NCBI GenBank assembly: GCA_965649825.1
Contig: OZ287708.1
Span: 77,101-141,100, forward strand
From: Penicillus capitatus
Lineage: Eukaryota > Plantae > Chlorophyta
Length of the DNA stretch: 64,000 bases
Direction: 5' to 3'
The notes under the pieces are model-generated. The model ran no database searches, was not told the origin of the DNA, and saw only the letters and a program-made list of their open reading frames with translations. Positions 1 to 64,000 of this stretch are shown here, piece by piece; position 1 is the first letter of the stretch; each line of letters opens with the position of its first letter. A program made the position numbers and the translations under genes.

Positions 1-1950
1 AGTAGAGGATAGAGTCCTTGAGGTATGCTGCCTTCGGATGTCAAATCAACTGGAGACCTTGAGGTATGCTGCCATCAGATGTCAAAAAACCAACAGTAGA
101 GGATAGAGTCCTTGAGGTAAGCCGCTCTTCAGATGTCATCAGGTATGCCGCCTTCAGATGTCAAATCAGCTGGAGTCCTTGAGGTAAGCCGCTCTTCAGA
201 TGTCATCAGGTATGCCGCCTTCAGATGTCAAATCAACTGGAGTCCTTGAGGTAAGCTGCCTTCAGATGTCTTCATGTAAGCCGCCCTCAGATGTCTTCAC
301 AGATGCCGCATTCAGATGTCTTCAGGTAAGCCGCATTCAGATGTCTTCACAGATGCCGCATTCAGATGTCTTCAGGTAAGCCGCCTTTGGATGTCGTCTT
401 CATGTAAGCCGCATTCAGATGTCTTCAGGTAAGCCGCATTCAGATGTCTTCACATGTAAGCCGTCCTCAGATGTCTTCAGGTAAGCCGCCTTTGGATGTC
501 TTCACAGATGCCGCATTCAGATGTCTTCAGGTAAGCCGCCTTTGGATGTCGTCTTCATGTAAGCCGCCCTCAGATGTCTTCAGGTAAGCCGCCTTTGGAT
601 GTCTTCACAGATGCCGCCTTTGGATGTCTTCACAGATGCCGCATTCAGATGTCTTCACATGTAAGCCGTCCTCAGATGTCTTCAGGTAAGCCGCCTTTGG
701 ATGTCGTCTTCATGTAAGCCGCCCTCAGATGTCTTCACAGATGCCGCATTCAGATGTCTTCAGGTAAGCCGCATTCAGATGTCTTCACAGATGCCGCATT
801 CAGATGTCTTCAGGTAAGCCGCCTTTGGATGTCGTCTTCATGTAAGCCGCATTCAGATGTCTTCAGGTAAGCCGCATTCAGATGTCTTCACATGTAAGCC
901 GTCCTCAGATGTCTTCAGGTAAGCCGCCTTTGGATGTCTTCACAGATGCCGCATTCAGATGTCTTCAGGTAAGCCGCCTTTGGATGTCGTCTTCATGTAA
1001 GCCGCATTCAGATGTCTTCAGGTAAGCCGCATTCAGATGTCTTCACATGTAAGCCGTCCTCAGATGTCGTCTTCATGTAAGCCGCCCTCAGATGTCGTCT
1101 TCATGTAAGCCGCCCTCAGATGTCTTCACAGATGCCGCCTTTGGATGTCTTCAGGTAAGCCGCATTCAGATGTCGTCTTCATGTAAGCCGCCTTTGGATG
1201 TCTTCACAGATGCCGCATTCAGATGTCGTCTTCATGTAAGCCGCCCTCAGATGTCTTCAGGTAAGCCGCCTTTGGATGTCTTCACAGATGCCGCATTCAG
1301 ATGTCTTCAGGTAAGCCGCATTCAGATGTCTTCACATGTAAGCCGTCCTCAGATGTCTTCAGGTAAGCCGCCTTTGGATGTCTTCACAGATGCCGCATTC
1401 AGATGTCTTCACAGATGCCGCATTCAGATGTCTTCACAGATGCCGCATTCAGATGTCTTCACATGTAAGCCGTCCTCAGATGTCTTCAGGTAAGCCGCCT
1501 TTGGATGTCTTCACAGATGCCGCATTCAGATGTCTTCAGGTAAGCCGCCCTCAGATGTCGTCTTCATGTAAGCCGCCCTCAGATGTCGTCTTCATGTAAG
1601 CCGCCCTCAGATGTCTTCACAGATGCCGCCTTTGGATGTCTTCAGGTAAGCCGCATTCAGATGTCGTCTTCATGTAAGCCGCCTTTGGATGTCTTCACAG
1701 ATGCCGCATTCAGATGTCGTCTTCATGTAAGCCGCCCTCAGATGTCTTCAGGTAAGCCGCCTTTGGATGTCTTCACAGATGCCGCATTCAGATGTCTTCA
1801 GGTAAGCCGCATTCAGATGTCTTCACAGATGCCGCATTCAGATGTCTTCACATGTAAGCCGTCCTCAGATGTCTTCAGGTAAGCCGCCTTTGGATGTCGT
1901 CTTCATGTTTGCTGCTCTTCAGATGTCATACAACCGATAATCGAGGATGG
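1..1950. repeat. Modular minisatellite: 25-28 bp variant units (~263-1910), flanked by longer degenerate 39-55 bp units
   Basis: Unit = (cagatgtc|tggatgtc)(gtc)?ttca(ggtaa|tgtaa|cagat|catgtaa)(gccgcatt|gccgccct|gccgcctt|gccgtcct), roughly 65 copies. Positions 1-260 carry longer gagtccttgaggta(a/t)gc..cagatgtcaaatcaactg units with the same core. Higher-order duplicated blocks are visible (e.g. ~1081-1330 vs ~1572-1820). Confidence 0.97.
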
Positions 1951-2399
1951 AGTTCTTCAGATACAAAATGGTAGTCGTGCGTATGTCTTGGTGGAATGGT
2001 CTTTGTCTGTATCGGGTTTTTTAAGAATATTGGCACTCAGTCCTAACAGGTTCTTTGTCGGCGGATCCTCCTGTGTAATCTTCTCTTCCATTTCACACAA
2101 CCAATTTTCCAGTCTATGAACAGACAAAGGAATTTACACTTCATCTGAATGTCTCTTCGTGTTGTTTTGTTTGCTTTACAGGCAAATGGCATTACCTTGT
2201 GTGTTCTTGGTCAATCGATGCCTCCGAAAGCAGGGGTGCTGGCTGACTTCCCTGTTGCAACGTCTGCTTCAGCAAATCCAGTTTTTGACGCGCTTCTTGG
2301 TCGACATCTCCCGCCGCCTTATCTAACTGAACAATAAAACATAGAAAGCGGGCGGCGTTTGGCAGAAAGTACCGCAGACAGAGTGGTCTCTAAAAAGGA

Positions 2400-3650
2400 C
2401 AGGAGGTTTTCCGAGTTGTAAGGGAGAAGTCGCGGACATGACGGTTCGAAGAGTTCTTCTGAGTGGGGTAACCAGGTAGAATACAATTCATAGATGCTCT
2501 GGATCTGAGTATTAGCTTCCCGCATATAAGACCCCGCAGGACCAAGACTGTGGCCGCAACAGATTTCAGGGACATGAGATGGCCCAGAGGTGAAATGAGG
2601 CAGCAGGTTTACTGCAGAAGCGTCTGTCAATCTCCATCGAGACTCGAGATCTGTCCGTGCCAACTCTGCCAGTTTCCTCAAAGTCGAACCTGTGCGACAT
2701 AAAACAGAAAAACAACAGGAGACATCACTTCCCATCTTCTGTGTCATGATTCATGTTGGAGCAATTAGGCAGGGATCAGATAGGCGGATTGTCCGTTCTC
2801 GCGACAGGCAGTGGGGTGCCCCCCCTGGCCATACGACGCCTCGGGTAAAGTATAACGCCAGCCGCCGCCCGCAGAAAGCGGGGGCAACCCGACCCACAGC
2901 CTAAAGACAAAGGCAAATTAGACAAGGCACATGAAGGAGAGAAAGGGAGCTTACCTGGGGGTGGCAGCAGCTTGCAGAGCTCGCTTCTGTCGCCATCCAC
3001 AACCGAGACATTGGCCCGTACAATGCCTCGCCCTACACTGTCACTGTGCGTTCCCCCTTCAGCGCTGACCAAGGAGTCGAACGCACGCGCGCGCTAATAG
3101 AAAAAACAGAAAAAAAACAGAAAAAAAAACAGAAAAAAACAGAAAAAAAACAGAAAAAATGAAAAACACACATGCATGCAAATGACAACACGAATAAACA
3201 ATTAGAAAGAGCAGGGGGCCGGCCTTAAGCCCAGACAACACATAAACAAAAAAACAAACATACACATGCAAAAAAAGAATGAAAAAAAAAACAATCAAAG
3301 AATCTCTACCCTCTACACATGAAAAAGTAGAATACTAACAAAGTAAAAAAAATCTATCCCCCTAAACGCGGAAATTAAAAACCACCCGGGACAGAAAAAA
3401 ACTAACAAAGACCCTTATAGAAAAGAATAAATTCGGGTCCCGGGTGGGGTCTCCAAGGTCGGCTGCCTCCAGAGTACTTACTACAGCTCCAGATGCAGGG
3501 GGCTTGGACCAGCCCGGCGCTTCAGAGCAACGCCGCGTCCCACGCATATGCTCCGCCTGTCCCCGCAGAGCTGCATCAGCCAGGTAACCCCCTTCAGGCG
3601 ACGGCTGCATCTAGAACACAAACACTGTTAGCAACTAGGTCAACATGAGA
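2400..3650 (+). mobile_element. Decayed tyrosine-recombinase fragments, probably a DIRS/Ngaro-like retroelement relic
   Basis: Hand translation gives IGGLSVLATGSGVPPLAIRRLG* (2780-2848) and GWGLQGRLPPEYLLQLQMQGAWTSPA (~3436-3520). Both resemble the YR C-terminal motif (R.GGA..a..aGvp...I...G.W.S). Weaker upstream hints: IRPRRTKT, LEICPCQL. Interrupted by stops and A-rich tracts. Confidence 0.35.
3098..3300 (+). repeat. A-rich low-complexity tract with (AAAAAAACAG)n microsatellite
   Basis: About six aaaaaaacag-type units at 3100-3160, then further poly-A runs. Confidence 0.9.
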
Positions 3651-5771
3651 GTTCTCGAGTACTTACGTGGATTTCCCGAGGACGTCGCTAGCCGGGGAGG
3701 TTGGAGGGCGCTCTGTATCCGTTTCTGCCACCATAAGCTGTCGCCGTTGCCCGGTTCGTTTTGATCTGCAGCAACAGACACGTCGTCAAAAAAAGGCGAA
3801 GTCGAAAAACTGGCTTACTTGGAAAGACGACGGAACAAACAGCAGACGGCGATAGTGTTCAGACCACGAGGACGTAGAAGCCCGGTCGAAGAAACAAAAG
3901 CGGATACAAAATACGTGTTCTGCTGTTCGCCGGGGCTTTAAATCCGTGCGGCGGTTCGCAATCCGTCGTCGGCGAAGACGCTGAGCCAGAGATCAGAGTT
4001 CTACTACTGCTAACCTCCCCGCTCATGGATCACCTTGAAAACGACAAGCCGCTGCTGCAGCACTACCACTGCGGGGACGGTTCAGCGTGAATTTGGAGGT
4101 ACCGCGTCACACAGGCTGACGTCGGGCGATATGTCCGCATGGTGTGCTTGTAGAGAACTGATATCTTTGTCCGAGGGGTTGACGACCTGGCCGATCACCT
4201 GCGTTGAGCTTTGGGACTGGTTAGATCGCACCGAGCTCCTTACGGAGCAATGAATTGCTTTTCTCGACCAAAAAGACCCACACGATGTGGAACCGTCGAA
4301 GGCAGAGACGACATGAAAACACCGACCGGCAGCTTTTCTTCGACAGCGACGAAACACGAAAATGGAAAACCTCACCGAAGTAGGTTTGTCAAGTCAACTG
4401 CTAGACTTCTCGATGTCTAACCGTCGGATAGGAAGGAACTCTCAATTCACTGCAGTGACAATTGCACTGGATAGAATGTGATTGTCTCCTGTTTACTGAT
4501 GACCGTTTTCCTTGATTGAACCTTCAGACCTACAATGCTTTCTTCTGAAGGTAAAAGATGGCTCTTTCTGATGGGAGGATCCATTCCTGAGATAAAGGCA
4601 TCTCAGTTCGATGGGAAATGGCAGTTCAATCGTTTTCATCTGTCGAAAACGCAATGGGATGAAGGCCTGAGTGGTCATACAAGAAGAAGACTGTCAGACT
4701 GCAGGTAAGTCCTCAACGATCGTTCCAAAGTCACATCAACCATTCAACGCGATTTTGCCCTGAAACAGACGAAAAGTGCACCAGACTGTTCTATCCGTTC
4801 GCATGGACTGAAAGACGAACGACGAGATACGCGTATCAAGTCCCCAATTTCGTGTCCATTCGAGAGAAGTGGAACGTGATTCGTTGAACGGGAGCACATT
4901 GGCATCCGGCCTGGTCAAGCCAATCTGTGTCCCTTTTCAATGACAGTAGACCGAAGTGCATGTCGAAACTATTAGCTCTAATTCGAGTAAGGGTGCCTCA
5001 TGTCAGCGAATGATTTCGGTAAGAAACGCCTCACTTTAGAACTGAATGTTCAGGGTGTTACACAGACGAATCGGTCGACATTCTTCCCAGTACCCGTTCC
5101 GTTTCGAAGAGTTTCGAAGAACGACTTGATGAAGGTGAAGGTTTCTTTGTCCCAGACACTTCTGAAGCAGAATGCAACACGGCCTGTTAAACTAGTACAC
5201 TCCAAAAAACACCTTTGCTTTTGGATGATCGTGCATCGAGTAACTTGTCGGCGATCTGTTTCGTTCAATAAGGCTAAATCTCTGTCGTTCTCGTTTGACC
5301 TGCGGAGCTGATCGTAGAACAGAATAGAATGCTACAACAACTATGCACTTAACAACACGATCATGCCAATACATGACATCCGCTTTGTGTCGTACGTATA
5401 CACACATATTCAGATTCTCAGAATGAAATTAAAGCGTCGCTTTGGAGAGCATTACCTAGTTAATGTTATTATTCCGACGCCTGTTTCCAACAACTTAAAA
5501 ACTTCAAAGACGTATGAAGGCAAGAGCTTGTCACTCTTCCTGCGAAAACTGGGCGTTAGAACTTCCGACAAAGTTATCTCGCTTGCCTTGTTTTTAGACA
5601 TCAACCGCATTTGGTACACAAACACAAGTTTACTGTGTTTCAAGTTGACCAGAAAAATTCAGCACACTGCATAAATTTTTCGTCTTAGCGCGTTTTCCTT
5701 CTCCTTTAGCTGCAAGAACGCAGATCTCTTCTTCGGTTTTCCTAGACATTGGCAGATAATTGCGGTTGCGA

Positions 5772-5781
5772 ACGTGGCAAG
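5772..5781 (+). promoter_or_regulatory. Conserved ACGTGGCAAG (G-box/ABRE-like) element upstream of RLK copy 1
   Basis: The identical 10-mer occurs at 58514-58523, 50-60 nt before the ATG of copy 2, within otherwise diverged flanks. Confidence 0.4.
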
Positions 5782-5840
5782 CACTCGTCGACGCTGTTCC
5801 TTTATCAACCGTCGTTTTTCATCTGGTCATGTTGTCTACT

Positions 5841-8800
5841 ATGAAGTGGGCTCTTATCATCATACTTCTCTTTGTTCATGCGTCCGACGAGGCTACGGAT
5901 ACAATAACCCTGTTTCAGACATGGACTCCGCGCATCAAAGAAATAGAGGAAGAAATTACGGCGCGTCTTATTGCTCCCGAGGGAAGAAGATGCGCCTGCA
6001 GTCATTTTGCTTGTGGTAAACGGCGAAATGGAGAATTAATGGAATGTCTACACTCTGGCCACAACGAGGACCTGCAATGTGCTTACAATGACTGTGGACA
6101 CATGGCTGTACGTTGTTTCTCCGTGGGTCAGTGTTGCAGCAATTTGCTTTTTGTGCTGTGCAGCTCAGCCTAAACCAGTCATACGTCATAACATCACCCT
6201 TCGCAGCAGGGGGCAGTTATGTGGATGAAATTAAGAGAGACATCTGTCTGACACAGGTGTTCCTCCACGTAATCGTTGCTTTGCAGACTTCTTCTTAGGG
6301 ACTGGAAGGTGCATTTCAAAGAGCAAGGGGAGAAAATCCGAAAGGATTTGTACCCTGGACTTACTTCGGTGGTTCAGAATCTGGAATCCATGTGTAATGT
6401 GCTTTTTGCCTTAAGATTTACTAATGCAGAGCATTCATTGGTTTCTAGAGGTTGGCCAGGGAAGCCACGAGAAGAGATTTCACCTGGAAAGTGTATAGAC
6501 TATGATCCAGTCAGCCATCCGAACTCCTGCTACGGATCTCTGTAGATGGATATATGTGTGATTAGAGAATTCGTCCTTGGTGGAGGAAAGCTGCTTGGCA
6601 TCCAAGAAATATCGTGATTCTCGTCGATCTTTCAGACTCGATGAAAGAAATTGTCCAAGGGACTAGTGATAAAACTAAGTGGGAGATGACTGTGAACATC
6701 ATTACACGCTTTCTGGAGACTCTGTCGGAAGAGGATGCAATTCAGATCATTGGTTTTAAGATGGTACCTGAGGTATTGATGGGTCAGGAAACAACGGTGC
6801 CTGCCACAAAGCGGACTGTCGAACAATTGAAGAGACGATTGGGACGGTTGAAACCAGATGGTGTGAAGTCTGTCGTGGACATCGGCAAAGCGATCGATCG
6901 AGCTATGAATTTGTTGTATGCCAATACGAACCCAGGAATCACAAAATGCGAAAACGTATCTCACTGCCATCTATCTATCTTTCTCGAGATAACTGCTGTT
7001 GTTTAGCACATTCTTTTGTTTTCAGACAGAAGGGACTGCAGTCATTCCATCGAACAAGATTGTGAATCTAAAAAGTATGTGTCGGAAGGCGGAATATCTG
7101 CGTCGCAGCCAGTCAACGCAACAATCGGTGTAGCAAGGCATATCATAAACATCCGGAGCCAGGATTCAGGAAGAACGAAACCGATCCTATTTACCTATAC
7201 GCTATCCCCCAAGGCAAACGGCATGTTAAGCCAGTTAGCTTGCCAGGTAGATGGAATCCATGTTGACCTTGTGCGTGAACTCAAAGGTGATCATCATCTT
7301 GATTGATATGTTTTGCATCCTCTGTTCGTCTTAGATAATCTGGATCCTTTGCATTTGATGCGTGGGTACTTTCGGAGATCGGCGCTGACAATTGCCGAGG
7401 TTTTCAAAGAGCCAATGGTCGCCGTCAGTGACTTGTACGAAGACGAATTTGGGTCGGGAACGATGAATACATTGGCAATGCCTGTATTCTATCGACCGCG
7501 TGATACATGCCCTCCAATTCATTATGGAGTCATTGGAGCAGACATGAGGATAAAGGAATATGCAGAGGAAGGAATTTCAGCCAACTCACCAAACTTCGAG
7601 TTCACTGTGTCTAACTGGAACAGCGATATCGCCGAATGCCGATCCGTCTTTGTTGATAAATGTCATCTCCAAGTCTTGAGAGAAGAAGAAGGACAGTGTG
7701 TTTACTCCCTCAAAAAACGCGAAGATAGAGTTTGTTACAAATTCAAGGACAGCATCTATCACATCGAAGATGATGAGCTCATGAGTCTGGACGAAGCCTT
7801 GAAGTATTGCCACGATCTCAATGGACGGATGATCGCACCGCAGGATCTGGAAGAGAGACGGTTTTTGGCAACATTGATCCCACCAGATGGAGCCTGGATC
7901 AATGTCACTAATGGCGAGGAGGATGGTTTCATGTGGAAGTGGCCAGATGGCAGTACAATCGAAATTGCAGAGAGAAAAAACATTGAACGCACCTGCGACT
8001 ATCCCCTTCCTGCAGGGTTCTACATGGATCCACGAAACTATAAAGACAATTTCCAATGTGTACAACGAATAAGAAGTCTAGCCACTGTGTGCCAGTTTGA
8101 CTCAGAACAAGAGCCGTCTATCTGCTTCAATGTCCGTGTCTGTTTGAGTCATAAGCAACTTAGGCTTGAATGGATTGTTTAGGGTGTGGCGACCGAAGAG
8201 ATCACGGAGGATAATTTCACGAAAACTATTCGCACATGTGAGATGGAGGACTGTCTGCTGGAATCGGCACGATTCAAAGACTATACCGATATGAAAGAAA
8301 CGGAAGTGTTGTGCAATCTCAATCTCTACGTTTCCACTAATTTCTCTGAAATTGGCTGTTGTTCAGAAGAAGACCTGATTTCGAATTGTGACTCGGTGAT
8401 GACATATATACATCATCACTGTACACGCATTTCTGATTGATAATGGTGGTTACAGGGAGTACAAGATATGGGAATCAACGTGACAGATAAGAGCGAAAGT
8501 GAATCGAGCAGTGGGAATGCCACTGTTGTCGTTGCCGTCATTGTTATGGTCATCGTGGTGGTGATCATCGTCACACTGTGCATCTGTTGTGCACGTCGAC
8601 GAAAGGCCTGTTTCGACAAGCCGGCAAACACGCACATGCCTTTGGGATCTTCAGAGTCCGATCACCGTCAATTTCAGATGATCAGAAGAGATCAGCATGG
8701 CACTCCTGGATCCATCCGAAGTGCATACAACATTCACTTGCAATAGAATCTAACGGTTCGTGCGCAGGTCCATTTGAAGTTGCCACGCCGAGCGCCGGAT

Positions 8801-9829
8801 TAATCGGAAAGAGACCGGAATTGGTGGTCAACATCGAAGTGAAGATTCTCGATAATGGATGGGAGAAGGTCGGAGGCTACGGCCGCGTACGACAAGGAGA
8901 GTATACGGACACCACAGGGAATGTGCACAAGGTGGCCGTCAAGTTCGTGGACGCATTGGCACCTAACGCCGCGTGGGAGGCCCTCAAGAACGAATTCGAC
9001 ATCCTGGCTTCCATTCCTCTCCATCCGAACATCGTCAAGCCCATCGGCGCCCACTGGGGGGACCGCACGGAAAACTCCCAGCGCTACATCGTCGAAGAGC
9101 TGATGCACACCAATCTTGGAGATCTGATGCGCGATACGAGTCCTCCACCCTATCCCGGAAAAAGCATGGTGTACAAGGACTGGATCAATATCTTCGTCGG
9201 CATCGCTCGTGGTCTGGAGCATCTCCACCAGCACAAGATCATCCACTTCGACTTGAAACCTAGAAACGTCCTCCTAGACGAGGACATGAACGCCAAGATT
9301 GCAGACTTCGGTTGCTCCAAGTCGAAGTTTGATACCTACATCGAACTCAGCAAAATGGGCGGAACTCCTCCGTACCTGGCACCAGAGTGCTGGATGCTCT
9401 ACTATGCGCAGAATGTCAGAACGGAGGTGGCAAGAGTCAAGATCGACGTCTACAGCTTTGGCGTGATCATGTGGGAGTGTTTAAACGGAGGGAACAGTTT
9501 GGCGACTGCGTTGTACAAACGCAAAAGCACGACATCTCCTCAGGCCTCTGCCAATCCGGACAACATCGAAATTGTCCGCGAGAGCCGTTCGTCTGGTAAG
9601 CAGCCAAGTGATAGACCTATCAGTGTTCTTCACCTTCTCTTCTGATGTAGAAGGAAACCAGCAGTGGGAGATCCAGTACTATCTCAGCGATGAGATCCCT
9701 GAAGGCTTGAGGAACTTGGTCACACAGTGTGTCCGTGTCGATTTTGATTCCCGTCCGACATGCGAGCAAATTCTGGATACGCTTGAGCCCATGCTGAAAG
9801 AAGAATGGGCAAACCATCCAGTTCCGTAG
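5841..9829 (+). CDS. Receptor-like kinase copy 1: signal peptide, alpha2delta-like VWA_N/vWA, Cache-like, C-type lectin, TM, non-RD protein kinase (multi-exon)
   Basis: Signal peptide [15 protein letters not shown]. Spliced [29 protein letters not shown] (alpha2delta-type YDPRxRPW plus DxSxS MIDAS). Cache-like [77 protein letters not shown]. Kinase [24 protein letters not shown]. Stop TAG at 9829. Confidence 0.88.
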
Positions 9830-10037
9830 TACTGACATCGTTAAATGTATTGCGACATTGGACTCGCTTATTGTACTGATTTGTTAGATAGGTCGCCTAT
9901 CTCTCTTGTGCGGTACCAATACAATGCAGAGTGGAAGGGACTTTTCTAGTGACGAACGGGCAAATTAGGTTCATGTGAAATAAGGCGACAGTAGTTCACT
10001 CTGGCTTTGTTAAAGAATGGATGTTTGACAAATGTCG

Positions 10038-12018
10038 TCAAACATGGAAAATGACGCTTGTGATTCTGTTATTCAGTATATCCTTCGGATCGAATCTTCT
10101 GCGCTCGCTGTCTGCCTTCTCAATAGGATACTTGTGACTCAATTGCCCCTTTAAGAACATAGGACTCAGTCGATCGATCTCTAATTTTCCCCAGTGCCAT
10201 GCTCCCTTGTACTTTGGCAACAGAATCGTTTCCACTTTCTGTGCGTATTCTGTAAAACTAGATACACACGTGAGTCATTCATATCGGATCGGCGAAGAGT
10301 CTGTTCTTACCTGGCCGTAATGCTCTGACGAACTCTGGGATCATCAGTCGGGAGATAGAGAATGATGCCGACCCAACAATGGACACTATCATCGACAGTT
10401 GCATTGTAGACAGGACTGAGAAGTGAACGACTGCTTGATGTCCATCGTTGTTCGATTGGCGCATGGGCTGGTATCCTGTGTTGCTTGATTTGATTCATGA
10501 CGTCTTGCATGAAGTCCAAATCGACCAATGATGGTTTAGACAGATTTCCTGCTGGAAACGCAACTTCAAGGACCCACTGTTGACCACCGCAATCAAACCC
10601 CAGAATCTGATCACTCCAACCCACGCGGAATCCGCTGGACTTCTTCCAGTAGTCTTCCTCAGCCTTGTTCACCTTCTTCAACCATTCCAGATCCAATGGG
10701 GCTTCTTTGAGCGCAACATCTCGGAGAGCTGCAAAATTCAGTTCCTCTAGTTGCTCGATTGTGTAATCGCCAACTTTCCCGTCGACGGCCCTCGTCCTGA
10801 TAAGCGAGCGGAAAGCTTGGGTCTGTTGTAAGGGCGTGTTGCTTGGAGCTGTGGACCGCGGGACATTAAAAGCTGTCAAAGGGTTACTCTGCACCACGAC
10901 AATACTGTCTGTGTACGGAATCCACATGTATCGCAGATGGCGATTCTCGGCCAACCACCTTTAACCACCACACCTCAGCACTTGTGTCCAACCGATGTCG
11001 CGATCAGCATACCTTGCATGATTTTTCTTCACTTCTCTAAACGTCGATACAAAAGTGTGTTCGACCAGTTTGTGTTCGGCGACGCACTGAAGTGTGACCT
11101 CGGTCAACACTCCGAAGCACCCGAGGCCGACTCTCGTTAGATAGAAGAGTGTTGGATCGGGGTCATCTTTTGACAGTTCAATGGTCCCCATTCCCGGCGT
11201 GATCATCCTCATACTGATCACCTGTTCATCCACTGGCGGGATCTTTGCACCTGTACCATGAGCACCGATCTGATCCAAACAATCTTCACCACGAACAGGA
11301 TATGTGATCAACAGACCTGAACAAATCCTCCAATCTGTTGTTCTTTGATGGAGGCGTAGTTTTGTAGAGTGAGTCCATATGGCCGAATGGCTTCGACCAC
11401 TGTCTCGACCCGAGCTCCGCACTGAAGCCGAACCTACTCGGTAGTAACCCAATGCCGATTTCTCTCTTTTTATCATCGTATTGGTCAATACCTGTCGCTT
11501 TTCAGAATCTACGTGGAGGATCTTGTCCATGAGCGACATGTTGAGCATCGTCTGGTTAGTGAAGGAAATGCCATTTGGGGATAGACCAGATCCGACGACC
11601 CTCAGTTTCTGGCCTCTTGCGTGACACTCCTTCACAAGCTTCTCGATTTCTTTCTCACTCTCTGGGGTCATACATTTCCTAACAGTATCCAAAATCAGAT
11701 TCTATTGGCGGATGATCGCGTGTTTTACCAGGGTGTAACCTCATGCGTGTGAGACCAGTTGACAAACGTTGTTTGATCTTCGACTTGAGAGAAACGATCT
11801 GTGAGTCCCCAGTACAGAGCTGTGACTCCAAGGCCGCCCAATGTCGCGATCGCAAGGCGTTGTGCTGTCTTGCTACTGACAACGGGACTCACTTCCGCAG
11901 TTGCCTTCGCCTCACGTGCTTCTGCAAAGCCACGTCCTTTGCAGCTTCGGATAGCGAGTGCACATCCGCTTGACAACACGTTCCGACGTGTGCCACGTGC
12001 CGCACGTACAAACATCAT
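10038..12018 (-). CDS. GLDH: L-galactono-1,4-lactone dehydrogenase, mitochondrial (multi-exon)
   Basis: Arg-rich presequence plus anchor helix; NWSHTHEV, LRVVGSGLSPNG, QIGAHGTGAKIPPVDEQV, ILGFDCGGQQWV, IPAHAPIEQRWTSSSRSLLSP, HWGKLE, DPKDILNN are all typical plant GLDH motifs. Confidence 0.95.
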
Positions 12019-12065
12019 GTTGCTACATCAAACACAACGATCCCACCGTTCTCCAAGGCAACTTT

Positions 12066-14054
12066 ATGCAGCGCGTATCGGAAGAGATTGAATTCGACTC
12101 TGTTTCGGACGTCTACTATGTCCAACGGCAAAGCTGGGCAGTATGTCACGTTCTTTTCCGTTGCTCACTCTCATATCTCCTCAACAGGTTGCCCAGCACT
12201 ACACTCTTCACAGAGTCATCGGCAGCGGCAGTTTTTCCTGTGTCTGTCTTGCGACCTCCAAGATTACGAATGAGAAGGTTTGGCTGCAGAGTAATGTCAG
12301 GAAGGTGGCTGTCTTGAGAGAGCGTGCATGCAGGTCGCGTTAAAACGCATTCCAGATGTGCTTCAGAGTACCGAGAATGCCAAAAAGGTTCTCAGAGAGC
12401 TGTGCATTCTTCGTCGACTCTCGCATCCCTACTGCATTTCTGTCAAGCATGCCTTTGTCATGCCTTCTGACACAGGTCACTGCATTGCCTTGTTTAACGA
12501 GGGTGTGTGCTGGATGCGTGGGGTGCAGGAGCTTGGAAATTGCGAGGGGGTGAGCTGGTTCCTTGCTCGATCGATTTGTACTTAGCTATGGAATACGCTG
12601 GAGGAGGTGATTTACATAAACTGAGAGGCCAGCTCTCGGAGCACGATGTCCGACGCTTGATGTGGCAGATTTTGACAGCCGTGGAGTATCTGCATTCCCA
12701 GAATGTCTGGCATCGAGATCTGAAGTCTGCTAACGTGTTGCTGACAGTGGAGAATGGACAGCGAGTCTGTAAGATCGCAGATTTTGGATCAGCACGATCT
12801 GCTGTTTCGCATCCTTTGTTGAGAGAGTCTGGTCTGTCAAAAAGACAGAGCTCATGCAGTATTACCAATATGGATGAGGCCATTGCACGTTCATTGAAGA
12901 CAGTGGACCAGTCCTTGACACGTGCTGTGTGCACCCCCTGTTATCGTGCTCCTGAAGTGGTCATGTCTCGTGGGGGATACACCAGTGCTTTGGACATGTG
13001 GTCTGTTGGCTGTATCTTCGCCGAGCTTCTTCAGCGGATCTCTTACGTGGGATCTGCTTCCACTCCGCAACTGAAGGTGTCTCCTGTCTTTTGCGTGACA
13101 GGATTTCCAAAGACACCGTTGAGTGGAGAACACTACGAAGCTGGACCTGGAAACCCTACCACACGTTCTGAACTCGAGGCGCTGTTTCAAGTCATCGGCA
13201 CGCCTGCCTGGGCCTGCATTGAGGCAGTGGATTCGACGGCATGGAAGAGATACCTGCGAAATCTGCCTCTGAAAGCGGGCACACTCCATCGACGGTTTGG
13301 CTACGCCGGTGAAGTGGCAGTGGACCTCTTGACTCGATTGCTGACCTTTGATCCAAGTCGAAGGTGTTCGGCACGAGAAGCCATGCTGCATGAATACTTA
13401 AAAGAATTTTGGTGCCCCTCGAAGGATGCAGTGTCTCTGTCAGAGGATGGAGAATTCACATCGACCTCTTCCCTTTTTGAGCCAGTGGATGATATGGAAG
13501 ACGATCTGCCAGCAAACAACATCATTACCTCGCATTACCACGAACTCGAGAACCCTTCAAAGGCATTGAAGGCGTTGGAAGAAGAGATGGTACAGATCTG
13601 CAGTGATAAGAAAGGATGCGATCAGCTTCAGTCTCTTCTCGAGAAGGAATGCGAACTCTTGGCAGAATCTCAATCCCGAAAACTGGGAGCCGCGATATCT
13701 GGAAAGTACGGCGATGTCACAGAAGCTCTTGCCAGAAAATGTATGAGAGAAGGACCGTCTGAATTTGCAAAGCTCTTGGAGGAAGGCCTGGTCGCGGATC
13801 CAAACTGTGACAAATCCATGACGCCAGAGAGTTTTGGCCCGGGTCGTTTGCCTCACGTGGCAGATTTTTCAAAGGCGCATCTCGACGTGGAAAAACATTT
13901 AGCAGTAGGACGGCAGCAGGAATGGACAGTGACATCTGGATGTGGACCGATTACCGTGAACTATTGGGGAGTGAGTCTCGTTCCGCCTGGATCCGATGAA
14001 GCAACGATGGATCCAGAGATGAAGAAGATCATCCGCAGCCAGCAGTTGAGATAG
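12066..14054 (+). CDS. MAPK-like (CMGC) Ser/Thr kinase lacking a TxY motif (multi-exon)
   Basis: Spliced MQRVSEEIEF..YTLHRVIGSGSFSCV, VALKRIPDV, KKVLRELCILRRLSHP, WHRDLKSANVLL, DFG, LTRAVCTPCYRAPE, DMWSVGCIFAELL, AVDLLTRLLTFDPSRR. Confidence 0.88.
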
Positions 14055-14526
14055 AGCCACGCTTTTGAACACACCGTCCACAGATCCGTGGGACACTGGA
14101 GGAAAAGACCACACGATTCTTTCAACGGCAATTTTACATGTCTATACACAAGCACAAGCTTTAGCAGGGGGATGATGACCTGCTACGAACCCTACTGCAA
14201 AGGCGACGAACAGCGTCGTTGTACAACTATCTTGTATGGTGAAACTAGAGTGACTTCGTGCCCTGTTTGTTAATCTGGATGCTGTTTTGGATTTCTTTGA
14301 CCCTACCGAATTCTGTGGTCTGACCGGACATTGTACTTCATTGCGTCTATGTCGCGGAGTTTCCTAGTCTGTACAACAAACAACATAGCTGTTGATAATA
14401 CATCTCAAGACTCAGTCTGTAAGAGTTTAGTGAAAGAGCGAGCATGAATCTCAACTTCTCAGACATGCATAGATTTTGAAAAACTGTTCGAAAAGAGATG
14501 ATGATTTCAGTGGGTGAAAGGTCCAG

Positions 14527-17500
14527 TTATTGACAGCTGCTCATTTGGTGTTTTAGTGCATAGCCCCATGCGGGATAGGCAGGAATACTGTCTTCAGATT
14601 TTGAATCCGATCTCGTGGTCTCTAACTCTTTCTTGACAGAGAACGGCAATGCTGAAGTTTGTGGCCGAAAAGTGCACTGCATTAATTCGGACGCCTGTAT
14701 ACAACACTTAAACGAAAATCGCGTGCGTCACGCACTTACCTCTCGCTCTTCCATTGCCTTGCGTTCCTTTCGTCGTTTTTCTTCCTGTTTGACGCGAATC
14801 GATTCCATATACGCTTTTGGATCTCGCAGATTGAGCCTCGATCGAACCTGAGTCGACAACCTGAGCAGTTGTTGTTAAGGTATGCCTTCAACCTGATCGT
14901 TCTTGTTCAGTTTGGGCTTGAAGGTGAGATGCATTTGGAGCTTCATTTCGTTCTCTAGCCTCTGACTTTCCTAAGGCGGAAGAATCTGCAGCGCGATGTG
15001 ACCCTTCACACTCGAAACGGACTTTCAGCATCTCCGTCTTTTCGGATCTCTTGACTAGATCCTCCAACGTCCGTCGCCGCATTCGTTGTGCTCGACGGGT
15101 GATGCGCGGACGGAAACTGTCGCCTTTATCGCTATTCTGACTGGACACACTCTGCAACCTGTCACATCATTGATTCGTTGAACGGTGGCACAAGGACCAT
15201 ACCTGTGATATTTAAAGGAAGAGGAGCGCTTCTCCGCCGACGCTGGGCAATCCGACGAGGCAGAACAGAAAGAAAACAGCGATCCAGTATCGCACTTGGC
15301 AGCCCTGAACTGATCCTTCTTGTCCTTAAGGATCTTCTTCGTTCCCGGAGAAAGCTAAGAGACAATTCTCAGTCGCTGTCCAATTCATGGTCGACGGTTA
15401 AGTTTTCTCTACCCGAAAGGGCTGTCCTTTCTTCTCTCTGAGCGCATTAATTTTCTGTTCTTTTACGCGGATATGGTCCTCCTGTCTAGAAGCCAGAATC
15501 CGATGGATTGCTGGGCTAGGGTCGGCGATCGAAAGGTGTTTACCTCTTTAGGAATTCCGAGAAGTTGACGGTGCTCATTAAACGAACGGAACCTGCGTAC
15601 TGTGTCAGCTGATAGTGCTCTGTATCTGTCGTTGTGCGTTTTCTCCCCGTCTCTGCGCCGTTCTCTGAATCGCTGGCAACATCGCCGCGGGCTTTGTCGA
15701 ATCGGCGTTCCTCTAACGGGGACGGACCGCCGCCTTCCTGCAGCGATAGTCGTTGGAAGAGAGTGCTGAACAATTCTTCGTTCGTCGTCTGAGCGCGATT
15801 ATGATCCAATTCCCCATTCTCCCCATTCCCCACAATCTCTCCACTCTCAGCAACTACAAAGACAGCAAACACGTTAGCGCTTCCGACGGTGTCATAAGCA
15901 AAAAGAAGAAGAATGAACAACGCACCAGTCTTTGCTGCGACACTGCTGTCGGTAGGATCGTGCACGTCCATCTCTTTCGACATCTCCGCTTTCTTTGCAG
16001 TCGCATCGTCTGTCTCATGCACGTCTTCTTCGGCGAATCTCAATACGCTGAATGGGCAGTCTCTGGAATGGCACGACTGAGATTCTATGCTCGACGCACC
16101 TGCTGTCAGTCAGATTCCAGAAAGAACCGTGTCGCGTTCTGCTTGGCGCAGTCCAGGTGCGACGGACATTCGTCTTTGGATGAAATGTACACTCCTCGAC
16201 GCCTGAATGCCGCAACGGCAACGATGCCTGAAAAGCACCTGACGCGAATTTACCGGTTGGCAGCGGCCGCATCTTTGAGGAGGCGTTCCGACGATGGGCA
16301 TTCGTCGCCTGAAGAGTATTACCGTAGACCTTGGCCGGCAGAGGTCGTGGTCGCGGCGATGACTCGCGCATCGCCCGTTGTTCTTCAGAAATGCACTGCT
16401 CAGCTCTTTGATGCTTCTTTGTGTGAATCTCCTGCGCTTTTTTGTATAACCGTAGACAAGCCTTGTCGACTGTAGACAGCGGAACGCATTCATCTCCATC
16501 CACCTCGTCTTCTTCGCTCCTCTCCTGCAAAGATAGGTCACCACTGCCGAGGAACGCAGTATCAAGCTTTGTTTACTTTCGTTTTCGACAGCGACATGTC
16601 TGGCCGAAAACTGCATTCCTTCAGATGGTCCATGTCTCTCGTTTTCTGGGCCTCTTCGATTTTGAAATCACTTTCTCTGCGCCAGGCGCAGTTCCGATCG
16701 TAGACGGCCGTCAAATCCGCCGGATTGAGATGCCGAATCGCTGCGAACCGTCGCGAAACCCTGGCCTGGAGTTTTGTCAAATCTGGATTCTCCTGCACTT
16801 CGAAAGCCGAACATCGACTCGGTGCCTGCGTAGGATGAAGAGATGTCCAATACATCGACTCTAGGGCGTTGTCATCTCCTGCAAGCCGTGCGAGGCATCG
16901 ATGCGGCGTCGACCCAATGCAAAAAACCTGATACGGCTGTGCCGCTGAGATCAAAATGATCATCCGTCGGAAGAAACGGACACTGAAAGGTATCCCGATT
17001 CGACGAGACATTCGCGGCGTCGCTGCTCGCAATAGTCTCCGCCGCAGTGATCGCTTTTGCTCGCTTGTACAGTCTCTCGTCGACGTCCTTCGGAATCTTC
17101 TCCCCGAGTTCTTTGTCCAATCCGAGCAGCTCCTCTTCCAGTGCCTGTCCTTTTAGCCTCGCAACAAGAGCGCAAAGGGCATTATGCCTCTTGCCTTTTC
17201 TGTCTGCATAATGTTCCGCAGATCTTGCTCGCTCATCACCGGCGGCGGCGAGGCGTAGCGATCGAAGGCTCTTTCAGCACGAGCGACGACGAAATCATCA
17301 GCCATGTCTGAATCGGACAGCATGTCGATAAGCTCTTGCGATGCTTGTTTCGCCGAAGAACAACTGTCCGCAGTGTCCGCATACGGAAGAGCGCTTTCCG
17401 CTGTTATTTCTTCAAAGGTCTCCTTCGCAGAGGTCATCCTCGAACGTGCGAAATCTGGATCCTCCTTCTGCAACAGACACGAGACAGCAATCGCCAACGC

Positions 17501-18111
17501 CACAAGTGCGAGACACGAGGTGCTAAAGGTGAGCGGGCGGGTGTACTCACAGAGAAGCTCTGCGTGCTCAACGATTTCACGAGTTGTTGGACTTGATCTG
17601 GTGGAAGCTCCTCGGTCGTGTCCCTCGGAAAAGACACAGATCCACTTGTCATGTTCACCGACTGCTTTCTTGGCGTCATCTCAGACAGCGTCGACGCAAG
17701 GTGCTCTTCCTTCGTTGCGCTTTCGTCTGCCGCCTCCTCGCTTTCGCTAACAACGACGGTTGTCGATATCTCTCCCGTCGGCGTCCGATCCGCAATTCTC
17801 TCCGGCGAATCCAACGTCTCTCGCAGTTCGTATTTTGGCGAAGAATCGCTCAGAAAAGGGACGAATTCCAGGAAATTCTCGTCGGACTGCAGCAACGCAT
17901 CTGTGACGCGCCGATTCGTCGATGGTGACAAGTTGACCTCGTTGTCGTCCGCGTTGCAAAGAGTGGTGGTCTCCTCCTGCTTCGACATCGGCTCTGTTCC
18001 TGCGCAGCTCGGCGTCTGGTGTATTTCACGTTCGAATTCCGAATCGCATCGCGCCGAAATGGCTGCGGCAACTTTGCGTTCGTCATCGTCGTGTTGAGGA
18101 TGACTTGACAT
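14527..18111 (-). CDS. Large disordered/coiled-coil hypothetical protein with repeated C-[TS]-F-x-P and xRLY motifs (multi-exon; start approximate)
   Basis: Chained minus-strand exons with ECTFHPKTN, ECSFRPDMS, CPFLP, SFRPRIT, CTFRPQT and ERLYKRA / LRLYKKA; acidic Ser-rich N-terminus. Confidence 0.65.
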
Positions 18112-18591
18112 TTCTGGCTTTGACTGCGTTTCGGTGGATTCAGTAATCTTCTGCCGCTTGCCAAATCTCCTAAAGGAATGCTGCAGACCAGCGAATGTTC
18201 CTCGGCGGCGCGTCACTTTTTCTCCACAACCATCTATCTCACAAGCACATAACAGTCGCCACAAAACAATCATTAGCAGAAAAGCAAGAAACAGCAAAGA
18301 ACAATAAAAACAGGCACGGCGCGATAGGAGCCGGGTCAAGCACAGTGTCTGTGCGTTCGTTGCACTGGCTCACCGATCGAGGTCGACAGAAAGAGATCGC
18401 TTTACTTACCCTGTCGCAGGCACCTCATAGACAGCAAGCGGCACGGTACGCCGTTCCGAGGGCGACCCTTCTGCCTTTATTGGAAAAAACGAACGACGTG
18501 GCCGACTCTACAATCGAGGCGAACGACAACGACGACATCTTCGTTACACAGATGGGCAAACGATGCGACACGTCTGTCATATCGACCGATC

Positions 18592-19501
18592 TCAGATAAT
18601 GCCAATCTTGTTCGCAACATCCAAGGCATCGGCTTCGCTCGATAACCTGCAGTCCATGGTGGGTGGGTCTTCCACCAGAGAGAGGAGGCAAGGAGTGCGT
18701 GATAGATACCTGACATATGCTTTCTTCTTTCCGTCTGGTCGAATGAGCGTGTTCACTTTCTGCACCTTGATGTCATACATCTTGTCCACGGCGCGCTTGA
18801 TTTGGGGTTTCTTCGCTCGGACATCGACAATAAACGCCTAACAGCAGGAGGAATATGATTCGATCAAGTATGGCCATCGGGATGCTGGATGCGGTCAGCG
18901 AACAGAACATCATCACAGAATTCAGATTCTGCCTTATCAACGAATGAACATAGATCATCTTTCCGCAGCTGTCCGTTGCAGCACTGTGGCACTCAGAATC
19001 GTGTAGGCATCATCGGTTATCAGATTTGCTCGATTGGCCATCAGTGTGCTACTCGTGAAGAGGACAGACGGCGAATCGCGGATACTCTGTCAGCAGGGGG
19101 CGCATACCAGTGTATTGTGATCTTCAATCTTCTTCATGGCAGATTCGGTGGTGAGTGGATACTTCAGAATGGCAAAGTGATCCAAAGCCGTCGATCGGCC
19201 AAAACTGAACCGGGCAACTGGTGTTTCGTTTGTAGGATGCAGTCATCAGGAGCACCTCTTCTTGGCGTATTTTGGATTTTTCTTCATTTGAAGTGGCTTT
19301 TTGCGTGTGAATCGAAGAGAGAAGTATTTCTTTTTCTTCTTAACGTGCGTTCCGTGCTTCGCTGCATCTGCCGCCACGCGTGCCTTTTCCCTCTGACCCG
19401 ATTTCTTCACTCCTGGTCGCACCGTAACAGATCTCGATGCCGACACGACCGAATAACAGGCAGAAAGTGTGACCAAATGTGTTACCTTTTTTAGGAGCCA
19501 T
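18592..19501 (-). CDS. RPL23A: 60S ribosomal protein L23a (uL23), multi-exon
   Basis: MAPKK.., spliced [74 protein letters not shown]. Confidence 0.97.
18890..18967 (-). ncRNA. Intronic box C/D snoRNA in the long RPL23A intron
   Basis: On the minus strand: terminal stem UGCGG/CCGCA, box C AAGAUGA (one mismatch), D' CUGA, C' GUGAUGA, D CUGA. The D' guide GUUGAUAAGGCAGAA is antisense, with one mismatch, to the conserved 18S segment UUCUGCCCUAUCAAC (recalled from memory). The host intron is ~270 nt versus ~50 nt typical. Confidence 0.8.
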
Positions 19502-19986
19502 TGTGATCCGCGACTCTCTCGATGGATCGAACAAACGACTCGATTTTCGCCGCCAAACGAACTGGTAATAATGTTCTCATTAGAAGTCCATTTCATCTGT
19601 CCCATCGGCATCTCGATTGCCTGCATCAGCAATGCTGTTGCTACCGTGCCTCCTCTTTCTAAGATGGGGATCTAAAGTGGCATGATCATATTTTGTGAAA
19701 TCGATTGCTTTGCAAGATGCGATGACAAAACCGTGAGCTGCTTGAAGCACGTCTCAGCGCAATGACGCTCGATGATGTGTTGGCATGTGCCTCCTGCAAG
19801 AATGCTGCTGTCTCTAGAGTCAAGATGCATTCCGGTCTATTCTACAGGGTGTCTTGAGCATATGATCCATCCGTGCAGGACTCTACATTCGACAAGACAA
19901 CAGTACAAACGTCACATCATCATTTACCGCAAAGCCATTTGACGTGTCATTGGTTGCCGTTTACACCCAGCGAACTCCGTGCAAAC

Positions 19987-21082
19987 ATGTTTGGCTTCGA
20001 CCGATTCAGAGGAAGCAACTTTGAAGCGCGTTACCGAGCTTTTCCCGTTGCCTTTTTGGACAAAACCTCGGCAGAGGAAGGCGACAAAGTCATCCTGCCA
20101 CCCTCAGCGCTGGACCGACTCATCTCGTTACACATCGACTATCCTATGCTTTTCAAAGTGGAAAATCAAGCGAGTGAACGCACGACGCATTGTGGCGTCT
20201 TGGAGTTCACTGCCGACGAGGGACGCGTCTATTTGCCCTTCTGGATGATGGAAAACCTCCTTCTGAGGGAGGGAGACATTGTCGAGTTCAAGAATGCCTC
20301 ACTGCCAAAGGGCACCTATGTGAAACTTCAACCTGTCACATCCGACTTCTTGAATATTACGAACCCGAAAGCCGTTCTGGAGAAAACGCTCAGAAGCTAC
20401 TCCTGTCTGACAACGGGTGCGATGATGACAGTTATTTGATGGACTGAGATTTGTGAATGCATGTATAGGCGATGTTATTGTACTGAACTACAACAATCGT
20501 CGGTATGAGATCGAGATACGGGAGACGAAGCCGGGTGATGCCATCTCCGTGATCGAGACCGACTGCAATGTGGATTTTGAGGCGCCCAAAGACTATGTGC
20601 CACCTGTTCCTCAGGCTGCGCCGTCTCTTCCTAAACGGGAGGAGAAGACGGAAGAGGAGGCAACTGAGCCAGAAGCCGACCCCGATTCATTCCTGGCGTT
20701 TTCAGGAGCTGCTCAGAGACTGGACGGAAAATCAGTGTCCGCCGGCGGAGATCCTGTAAGAGTGCCACTCTACACTGGATTGACAAGATATCCGCCGCCG
20801 GATGAAAAGAAACCTGTTAAGAAGGAGAGCAACGGTAAGAATGGCAAGAATGGGAAATTCGTTTTGGGAAGCGGCAATCGACTGTTGGACAAACTGCAGA
20901 AGGATGGGAAGTTGCCAGGATCGCAGCCAGACACAAATCCATCCGCCTCTGCATCGTCGTCCGCAACATCATCTGCCAAACCGGATACCGATCCGTCAAA
21001 GAAGGAGGGCGATGACGAAGATTCCAAGAAAGATCAATCTGCATTCAAGGCATTCAGTGGAAAAGGTTTCTCGTTGAAATGA
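19987..21082 (+). CDS. UFD1: Ubiquitin fusion degradation protein 1 (CDC48/p97 adaptor), one intron
   Basis: GDKVILPPSAL, YPMLFKV, THCGVLEFTADEG, LPKGTYVKLQP, ITNPKAVLEKTLRSYSCLT, ISVIETDCNVDFEAP; SHP boxes FSGAAQRLDG and FSGKGFSL. Confidence 0.97.
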
Positions 21083-21289
21083 CCCACGAATCTCGTTGGT
21101 CTGTATTTGTGAGTGGCGGTTGTGGCGGTTGTGCTTTGAACGGCATATGACGACGACCCTCTGTGAAAATTCTTAGTAGATTTTTAGCACATAAAACGGA
21201 ATCTCACAAATCGCGGCAGCAAAGAATCGAATGGTTAAAATACGCAGACGGACTCGCATTGTCTGGTGATGATTCAGCAAATGGTGCAT

Positions 21290-22257
21290 CTAGGATGTCA
21301 GACGTGGTGTGGTTAGACTGGCCGCCATTGCCCATTCCTGTTGACCATTTTCCACAGCTTCTTCCGTGACTGTCTGATTCTCCAGCCACTGCTGTCTGCG
21401 CTTCTCGGCCTTAGCTCCGATCGCTTGTCCTCCAATGGCAGCAGCAATGGTGAAGGCAATGGCGTAAGGTGGCATGACAATTGCCTTGCGAAGCATCGCG
21501 ATGAATGGAATGGTGGCATGGACGACCAGAAACCACTGAGGTGAAAACTTTCGGGTGTGTTCACGCAACATGCCAAAAGGAATATTTAAGAGCGTCGATG
21601 CCATAGCCACAGCCATGAGCTTGATTTCGATCGATTCGGGACGTAGGGCACGGACCATAGAATTCTTAGCCAGAGCGGCCCGTATCATGACGATCGGTTT
21701 TGGGCAGTGATAGCGTTGACTCATGACAGCTGTTGCCAATGGACCTAGAATGCGTCGCATGGGACACTGTCCACTTGTGCTCCCACCAACGGTCGATCCA
21801 TGGCTCTGTGCATGAGAGAGATCTTTGCGAGATGATGGTTTCTGCGGCTTCTTCTTTTCGCCTCCGAATCTGAAAGGGTTAAAATCGCTCTACAGCACAG
21901 CCACGTCTATATATGGGTTTAAAGGGTAGACGGTACCCAGAAAGCAGAAAGACTGATGCTTGCGACAGGTAGAGTTTTGGCAACATGGATGCGCGGCGCG
22001 GCTTTGCATGTAGAGACCTGACGCGGTACGCGATTCTTTAGAGGCAGAATCCCGTCCTCTCCGTGGAACAGCGAGAAATTGGTGGCGACGTTTTGGAGTT
22101 TTTGGAGCGGCATCGAGTCGCCGGTCGCGGTATTCTCTGTCTTGGAGAAGTTTTCGGCGACGTTACGAGCGAAGCTCTCGCCTTCGGTCATAGCCAAGGC
22201 TTGCAGAAAAGGACATTTCTTGATACTGTCGCCCACGGGATCGAACATGGGAAACAT
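21290..22257 (-). CDS. Conserved plant/algal membrane protein of unknown function, one intron
   Basis: CPFL at the N-terminus; LLNIPFGMLREHTRKFSPQWFLVVHATIPFIAMLRK matches a conserved green-lineage hypothetical family (REHTxKFSPxWFxxVHA). Confidence 0.8.
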
Positions 22258-23108
22258 GACGAAGTGTTAAGGACAAAAAGCGGATCGCGTGTTGAATAAG
22301 AACTCAGAATGGATTCGCAGTAGGAATCGCGTCATGCAACTTCTTGTCATTGTTGACGATGCCATCACATGCTAAGAATGACGCGGATGGGACACCTGCT
22401 CCAGAATAACGCGTTTGGACAAGACAGCTTCTGCCACGAACGAACTAAGACGAAAACGTCGTTCTTGAGAATGTGTCGCTGGGGGTGTATCTGCAAAGCG
22501 CCTTTCCTTTGAGCTTTTGCTTTTCATCATCTTGTTACTAAATCTAGGTATGTAGTGGGATAAGAGGAAGGGTCCATCTGTGACAATGATGTCACAGCCT
22601 TGCTATTCTTGGGAGTGAAGAGGGAGGGAATGTGATTGGTGGCAGCAGTCGCCGTCCACTCATCTGTTCGCTTTCTTGATACGACGTCGACGTCTATGAC
22701 AAGATGGATGGTGTTGCCAGCTGTGTCCCCACAACTCGCTTTTACATCTTTAAGAAAATTTCGACCCGCGTAATCACTTTACACACTAAAGGGAGCCTCT
22801 CTCCATCGTCGTCTTCTCCGTCAGCGGGCGGTATGTCGATGGCAGGCTTTTCAGAACAGTTTCGAGAAGGGTTGGCAGCAATGGACTAGAAAACAGAAGT
22901 TCGTTTCGATGTTCTATTTACTCATCAAGTTTCGTTAGTCGGGTCAACGAGGCTATCTTGACATTCTTTTCTCTGCTATCGCTCTTTTGAAACGTCGCCT
23001 TTTGAAACCAAACCAATACAATGGCAAAAGTGCTCTGTCACTCCAGTAGTCTATGCGTTCTGATGATCCTTGTTCAACTTGAAGGTTCGTCAGCGCGAGA
23101 CGCGCAAA

Positions 23109-26100
23109 ATGAGCTCCTCTTCTTCTGCACGATCTGTTCGAACAAACTCTGCCCATAAGCCAAAGAAGAAAAACGTCACGCGCCGAGCGCCTCTGAAAAA
23201 AACAGCAATAGAAGAAACGCCGAAGACCAACCAGGAGATCTCGATTGAAGACTTTCGCATTTTAGAACAGATAATAGAAAGGGCAGAAGAGAGTACAAGA
23301 GCGAAAGCATCAATGAACCGACAGCGTAGGTCTCGTTGAGGCAAAGCAGGTCGTTCAGGGACAATGCTATTACAGGACCCGTGGATCTCAGTTCAATTCT
23401 GCGTAGCTACGATATCGTCCTGAGACAAAACGGGCAATCCCCTGAAGAAGACACACAGTTCTACTGCATGCTTCTCAAAATGAGTCTGGATCCGGAGACG
23501 GATTGGAAAACGAAACTCGCAAAAGAACGATGCCAGTTATGCAGGTATCTTCTTTCTTTGCCGTTATCGATCGGCATCTCTGGTCGCACAGTTCTCATCT
23601 AAAGCAGTCATCTGAAACGTCATCTGCTTCCTTGAGCTCTCTACAGGAGACGGACTGTTCTATCCGGACGTCGTCAACGTCCAAGAGCGAGATTTCGTCG
23701 TTCGGTTTAACGATCTCGACCGTTTCGCAACGAGAGACGGAGGAATCGTTGGATGCAACGGATGTGACGCATGACACATCATTTCGCGCTCTGGCGTATA
23801 GATTTCGCCGATGGAGAGCACAGACATGCGATTTCGGACACGATCGGTTCGAACACCGTTGTGCGGAGTGCTGCTTTGACGTGTGGATGGCAGACGGGTC
23901 AAAGAAGAGGCAGACGCCAACCAAATCTTGGCTGAGTCGTTCTGGGAATACCATGCAAGTGCAAGAACGTTTCATCTCTGGTGGATGAGAGAAGCGAAAC
24001 TCCTGGCCGATGCACTGCAGTACTGGAACGCACGTCGGATGTCGAGTTGCGCCGCCAGATGGAAAGAGCATGCGGCATACAAACAGTTGACAAAACGGAC
24101 GGCCGTGATCTACAAGACCGAGCTGTATTTGAGGAAGGGATATGAAGCGTGGGTTGTAGAGGTGCGACACAGGAACACACTTAAGCCCCTTGCCATTGAG
24201 CAACACGTCTTTAATGTCAAGTAATGATACACAACCTCTGGCTGTCCGATGCACTTCTCTGTAGGAAAAGGACATTGTTACATTGGAGAGGGCACGCGAG
24301 GAAAGAGATTCGACTTGGGCAACAATTTCTTCTGGTGCAAGAGACGGTCGATCGGCATGACGTGGCATTCTTGTGGGAGGCGTGGAGGCGAAAGTGATGC
24401 TAAAAATTCAGCCGGATTGTGTGAGGGCTGTATCTTGAATGCAGGTACCTGTTGCAGCTGCGTCATGCTGACCTTCTGGGACAGGCTTTGTTGAGAATCG
24501 GCCAATGGAGAGCTTCTTGGGTACTGTCTGCATGGAAATGCTGTGTGGAAGAGAGAAAGCGTCGAGCCAGTCAGGTCTTGCATCCTCTTGACGATGCAAA
24601 GGGCAAAACGAATGATCCTTGCAGATCTTCCAAGCTGTGACATTGTGGAAGAGGTCGATAACGACTCGGGCATTCGGGCAGTGGAGAGGCTATACAGATG
24701 AGAAACAGTTGGTAACAACCAAAAATCGATTGTGACGGTTCCATCATGGAGAGCTACAGGAACGGAGCAAATGTATGGCCTATCTCGTGCGAATTCATCG
24801 CCGAGAGATATCCGCTGGGTTTGTTGCGTGGACATGCTATGTTGCCAAGAAGAAGAATGTTAAGCTACGAGTCCAGAAGGCTGCTGCATTCCTACTAGCA
24901 AATTCACAGGTAACACGTTCAATGCCTTGCTAAAATACATCGCACTGGACGGGTTGCTATACAGTCGAAGGCTTGGAATTCGTGGATTGCTTACCACAGA
25001 AGGAAGCGTCGAGAACGGAATCTACAGATCAGGTGTTTTCAGTTATTTGAGAGGAGGTAATTTCGCCCCTTACCCGTACGGTACATTCAAGTCATCCGCT
25101 GCTGCAGATCACTTATTATCTGTTTGGCCGATTGGAGAGCGTCTACTCAGGAGAGCTTAAATGTCAAAGAGGCATGCCAATGCCTTTTGCAGAAGACGAG
25201 GGATCGTTTTTTGAGTCTCGCGCTGCAAGAATGGCACAAATACATTCAACGGAAAACTTGGAATCGCTGTGTGGTCGAGACACGTGTTGCAAAAATGAAA
25301 ACAAAACTGATCTGCGCGGCTTTTCATGGATGGAGAGACAAGGCATCGCACTCTGGTAAACTGAAAGCAGATCTGTCTCGCTTTGCAGCAAAAACGCAAA
25401 ACACTTGTTTGGAAAAAGCATTCGAATTCTGGAGATGGTACACCCTCGAGAAGAAACGTTGCAAGTAATCTCCCTTGACAAAAGGAACTCACTGAATTCA
25501 CGAAGCACGTGTAGGGAGCTCCTATGTGGATGCCTGGAGAAGCTTAACAAGCGATCTCTTTCTGTCATGTTTGTCAATTGGAGATGCGCATCCATTGAAG
25601 CCATGCGACTCGCATGTGCAAACGATCACCTTTCAAAGTGCTGATGTGGTGTGGGTCACTCGACAAGAGATGTTTTACAGGTGTTACGAAGAAGAGCTCA
25701 TCGTCAGCGCTGTGCAACGATGGAAGGAGATGCATTTCAAGGAACAACGTTTCAGACAGGCTGCGGAATTCTTCGCTCATTCATCACTTATCGGCATCTT
25801 TCTAAACTGGAAGGTATATCTTTCGGTGATTACGGGACGCGTCATATCTATACCATGGGTTCGGATGTAGTCCGTTGTTGTTTATCAGAAGGAAAAGCGC
25901 TTTTGTCTAATGGCTATGAAAAGCAGAAAACTCGTTGCCTCCTTTCATTCGTGGAGAGACTGGGTGCGGTACAGAAGCGATGTGCATGTCAGACTGAACC
26001 AATGGTCGTTGCATTAACATGGATCAGTTAAATTTAACGTTTCAAGTGCTTTTAGCGTGCAGCGCCTGAAGCAACGGACAGTGTGCTTTACATTCTCAAG

Positions 26101-29100
26101 TTGGCAATCATGGGTCATCGCGCAGAAATTCAAACAGGCCTCTCTGCATAAGGCCATGACAATGCGACACCACCACACAGAGAAGAAGGCATGGGTCAGT
26201 TGGCGAGAGTGTATTTCAGAGAGACAGCAAAAGGGAGAGAAACTCTTTCGTGCAATTGTGCAGTGGGAAAATGCGACACTGCATAAAACCATACAGACCT
26301 GGAGAGAAGACGTCTGGGAGACGAACAAAGTTCTCAGCCACAAGTTAACATCGTTGCTGAAGAGATGGACAGCCCAGATTCTCTGGAGAACGTTAAATCA
26401 ATGGACACTCTATGCAGAGTACGAACAGACGAAGAGAGCTCAATGGGATTTGGCCGAGTCCTATGCGAAACGTCGCGTCTCTGCAACGGTTATCAGAGGA
26501 TGGATACAGATACTGGACGAGGAACAAACACTGCAGTCCGTTGCGCTGGAGTTTTTCGAGGGTCTGCTGCTTAGAACGAGGAGGAACTGTTTGAAGCAAT
26601 GGTACGATTACCGACAGAACAAGGAACAAGAGAGAAGAATGCTTGGCTATGCTATGGCGCGTTTTGTGTGCAAACGACAGTCGATGTGTTTTCATGCTTG
26701 GCGAGAGGCAATTCCGCTGCTACAGACACAGAAACAAAAATGGTTCCTAGCACTGTCGCACAGTGTTGGATGGCAACAACGGGCGATATTCACTGCATGG
26801 AAACAGTTTGTGTCGTATCAGGGGCAGTTAAGATCTCAGATAACGATCTACGTCAAGAGATGGCAGCAGTGCAAACTCCGAACAAGCCTTTTCTGTTTCA
26901 GGTCTATTGTCATTTAGTCGAGTCCAGAGTCATGATCTTGGAATTAGGTGTCATGTTGAATGGCGGAAGGTGAAAAGACGTGTCGTCGATGTGTGGATGC
27001 ACACCACTGAGATACGTGTGTTTCATGGCTGGAAAACATATCACTTGAACATGCGCACTCTACAATGCTGCTTGATAACGGCGGCGGAAAAATGGCAATG
27101 GAAATCCGCCCAGACTGTCATTCAGGAATGGAAGTCCTATGCCGTTTGCCAACAGAACAAGCGCCATAATCTGGACAGGTAATAAAGAGCCTGTTGCGGA
27201 TAGCCTCATCATCTTTTTCCACTTAGGGCCATGATTAAATGGACAGCGAGTTATCAGTCCAGAGCATTTAATGCTTGGAGGGAATATCACGTGTCTCGGA
27301 AGAACAAAGCGCATCTCTGCCTTGTTGCCTGTTGGCATGCCTCTCGAGAACTTGAGCGTCGTTGGCTCAGAAGCTGGCGACATTACAGCTCGCGGTCACG
27401 GCAAATGCAGCACGCGATGTTCAATGTCTCTTACATGTGGCGGTGTTGTCAGCTACGGTTGGCTCTCCGATATTGGAAGTGAGGAGAGATTGATCCATCT
27501 GTCTACTCTACAAACGGCGGTTCTGCAACAGAGAACGAGGGAATGACTGCCGAAACTCCCAGATTGGAGAAGAGTTCTGCCGAGGCCGTCGTCTCGCCTT
27601 TGCATTCCACTACTGGATCGAGTTAACGCTGTACAAACAGTACATCCGAGTGACACTGCAAGAAAGGCAGTCCGTCCGAGAGCACAGGATTCAACACATG
27701 ACCCTTTCCACTTGGAGGCATCTGACCCAGGACACTGCAAAACAACGATCCCTTCGTCAGGAAGCACTAGCGGGCGTGCGGCAATTGCATGCAGCTGCTG
27801 TGATTTCAGTCTGGATGGAGAAAAGCTGCTACTACAAGACACGGCAACAAACAATCAACAGTTTTACCTTCCGAATTGCACAGTGTGTCAAGGGACACGT
27901 GGTTGTTGCATGGAAGGAGTACACTACTTATCGGCAAAGTTGCCAAGCGAAGATGCATCAACTGCAGGACCGGATGTCCTTGCACCTTCTCTCGTCGGTT
28001 TTTGTGGGATGGAGGGAAACGGTAGGTATCCGGAAAGAACGCCAGAGAAAACTGGGCATAGCATTGAAGAGAACGCAACACGCGTCGCTGTCTCATGCGT
28101 TTGTTTCGTGGCGATCTTGGGCAGAAGAAGCTTCTCGGTTGACCACATTCTTCGCCCGGAGGCACCAGAATCTAATGAAAGAGATGCTTCTGCATTGGCG
28201 CAGTTGGTCGCATTATGACCGCGATCTGAAAAACAGATGCACATGGTTTCTCCGTCAGACTCAGCTCCGTGATCTCTCAAGCGTTCTCTCGAGCTGGTAC
28301 TTCTATGTCTTATATCGCCAAAACCTGCAGTCTGTGCTGAGCGACGCCTATTCAAAGCGCGAGCACTGTATGATGGAAACAACGTTTTGGGCATGGCAGC
28401 GTCACACAGAGGAGGCGAGAGCACGTGCACAGAAAGTTGAACAATGTCTGACGGCGAGGGGGCATCATCAGCTAGCGTCTTCCCTTCATTTCTGGATCCT
28501 TTTTGCTGGATACAGGCAAGAACTCAGATCCAAGGAGCTATCTATCCTGGAAGGGTCGCAAAGAAGAAGGCAGTCGGCGTTCTTCGTATCTTGGAGAGAG
28601 TACACTGAGTATGTGCGATGGATTCGGCCACGATTGTCGTCTTTCTCTATGATTCTCCAACGGAAATACATCCACCGAGTGTTTGCAAGCTGGCAGAGTT
28701 TTGTCATATGCCAAAGTGGAGCTCGTTGTATTTTGTTCCACATCAGAAGTCGCACAGTGATGGATAGCTTCCGCTCGTGGTTAGAGATAACGCAATGGAA
28801 TCGAGATCTTCGAGCTAAACTCAGCATCTGTATGGAGAATCTTCGAAAGAGAACGTTGTGCGTGGACTTTGGACATTGGAAGGCGTATGCATCGCAGAGA
28901 ATCGTACAGAACTGTAGGAAGAGAAGTGCAGACGAGCACTACGTCCAGACCAGTGTACATAAGGCATTGAGAGAGTGGTTGACAAGGTGCCGAACAGAGA
29001 AACGGGTTCTGGCATTTTGGCCCAGGCGAACGACTGCTAAGGTCCTGTCCATCAGTTACCGTGCAGACATACCCACTCATCTGTCTTTGCTGTTCAGGTC

Positions 29101-32100
29101 TTCTCAAACTGGAAACTGTACTGCGTATATCGCCAGAGATGTCGATTCCTAATGGATGTGATCGGCCGAAATCGGGCATCGAGACTCACGCAATCCGTTT
29201 TCTATTCGTGGAGTTATCACAGTAACCTGATGAAGACATCTCGAGAGGTAGGCTACGTATTCTGTCCAATGCCCATAGATCTCTGATGCGCATTTAGGTG
29301 TTCACTCATGTACAACACAGAGTTCTGTACAGATGCATTTGTGACTGGAAGACGCGATTCGAAGAGCTAAAGGAGAAGGGAGCCTTGACAGAGAAAGCCA
29401 CGTCCTATTGCTTAAACACGACTCTCGGAAAAACATTCCATCATTGGCACGAATGCACTCAGTATGCCATACACAAGCAACGCGTTGAGACAAACGCCAT
29501 TCGATTTCGCCTTCATCGCACACTCGAGTGCGCTTTTCGTGGATGGGGAATGTTTTATGTGTCCGCTGTCGAAAAGCAAGACCATATTGCAAAGGCAGTT
29601 CAACATTGGCGAATTTGGACACTTTTCTCCTCCTTTACTGAGTGGAAGGAGTACAAAGACGCATCCTCAGACAAACGGCGATGCACAGAAATGGCCATCC
29701 GTTGGTGGCACTGTGTGTCAACAGCATCGTGTTTCCGAACGTGGTATACATGTTTGGAGATCCACCGAACAGAGATGGACCGACGTGAAAGAGCCATCTC
29801 GCTGTGGATCCGAAATCTCGAACGAAGAGTTTTCTGCTATTGGGCCATGTTCCTTCAGAATCGACGCTACAAACAGTATATCACACTCGAGGCTCGACAG
29901 TTCCGGAAGAATCGGCAGATGACTTTGGCCTTTCATTCGTGGCAACTCGTCTGGCAAAATGCTCAGAAGAAGGTGATCGCGATTGGCCAAGCAATGCACT
30001 TCTGGCAAATGCATGCCCTTCAAAAAGGCATGTGGGGATGGCAAATGGGTGCGGTGAATTCTCAAATAAAACGCATGACGATCACAAGGGCGTTTTCTCT
30101 TTGGAGGAGTACCTATCTATCCAAGACGTTCTCGCATTGGAAAGGCTACACATCTTACAACTGTTTACTCAGGAGCCGCCTAACATCGAGTCTGCAGTTC
30201 ATGGAAATGCACGTGGCACAAACAACAATCGAAATGTGGAAAATATTCACCGTCCATTCGCTAATGAAGAAAGAAAGAATAACGTTGGCACTGCAGATGA
30301 TCAGGAAGCATCTTCAGTTAAAGGCTTTGAATGCCTGGATGGAATACGTCGATGATCGCCAAGTGAAAAGGCAGAACCTCGAAGCTGCCACACATCTGTG
30401 GCGCAATGCTATTGGACAGAAGGCGTGTCGAACGTGGAAGAGTCTAACAGCAGAACATGTGCAACTGAAAGAACTCCGACAGATGCTTCTACAGACATGG
30501 CAGCACAAGAAGCTGATGGAATCGTTTAGCGAATGGAAGGTGCCCAGCTAAGAAGCTCCTGGATTGGTGTGCTGAACTTTTTTGATCATAAGGTGTACAC
30601 GAATGGAAGACAAGAAACGAAAAACCGGCTCGAGGGATTCATCGCAAAGTTGACAACGGAGCGAATGTGGAATGCATTTGAAGTTCTGAGACAGTACCGT
30701 GAACAAAGAGTGCATAAGCGAATGGCTCTTCGACACTGGGAAGATACGATCCTGAGAAGGTAACCGTCAACACACTCTTCCGAAGCATCATGAGAGAAAT
30801 CCAGGTCCCTGGAGATCTGGCAAAGATATTCGGACGAACGCCGAGACAAGAAGACAAAATGCGAGATGGCGGCGCACTTCCTGTGGCATTACACCATGGC
30901 TTCTGCTTTTTGCGCATGGAGAGAGTATCGTTTTGACAGTGTTCACGGCAGAAAAGCACTGTTGTGGTGGCAACACTCCTCTCTTAAAGGTATGAGTAAT
31001 TCTGGATGCAGACATACGTCGAGAGACGGCTGCACAGGTGCATTTACGAAATGGGTGGAATACACGACGGAAAGGCAGAACGAAGCTGATCAAACAGCGA
31101 ATTCCCTTGCTCACTGGATGAACCAGTCAATGTCCCGAGCCTTTGAAAAGTGGATGGTGTACGTCGGCCAGAGACAGCGTCGCATGATTCTTATCCAAAA
31201 TGCGATCGCACATTGGGAACAGAACACCTTTGCCAAAGTGATGCTTAACAGAGCGAACACGATGTGCCACAGGGTTGGCTTTTCAGGTCCTTCTGACGTG
31301 GATCGAGTATGCCACTGCTGTACAAGAGAAGAGAGAGATGGTATGGCGTTGCGTACAGCGAATGTCCAGTCGCAAAATGACAATGGCTTTTACCTATTGG
31401 AAGGCGGTTGTGGAGAACAAGACATCCCTGAGACAGATTCAATGGGAATGCTCCATGCGGTTCAGCAGTAAGATGCTCGCCACGTCCTTTGCCGCCTGGC
31501 GAGAGACCACTGACTGGAAGATCTACAAGAGACATGTGTGATGAGGTCCATACAACACGGATCCCCATGACGGTGACATGGATAGGTCATATGGCAGAGT
31601 CTCTGCCGACTGAGGCGAAGACAGTTGTCGGAGGGTTGGAATCAATGGCGATCGTTTGTCGCGTGGAGAGAAAAGAAAAGATATGCCCAATGGCTCTCTG
31701 AAAACAAGAGGCGGCAATGTGCCTTTATCTCTATGCAGTACTACACACACCTGAAAAACGCGGAACACGATCTCCAAGCAAAGAGAAATGCAAGGTCGCT
31801 CAGAAAAGTGCTCACGTGGTATTGGAACGCTTTCTGAATTAGGTTGAAGTGCAAGGCATGGGAGGAATGGATGCGTTCTGTTGAGGATTGGCGCCTGCAA
31901 TGCATCCTTGCAGAGAATTGGCGGCTGGAGAAAGCCCACGAAAAAATGATGGACCCCAAAGGGGTCGTCTTGTATCACTGGACTGTTCATTTATCGTTGG
32001 CCAAATCCGTAGCTGCATTACGCGGCAGAGTCTGCACCAGCAGTCTTCGAGCGAGGTTCTTTGTATGGAGATACCATACTGAGCTCTTGCCAAGACTCAG

Positions 32101-34929
32101 AGAAATCTCCAATCGAGTTTGTCAGCAATGGCTGCATTCGACTCTACATGCTTGGAGGTCAGTCAGCCTCATGTCGCTCGCCTCTAAGGATATGCCATCT
32201 GTTTTGAAGGGAGAGGACAGAGAAGACAAGACAACAAGAAGAGGCCGTGACTGCGTTTCGACGATCGTTGTTGACGGACGATTCTGGCAGAATGGAAGTC
32301 GTCTCATCAGCCATTCGAAGATGGCAACGTCTCCCAGTCTCCAGAGCCTTCCATCATTGGCTTGAATTGTCAAGATCTAAGGTGTGGTGTGCATGGAATG
32401 ATCATTTAGTATGTGAAGGACTTCTGCTCTCTAGATTTTTCTTCGTGCATCCACTGAGATGGCCTTGAAGCATCTCTATCGCAGTCTGGCCTCGCGCGCT
32501 TTGATGGCTCTTCGGAAGCATGTCGATAAGAAATGGAAAAAGAGACATGCCGTTTCCTTTCGTCAGCATCAGTTACTTTCCTCATCTCTTCAGAAATGGA
32601 GGCTAAAGAGAGAGGTGAAAAACTCGTTGGCATGTTGTACTGCCTCCAAGTTCAATTCTTTCTCCAGATGGCTCACGCCAAGAGAAAGAGATCGGACCTC
32701 GCTGTGATGGCTTACGCACGCGTTCTTCTGTTAAAATCATGGACGGAGTGGAATGCATTCAGCAAAGGGAGGAAGCAAGAGAAGGCATTCCTGGCCAGAG
32801 CACAAGAGCAGCTGAGAACACATCGGATCACGGACCTCTTTCGACGATGGAAGAGATGGGTCGTCGAGCTGAAGCACCGAAGAGATGAAGCATGTCGCCT
32901 TGGACAAAGAGTTCACGATCTGCTTCTGCGACATCTGCTCATGGGTCAGTGTCTGGCATAGACGCATCTTTCCTTCTTCAAGCATCTCTTCCGCGAGTGG
33001 AGGCATCTGACAATCAGAAACACGATTCTTCTAGAGGGATTTCAAGTGAGGATGCCTGGACCAATTCCTGCAGCCATCGTTTTTTCTGCAGATCGTACAC
33101 CATCTCAATATCCAGAGAGTGTTGCACCGAACCTTCTCAGGATGGTTGTCGGAGGCAATGGCTTCCAAAACACGAAGGGTGCGACATTGTCTGAAGAGAT
33201 CGAGTTGAAAGACCTTTCTTAATGATGCAGATCGCATTGCACGATCATTTGATGAAATGGATGCCACGAAGACAACGACCATTGTTCGAAACTTGGTTCC
33301 AGATGGCGAGAGATGCAAGGACAGAAAGAGAGATCGAAGCTTTCTGCGATCGCCGACGGCAAACAACGACCTTCACTGGATGGAATACAGTGCTCCGGGA
33401 GATTAAGGAGAGCAGAGCAGATTTTTTGTATGCTGCCACACTTCTGAAAAGGTCCCGCACGTGTTTCACTCTGCCTTCTCTAAAGCATTTCATCCCAGGG
33501 CCGTTCTTGGTTGGATCTACTATTTAAGAGATCGTCAAACTGGACGTACCTTCAGGACACGTGCACAAAGCCATCGAAATCATCATCTCTCGTGCATTTC
33601 CTTCAGCGAGTGGCAGTACTCCGCCCTGCGACGAAAAGAGCTTCGACGGGTGGAGTCTGTTGTCTCTCTCCGATGGAATCTCGCCCAAATGAGACGTGTC
33701 TTTGCTGTGTGGAGACTGGATTGTCAGTCACTAAAACTCGACAGAACGAAACGTATCGTACGTGCACTGGATAGCTGGGAACAGTACGTGGACGCTCGAA
33801 GATTCAAACGCATCCAGAACAACAGCGCTTCGCAAAAAGCATTGGTTTCTCTCATGAAGCGATGGTTTGGCAAATGGAGATCCGAAACTCAGGACAGAGT
33901 TCTGAAACAGACAATCTTCGTTCAGAAACAGGAGGCCATTCGCACTGCCATCGAATGGGGAGATCGACATCTGCGACAGCAACAGCGACAAACGACGATG
34001 CAAATCTTCGTCGCGTGGAGAGCATTTGTCAATCGGAGAGCGCAAAAGGCTGCAGCACTGGATAGAGCCTGGCAACACTACGCCTGTTCGATTACACAAT
34101 CGACCTTCGATCAATGGCAAACACTAAAGCGAGATACGGCGATGTGGAGACATGAGCAAGAACGAGCAGCCGAGCAGCATTTTCGTCACCGTCTCGCAAT
34201 CTCGAGTCTCTGCGCGTGGGCTGACTACACTCGAACCCAATTCAGAAAGAGAATCGCGCTTGAAAACGTTCTCGAAAAGACGTGGCACAGAAAGGCAACG
34301 AATTCAAAGAGAGAGATGGTTGCTGCTTGGAAGCTGAGGACCCGACTGTCGAGAAATAGGCGCATCCAGGCAGACCTCATGTTTCGCACGCATACCAATG
34401 CCATTCTCCAAGTGCATTCTTCCCTCCCTCCCTCCCTCTACACTTCCCAGTGATAATCTTGTGACAGGACATCCTTTGGACGTGGGCGAGCTATACAAGA
34501 GCTATGCAGAATGATGTGACGTCCACAACTTTGGACAGCATTGGGCGTATCCCAGCGAAGAGAATGTCGTCGCTCTCGGCGTTGCTTCATTGGACACATA
34601 CAGAGGATGCCTCCACATCTAGACGCCTTGACAGCAAAGCGGCAGCGACGGCACCGAGTGGAGATCTTTCTGCGAACGACGATTCGAGAGGGCAACGCGA
34701 TTTCGATTCCGTTGAGACCGCGACATCTGACTCCAGTCGATGGCGGTCAGTCGAGACGATACCTCGCTTCTCGACATCGATCGTTGGTTTTAGGATCTTC
34801 CGCAGACGAAGCTCGACGGCAACAGAGGAGGACAGCGATCGGCTTCCTTCTCGAAGAAGATCTTCGACTGGAGAGTTGTTCTCAAGAATCATGACCGATC
34901 TGCGACGCCTTCGCAAAAGAATACATTGA
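23109..34929 (+). CDS. SFI1: Giant Sfi1-like centrin-binding repeat protein (~30+ small introns)
   Basis: N-terminal LRSYDIVLRQNG.SPEEDTQFYCMLLKMSLDPETDWKTKL. Then ~10 kb of exons with 33-aa periodic A-x7-LL-x3-F-x2-W repeats rich in W/R/K (spacing counted by hand in ORF 26057-26917). Ser/Arg-rich C-terminus ends at TGA 34929. Confidence 0.8.
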
Positions 34930-35113
34930 CTGACACTTCTCCTGTCTCCATCGTCAGCCGAAGGCCCGTTCGACACATTTTTTCAATTTTCTTTCTCAGC
35001 ACACTTTTGTGTTTTTCACAACAACGTTCATAAAAAACTGCAGAACTTGCAGAATACTGTATGTAGATTTACAGGATCTGAATTCTTTGCATCGTACATT
35101 GCCTCGGATCTGT

Positions 35114-37729
35114 TCAGTAGTTGCTGCCATTCTTTCGATGGTGCACTGCTGAGACGTCGCCTTTGTTTAGCACCTCCCCGCCTTCGACCGTTGCGTAGAC
35201 GATCCAATGATCTCCAGCTTCCATGCGTTCCTTTACTGTACATTCCACATAGGATACGGCATTGTGAATGACCACACAGCCTGTCTCTTCGCACACCTGT
35301 CACATCAATCATTCAACACACGACTCTCACGATCCGTCAGGAGGCGACACCTCAGTGACGAGGCCATCAAATCGATTCTGACCAGGATTGAAGGGCTTGA
35401 GCATATGTTTCATGATATCCAGTTCTTTTCCTTCTGCAAGGATATTCACATTGAAACGATTGCCCTCGAGTAAGACGTTCTCGACGGCACGATCGCGTTT
35501 GACAGCGATGGTGAGTCCAGGTGGATTGAAACTTGCTTGCGATACCCAGCTGGCCAACATGCCACTCTCTGCATCGCCGTCTTTGCCACTGATGACACAC
35601 AGAGATCCAACGATGCGACCAACGGCTTGAGAAGCGTCTGAGGCGGTTCGAGAACGCGACACGCCGATGGATTGCTTTTCACGTTTCTTTAGATTCTTCT
35701 CGACTTCTTGAGCCAAATCTGTGCCGCTCTCTTCGCATACTTGGAGATCCTGTAGATATATAGAAAGGGTATATGTGGAGTGTATGGATGGATGTACTTT
35801 GGCGGTCGGCTTCATTTTGACACGGATGGCATCGAAAGCAAATTTGAATCCGGCATCTCTCAGACGTTGCTCCATCTCGTCCACAGCCTCACCACTCCAC
35901 CCAAAGCTTCCAAATACACCACAAGGCAACTGTCTCGCCTGTGTATTACCGACGATTAACCCCAGGACTGTCTGAACCTGCGTCGGCAGGTGACCCCCAA
36001 GTGTCGGGCTCCCTTCACAAAGAGCCGTGTCAACCACGAGGGTGTTAGTGTAAAAAGCATACCGATGATGAATCCATCAATTTCGCCGAGCGCCTTTTCG
36101 ACGTCCGACAGTTCGGATGTCTCCAAATTGAATGTTTGGACTCCTAGTCCACTCTTCTGCATACCGTGGCTGATGGCCTACATCTCTGTATGTTGACGGT
36201 CCATGCTTCTGAACTCTGTCTCACCTGAGCAAGAGCAGCAGTGTTGCCATAGGCACTTGCATAGAACACAGCAATGGTGCCTTTTGTACTGCTCTGCTTC
36301 TTGATCCACTCGGCATAGTTCTCAACGAGTTCGTGTAGTGAATTTCGCACAACGGGGCCGTGCATTGGACAGATACCCGCTATTTCCCGTATCGCTTCTT
36401 CTTTCTCTTCCGTCTCCGATGCAGCAGGGGTCACCCACGACACCAGTCGACCAAACCAGTCCTGGATCGCTGGCAGCATTGAAGCAGATGCCGTTGAGAA
36501 GTTCAGTTGTTCCAGAGCTTTGGCGACCTGTAGAGCTGATGGCGCCAGCATGGTTTCAAAGAAATACTGCCAATCTGTCCCATACGTCTGCCATCCTCCG
36601 ACATCGAAAGCTGTATCCTGAACACATTGCCCCAGATCAAACCTCGTAAAACTCCGAAAGTGACGAAACAGATACCTTCACTTCTGTCAGTTCAGATGCC
36701 ACATGAGCAGAGAAGAGTTCAGACGAGAACAGAATCTTGCGTTGGGGAATGTAGATGGCAAGCATGTCTGGCCATCGAGGTGTGGCAGTCCGAATAAACT
36801 CAAAGTCCATATTCTCAGCAATCTTGATGGAACCACCAATTGGCGCCGCCATCAGTGTGCACTTGTTATAGATATCCGATTCTGTTCCCTCGTTATCTAA
36901 TAGCCAAAACAGAAGACAGTTGTGGGCGTGTGCCGTTCCAGTCATGCAAAAGGAGTTTGTTACCAAATGCGTTGCGCAAGAAACGGATTGCAGCAGCACT
37001 GGCAATGATATCAACTGGATTTGATCCATCTGCGTCGATCAAATGGATCAAAGATCTCAAAACGGGCAATGCATCGGGTTGAAGATGCGTAAGAACGATT
37101 TTGCCAATCCTCTTCGCCGCAATCGTTTTCTGCAGCGTCAAAACTTCACACATGAAGAAAGCACTCAGAAATGAACGCCGTTGTGATATCAGATGTACGA
37201 AAAGGAGATGAAAATGGCTCCGATGGTACATCGATGAGGACAGTCGCCTCTCGAGTGGCTCCCTTCACGAGATAAGCATTCTCAGTCGTGCCGCGTTTTC
37301 TCCCATACTCCACTTCGAATTTGAGACGCTCGAGACAGCTGCTGCGAATCGCCACCAGCTCAGAAGACACTTCGAATACTGATGCATTCCCCATCTGCTG
37401 TACCGCTCCTTTCTCCTGCACCACCCGAGTGCCCTCATGACTCGCCGGCAGTGCCGACGGCGGCTCACTTGTGTCGTTATCGACGACGTAGCTTCGCAGA
37501 CAGGATGGGACAAAATCGATCGCACACGCGAAAACTGTGGCTGAAAAGGAAGGGCGGCACCGTGCCGTGCAGGTGGCGTGTTTCGCGTTCCCGTGCGTTC
37601 GAACATTCCCGTCTTCGCCGTTCTCATTCGTTCTGCCGAAATCTGAGGTGTGATCGACGTTGTCGTCATCGTCTTGGACCAAACCGGAACGGTACGGCAG
37701 ATACACGTCTGCCTTCGCTGTCGCCTCAT
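35114..37729 (-). CDS. FLVA: Flavodiiron protein, FLVA type (beta-lactamase-like + flavodoxin + flavin reductase), multi-exon; start 37729 or 37669
   Basis: LKFEVEYGRKRGTTENAYLV; non-canonical THLQPDA in place of HxExDH; YASAYGNTAALA, GSPTLGGH, GVFGSFGWSGEAVD, MLASWVSQASFNPPGLTIAV, EAGDHWIVY, AVHHRKNGSNY*. Confidence 0.92.
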
Positions 37730-37904
37730 CGGAAACAGCAGTGCAGAAATGTTTTAACCAGTCGATGCGGAATTCGGGGGTCTTTTGGGATAGGGTCAGT
37801 TTCTGTCAGGGTCTTTCGCCATCGCCATCATCCAAACGTCTCTTCCTCAAACTCTGTTCCCGGCGGAGACGCTTTGGAAACGTGTTCTCTGTTCGAGACA
37901 TGAT

Positions 37905-38880
37905 ATGGCGCGTGCTCCTATGCCACCGTCTCGTGCAGAAGGGAGCGCCAGAGGGCAACGGGCAGTGCACCACAAACAACAACGCATCAAGAGACAACTT
38001 GATCGCGCTCTCTATCGCGTCCCCCTCTCCTTCAAACGCCGGCACGTTTTTGAGTCTCTCTTCGTGAGAAGCGTCAGTGGCGATGCGGAGAGTCCATTGG
38101 AAGACTGGACGAGCGAGAGACCACGACTCGATCCCTTTGTCAACAACCCGACGTCAAAGAATGAAAAGCCGATGCTCAGAGTGTGTTTTGCCGTGTCTTT
38201 TCGCTGTCACAGTCGACAGCTGCTCTGCATGGGAGGCAGTCAGTTTCCTTTTGGATGGTCCTTTGTCTCCATCGCTAAGCTCCCGATGACATGGAATCCC
38301 AAAGACAGATGGACTGCAGAGGTGGACCCCTCACCGCATACACCTCCATTGCATCACGCCCGTCTGTTTTCAGGTTTATCTGCCGCTGGGAATGCGACTG
38401 GAGTACAAATATGTCATACTCGAGGAACAGGTGTGCTGACTGCTTGATGTGGGTACCACGGTCGATGGAGTGTAGGTGTGGACCAATCAGCAAAACGAAG
38501 ACTCAGAAGGCGTGGTCGAAGTGACCTACCGTTCAGGAAAGTCTCCTGGACAACCCCCCGACGTACACAAGATCCGAAAACAGATGGCGATTGTCGATTG
38601 GCAGCCTGGGCCAAATCGAGTGATCCAGATTCCGGATCAGGATGAAATTGATCGCTTGGTTCCGGACAAAGTCCTCCAGCGGACACCTGCACGGCCTCGA
38701 TCGTATTTCTCCTTTCGCAAACTGGACAGCTATCGGAAAAAGGCTTCTGTGGATGGAACGCGAGAAGAGCTCTCGTTAGATGCCAAGGGCGAACCCGTTT
38801 TGCACCGTTATGACATTTGGCCGAATCGAGGGACATCCTTGAGCTTTGAAGATGCTCGGCGATTCTTCTTGGGGGAATAA
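37905..38880 (+). CDS. CBM20 starch-binding domain protein (multi-exon)
   Basis: Transit-peptide-like N-terminus; LCMGGSQFPFGWS, MTWNPKDRWTAEV, RLEYKYVILEEQ, WQPGPNRVIQIP fit a CBM20 fold. Confidence 0.8.
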
Positions 38881-39126
38881 AATCTCAAACGGTTAAGCAA
38901 AGAACCGTGTGTCCACTTCTTTGTTTTCACATGTTGACCTTGAAGTTGTGCCTCAGGACGAAATGTGTCGTTGTTGTTGTCGTCGTTGTTTTATCGAACA
39001 GGATAACGAACTTCTGGCAACGCACATGAATCTCCTTGACGCTGTTCTATTCTGATGATGTATTTGAGTACCGAGTGCCTTTGACGCTATCCATGCCGAT
39101 GAAACACCTTCTGTGACGCATAGCAA

Positions 39127-41260
39127 ATGAACTTGGTGCCGACAATGAAATCGACGTCGCCTCGTGTGCGCGCTAGCTACGTCAATGCCCATCAAGGAGT
39201 TCATCAAACGCATGATTGTCATTGCGGCCGCCTCTGCCCATGGCGACGACACTGGATGCCAATGCAGGTGTGTTCTGTCACCGCGTTCGAGGTACATTCA
39301 CCTGAGGCGACGTTTCTGGACAGACAGCGGAGTCTCTCTTCTGCTGAGAAAACGCCTGCGTGATGGGGTCGTCTCTTCAGACGAAGAGCTGGAAGAGATC
39401 GAAAGCGAAGGGATGGATTCGGAATCGAATCCCATCTCCGACAGCATCATGACATCGACAGCATTCTCGAGTCTGGGTCTATCGGACGTGTTGACAGCGG
39501 TATGGATCGTTCTGCATCTCTGCTTCTGTCTGACGCCGTGAGCAGGCCATCGAGGAGATGGGACTGCAGTACATGACAAAGATCCAAGCACAGAGCATAC
39601 CGGAGGCGCTGAAGGGACAGGATGTACTCGGAGCAGCGAGAACAGGTGACCATTGCGTGGCGTTGTCGTCGGATGTGATGAGAGATGGATTGGCTGTTGA
39701 GGTTCTGGCAAGACATTGGCCTTCTTGATTCCGGCAGTGGAGGCGCTCTATCAGACAAAGTTCTCAAGTCTCAACGGCACGGGCGTCACAGTCATCTCTC
39801 CCACAAGAGAACTGGCTGTTCAGATCCATACCGTCGCTCAGGAACTCATGAAAGATCTTTCGCAAACCAGCGGTAACAAACGCCCCTGTAAGAATTGAGG
39901 GAACAGAATCCATATCGTTGGATGAAGGGCTGGTGATGGGTGGCTCCAATCGAAGGAACGAAGTGATGAAGTTGAGCAAAGGTGTCAATCTACTGGTGGC
40001 GACGCCCGGAAGACTACTGGATCATCTGCAGCACACCAAAGTGATCGACCTTTTCGAAATGAACGACAGATGTCACATCAGCGTCAGGAATTTCTGTGGA
40101 GGAATCTGTTCTGTTTGGTGATCGATGAGGCCGATCGGATTCTGGACGTGGGTTTCGAGGAAGAACTCAAGAGCATTGTCAAGATTCTGCCCAAAACACG
40201 ACAGACCATGCTCTTCTCGGCCACTCAGACGACAACAGTCACTACTCTCTCCTCCACTCCATCTTCCGACAAGCACAGCCCTTCAGGTTCGCGATTTGGC
40301 CAAGGTCTGTTTCCAGAAGGCGCCCATCTATGTGGGTGTCGATGACGAACGTCATGTCTCGACGCGTGAGACCCTCGAACAGGCGTACTGTATGGTGCCG
40401 CCTGAACTGCGACTCCGTCTGCTCATCACCTTCCTGAAGAAAAACAAATCGAAGAAAGTCTGTGCATTGTACGAAGGGCAAATCGTGAGTGCGTCGATCG
40501 ATGTGTCCTCGTAGATCATTGTGTTCTTTTCTTCGTGCAAATCCACACAGTTCCACAGCGATCTGTTCAATTTCATCGACTTGCCAGTGCTGTGTTTGCA
40601 CGGCAAGATGAAACAGAGTGCCCGTTCCAAGACATTTACAGAATTCTCCAAGGCCTCCAAGGGGACACTGTTCAGTACAGATGTCGCTGCCAGAGGACTG
40701 GACATTCCATCGGTCGACTGGATCGTGCAGTACGATCCGCCACTCGATCCCAAAGAGTATATTCATCGCGTGGGTCGCACAGCACGTGGTGTGGCGATGC
40801 GTGGCAAGGCATTGCTTTTCCTGATGCCACAGGAACGTCCCTTCCTAAATTACTTAAGGGAGGCACGTGTGCCTATACACGAATATGTGTTTCCTCAAAA
40901 CAAACTTGCCAATGTTCAATCGCAGTTGGAGAATCTCATCGAAAGCAACTACTATCTGCATACATCTGCGAGAGACGCTTATAAAGGATACGTTCTGGCA
41001 TACAACGCCCATATACTCAAAGATGCGTTCAATGCCCACACGCTCGATCTGATGAAGGTTTGTTCAGCGTCAGAATGATCGATAGATAGATAGTACATTG
41101 TCGTGATGTGATGTGACAGGTGTGTCAGTCATTCGGATTTACTGCTCCGCCCAAAGTGGACTTGAGATTGGAGAGCAAAGCAGCTCGAGTGCGCAAAGCT
41201 AAAGAAGAGGGAAAGCAGATAAAATTCAAACGCATCAAAGCGCAACAGGGTTCTGGCTAG
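39127..41260 (+). CDS. HAS1: DEAD-box RNA helicase HAS1/DDX18 (60S biogenesis), multi-exon; start approximate
   Basis: Spliced [90 protein letters not shown]. Confidence 0.95.
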
Positions 41261-41289
41261 ATGGATTTCGGAAGAGCGTTCGCGTCATG

Positions 41290-43500
41290 TCACTGCAAGG
41301 AACTTGTCACATCCGTCGCTTCCGTTTCTGATGTAAACCCATCGTTGATGGCAACGAACCCGTCCGTTAGCTCCTCACCCATGAACAAAATTTCGAACAC
41401 TTGATTGACAAATTCTGCATTTGAACGGGACGGAATTTCGAGATCTGGAGCAAAGGTCACTCCAGCAAGCTGCGGTTGAAAACAGACACCCTGCTGGACA
41501 GAAGGCAGATGAAAATCTAGACGATAGATGGCACGACTCCTCTGCGATGCACCGATCTGCACGAGCAGTCAAAGAGGACAGTAGGTCGGTGGGCATACAG
41601 TGAGTGCGTGTGTCCAACCTGTCTCTGGATCGATACGATCAGCTCGCGTATGATGAACGAGATGCTTTCCAGCAGGTCTTCCCACTCGATGTCTTTGGAA
41701 GCGAGGACTTTGACCAACTCCGAGTGCGAGAGTACCTTCACGGACACACTGTCCGATGGGTCGTCGTTCGGAATGGCGTTACTGTCTGCGTCGGATCTTC
41801 GAACGGCAGTTGGACGTTTTCATCTGCCAGGAATGCGGCATCCAATGAGAAAGGCGAGGAGGCAACGGTGGCGTAAGCTTCTCTGTAGAGATAGGCATCC
41901 ATGGGATCAAATGCATAGACGAGTAGAAACATGCTCATCATGACTTTGCATCCCTCGTATAGGAACGGACTGGGGTTCAGTTTCTGAACCACCCAGTTGC
42001 CGTCGTTTGCCTCCAAGTACTTAACAATTGTCTTGATTTTGCTAGTCACACACCAATCCAGCGTTCCAGCATCGCCGCCCACCAACATCCACCATGGATC
42101 CACCGTCTGCTCATATACATCCAAAAAGAGCTTGATCTCCGTCTTGAGGTCAAAAGAGTGGGGCAACCAATCCGGTAAGAGTTCTGTGGGATTGGTGATG
42201 GAGTCGAGAATGACGGAAGCAGAGGAGTAATCATCCGGAACGTGATGTCCACTACGGACCACATGTAACAGTCTCCTGGGACTGATGAGGGCGATTTCGT
42301 GAGGAAACTGATTGACAAGGCGCCGTCCGAGGTTGTTGAAACTGGCAACCGGACAGGCAGCGAACAGTATGTCACTGGATTCGAACTCCTGAACGAGTTG
42401 AAAGCCGGAATGGGTCAAATGCTTGCACACAGAGTGATGGTCCGAAAAGACCTGAGTTCACAGAGACCATGGAAGAGGAGCGCGGGCAAAGGGACTGCTG
42501 TGCTTTTTGACAGGTCGGAGTGAATTCTGTCATGGCGGCCAGGGGACGAGCATCCGCTCTTTCGGTGATCGGCTTGGCCACTTCGTACTTCCCAGCCGAA
42601 GTCGGCGAAGAGCATTCGTTCACCTGCTGCAGACCAGATAGCTCTCCTGAATGGGCCCATCTAAAGCGACATCTCGAAATGCTGTACACAGGTGAATGGA
42701 GAGACCTTCCTGGCATATCACCGATCAAAGCCAGAAGCCGCGCTACGCGACTTCTGCTGCGTTTCTTCGGCAGAAGATCGCGTTTGAGCATCTGATCTGG
42801 TTCAAGTGGCGATATGAGGCAGACAATGGACGCTCCATGTTTGAAGACATCGTGGTTTAGAGTCTCATAGATCACAGGTGGCAATGCCCTGACTACAGAA
42901 CATGTATCGCCATCCCGTTTACGGGGTGCTTGTGGAGTGACCTATGACATTTGGCGAATCTGCATGAGGGATCATTAGGATCTCAGACGATTCAACATGC
43001 CATTCGATCTCCATCGGCTGCGCACATCCATCATCGATTCCCACTGTGCACGAAAGACACCAATGCCAGTAGGACTCAAACAGCTCTCCCATGCCTAAAT
43101 CGAACAGCAGATCGATCCTGTTCCCAGGCAACGGGGTGTCAGTCGACTTGTCTCTGCAGGAAGGCGAAAAGCTCGTAGAAGACAATCTCGCAGTTCTGTG
43201 TTTGCATGAATCTCATTGTAGAGTGCTGAGCGAGTGGAGAGATGCGCGTGTGGCAGGACCCAAATGTCATCAAATGCAGAAAGCTGACGAGAGCTCACAA
43301 GTCGTGGATACCCTCTTTCATCGTCCGCTATCTATGGACCATATCGACACTGAGTATGTCGTTCTAACGCAATATGACTGCACTTTGAACGCTCCTTCAC
43401 AGCCGACCTCTCCCTTCGTGAGTTTCTGCGTCAAAGTCGTCGAGAGAATGGCTGGGATACGGAGGAGGTCCAGGAATTCTTTACAGCGATAGCCAAGCAT
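41290..43500 (-). CDS. TTLL12: Tubulin-tyrosine-ligase-like 12 family protein (SET-like + TTL-like), highly divergent; start approximate
   Basis: LRIPAILSTTLTQKL, PHADSPNV, KRDLL..RVARL (SET-like part); WLPHSFDLKTE, NWVVQK, PFLYEG, VYAFDPMDAYLY, SRAIYRLDF, FVNQVFEILF follow the TTLL12 domain order. Confidence 0.65.
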
Positions 43501-44000
43501 GTTAGACAGAGAGATGACGCGAAATGATGAGGAGCATTGACGGAAACATTATCGTTAACGTGTGGCGAGTGGATCTGTGTGGCACGGATCGAGGCCTTAA
43601 GAGCATGGAGGCTACGAAACGACCGTCGACGATTCCGAAGGCCGTGCGACGCAGTCGAGTGCCCGAGACTGACGAACATGCGCCGTCCAACGACGAGAGG
43701 CACGAGAGAAGACCAACAGCAATCGTTGTTCTTTGAATCCCCACATGACATCCGTTGTAGGCGGAGTCCGTCGACATCTGCCGACGAAGACGACGGCGTC
43801 ATCGAATTTCGAAACACGAGGAGAGAAGGTAAGGGATGTCACGTGGCGTCTGCCTCTCTTGCCGATGCCATTCTCGACGAGGTGTCATCAATCCTGATTC
43901 CTCTATGGATACTCGGACGCCGCTCGAGGCAGAAGCCAGAGAGAAACAGCGCGCCCTGCAGGAGAGCAACAAGACGGTATAGACTCTAAACGTCACACAA

Positions 44001-46431
44001 ATGGCGGATCTCACTCTTTGGCGAACGCACGCGTCAGGTTACGTTCGGTCCGATGCCCGGCGACAATCTCCAACCGAACGGCGAGGGTTCTCGAGATTCG
44101 AACGATCTCCTCGTGCCGAATATCTTCACAAAGTAGCTTTCCTTTTTCGGCTGGAACTTCTCTAACGGCAGCATCTCGACGCGAGTCTGCCTGAGGCATC
44201 TTCGTCTTCGGCACCCGAGACCGTCGTCGTCAAAACGATTCGTCTGATTGTGCGCCGAGCTTACCGAAACAGAGCATCTGGACAGTTGTATGCCTATGCC
44301 GAAGGACGACGCCTCATTGTCATCCGCAACGACATTCCATTGCCAGTGCTCAAGTACATGGCCTGAATGCCGAAACTGTCTCATATCGCGTCGTTTTACA
44401 GAGAGGAGTGTTCCAAAGCGCTGAAACTGAATGAAGTCCAGGAATTACTTATGAGTGAGAATGGCTTCATGACTGGCGTGATGCACGCACGGAACCTCTG
44501 TAACTTGGACGAGATCATTGCTGTCACAGATCCACCACAACAACCGTCGTCCTCTGCTGATCTGCTGAGTGTGACGGTGGATGTGCAGACGCAATTGGCT
44601 CTGCTGTACGGATTTTATACATGCCTTGAATCTGGGCTACCCAGATCACAAGCCTTTGATGGAGAATCCAGCCGATCCCGAGAATTTCCACGTGACAAAT
44701 CGATCCTACTCACGCATTGCGATCATCGTCCAGAAACTGAATACGACACAAGTGGTGGTGGAGAAAGGCTCTCAGGTAACAACAGCTTCCCACAAGCGAA
44801 ACCTCTTTCCAAGTCATGGCTCGCGTTTTGGCAGTAGGAGGTCCGTAAAATGAGTCAAGGTTGGGCGCGAGTGGCGGGTCAGCTTCTCAACAGCTCCCGT
44901 CCCTTCTATGTCTACTCATGGAAGCAAGCTCTGATGGTGGATCTCAAAATCGCACTCAGAATGATCGGCATTCCACTGTCCATCGGGGTGATCTTGGCCT
45001 GTCTTCCCTTCAACACAGATGTCGAGACGAAGGACCATCCACTCTATGCCTTCGTCGGCATCGGAATTCTCGGATTCCAGACAGGTGCATGTATTTTCTG
45101 GCCTCTCGCCTCAAGCTGCGTTTCTAGGCCTCTTTGTGAATGCTTGGATTGGATATTATTTCTACATCCATATGAGCATCATGAGCTACCTCTTCAGTGC
45201 AATCGTTGCCCCTTTCATCAGCATTGCCCTCTATTTCGCCCTGTCGGCCATCGTCTTTCCATTCTACAACACCCCTGTCTGCATCATGCTTATCCTCACA
45301 ACCTTCGTCCAACCATTCCTGCACGCGTGCTCGATCATGAAGCGCATGTCTGCATAGGTTTACTTGATGTCCTATCCACATATGCCTGCACGTCTGAAAC
45401 AGAAGTCCGAGGTCAAGAAGGATGTCGGGAACTCGCTGATCATCCTCGAGTTCTTTATGCTGGTCTTTGTGGTCAATCGATTGCTGGTGCTGAATTTTGG
45501 ACAGAGGGACACGACATCGCTCATTGTTCTGAGTGTGATCTATCCGCTGCTCGTGAGCAGAAGCAAAACAGACTGCGCCAGAATGGCAGAAGCATTCAAC
45601 CGCAAATCTGTTGCCGTCGTGGAAGCCTTCTTCACATTCGTGTCCTCCGTTTTCCAGGTCTGACTCGGCAGCAAAGACCTTATTGGCATGCCCCTTCTCT
45701 GCAGATGATCGTATTTCTCTCCATCAACTCAAAAGCTAACCCCCTCTACATCTTCTTCCTCATCAACTTCACCGATTTTATCTGTCTCATCGTGGGAGGC
45801 CCCGTTTCTGCCTTCTTCGAGAAAAACAATGCTCAAATTCTGAAAGAGCATCGGGAGAAAGTTGACACAGATCCCTTTAACGAAGCGCTAGGTGTCTTTG
45901 CGAAGTGGGTTAAGGTAGGACCACCCCATCATCCCTCTCTGCCAAGCAGTTGGTCATCTCGGTGCTCGATGCTCAGGACCCATTTCATCTGAAGCCACTG
46001 CTTATCAAGTGTTACTGTGAAGCATCAGCCAAATCCACGTTCATTGTCTTGGCATTGCTCATCCGCTGGGGTCCGTCTGGAAAAGCCTATCCCTTCATTC
46101 ACGACGTGGACGACAAGGGCTTCTACGAAGCCATCTATTTCACCGTGGTGGAGTTTGCCATGTGGCTCTCGATGCAGTATCTTGTGGAGATATACCTCAG
46201 ACGGCAGAGATGCCAATACATGCTGCAGTAAATTGCCATCTTCTTTTTCTGGACCACACTCACTGCGTCCCCAGGAAAGAGAAGAAGAACATGCTGTGCA
46301 TTGCAAACATCTTGGGCCTCATCAACTCCTTTGTCACAGTGAATTGCGCCCGTAGACATGGTAGATGATTTGACAAGGGTGCCTTCTAGGCGCTGCTATT
46401 GCTTCAGCAGACACCTGTATCAGGCGCATGA
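44001..46431 (+). CDS. Multi-pass membrane protein with N-terminal soluble ubiquitin-like (KHA/PB1-like) domain, multi-exon
   Basis: Splice-consistent model from ATG 44001. GRRLIVIRNDIPLPVLKEECSKALKL..ENGF..ARNLCNLDEIIAV resembles a beta-grasp domain. About 8-10 hydrophobic segments follow (44900-46400). Confidence 0.6.
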
Positions 46432-46537
46432 TCCAATGAACGTGGAATCTGAGAAGAGATCGATTCTCTTCGTCATAAACGACTCACAAATCGTTCAAAA
46501 CGGATCAATAAGTAAGGAGTGTTCAAAACGACGCATA

Positions 46538-48271
46538 TTAAAATGCAGCAAGTTTTCTTTCGAGAACCGTCAGTTCTTGGCGACATTCCCTGCGAAATTC
46601 ATGCAGAAGTTAATGAATTGTCGCAGCGTATGGGTTGGCACTTGATTTCTTGTGCGTATCGCTTCTCCTCGGCTGTCATGTTGGATGCCTCCTCTGCCAA
46701 TCTGGCAATTTCATTGTCCATGGATTCCATGGCCTGCTTGAAAGCCACCACCCCTTTCAGCACGTCGCTATTCTCACGCTCAAATGCTCTGTGCCATCCA
46801 CGATCTCATGTCGATAGAGAGATTCGGTAGTGGACATGGACCTCAGATCAGCAAGTGCTTCTTTTTTGCTTTCTTGAGCCTCTTTCAGTCGCTGATTGAA
46901 TCTTTCTATCGACGACTTGATCTCTGCCTTCAATGCCAATGCAGCATTTTTCTCACCCAATGCCTTCTCTCTGCGTATCATCTTGCTGTTTCCAAGATCA
47001 CTTGATAGAGCTTATCGTACTTCTGCTGACGCAGTGCCTCCTCTCGTGCCTCCCTCTTAGGCGTAGCTGTACGAGAAGGGGCGCCCTTTGACGCTGGGGC
47101 TGATTTGCTTTGATAAGAACGTTCTGCCTGAGTCGCTGGACCTTCTTTGCGTTTCAGACCTGGCAGACCACCCACACTGATACTGGATCGCACGCTTTGA
47201 TCTTCATCCTCTATCTGAATCGTCACGGATTAAGACACAGACAACCTAAAAATGAGAACGCACCGGTTCCTCCTCTCCTTCCGAAAGAAGGCGTTCGTAG
47301 ATTTGCGTTATCGGTTCTTTTGTCGATTCTGCAGAGACTGGCGTACGACGAAGAATGAGCAGTCGCTCGTCAAGATAGAGAATCTGATCACGAATTTCAA
47401 AGTCATCATCTTCCGTTTTCGTTCCGAAAGGGCCTTCGCGTTTTCTCTTGGTTAGGTTTATCTCGATCACCACGACTGTTTATTGACGATGCCTTGTTCA
47501 ATTTTCACTTACCACCGTTCTGTCGGACGACAGAATCTTGGCAGCACCGATACGAGACCGAGATGCAGGAAACACTCCAAACTCCTTCATCTCGAATCTC
47601 TCGACAACATCAAGGGAATCGTAGATGGTAAAAGTCGGTTTCGTGGCAAACGGTGGAAACCCCGCCTGTCCGAGATAACGAACCTCAAACATGATTATGG
47701 GTCAGTGAACGACATTCACAGCCAAGCCTTACGGCGTAGTTTCCTGGCAGCAATGGACTTCTGGCAGGATTCCGAGGAATTTTGAATTGAGCCAGTTCCT
47801 CAACCTTGGAGAAAACGTGAGGTGAGTGAAATCGGCGAACAGGAGTATGGCAGCGTACAATGGATTGTACACGTTCGTTTACTCCGACCATCGCTTTGTC
47901 ATCTCGCCGTTTTATCAGCTCCATTACTTCAGACAACAGTTCCTCCACTCTATTCGACTTCGCCTGCGAATCTCCTCCTGTTTACGGTCATCTCGCTGCG
48001 CAGAGAAATCCATCCATGGTATGACCTCCAAAGAAAAGCGATTGCAGGAAGCTGGCGTGGGGGATCGTGGCTTCTCTTCCCCTTGCCATCGGTCGGCCAT
48101 CCCAGAGAGGCGTCGGCGAATAGAGGTGCTGTCTGTGGGCGACGCTGGACGTCGAAGGGCCGCCTTTCTTCGAGAAAGAAGCCACCGATGACGATCGGGG
48201 CACTGGTGTCGATCTCGTCGCTGTCGTCGTCCACATCTCGAAAATCGTTTGCGATCTGTGATGGGCGACAT
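46538..48271 (-). CDS. PAP/fibrillin-like plastid protein with C-terminal coiled coil (multi-exon)
   Basis: Arg-rich transit-like exon 1; VEELAQFKIPRNPARSPLLPGNY and QILYLDERLLILRR resemble PAP_fibrillin (P..SPLL.G.W; YLDE.LRI.R); heptad-rich C-terminus ends ERKLAAF*. Confidence 0.6.
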
Positions 48272-48295
48272 CTATTCTTCGCGTAATGCTCCAAA

Positions 48296-48880
48296 ATGAC
48301 TGACGAAAAGAAGCAATGTCGGAGACGAACTTCCGTTGAAAACGCGGCAGTGAAATGACACATAGAGAGGGTTCTCATATGACGGTTGCGGTGAAAGATA
48401 GGAGCGGAGCGGTCGAAGACAGGAGGACCGAGCAAAAGACTGAGAGTACTGCTCTTCAAGATTTCCCCTCGGCCGTCTGAAGATGAAAAAGACGAGACGG
48501 CGTCGCTGAGTGCTTTCTCGACGGATAGCGCCTCGATCGACGACGACGACGACACTCAGGAATCGACACAGGTTACACGATGACCCATTTCACATTTCAC
48601 TAAAATGTCGTGGCATTGATGATGGGTATGGCAGGGAGAAGAGGTTCATGGCGAGGTCGACATCTATGGTCAGTTTGTGCCTTATGTTTCATGCGAGATG
48701 CTAGATTGCGTTGAGTGTCACAGACCCATTATGGCCTCCAGGTAAGGAACCAAGATGTGTGTTGATTGTGGGGTAAGACGGGATGTGGTGATCTCCGGTA
48801 TGTTGCGATACGGAAGGTATGCAGCACATTTGTCGAGATGTATGGGATATGGTCGTTCAGCTTCAAGTCGAAGCGCCTGA
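48296..48880 (+). CDS. SGF11: SAGA deubiquitination module subunit Sgf11/ATXN7L3-like zinc finger (multi-exon; absent from the ORF track)
   Basis: Spliced VDIYGQFV..MLDCVECHRPIMASRYAAHLSRCMGYGRS* matches the Sgf11 finger D(I/V)FG..CxxC.R.I.A.RFA.HL.KCMG.GR. Confidence 0.85.
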
Positions 48881-49992
48881 GATGAAACGAAAACACTGAG
48901 CGGGGCGTTATTTGTAATCGATAGTTTCACGTATGCCGTTTGTCAGAAATATACATTCCAACAAAAGTGATCCCATGCATCGAGCTATGCCATACGAGAG
49001 TACAGCAGGAAAGAGGGGGGGTTATCGGGGATGGTCGGGTCGATCTTGTTTTCATTAAAGTAGGTCGTGAGCATGGGATGTCGTTGTTGGGGATCTTGGT
49101 CTTTTGGGCAGTGGGTGCGTCTACAAGTCATCATCGGACAGGGAGGGATCGGTGTCATGAAATTACTTATTTAAGGTGTTAGACATCCATTCAGCTAGGT
49201 TTGGATGCGTTTCAAACTAACACAAAAACACAAGCATTTACGACTTTTGGATAAACATAATGAGCCATTGTGAAACCCGTTACTTTGCATTGCAACATTC
49301 ATCACCAGCCATAGGATTCATGTCTCACTCGTGTATAAAAACCACGATTTGGTATGTCTAAGAATGTCGAACTGCGCATCTCCCGGCCATAGGAAGAGGC
49401 AGATCAAATTGAAAAGGTCCCACATACGCACGCACATAAGCAGAAGGTTGGTAAAGGAAATAGATGACTAAAACTTCCGAATTCTCTCAATCAAATCACA
49501 ATTACTGGTTATCGACTGAAGCTGTTGGATGTGTGTTTCCAGTCTCCAGTCGCGAAGAATGTGCACAGACAGACATGCAGGTTGCGAGCAAACAGACTAA
49601 GAGAATTGTGTCGCGATCATAAGGTATCCGAAAAGAATCAGGCCATGAGCAGTCATGGTGTCATGTCTCATTGTTTCTGAAAACGATTGTGATGTTGAAT
49701 GCATACACGACCCAACAAAAATCCTGTCGTTTTGATCCAGTCCATACTACTGTTACAGAGACGTCTCAATAAAACACTCGTATGCCTGCATCGCAAGGCT
49801 TGGAAAACAATAATGCCCTGCATATAACATTTCCAAGGTCAGCAGGATCAAAGCAGCAAAAACGAAGTCTTTCCATGTGAACCGGCTATAACCATCTGAA
49901 AACCATTTTATCCAATCCGTGTCATTATTGTCGTTGCGAACCAGGAATGGATAGGATGGCCACAGACAGGAAGAACACTGATTGTGTGTGTC

Positions 49993-50991
49993 CTATTTTC
50001 CAGAGTAGGACTTGTGGCTCTTGTACTTGACGGTCTCCGACATGAAGCTGGACAGGATGAGACAGAAAACCAGCGTCAGGGCTGTTCTGGATGACAAGAC
50101 ACCTTGTGCGGGACATGTCGCTGTCAGTGCATTGTTTCCTTCTTCGTCGTGATGATGAGAATGATGCTCAGATGGCAGATACCCATCCAACAGGACTAGA
50201 CTAAGTGAAATTGATTGCGAGAGAAAACGGAAAAGATACTTCTCTGTATAACTCGTCAGCATAATACCAAGTGCCGCCGTGTGTGTCAGGAGAGAACTCG
50301 ATAAGGTAAAGGATGACGGGGCAAGAATTCCAGAGGTCATAAGCAGACACACATGCAGCACGGCATTTACAGAGGAGAGGACGATCGAGGAAGGCAGGGT
50401 TCTCTTCACGGCACATCGGTTAGCACACACAGCCAGAAGTAAACCAAGAAACGTCCAGAACTCGATGCCAGATGGAATCTCGGGTATCCAGTTAAAAACT
50501 ACACGGGAGACAGCTGCCAATAGAAAAGAGACATAGGTTATGTTTGGCGAATCGAAGAGCGCCTTCTCCAAACGATGCAGCCACCGGGACAGCATGTTTC
50601 TGGTATTGGAATGCGCGGGTGCAGCATTATCTGCTCTTGAACGTTCTTGTTGTTCTTCGATAAGCGTCGTCACTGGTGCAGGACGACTCGTTCCCCCTAA
50701 CGGTGTTCGGAATTCAACGTTTGAGTGAACCTCGTGGTCCGCGCCGGTTCCAGCGAAGAGTTGGTCGTTACACAATATACTGCGCGCTGCTTCGGGAGGC
50801 CCCAGCAACCCGTTCTTTAGCGCGCCCACCAGAGCCGACACGCCAACAGCTTCGCACACCTCGTCGGGGAATAGAAGAGTAGAGACATCAGCCAGACGCG
50901 CTTCAAGTAATTGCGTGTCTTGTACTGTTGTTTCACCTCCGAGAGGATTTTCCAGCCAGCTTGGTAAATCGGCCAACGCAGAGGCGGCCAT
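49993..50991 (-). CDS. Intronless 332-aa membrane protein of unknown function
   Basis: Uninterrupted ORF with a good ATG; about 5-6 hydrophobic segments after a soluble N-terminus; HHSHHHDEE loop. Confidence 0.65.
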   Translation of the reverse strand: MAASALADLPSWLENPLGGETTVQDTQLLEARLADVSTLLFPDEVCEAVGVSALVGALKNGLLGPPEAARSILCNDQLFAGTGADHEVHSNVEFRTPLGGTSRPAPVTTLIEEQQERSRADNAAPAHSNTRNMLSRWLHRLEKALFDSPNITYVSFLLAAVSRVVFNWIPEIPSGIEFWTFLGLLLAVCANRCAVKRTLPSSIVLSSVNAVLHVCLLMTSGILAPSSFTLSSSLLTHTAALGIMLTSYTEKYLFRFLSQSISLSLVLLDGYLPSEHHSHHHDEEGNNALTATCPAQGVLSSRTALTLVFCLILSSFMSETVKYKSHKSYSGK

Positions 50992-51121
50992 GACAACGTC
51001 GTATATGTTGTTGTGTCACAAACTTCGACGCGGACTCGGACATGTCTGCATCAAATCGATTGAAATCCATACGACGTGATGCGACGTTTGAAGAGACAAC
51101 GACGACCACGAGTTATACGCA

Positions 51122-54100
51122 ATGGGATGCCTCGAATCAAAAATCCAGGCTGTACAGGCGGGAGAAAACTATGAGGAGTCCGTACAACGACCATTAATAC
51201 AATGGACGGGTGCCGAGGTCGAAACCCTATTGCGACAACATCCCGTGCTGGAATCGTACGCGTCGACGGTTCTCAAAGTAATTTTGAACACTGTGAAATA
51301 TGCTTGCATCACTCCGAATCGTCTTCCAGGGAACAGTGGGCGCCGTGTTTGCTCAGATCACAGACGACGTGCTGAAACAAGCAGGTCGAAGGGTTCTTGT
51401 CGGGCTCTCTGATAAAGAAGGCGTCCCTGTGTCGGTGTAGGCGTTGACAATGGGCTGCATCGAATGCAGATTCTGCATCTGCGAGATGAACAGCTGCAAA
51501 TGGAAAGCCCATCGACATCTCCTCTGTCACCTCCTCCTCTTCAGCATTCCTTGTTTCTCGATTGCGAGGAGGGGAGATGGATTTGATCATCCGTTATGTG
51601 TAGGACGGACCGTGAACTGAGCCTGTCTCCGATCCGGACTCAGAACTCCTCGAACAGTCATTCGACGCAGTTGAAAGACAGAGGCTTCGAATCCGGTTCC
51701 CTGTCTGGCAAGAAGAAAGCAGATGTGGCAGATGTCGAAGGAGGGAAGTACATGGCCATGATGAAAATCCTGCCCAGTGGCAATCTCATTCGGTGAAGCT
51801 TCTCTCTCCGACGTCCCCTCTCGCACACATCATCTTATCTCCTCATCTGCAGCGTGGTGGGAGAAACGTTGCCTCTCGAGGCCAATGGGATCGCCAGTCG
51901 CGTCGTACAGCTCCATGAACTCCACAGCAAGGCGCTGTACAACACGGATAACTGTCGTCGATTTGTCAAGCGCTGTTGCCAGATGCAGAACCTCTTCGCG
52001 ACGAAGAAGCTGCAGCAGACTGTTCATAATGATGCTGTCATCCGCCTGATCGAAGAGATTCTAGATGACGCTCTCGAATTTTTCTCCCTTTTCTCGCAAC
52101 GGTGCTCAATCGTGGACGGAAAGCAGGAATCCTGAGTGTCTGTTTCGGCAGGGGATGGCTTGAACGGGTCCTCCACAGGCCCCGTGATAAGCAGGAGTTT
52201 CAAGAACTCGATCGGCGATTGATCGCTGCGTGTCTGAACGACAAGCACCTCACGATCTCCGATGTTTCGGCAACTAACCTGCAGCAGACTCCGGTACGCG
52301 GCTGCCGTCTGCGGTACATATTAAGCAGCGTATCACGATCAGATGTACACCAACGATACGAGGCGGCTGAGAAACGCCTTGTTCGACGTGGGCGGCATTG
52401 AAGCCTTGAGACAAGGCCGCGCTGCCGTCGAAGAATTGTCGGAGTACTTTCCGGAGGCGAAGCGATCTCAGCTGGACGACAGTATGCAAGGCGAAGTGGA
52501 GCACTACGCTATGCTCATCGACACGTGCAGTGCACACACTGTCATTCGGCACCCGGAATTGCAGGTACAACCGCCAAGACGCGCGTCGCTGACGTCTTAT
52601 ACAAAGGCATTCTGGAAACGACACTTTTCTCACAAGGATAGAATCACATGGGACGAATTTTGGCAGTGCTTTCCGCAGATTCTTAAAAAGTAGGCGTCTT
52701 TTTTGACGATCCCTTCCGATCTGATCTATTTGATCCAGTGAAGAGTGTCCCGTGCTTTGTGAACACATGAAGCGTTCACAGAATCGCGAGATCATACAGA
52801 TGTACATGACGAGGGCATTGCCTCAATTGCTATCCGCGACGGAGGTCGATTTCCTCTTTGAACCGCATCTGACGGTCGAGCAGACACTCCAGAAGCTCCT
52901 GTCCGTTTCATCTCAGCTCCGCGAACTGCCTTCAGCATCTGGAGATTTGAGCATCTCCTTAGGCGAAGGACCCATCAAGGACGGCATCGCTTGGAACTTT
53001 CCTCCGCCGGTATTGCAGAGGAAAACATGAGCACTGTTAGATATTCCCTCAAAGGTTGCGAATGCCATGGTGAGAGAAGAGCTGCTTGTCCAAGTGCTGT
53101 TCGGGGCACAAGATCAAGGCACAAAGATCATGCAGTTAACAGGCACCGCTGGATGCGGCAAATGCGTCTTCGCCAATCAGCTTGCGAGGTGTCTGCTTTC
53201 GTTCGGTCAATGGACAGAAGCTTATTGGATCGATCTCACCGGCATCTGTTCTCACACAGCAGCAGGTTTGGGCACATTGGCAATCACGTGATTCAGGAAA
53301 CGGGTGGTCAGGTTATCATATCATGAGTGAAATGGGCGTCGTGTACGAGGCGGCAGATCTAAAATTTGTTCAAGGCTTCCTGCAACGTCGACAGGGATCA
53401 CTCGGCATCGTCGTCACCGGAATCGATGCCCTTGTGTGCAGCCGCGATGACGAATCTCGACTATTAGATTCATTGGAAAACCTGACCAATGCTGGTGAAC
53501 ACGTGCAGATCGTTATGCTATCACATACGAAGTTAAGGGAAACGCGGGCGTGCATGGTTCATTATGAATTGCCCCCTTTTTCATTGGCTCTGTGCAGCAA
53601 TTGGATGCAGACGCAACTCGGCAGGGCTGCTCCAGAGAAAGAGGAGATAGAACAGTTGATCATCGAGATATCGCACCCTCTGTGCCTCGGAATGATTTCT
53701 AGTCTGGTCCGTATGGGAGCCATCAGTTTGAAAGAGATTTCTGAAGCCATTGAGAACAAGGCACTATCGCACTTAGCAGATAAAGTCACGTCAGACACGT
53801 TTTCGGCTCTGAAAGCAAAGGAACGCAGGTTCTGAGAATCGGCTATCAGTTTTTCGAGATCCAGATCCTGCAGGTGTTTGCTTGCATGTGTTCTTGCTCT
53901 CGAAGAGGAGTTGCTGCAACTGGCTTGCATGCTTTCGCTTTTCCAAGGGCCATTCAGAACAGAATTTGCCGTGGCTCTTGTTCAGAATACCGACATCGGC
54001 GCTGCGGCAGTTCAGGGCAAGCTGAGAGAACTGCGGAATCGAGGAATTCTCGCTCACAACGAGAATTCAGCAGTTCACAAATTTCATCCGCTCATCCGAA

Positions 54101-56442
54101 CCACTTGTCAGTGTCTGTCGACACATCTAGGTGACTGCTCTCACGATCAAATTGCACAAGAAGAGCTGTTGTCGAAGGTATGAGTCTTGATCAGTCGACC
54201 AAGAGTTTTTTCGACGCCGTTTACAATAAATGCGTCTGGAAAGCAGAACAGATGATAGCGCATGCAACATTTGTCACAGCTGCTTTGCATACTTTGCACC
54301 GAGATCAAGTCCATGTCTACCGATTCATGCAGATGGCGAGTTCAGAGGGTGCAGAAGAATCTCTCGGGACTGTTGAGAAATTTCTGTGGGAAGCCCTTCC
54401 TTCATTGTCCTTCCGACTCAATGCTTCGGCACTCGAAAGTGTGTCTGTCGATCGATTGGTGATATGACCAGACTCTGTCCTGCTTCCAGAATTCTATGAA
54501 GCCTGTCTAAGCATTGCCGAAAAGCTCGGCAATTCGCGATTCAAGATCCGGTGCTTGATTCAAACAGGAGAGATGTTGCGGAATGTGGAACGACTGCAAG
54601 AATCCGAAAATGCGCTTCGAGATGCCTTAGCTCTTTGCTTCTCGCATCTCGAAGATCAGTCGCTGGAAGCAGCGAGATGCTACGAAGGCAAGAGGGCAGA
54701 TCATAAACAACAACACTCATGTCCAGTTGGCTGAAGGTATTGGACTGAGCTGTCTTAAGTTGAAGAAGGTCACGGACTCGATCGATTGCTACGAAAAGGC
54801 AGTTGAGCTATACAAAAGCGTGAAGGGGCAGAGATCTGTGGAGACGGCACAATGCAGTCTGGCACTGGGAAAAGCTCTTGGCATGGGCAAACGTCATGCT
54901 GATGCCTACGAGCACTGTATTGCGGCGTTTGGCATACTTAAAGACACCTACGGCCCAGAACATGTGCTCGTTGCACGGGCGTATGCAGACAGCGGCGCTC
55001 AGCTGAAGCATATGAAGAGGGAACGAGATGCCGAGGCTGCATACAGGCATGCCCGTTTCGACGTGGGAACATTCTTGTATGTTCGGCCTAGGAACGCAAT
55101 GGAGGTGCTGGAGAAGATTTTGGGGCCGTCACATCCAGAGGTCGCTAGTGTGATCGTCGAATTTTCGACAGTGCTACGGGCGATGAAGAAACTGAATACA
55201 GCAGAGTCTTTGCTGCTCACCGCTTTACAAATCAGGGAATCGAATTTTGGCCCCTTTCATCCAGAAACAGCGTCGTGCGTCCAGCTTTTGTCTGCACTCT
55301 ACAAAGTACATGCTTTCGGCCGTTCTGATCTTGTCGACCGCTGTGCTTCGTGACAGGCAATGCTTCGATTTGATGAGGCTGCCAATTTTGCTTCCCGTGA
55401 TGTTGAGTTGCGTAAGCGCATGTTTGGTCCAGCCGACGGCGAGATCACGGCGGCATTGATGTCGCTGGTCCTCATTCTGATCGAGAAAGGAGAGTAAGCA
55501 GTGACACTTTTTCGTGCGGGATGACAATGTACAGCTCAGTTACTCAGGCGCCTACAGTCATTGCAAACGAGCATTGAGTATACGAGAGAAGCAGTTCGGC
55601 AGCTGCGATATAAGAGTCGCCCAAACATGTAACATCATGGGAATCATACAGAGACAGCTGGGACGATATGAAGAGGCAAAAGCGATGGTCGAGCGTAGCT
55701 TGAGCATTAAAGAATCCAAGTTTGGCGACCGCCCGCATCCCGAGATCGCGGGTTCTTTAAATGGTCTAGCCGAAATCGAGAAAGAGCTCGAACAGTAAAC
55801 GCAATGGCGGATACTGAGCAACAGCCTGCTTTGGCCCTGCAGGTTGGCTTCGGCCGAGAAGAACAGCAGAAAGAGTGTCGAGATTCGAAAAAAAGCACTT
55901 GGCGAAAATCACCTCTCGACAAGCCTCTCCTTGCAGACCCTGGCGTCCATACTAATGGAAACAGAGAGCTACGAAGAAGCTGAAGACTACATTCGCCAAA
56001 GCATTCGTATTAGGTATGTCCTCTTACATCCTAATTTCATATCGCTTCTCTTTTCCTGCGACAGAGAAAAGCATTTCGGAGAAGACAGCTTTCAGTGCAT
56101 GCAAGCATATGATATCCTGGCGGGCATCTTGTGTAAGAAAGGGCGTTTGGATGAGGCAGAGGAGAAAGCCCACACGTCCATCGACACAAAGATCAAGATC
56201 TTGGGACACAACCATCCAGAAGTTGGGCGTTCACTCGTTGGTATGTCTTTACAAGATTTGTCTGCGACAAAACGTCGAGGGCTTTGCTTTTAGTCCTTGG
56301 TGGCATTCTCATGGCTCGTTCAAACATTGCAGCTGCAAGACAAAAGATTCAACGAGCTTTGAGCATTTTTACATGTTCGTTTGGGGAGGATCATCCAAGT
56401 ATCAAGAAAACTGAACAGATTCTCGAAGGAAAGAACTTGTGA
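51122..56442 (+). CDS. NLR-like STAND NTPase: MGC acylation site, SAM, MLKL-type four-helix bundle, EF-hand-like, P-loop NTPase, TPR repeats (multi-exon)
   Basis: MGCLES. Spliced SAM QWTGAEVETLL..LESY..ITDDVLKQAGVDNGLHRMQIL. 4HB ALYNTDNCRRFVKRC..LDDALEFFSLFSQRGWLERVL..EFQELDRRL. FWKRHFSHKDRITWDEFW. Walker A GTAGCGKC (53142-53165). Winged-helix-like LRELRNRGIL..FHPLIR. At least 8 TPR_12-like repeats (EKILGPSHPEVA, LGENHLSTS, LGHNHPEVG). Confidence 0.8.
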
Positions 56443-58513
56443 GTCAGTGTCATTATCGCTTTTCTAAAAGAGATAGTATGGGAAAACAGAACTGCAACTG
56501 TACGATCATCAAACGACATTTGATATCAAGCCTTCTTCGCTAAAGAATACAGAAAACGAAACGACGACGCGATCCAGGTAGAAACGCGTTAGCGGTACAA
56601 ACACTGTTGTCTGCTTTGCTTTTAGATCCATTAGAGGCCGAAAGACGCAAGAAAACGCGACCGTGCCCCCGCGAAACTGCGATACCGGAGAGTTGATTTT
56701 TCTGTTTACATTTTTCACACACGGTGGCTTCTGTCTTCCAAACCAGACTGTTTTGCTCCTTGTTTAACGAAAAAGTGTCCTGCAATGCTGTCCGGCTTCC
56801 GAAGTGTTCCGCTAAATCCGCAGATTGTATTCAAATAAAAAGCATCGCTATAGATCGTTGTGCCGAGTGGCATGGAAAGGAGAACGTCGAAAGTGAACGA
56901 CGATCTTGAAGCCCCAATCACCGCTCACATTGACGCTCAGCGATACTCTAAATGCGAAAGACGACCGTTCGCGGGTTCTCGTTCGTGACCAGCAAGCCGC
57001 ATTTATCGTCTGCGAATGTAGAATGCATGCGACCTTCTCGATCCCCTTCCCATAGCAAAACCGAAAGAGATCTAAGGATGAAGAAGATTGCGAAGATATT
57101 AATGTTCTTCGATTGGGGCCTAACTCGTCACAATTAAATCCACTAGACACAACTAAGCAAGATGAAGAAAACATTCAGGTGACAAATAGTAGCTCAATTC
57201 CAAAACCCATTGGATGTGCCGCGGGAGTGGTGATGAAGAAACATTGGCTTTCGATCCTTAAGGGCAGTATGACATTTGAGAATAGAATTCCAACGTCTTG
57301 ATTTTCTGGATGATTTACCGCTAGGAGGGAAAACGAGTTGTGATAGCTAACTGATTTCTAAAAGGTTCCTCCGAAGCATTGACTGAACTTGTTTTCACTG
57401 AATCGAACTTTAGTACTCGGCGATTAAAGTCCATTGGCTCTGAGTCGAAGAAAGTAAGCGGGTGATTTTGCCAGAAAACGTAGAAACAAGTACCACACAG
57501 AAGCTATGCACCATTTCAGAGGATTCGGACGCTTGGTGATTGGTACCTAATGGCACTCTGTATGATTCTTATGCTCAACGAGTAAAGCACATTGGCATTT
57601 GTTTAGCGAAATTCACTAAAAGGGTGTATGTTTACCTCTTTGAGGGGTTTTGGGGATGGACGAATATGTTTCGAGTTATAAGCTTGTTTGCATGCCAGTA
57701 AGGCGTCATGTAGCTATCTAGGTATCTAAACAGACCTGAATTTTTTACGCCTGCAATTGTAAGTATTAACGTTGCAAACGAACGTCATTCGTACCCATGT
57801 AACAATGGTTCTTGCCTTCCTTTGCTGCACACAATCTGAAGGAAATTGACAGCGAGCATCTAAAGTAATTTGCTTCATAAACTCTGTCTCCAGATGTGTA
57901 CGATTATACTCGATCGCGACTTTCTCGCTAGAAGTTTGTTCTCGTGATTTCAGGATTACCAACCTTGAATCCTGCGTCTTCTTCTCAACGCTATTCTGCC
58001 TCGTTCCGTGTAGTGGATGGAGGACCCAAAAAAGAAGATGGTCTTTCTGAATGCTTGAATTCACCGACGGAATGCAGATTTCGAGATCGCTGTTCTGCTT
58101 TCAATTCCACAGGACGCAGAACATATTCGACAGAATCCGTTGTCCAACGTATACACAGGTTCCACTTGACCGTATACAACCTGATAAACCGTATAGCGTG
58201 TCGAACGTTGCCTGTTTCGCTTTTCCAAAGACTGAAGCTCAAATACCGCAACTTCAAATTTTCCTGCTGGTAAATCTTCAGACCGTTATCGGCCCGTACA
58301 CTCAAAACACGCTTCGTCGTATTCGTGTTATCGCCCTGTTCAATACGCGAATGTGTCGAGAGACTTGATGCACGACAATTTTAACGTAGATCTGATGTTG
58401 GTGACGCGCTTGCTCCGTACTGTTTCCGCACCAGACGCATTCTTTGTTCCATTTCGAATGCGTGTCATTTCTTTCGCTTTCGTTTAAGGTTCTCGGGTAT
58501 TCGTTATTCGTGT

Positions 58514-58523
58514 ACGTGGCAAG
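58514..58523 (+). promoter_or_regulatory. Conserved ACGTGGCAAG (G-box/ABRE-like) element upstream of RLK copy 2
   Basis: Matches 5772-5781. Confidence 0.4.
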
Positions 58524-58574
58524 ACGCACTGTTCCCGACAACCATCGCTTTCGGTCAAGTCAAATTTGTTCTGT

Positions 58575-61500
58575 ATGAAGTGGACATTGTTGATTATATT
58601 GCTGTCCGCTGGTTCGTCCTGCCAAACAGTGGACACAACCAAGTTCTTTGGAAAATGGAACGATAAACTGCGCGATATCGCGGATGAAATCACGGCGCGT
58701 TTATCTGCAACCGAAAGCAGAAATTGCGAGTGCAGTTACTACGCTTGTGGAGAAAGGCCAGATAAAAACATAACGGAATGTCTCAAATCAGACCACAAAG
58801 AAAAACTGGTCTGCGGCGTCGATCCCTGTGGACATATGAATGTCTGCTATTCTTCAATGTGTGGGCGAATGCCAACTGTTTGCTTTGTAGCTCAGCATAA
58901 ATCGAACATTCGTTCGCATACCACCTTCTGCGACACCGGGCAGTTACGGCAACGCAATCAAGAGAGACATCTGCTTAACTCAGGTGCCTACATGCAGCGC
59001 TTTCACTTTGCACGACCTTTTTCAGGGTTTGGAAGACGCATTCAAAAATGCCAGAGATTACACGAGTGGGTTTGTTCCGTGGACTTACTTTGGGGCAGCA
59101 GAGGCAGGAATATTCGTGTACTGTGCATTTTGATGCAAATATGACATCAGAAAGTAGGACTGGTTTTAGGGGCTGGCCAGGAAAGCCGCGAGAGCAGGTG
59201 AAACTTGGAATATGTCGAGACTACGATCCAGTAACAATGATTTCTAGTGTTCACATCTCTCTAGACGAGTCTGTGTCTAGAGAGTTCGCCCTTGGTGGAG
59301 GCGAGCAGCCTGGCATCCGAGGAATATTGTGATTCTCGTCGATCTCACGACATCCATGAAGGACAAGATCCGAGGAACCGAGAAGTGGAACATGACTCTA
59401 AACATCGTTACACGCTTCTTGGAGACTCTGTCGGAGGACGACGCAGTTCAGATTGTGGGTCTGAAGAGTGAACCCAAAGTGCTGATGGGTCCGGACAGGA
59501 CGATGCCCGCCACGGAGCAGACTGTCGAGAGGTTGACAAACCGGTTGAGAAGGTGGGAACCCGATGAAGGCGACTCTGTTGTGGATATCGGCAAAGCGAT
59601 CGATCGAGCCATGGATCTGCTGCATGCCAACAAGGACCGAGGAATCACAAAATGCGAGAACGTATCCCACTGCCTTCTCTCTTTCTCGAGATGACTGTTG
59701 CTGTCTAGCACATTCTGCTGTTTTCACACAGAAGGGACTGCAGCCATTCCATCAAACGAGACTGCGCGTCCAAGATGTTTGTGAACGAGGATGGAGAATC
59801 CGTCTCTCGACCGGTCGAATCGACAATCGGCGTCGTGGAAGATATCATAGACAGGCAGAACAAGGATTCGCTCAGAAAGAAGCCAATACTCTTCTCCTAT
59901 ACCCTGTCCCCAAAGGCAAACGGCATGCTGAGCCAGTTAGCTTGCCGGCTGGATGGAATCCACGTCGATCTAGAGCGTGAGCTCGAAAAAGGTGGCATCC
60001 GGATTCACGTCAGAATACTCTTGCCATGAGTTGTATCTTCAGGTATCCTGGACCCTCTCCATCTGATGCGTGGGTACTTTCGAAGAGCAGCGTTGACGGT
60101 GGCCAATGCCACTGGAGGAAAGATTTCCGTAAGTAACATGTACAACGATGACTCTGGGTTAGGAAGAATGAACACGCTCACGATGCCGGTCTTCTATAAG
60201 TCGCATTTTGACTGCCCGCCAATTCATTATGGGGTCATCGGAGCCGACATGCGACAATCCGACTATCGAGCCAACGGAATTGTAGCAGATTCACTTAACT
60301 TCGAGAATGATGTATCTAACTGGAATGAACATGTCACAGAGTGCAAATCCATACGAGTCACTCGTTGTCATATGCAAGTCCTGAGGGAGAAGGAAGGGCA
60401 ATGCGTCTATCCTCTGGAAAAATCAGGAGACGAAAAATGCTTCGAGTTTAAGAAGCACATCTACTACGTCGAAGAAAAAAGAGCGATGAAGTTGGAAGAA
60501 GCCAAAGAGTACTGCCTGAGTCTAAGTGGGCAGATGATCGCACCGCGGGATGTTGAGGAGAGGCGTTTTCTGGCTACCTTGATGCCGCCGGACGGCGCGT
60601 GGATCAACATCACTCACGATGACGAGATCGACTGGAAGTGGCCAGACGGCGAACGACTTGATCCAGAAGAGAGGAAGAGCATCGAGCGCTCCTGCGATTA
60701 TCCCCTCCCTCCCGGATTCTACATGGACCCTCGAGACTACGATAACAACTTTCAGTGTGTACAACAGCTTGAACGAAAGACAGTCGTCTGTCAGTTCGAC
60801 GCAGGACAGATCCCGAAAGTTTGCCGATCCAACGTCGTGCTCTGCATTCTGGTATTTCGATGACGGTTTGTTTTGCTCCAGATTGTGGTGTCTGTCACAG
60901 AAGATGACTTCGTGGACACGATACGTACCTGTGATGCGGAGGACTGTCTTCTGACGAACATACCGTCTGATGGCTACACGTCGCTGCAAGAAACTGACAT
61001 ATTCTGCAACTGGAATATGTTAGTAGATAACGATTTCTCCAAAATTGGCTGTTGTTCGCCGGAAGACCTGATCAGGGAGTGTGACGCGGTGGTAACACGC
61101 ATCATTGTTGTAGTCTTTCGCAGTTGATGTGAGTGGTTGTAGGAAGTGAACGACATGGGATTCAACGTAACAAATGAGATCAAAAATGATTCCAGCAGTG
61201 GGAATACCACGGTTGTAGTTGCAGTAATTATTGTGGCCATCGTGGTGGTGATCTTAGCCACACTGTGCTTCTGCTGCGCCCGTCGACAAAGGTCCTCTTT
61301 TGACAAGCCGAGTCATAAGCCAATCCGTTTAGCCTCTGCGGATTACTTAAATCGCCGCCTTGATGTAATGATCGGAAATCGTTCCGGAAGACCTGGGTCT
61401 ATTCAAAGTACATGCAACATTTGCTTGCAACAGAATCTCAGTTTATGTGCAGGTCCATTTGCGGTTGCCTCGCCGAAAGCTGCTGGATCAATCGGAAAGA

Positions 61501-62517
61501 GACCGGAATTGGTGGTCAACATCGAGGTCAATATTCTCGACAATGGATGGGAGAAGATCGGAGGCTACGGCCGCGTCCGACAAGGGGAGTATACGGACAC
61601 CACAGGGAATGTGCACAAGGTGGCCGTCAAGTTCGTGGACGCATTGGCACCTAACGCCGCGTGGGAGGCCCTCAAGAACGAGTTTGACATCCTGGCTTCC
61701 ATTCCTCTCCATCCGAACATCGTCAAGCCCATCGGCGCCCACTGGGGGGACCGCACGCAGAACTCCCAGCGCTACATCGTCGAAGAGCTGATGCACACCA
61801 ATCTTGGAGATCTGATGATCGACACGAGTACTCCGTCTTATCCCGGCAAGACCATGGTGTACAAGGACTGGATCAATATCTTCGTCGGCATCGCTCGTGG
61901 TCTGGAGCATCTCCACCAGCATAAGATCATCCACTTCGACTTGAAACCTAGAAACGTCCTCCTAGACGAGGACATGAACGCCAAGATTGCAGACTTCGGT
62001 TGCTCCAAGTCGAAGTTTGATACCTACATCGAACTCAGCAAGATGGGCGGAACTCCTCCGTACCTGGCACCGGAGTGCTGGATGCTCTACTACGCGCAGA
62101 ATGTCAGAACGGAGGTGGCGAGAGTCAAGATCGACGTCTACAGCTTTGGCGTGATCATGTGGGAGTGTTTAAACGGAGGGAACAGTTTGGCGACTGCGTT
62201 GTACAAACGCAAAAGCACGGCATCTCCTCAGGCCTCTGCCAATCCGGACAACATCGAAATTGTCCGCGAGAGCCGTTCGTCTGGTAAGCAGCCAAGTGAT
62301 AGACCTACCAGTGTTCTTCATCTTCTCTTCTGATGTAGAAGGAAACCAGCAGTGGGAGATCCAGTACTATCTCAGCGAAGAGATCCCTGAAGGCTTGAGG
62401 AACTTGGTCACACAGTGTGTCCGTGTCGATTTTGATTTCCGACCGACATGCGGGCAGATTCTGGACACCCTGGTGCCTATGCTTGACGAAGAGTGGGCAA
62501 ATCATCCAGTTCCTTAG
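58575..62517 (+). CDS. Receptor-like kinase copy 2 (paralogue of 5841-9829), same vWA-Cache-CTLD-TM-kinase architecture
   Basis: [15 protein letters not shown]; [26 protein letters not shown]; same exon structure; kinase nearly identical to copy 1 (HFDLKPRN); stop TAG at 62517. Confidence 0.88.
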
Positions 62518-64000
62518 AATCTTCTTGATTTGGTTATCTTCGTGCATTGAGATCGCTGCTTTATTTCTTAGACAGGTTGCCTTCTCCTCTTGTACAGAAT
62601 GCACTGAAGTGTGGAAAGTGGTTTCTTGCAGACGAAGCGGTAGATATGTTATGCTCGAAAATAAACACGACAAAGCCCATTTGCGTCTTCTTTAGAGAGT
62701 TGTTTGTTTTCAAGATCCATTGAGTTTTTTTACATCATGTCTCGCTTATTGTACTGCAGGATATACCCAGAAGTGAAACACCTTTCGCCCGATTTAAGGC
62801 ATTAGCATTTTCAATCTTCTCTCCATTATGTGCAGAGAAGAGTAGTCAATGTAACCATTCCATTCAGTCCCCTCTGTATCGATGACCTTTCCGGGATTGC
62901 ATGAACTGTCGACTGTACAGACTAGCACAATCATTTATTTGAACGTTGAAAGTATCACTGATAATGAAACTCAGTGAAAGGATTTCAATCGATTAGACAA
63001 ATAAACGATTTTTGTGCTAATCATTATGATTCCTGTTTGCGCAATGAACGAGAACAGTTTGTGTCAGATCACTGGAAAATGCGCCAAATTGCAGATCGCT
63101 ACATTGTTAGGCTATTTGTGTTAAACGCTTATCAGTAGCACCATTGTATACTCGGTTGAGACGCTTCTTTTTTGCGCGCTGGGCGTGAGAGATGTAAAGA
63201 AAAATAAGTGAAGGACGTAAATGACGCAAAAGATGGGTTCAGATCCGAATGGACGGCGTTGTTGTTCAGGATTTTTTTGGTTTGGACTCACGTCTCCTGT
63301 CTGGGAACGACGCCCGTGGCAATGACGAGAAACATGCCAGCTGTTTTGCTCAGAAGTGGATCTCAGATTTTACACATGCTGTTTTGTGCGATTTAAATGC
63401 ACTCCACGCGTTCACGAAGCGTCGAGTTCCGCTGCGGCCTGAGTGAGCATTTTGGTAATCGGGTTAGGTAAGGCACCAACACAACTCAGCGTCGAAGGCG
63501 ACGCGATCAATAGCAGAAGAACATCTTCAACTCGGATGCAACTCAAAGACACGAGATAGTTACAAGAAGAATACCGTCCTTCAATATTCAGAATGGTTCA
63601 GGAATCGTGACTTTAAACACTTAGAGTCAAGAAACTTCACGAATTCATACGCGACTGCCCAATAGTTATAAGGGACTTGGGAGAAAGCTATCCATCAGCC
63701 GCTTTCAATGGTTTAGAGGAGCCTTAACTGTTAAAAATCCGTAACAATCGCTATATTTCGCAGTTGCGTCAGGTATACTAACCTCCTACAACACCTATCT
63801 GCCAGTTTTGATGGTTCACTTCATGTCTCGCAGAGGTAGACTTCGAAGAAGTAGAAATGCATTATCTGGTCTGCGAACTGGATGACGAATCAGACTGATA
63901 TGGTTGTCACTAGGACGTTCTAAAACATTCAGACGGAGGAGATCTAGCAAGTTTGATGGTACATAACCGTATTGCTATATGAACATTCGCTGTTTCGTTT

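Follow-up and report, generated by a model that had tools for sequence, protein, structure and literature searches.

The receptor-kinase gene and its paralog

Within the 64-kb window (the whole stretch of DNA analysed), the coding region of a receptor-kinase gene was found at 5841..9829 of the forward (+) strand, on which all features described below lie, with the ATG at 5841 and the stop codon at 9827-9829. The gene model was built by hand from the sequence, has junctions that match a homologous ORF on a 3.8-kb JGI contig (P0001/L001), and comprises 11 exons (5841-6107, 6164-6256, 6299-6391, 6432-6509, 6566-6955, 7007-7286, 7335-8137, 8183-8395, 8456-8720, 8768-9595, and 9651-9829) and ten GT-AG introns of 40-60 nt. 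Its product of 1162 aa, with no internal stops, comes from a probably chlorophyte alga and is a receptor protein kinase of the single-pass type I kind. From the N-terminus, a signal peptide and a stalk helix are followed by an insert rich in Cys, a Cache (PDC) module that a VWA domain divides in two, a C-type lectin domain (CTLD) of divergent sequence, and a helical stalk, again Cys-rich; a transmembrane (TM) helix and a non-RD (HFD) kinase complete the protein. The gene is confirmed to be real and intact, and every feature that an earlier note had read from this DNA lies where that note had placed it, including the signal peptide, the YDPRIRPW motif, the DxSxS VWA domain, the CTLD, the TM helix, and the HFD kinase. 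The algal origin proposed in the same note is plausible, as the named relatives of the ectodomain are all Chlorophyta (Ostreobium, Caulerpa, Bryopsis, Neomeris, and Chloropicon) and a flavodiiron-type gene and a GLDH of plant type lie elsewhere in the window.

The contig is from a metagenome, and its gene calls come from a prokaryotic caller only, which would be compatible with a gene-model artefact, the ectodomain and the kinase being separate neighbouring genes or the locus being a pseudogene. This explanation is close to refuted, and we give it almost no weight. The frame is continuous over ten canonical introns, and intron 9 (8721-8767), a mere 47 nt, separates the TM exon from the kinase exon, with a junction (SIR|SPFE) identical to the continuous ORF of P0001. 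This ORF extends from the signal peptide to the kinase, uninterrupted across all ten intron positions, and validates all ten splice junctions; therefore, the ectodomain and the kinase constitute one gene, not the two genes that the earlier note had considered as a possible outcome. The same fused arrangement is present in paralog 2, in L003 (the syntenic locus of another metagenome), and in Ostreobium quekettii CAD7697429.1, and the gene is under purifying selection.

Paralog 2 (58575..62517), identified by tblastn and gene modelling, encodes 1154 aa and matches the first copy in its 11 exons and in the order of its domains. Sliding-window identity delineates a gene-conversion tract at 8780..9830, shared with about 61460-62517 of paralog 2, in which DNA identity between the paralogs is 93-99%, vs. 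55-75% elsewhere in the gene. Likewise, dS between the paralogs is 0.15 in the kinase, whereas the ectodomain has values near 1 or higher, and the two copies of intron 10 agree at 53/55 positions. These values indicate that the kinases have been homogenised by gene conversion and that the ectodomains diverged. Between the two paralogs, dN/dS is 0.13-0.49 wherever dS is estimable (synonymous sites of the CTLD are saturated), and the ectodomain values of 0.13-0.39 correspond to purifying selection.

Ectodomain fold, candidate amino-acid pocket, and lectin domain

The hydrophobic N-terminus, read from the sequence as a signal peptide (aa 1-16, 5841..5888), is conserved in both paralog 2 and the extended L001 ORF. 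It is followed by an N-terminal stalk helix (aa 18-44) and a Cys-rich insert (aa 49-100), which together with intron 1 span 5892..6196; in the AlphaFold2 model, short strands come after a helix at 2-44, and the cysteines of the insert are conserved family-wide.

The AlphaFold2 model of the ectodomain (pLDDT 85.7, pTM 0.89) has its best Foldseek match in alpha2delta-1 (E 9e-21, ~487 aligned columns, rmsd 4.8 A), followed by CACHD1 in the FZD5/LRP6 complex (E 7e-14). Alpha2delta-1 was also retrieved by phmmer against the PDB (E 7e-10, aa 114-315), and the family profile reaches genuine alpha2delta at about 1e-62. The Cache and VWA_N Pfam domains were undetected in the receptor-kinase protein even at E<=1, but homologous positions in relatives match MCP-like_PDC_1, dCache_1, or VWA_N (the latter weakly to clearly), and these matches, phmmer, and AlphaFold2/Foldseek agree on the Cache-like segment and VWA_N region that had been proposed from the letters. 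In the model, sheet strands 141-168 and 443-472 flank the VWA domain (191-400), which thus lies inside the Cache module. As modelled, the ectodomain has the alpha2delta/CACHD1 type of fold, i.e., one Cache (PDC) module split by a VWA domain, and the previously suggested resemblance to these proteins, together with the domain order, holds at the level of sequence, profile, and fold.

[quoted passage not shown] Y[x27-34]D (Gumerov et al. 2022, PMC8915833). The N-terminal half, YxxxxRxW[Y], is found as YDPRIRPWW (aa 175-183, 6501..6583), whose codons are split by intron 4 (6510-6565) into 6501-6509 and 6566-6583, and which aligns with LYDVRRRPWY of alpha2delta-1 directly before the VWA domain. 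The other half, Y[x34]D, lies in the C-terminal Cache strands (aa 430-472, 7421..7549), recognised from AlphaFold2 strands 443-453 and 462-472 and from the MCP-like_PDC_1 matches of relatives, with Y435 at 7436-7438 and D470 at 7541-7543. All five core motif residues are present, and they are widely conserved among 72 family members (Y175 in 57/72, R180 in 68/72, W182 in 68/72, Y435 in 66/72, and D470 in 69/72). At the accessory Y129 position, the kinase clade has Trp183, vs. Y or F in 67/72 relatives, and this residue could alter or block the predicted pocket. In addition, the distal PDC sheet alone is visible in the AlphaFold2 model, with no proximal Cache module, and relatives match just the C-terminal part of MCP-like_PDC_1 or dCache_1. 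Since only the distal module is seen, signalling from dCache to the TM helix as in bacteria should not be taken for granted.

The VWA domain inserted in the Cache module (aa 191-400, 6605..7285, including intron 5) was delimited by Pfam VWA_2 (aa 193-314, E 2e-9), the alpha2delta-1 alignment, and column counts. Its MIDAS, unlike the complete one of alpha2delta-1 and alpha2delta-2, is incomplete: DLSDS (DxSxS; aa 198-202, 6626-6640) and Asp314 (7025-7027) are kept, and the Thr position is occupied by Val281 (6875-6877). The replacement of Thr by Val is found throughout the kinase clade, and at the position of Asp314 paralog 2 has His and P0001 has Glu; in kinase-less relatives, the MIDAS is usually perfect.

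Given the structural matches to alpha2delta-1 in channel complexes and to CACHD1 with its receptors, the protein might be an alpha2delta-like co-receptor, whose ectodomain docks on a membrane protein such as a four-domain voltage-gated cation channel and whose kinase phosphorylates the partner or signals its presence, as alpha2delta sits on Cav and CACHD1 on Frizzled/LRP6; a small ligand would then be unneeded. Like alpha2delta and CACHD1, most relatives have a short tail, here with a TM anchor, the kinase-less Chloropicon relative QDZ18890.1 is labelled "voltage-dependent calcium channel subunit," and Cav-like alpha1 subunits are present in green algae (PMC4202318). However, it is specifically in the kinase clade that the MIDAS, by which alpha2delta-1 engages its channel, is degenerate, the protein lacks the second dCache/VGCC_alpha2 region of alpha2delta, and the Chloropicon label is an automatic annotation, not an experimental one. 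We consider a co-receptor function of this kind rather unlikely.

The divergent CTLD (aa 534-656, 7733..8101) was recognised by Pfam Lectin_C (aa 549-650, E 8e-8), PDB CTLD matches, and family motif comparison, and is confidently modelled by AlphaFold2. The WND and EPN/QPD motifs of Ca2+ site 2 are absent from the receptor-kinase CTLD: DPR (aa 632-634, 8027-8035) stands in place of EPN, and both window copies, P0001, P0004, and P0005 have lost the beta3-beta4 hairpin that bears WND and its cysteine. As a consequence, the canonical Ca2+/sugar site cannot form in the kinase clade. Some kinase-less relatives (Caulerpa; Chloropicon partly) retain an EPN/QPN and xND sugar-site motif.

VWA domains and CTLDs often serve as adhesion modules, and the family occurs in local gene clusters (Caulerpa g7067-g7071, the two copies in the window, and L003/L004). 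The VWA domain, the CTLD, and the Cys-rich stalk might accordingly make a cell-cell, gamete, or matrix contact that the kinase reports, as in an adhesion or self-recognition receptor. Yet the usual adhesive sites, the MIDAS and the lectin site, are both degenerate, and this reading offers no explanation for the conserved amino-acid motif of the Cache module, which makes such a role quite improbable.

The membrane-proximal stalk (aa 669-755, 8183..8503, including intron 8) is Cys-rich and mostly helical (AlphaFold2 helices 677-743, pLDDT 65-88) and is conserved in kinase-less relatives. The TM helix (aa 762-784, 8522..8590), read from the sequence, is followed by a basic stop-transfer ARRRK and by a juxtamembrane segment (aa 785-862, 8591..8871, including intron 9) supported by the junction match to P0001.

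The kinase domain and the proposed signalling mechanism

The protein kinase domain (aa 863-1146, 8872..9778, including intron 10) was identified by Pfam Pkinase (E 2e-37) and PDB alignments. It retains the catalytic residues K886 (8941-8943), D989, and N994, as well as DFG (aa 1007-1009, 9304-9312) and APE (aa 1032-1034, 9379-9387). It is a Ser/Thr-type kinase and, as noted earlier, non-RD, with Phe instead of Arg before the catalytic Asp (HFD, aa 987-989, 9244-9252); the related kinases P0187 and L007 have HYD. The first Gly of the G-loop is replaced by Lys (KxGxxG). The PDB neighbours are mixed, with near-equal scores for SOBIR1, FERONIA, TNIK/MAP4K4, MET/RON, CaMKK2, and AMPK, and by this comparison the kinase does not appear to be specifically RLK/Pelle-like.

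The earlier note had suggested glycan or small-ligand sensing, possibly in immunity or wounding. Its small-ligand half agrees with the presence of the five dCache_1 motif residues, whereas the glycan half conflicts with DPR and the deleted WND hairpin, and the immune or wound role finds no support. A glycan-sensing pattern-recognition receptor, whose CTLD recognises a glycan from microbes or wounds and whose non-RD kinase sets off a defence signal, would be in keeping with a real and well-folded CTLD, the non-RD kinase, and two diverged ectodomain paralogs that share one homogenised kinase, and the nearest named relatives are siphonous green algae, which are known for lectin-mediated wound responses. 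Such a receptor is nevertheless unlikely here: besides the lost sugar site, including the hairpin cysteine, and a kinase that does not appear specifically RLK/Pelle-like, the ectodomain is under purifying selection, unlike the diversifying pattern typical of immune receptors, and non-RD status is only a statistical correlate established in plants.

We lean slightly toward a Cache+VWA receptor kinase in which a predicted amino-acid pocket signals to the kinase. The predicted ligand of the distal Cache pocket is a free amino acid or some small amine-carboxylate like it; an amino-acid ligand is to be expected because the five residues that bind carboxyl and amino groups in bacterial dCache_1 and alpha2delta-1 are kept. 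Pocket occupancy may be relayed to the kinase via the CTLD and the stalk, or via ligand-dependent oligomerisation, and the non-RD kinase is probably independent of activation-loop phosphorylation. Since the MIDAS and the sugar site are degenerate in the kinase clade, the VWA domain and the CTLD are more likely scaffold or protein-contact surfaces than metal-dependent or glycan-binding sites. Besides Trp183 and the lack of a visible proximal Cache module, two points count against this amino-acid sensor and weaken it, namely the Lys in the G-loop and the fact that alpha2delta and CACHD1 are mainly protein partners of channels or Wnt receptors, not ligand-gated enzymes.

Relatives and comparison with known systems

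Our family survey recovered 620 representative clusters at E<=1e-30. Alpha2delta has been stated to be metazoan-specific (PMC4202318); the survey indicates that Cache+VWA(+CTLD) is abundant outside animals, contrary to that statement and in line with PMC8915833. Nearly all relatives lack a kinase, and the fusion was found only in Ostreobium CAD7697429.1 and a few environmental sequences. Among the named chlorophyte relatives, the fused architecture that the earlier note had asked to survey is thus limited to Ostreobium. The same ectodomain module, consisting of the stalk helix, Cache+VWA, CTLD, Cys-rich stalk, and mostly a C-terminal TM helix, is present in kinase-less proteins of Chloropicon primus (QDZ18890.1), Caulerpa lentillifera (g7067-g7071), Bryopsis sp. 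(GMH32949.1), and Neomeris dumetosa.

The Ostreobium quekettii protein (CAD7697429.1 / A0A8S1IUP3, "unnamed protein product," 1077 aa) is colinear over about 1030 aa through the VWA, Cache, CTLD, stalk, TM, and kinase regions, and it is likewise non-RD (HYD), with a "...LxNGW" lead-in that is similar in the juxtamembrane segment. The two genes have at least four intron positions of the ectodomain in common, which suggests shared ancestry of the ectodomain. By contrast, identity is about 26%, DFT replaces DFG, the introns are long (11.8 kb span), and the intron positions in the kinase are different; the deposited model is without N-terminal exons.

Alpha2delta and CACHD1, the best sequence and fold matches of the ectodomain, share with it the N-terminal stalk helix, YxxxxRxW in the "VWA_N" region, the VWA domain within the distal dCache_1 module, and the Y...D half-motif after the VWA domain. 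The receptor-kinase protein has lost the MIDAS Thr and has a CTLD and a Cys-rich stalk in addition; the second dCache_1/VGCC_alpha2 region has no Pfam match there, and the model has helices and then the CTLD after the Cache strands. At the C-terminus, a TM helix and an active-looking kinase take the place of the GPI anchor or short tail of alpha2delta/CACHD1.

Gumerov et al. 2022 (PMC8915833) described single Cache+VWA proteins across protists and, for some Streptophyta, a Ser/Thr kinase with dCache_1AA+VWA. These proteins likewise have one VWA-inserted Cache with an intact amino-acid motif, followed in the streptophyte ones by Pkinase; the streptophyte kinases are compared here by their description in that paper only, which makes no mention of CTLDs, chlorophytes, or non-RD kinases. 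The earlier view that the family is undescribed therefore stands for the chlorophyte version with a CTLD and a non-RD kinase, of which our literature search found no description, but not for Cache+VWA kinases as such, nor for the kinase-less form, already auto-annotated in Chloropicon. The closest analogue for the predicted working mode is found in the bacterial dCache_1AA Ser/Thr kinases, such as Enhygromyxa salina WP_106093935.1, which was shown to bind amino acids (PMC8915833); these kinases also combine an extracellular motif-bearing Cache, one TM helix, and a Hanks-type kinase. The bacterial sensors, however, have a complete double-Cache with no VWA insertion or CTLD and are related to the receptor-kinase protein by domain only.

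Tentatively, a small green-algal clade might use an alpha2delta-type Cache+VWA as a true extracellular sensor of amino acids or amine-carboxylates wired to a kinase, a eukaryotic counterpart of the bacterial dCache_1 Ser/Thr kinases. If so, the ancestor of alpha2delta/CACHD1 would have been a ligand-gated signalling receptor, not a channel accessory, with the CTLD and the non-RD kinase as lineage-specific additions. Alpha2delta proteins are targets of gabapentinoid drugs, and their Cache pocket binds amino acids, the signalling meaning of which is debated; with a kinase attached to the same pocket, the signalling that a ligand induces through the alpha2delta fold would become measurable. To our knowledge, green algae have hardly any receptor kinases with known ligands, and studies of how marine algae sense nutrients or microbes could start from a candidate amino-acid receptor. 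The receptor-kinase protein is thus a rare candidate small-molecule receptor of a kind partly anticipated in print, with candidate functions read from sequence and model.

Land plants have C-type lectin receptor-like kinases of their own, such as CsTs in cucumber (PMC11489597), which are likewise single-pass receptor kinases with an extracellular CTLD. In these, the CTLD is the sole ectodomain module and the kinase is of the RLK/Pelle type, whereas here the kinase, judged by its PDB neighbours, is not assignable to RLK/Pelle and the CTLD is an appendage to Cache+VWA.

A single gene for ectodomain and kinase, and its second copy

In a bacterial-style ORF listing, the receptor-kinase gene at 5841-9829 (+; copy 1) is fragmented over all three forward frames, as a split eukaryotic gene. 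Splicing the ORF pieces at canonical GT-AG sites yielded a model of 11 exons and ten introns of 40-60 nt with a single open frame of 1162 codons, comprising exons 1-4 (5841-6107, 6164-6256, 6299-6391, 6432-6509), exons 5-8 (6566-6955, 7007-7286, 7335-8137, 8183-8395), and exons 9-11 (8456-8720, 8768-9595, 9651-9829), all on the forward strand. Its ATG and stop match the limits named in the earlier note. The closest database protein, the homologous receptor kinase P0001 (42% identity in the ectodomain, ~80% in the kinase), is encoded by one uninterrupted ORF on a 3.8-kb JGI contig (L001), and this ORF, when extended upstream, opens with a signal peptide of its own and continues through the kinase. 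The P0001 sequence is continuous over all ten copy 1 splice junctions, for example SIR/SPFE where the TM exon meets the kinase exon, and SRSS/EG within the kinase (slashes mark junctions). In addition, intron 9, which separates the TM and kinase exons, is only 47 nt long, a second 11-exon gene of the same kind lies within the window at 58575-62517 (+; paralog 2), and locus L003 of a second metagenome (ERZ26696514) holds the same gene in a syntenic position, with the same TPR gene upstream. These observations bear out the claim that ectodomain and kinase are parts of one gene, and a gene-model artefact is nearly excluded.

The introns of the two window copies are unusually short and uniform, with 20/20 falling within 40-60 nt in a genome of ~49% GC. 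By contrast, the homologous gene of Ostreobium quekettii (CAD7697429.1) has long introns (up to ~1.6 kb), and its kinase introns differ from those of copy 1, although at least four ectodomain intron positions are common to both.

Every feature that the earlier note listed was confirmed in the spliced product, by Pfam, by direct sequence reading or, for the VWA_N and Cache parts, by the PDB, profile, and fold evidence below. Pfam identified VWA_2 (aa 193-314, E 2e-9), Lectin_C (aa 549-650, E 8e-8), and Pkinase (aa 863-1146, E 2e-37), while direct reading located a signal peptide (aa 1-16), YDPRIRPWW (aa 175-183), DLSDS (aa 198-202), a TM helix of 23 residues (aa 762-784) followed by ARRRK, and HFD (aa 987-989), with K886, N994, DFG, and APE also in place.

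Paralog 2 is full-length (11 exons, 1154 aa) and lies 52 kb downstream of copy 1. Between the two copies overall, identity is ~50-70% in the ectodomain and ~96-99% in the kinase. Their ectodomain-coding DNA is 55-75% identical, with saturated synonymous sites (dS ~1-1.7), and the ectodomain dN/dS of 0.13-0.39 indicates that both are under purifying selection; diversifying selection on the ectodomain was ruled out by the same values. From ~8780 up to the stop codon, identity between the copies rises to 93-99%, with dS = 0.15 in this kinase tract and intron 10 identical at 53/55 positions (96%), and it is back at background immediately past the stop codon. The near-identity of intron 10 and the sharp drop at the stop also ruled out strong codon constraint as the reason for the near-identical kinases. 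This pattern is that of a ~1-kb gene-conversion tract confined to the kinase exons and intron 10. The two copies are old, differing sensors with one homogenised output domain in common.

Relatives and fold of the ectodomain

Neither VWA_N nor Cache was matched by Pfam in copy 1, either in single ORF pieces or in the whole model, even at E<=1; therefore, the claim that these modules are present had to rest on PDB, profile, and fold evidence. When the N-terminal half of copy 1 was compared with PDB sequences by phmmer, alpha2delta-1 was the only match (E 7e-10), with aa 114-315 aligned against the end of "VWA_N" and the first part of the alpha2delta-1 VWA domain. Word-indexed homolog searches with the ectodomain returned only 3-4 proteins, so that an exhaustive profile search was needed to reveal the family. 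Five family members were combined into a profile, which was run with no word index against 1.84 billion cluster representatives; it retrieved 6738 proteins at E<=1e-3, of which 620 reached E<=1e-30, and it extended to a genuine animal alpha2delta (VWA_N, dCache_1, VGCC_alpha2) at ~1e-62. The typical relatives are mostly 550-800 aa long and correspond to the part from the stalk helix through Cache and VWA; of the best 150, roughly one in four extends over the CTLD as well, and in two thirds of the relatives the C-terminus is formed by one TM helix and a short tail. Pfam recognizes in them VWA, MCP-like_PDC_1 or dCache_1, and Lectin_C, and sometimes, weakly, VWA_N.

For aa 1-762, AlphaFold2 gave a confident model from 72 family sequences (pLDDT 85.7, pTM 0.89). 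Foldseek against the PDB ranked alpha2delta-1 at the top (7mix_D, E 9e-21, ~487 aligned columns, rmsd 4.8 A), followed by CACHD1 (9eq6_A, E 7e-14), in agreement with the suggested alpha2delta/CACHD1 resemblance. In the model, a long N-terminal helix and a small Cys-rich insert are predicted to precede one PDC-type sheet, whose strands (141-168 and 443-472) flank the VWA domain (191-400); after the sheet, the chain forms three helices, then the CTLD (534-656), and finally a Cys-rich stalk that is helical. Neither a membrane-proximal Cache module nor a second dCache domain was visible in the model of aa 1-762. The VWA_N and Cache claim is thus upheld by PDB sequence, profile, and fold, while Pfam itself calls neither.

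The named ectodomain relatives are all Chlorophyta: Ostreobium quekettii, Caulerpa lentillifera, Bryopsis sp., Neomeris dumetosa, and Chloropicon primus. Mainly on these relatives, the source of the window is most likely a chlorophyte with very short introns; Ostreobium itself is excluded by its long introns and an identity of only 26%. Of the 150 best representatives, Ostreobium CAD7697429.1 alone carries a kinase; it is colinear with the copy 1 product across ~1030 residues (26% identity) and is the only named counterpart of the window receptor kinase, as an uncharacterised, apparently N-terminally truncated model. The truncation of the deposited model is apparent at its gene locus (L005), where matches to the stalk helix, the Cys-rich part, and "VWA_N" (676-897, 2909-3034, 3166-3240) lie upstream of the annotated start. 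In Caulerpa lentillifera, g7067-g7071 (P0279, P0002, P0280, P0126) form an apparent tandem array of kinase-less members, four proteins being observed over five consecutive gene numbers. In ERZ26696514 (L004, 4669-7190 and 7825-12987; L003, 7690-12984), the related copy on L004 has a stop directly after the stalk and lacks both TM helix and kinase. Some 0.6 kb beyond this stop lies an inverted sequence, 99.5% identical to the kinase end plus 3' flank that belong to the complete gene on L003. Possible origins of this arrangement are segmental duplication with inversion, a difference between haplotypes, or a join made in assembly.

Homologs of alpha2delta have been stated to be absent outside animals (PMC4202318). 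Single Cache+VWA proteins were later reported from most eukaryotic supergroups, with the module noted as part of a Ser/Thr kinase in some Streptophyta (Gumerov et al., 2022; PMC8915833). The window gene belongs to this kind of protein and is not categorically new, so the statement that it represents no described family holds only in part. It differs from the proteins of PMC8915833 in its degenerate CTLD and conserved Cys-rich stalk between sensor and membrane, in its non-RD kinase, and in its origin on the chlorophyte side; literature searches for the exact architecture found nothing beyond PMC8915833 and no description of the chlorophyte version with CTLD and non-RD kinase.

Kinase, binding sites, and proposed function

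The kinase has a full set of catalytic residues and the G-loop KxGxxG, and its catalytic loop, HFDLKPRN, is Ser/Thr-type and non-RD, as proposed from the HFD. Its PDB neighbours, with near-equal scores, include SOBIR1, FERONIA, Pto, and SYMRK as well as TNIK/MAP4K4, MET/RON, CaMKK2, and AMPK, a comparison on which it cannot be assigned to RLK/Pelle. The nearest kinases are members of the same receptor family, namely Ostreobium P0187 (HYD, DFT; 108 bits) and L007, a partial sequence of environmental origin with HYD. A JGI metagenome scan with the kinase exon found, beyond the known L001 contig, just one partial HYD kinase.

In the dCache_1 amino-acid motif, Y121, R126, and W128 contact the ligand carboxylate and Y144 and D173 the amine, and the eukaryotic motif is split by the VWA insertion into YxxxxRxWY (inside "VWA_N") and Y[x27-34]D (PMC8915833). 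Copy 1 carries all five residues (Y175, R180, W182, and Y435-[x34]-D470), each conserved in 57-69 of the 72 relatives, and the accessory Tyr position (Y129) is Trp183 in the kinase clade. Erosion of the VWA MIDAS is specific to the kinase clade: Val takes the place of the Thr in P0001 and the two window copies, and at the last Asp position paralog 2 has His and P0001 has Glu, whereas the wider family has a perfect DxSGS...T...D. The CTLD of copy 1 is reduced and its canonical sugar site lost, with DPR in place of EPN and without the beta3-beta4 hairpin that carries WND and its cysteine. EPN/QPN and xND are retained in Caulerpa, partly in Chloropicon, and in some environmental relatives; the Caulerpa array members keep the EPN...LND motif that is lost from the kinase-bearing clade. 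With the MIDAS eroded and the sugar site lost, the Cache pocket is the one classical ligand site that is clearly conserved in this receptor kinase.

The gene, maintained by selection in several genomes, encodes a type I membrane protein whose alpha2delta-type Cache+VWA ectodomain is accompanied by a CTLD and a stalk, and whose kinase, of the non-RD class, is apparently competent. As a working analogue, the bacterial dCache_1 Ser/Thr kinase comes closest; amino-acid binding has been demonstrated for it (PMC8915833). We suggest, as the most likely mechanism, that an amino acid or similar small amine-carboxylate binds in the distal Cache pocket, and that the signal reaches the kinase via the rigid CTLD and stalk or through ligand-dependent oligomerisation, with the degenerate MIDAS and CTLD acting as scaffold or contact surfaces. 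An alpha2delta-like co-receptor that binds a partner would fit the fold, but this reading is weakened by the degenerate MIDAS. Glycan or immune sensing, as the earlier note had proposed, is likewise weakened: the sugar site is missing, selection is purifying, and the kinase is not placed in RLK/Pelle. An adhesion receptor is a further rival to small-ligand sensing. The architecture is real and rare, and the ligand hypothesis for the Cache pocket is testable.

Other genes and repeats in the window

An exact protein match assigned the window to a 572-kb contig, ctg340397_41x_l, of ENA metagenome assembly ERZ25074695, on which genes had been called only with a prokaryotic caller. No rRNA, other Rfam family, or tRNA was found within the window. 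The neighbouring genes are eukaryotic and include those for GLDH, a CMGC-like kinase, UFD1, a giant Sfi1-like repeat protein, a DEAD-box helicase, TTL, TPR proteins, and a flavodoxin + flavin-reductase protein of flavodiiron type. The L-galactono-1,4-lactone dehydrogenase (GLDH) gene (10038-11701, -) has environmental sequences as its nearest homologs (57-63% identity), and its named homologs, ~45-55% identical, are from land plants, Botryococcus, Enallax, and Rhodosorus; the organism thus lacks a close relative with a sequenced genome. The flavodoxin + flavin-reductase gene (35330-37805, -) resembles the C-terminal part of a class-C flavodiiron protein, a type typical of cyanobacteria and the green lineage, and thus hints at a photosynthetic organism. 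At ~25000-34500 (+), long ORFs in series with Trp/Arg-rich repeats and W..W spacing look like one very large gene for a Sfi1-type centrin-binding repeat protein. The CMGC/MAPK-like kinase gene (12498-14051, +), unrelated to the receptor kinases, has a normal HRD and a long C-terminal extension. A satellite-like tandem array occupies 245-1898, with a 25-nt period, a 78-nt higher-order unit, ~64 copies, and 76% matches.
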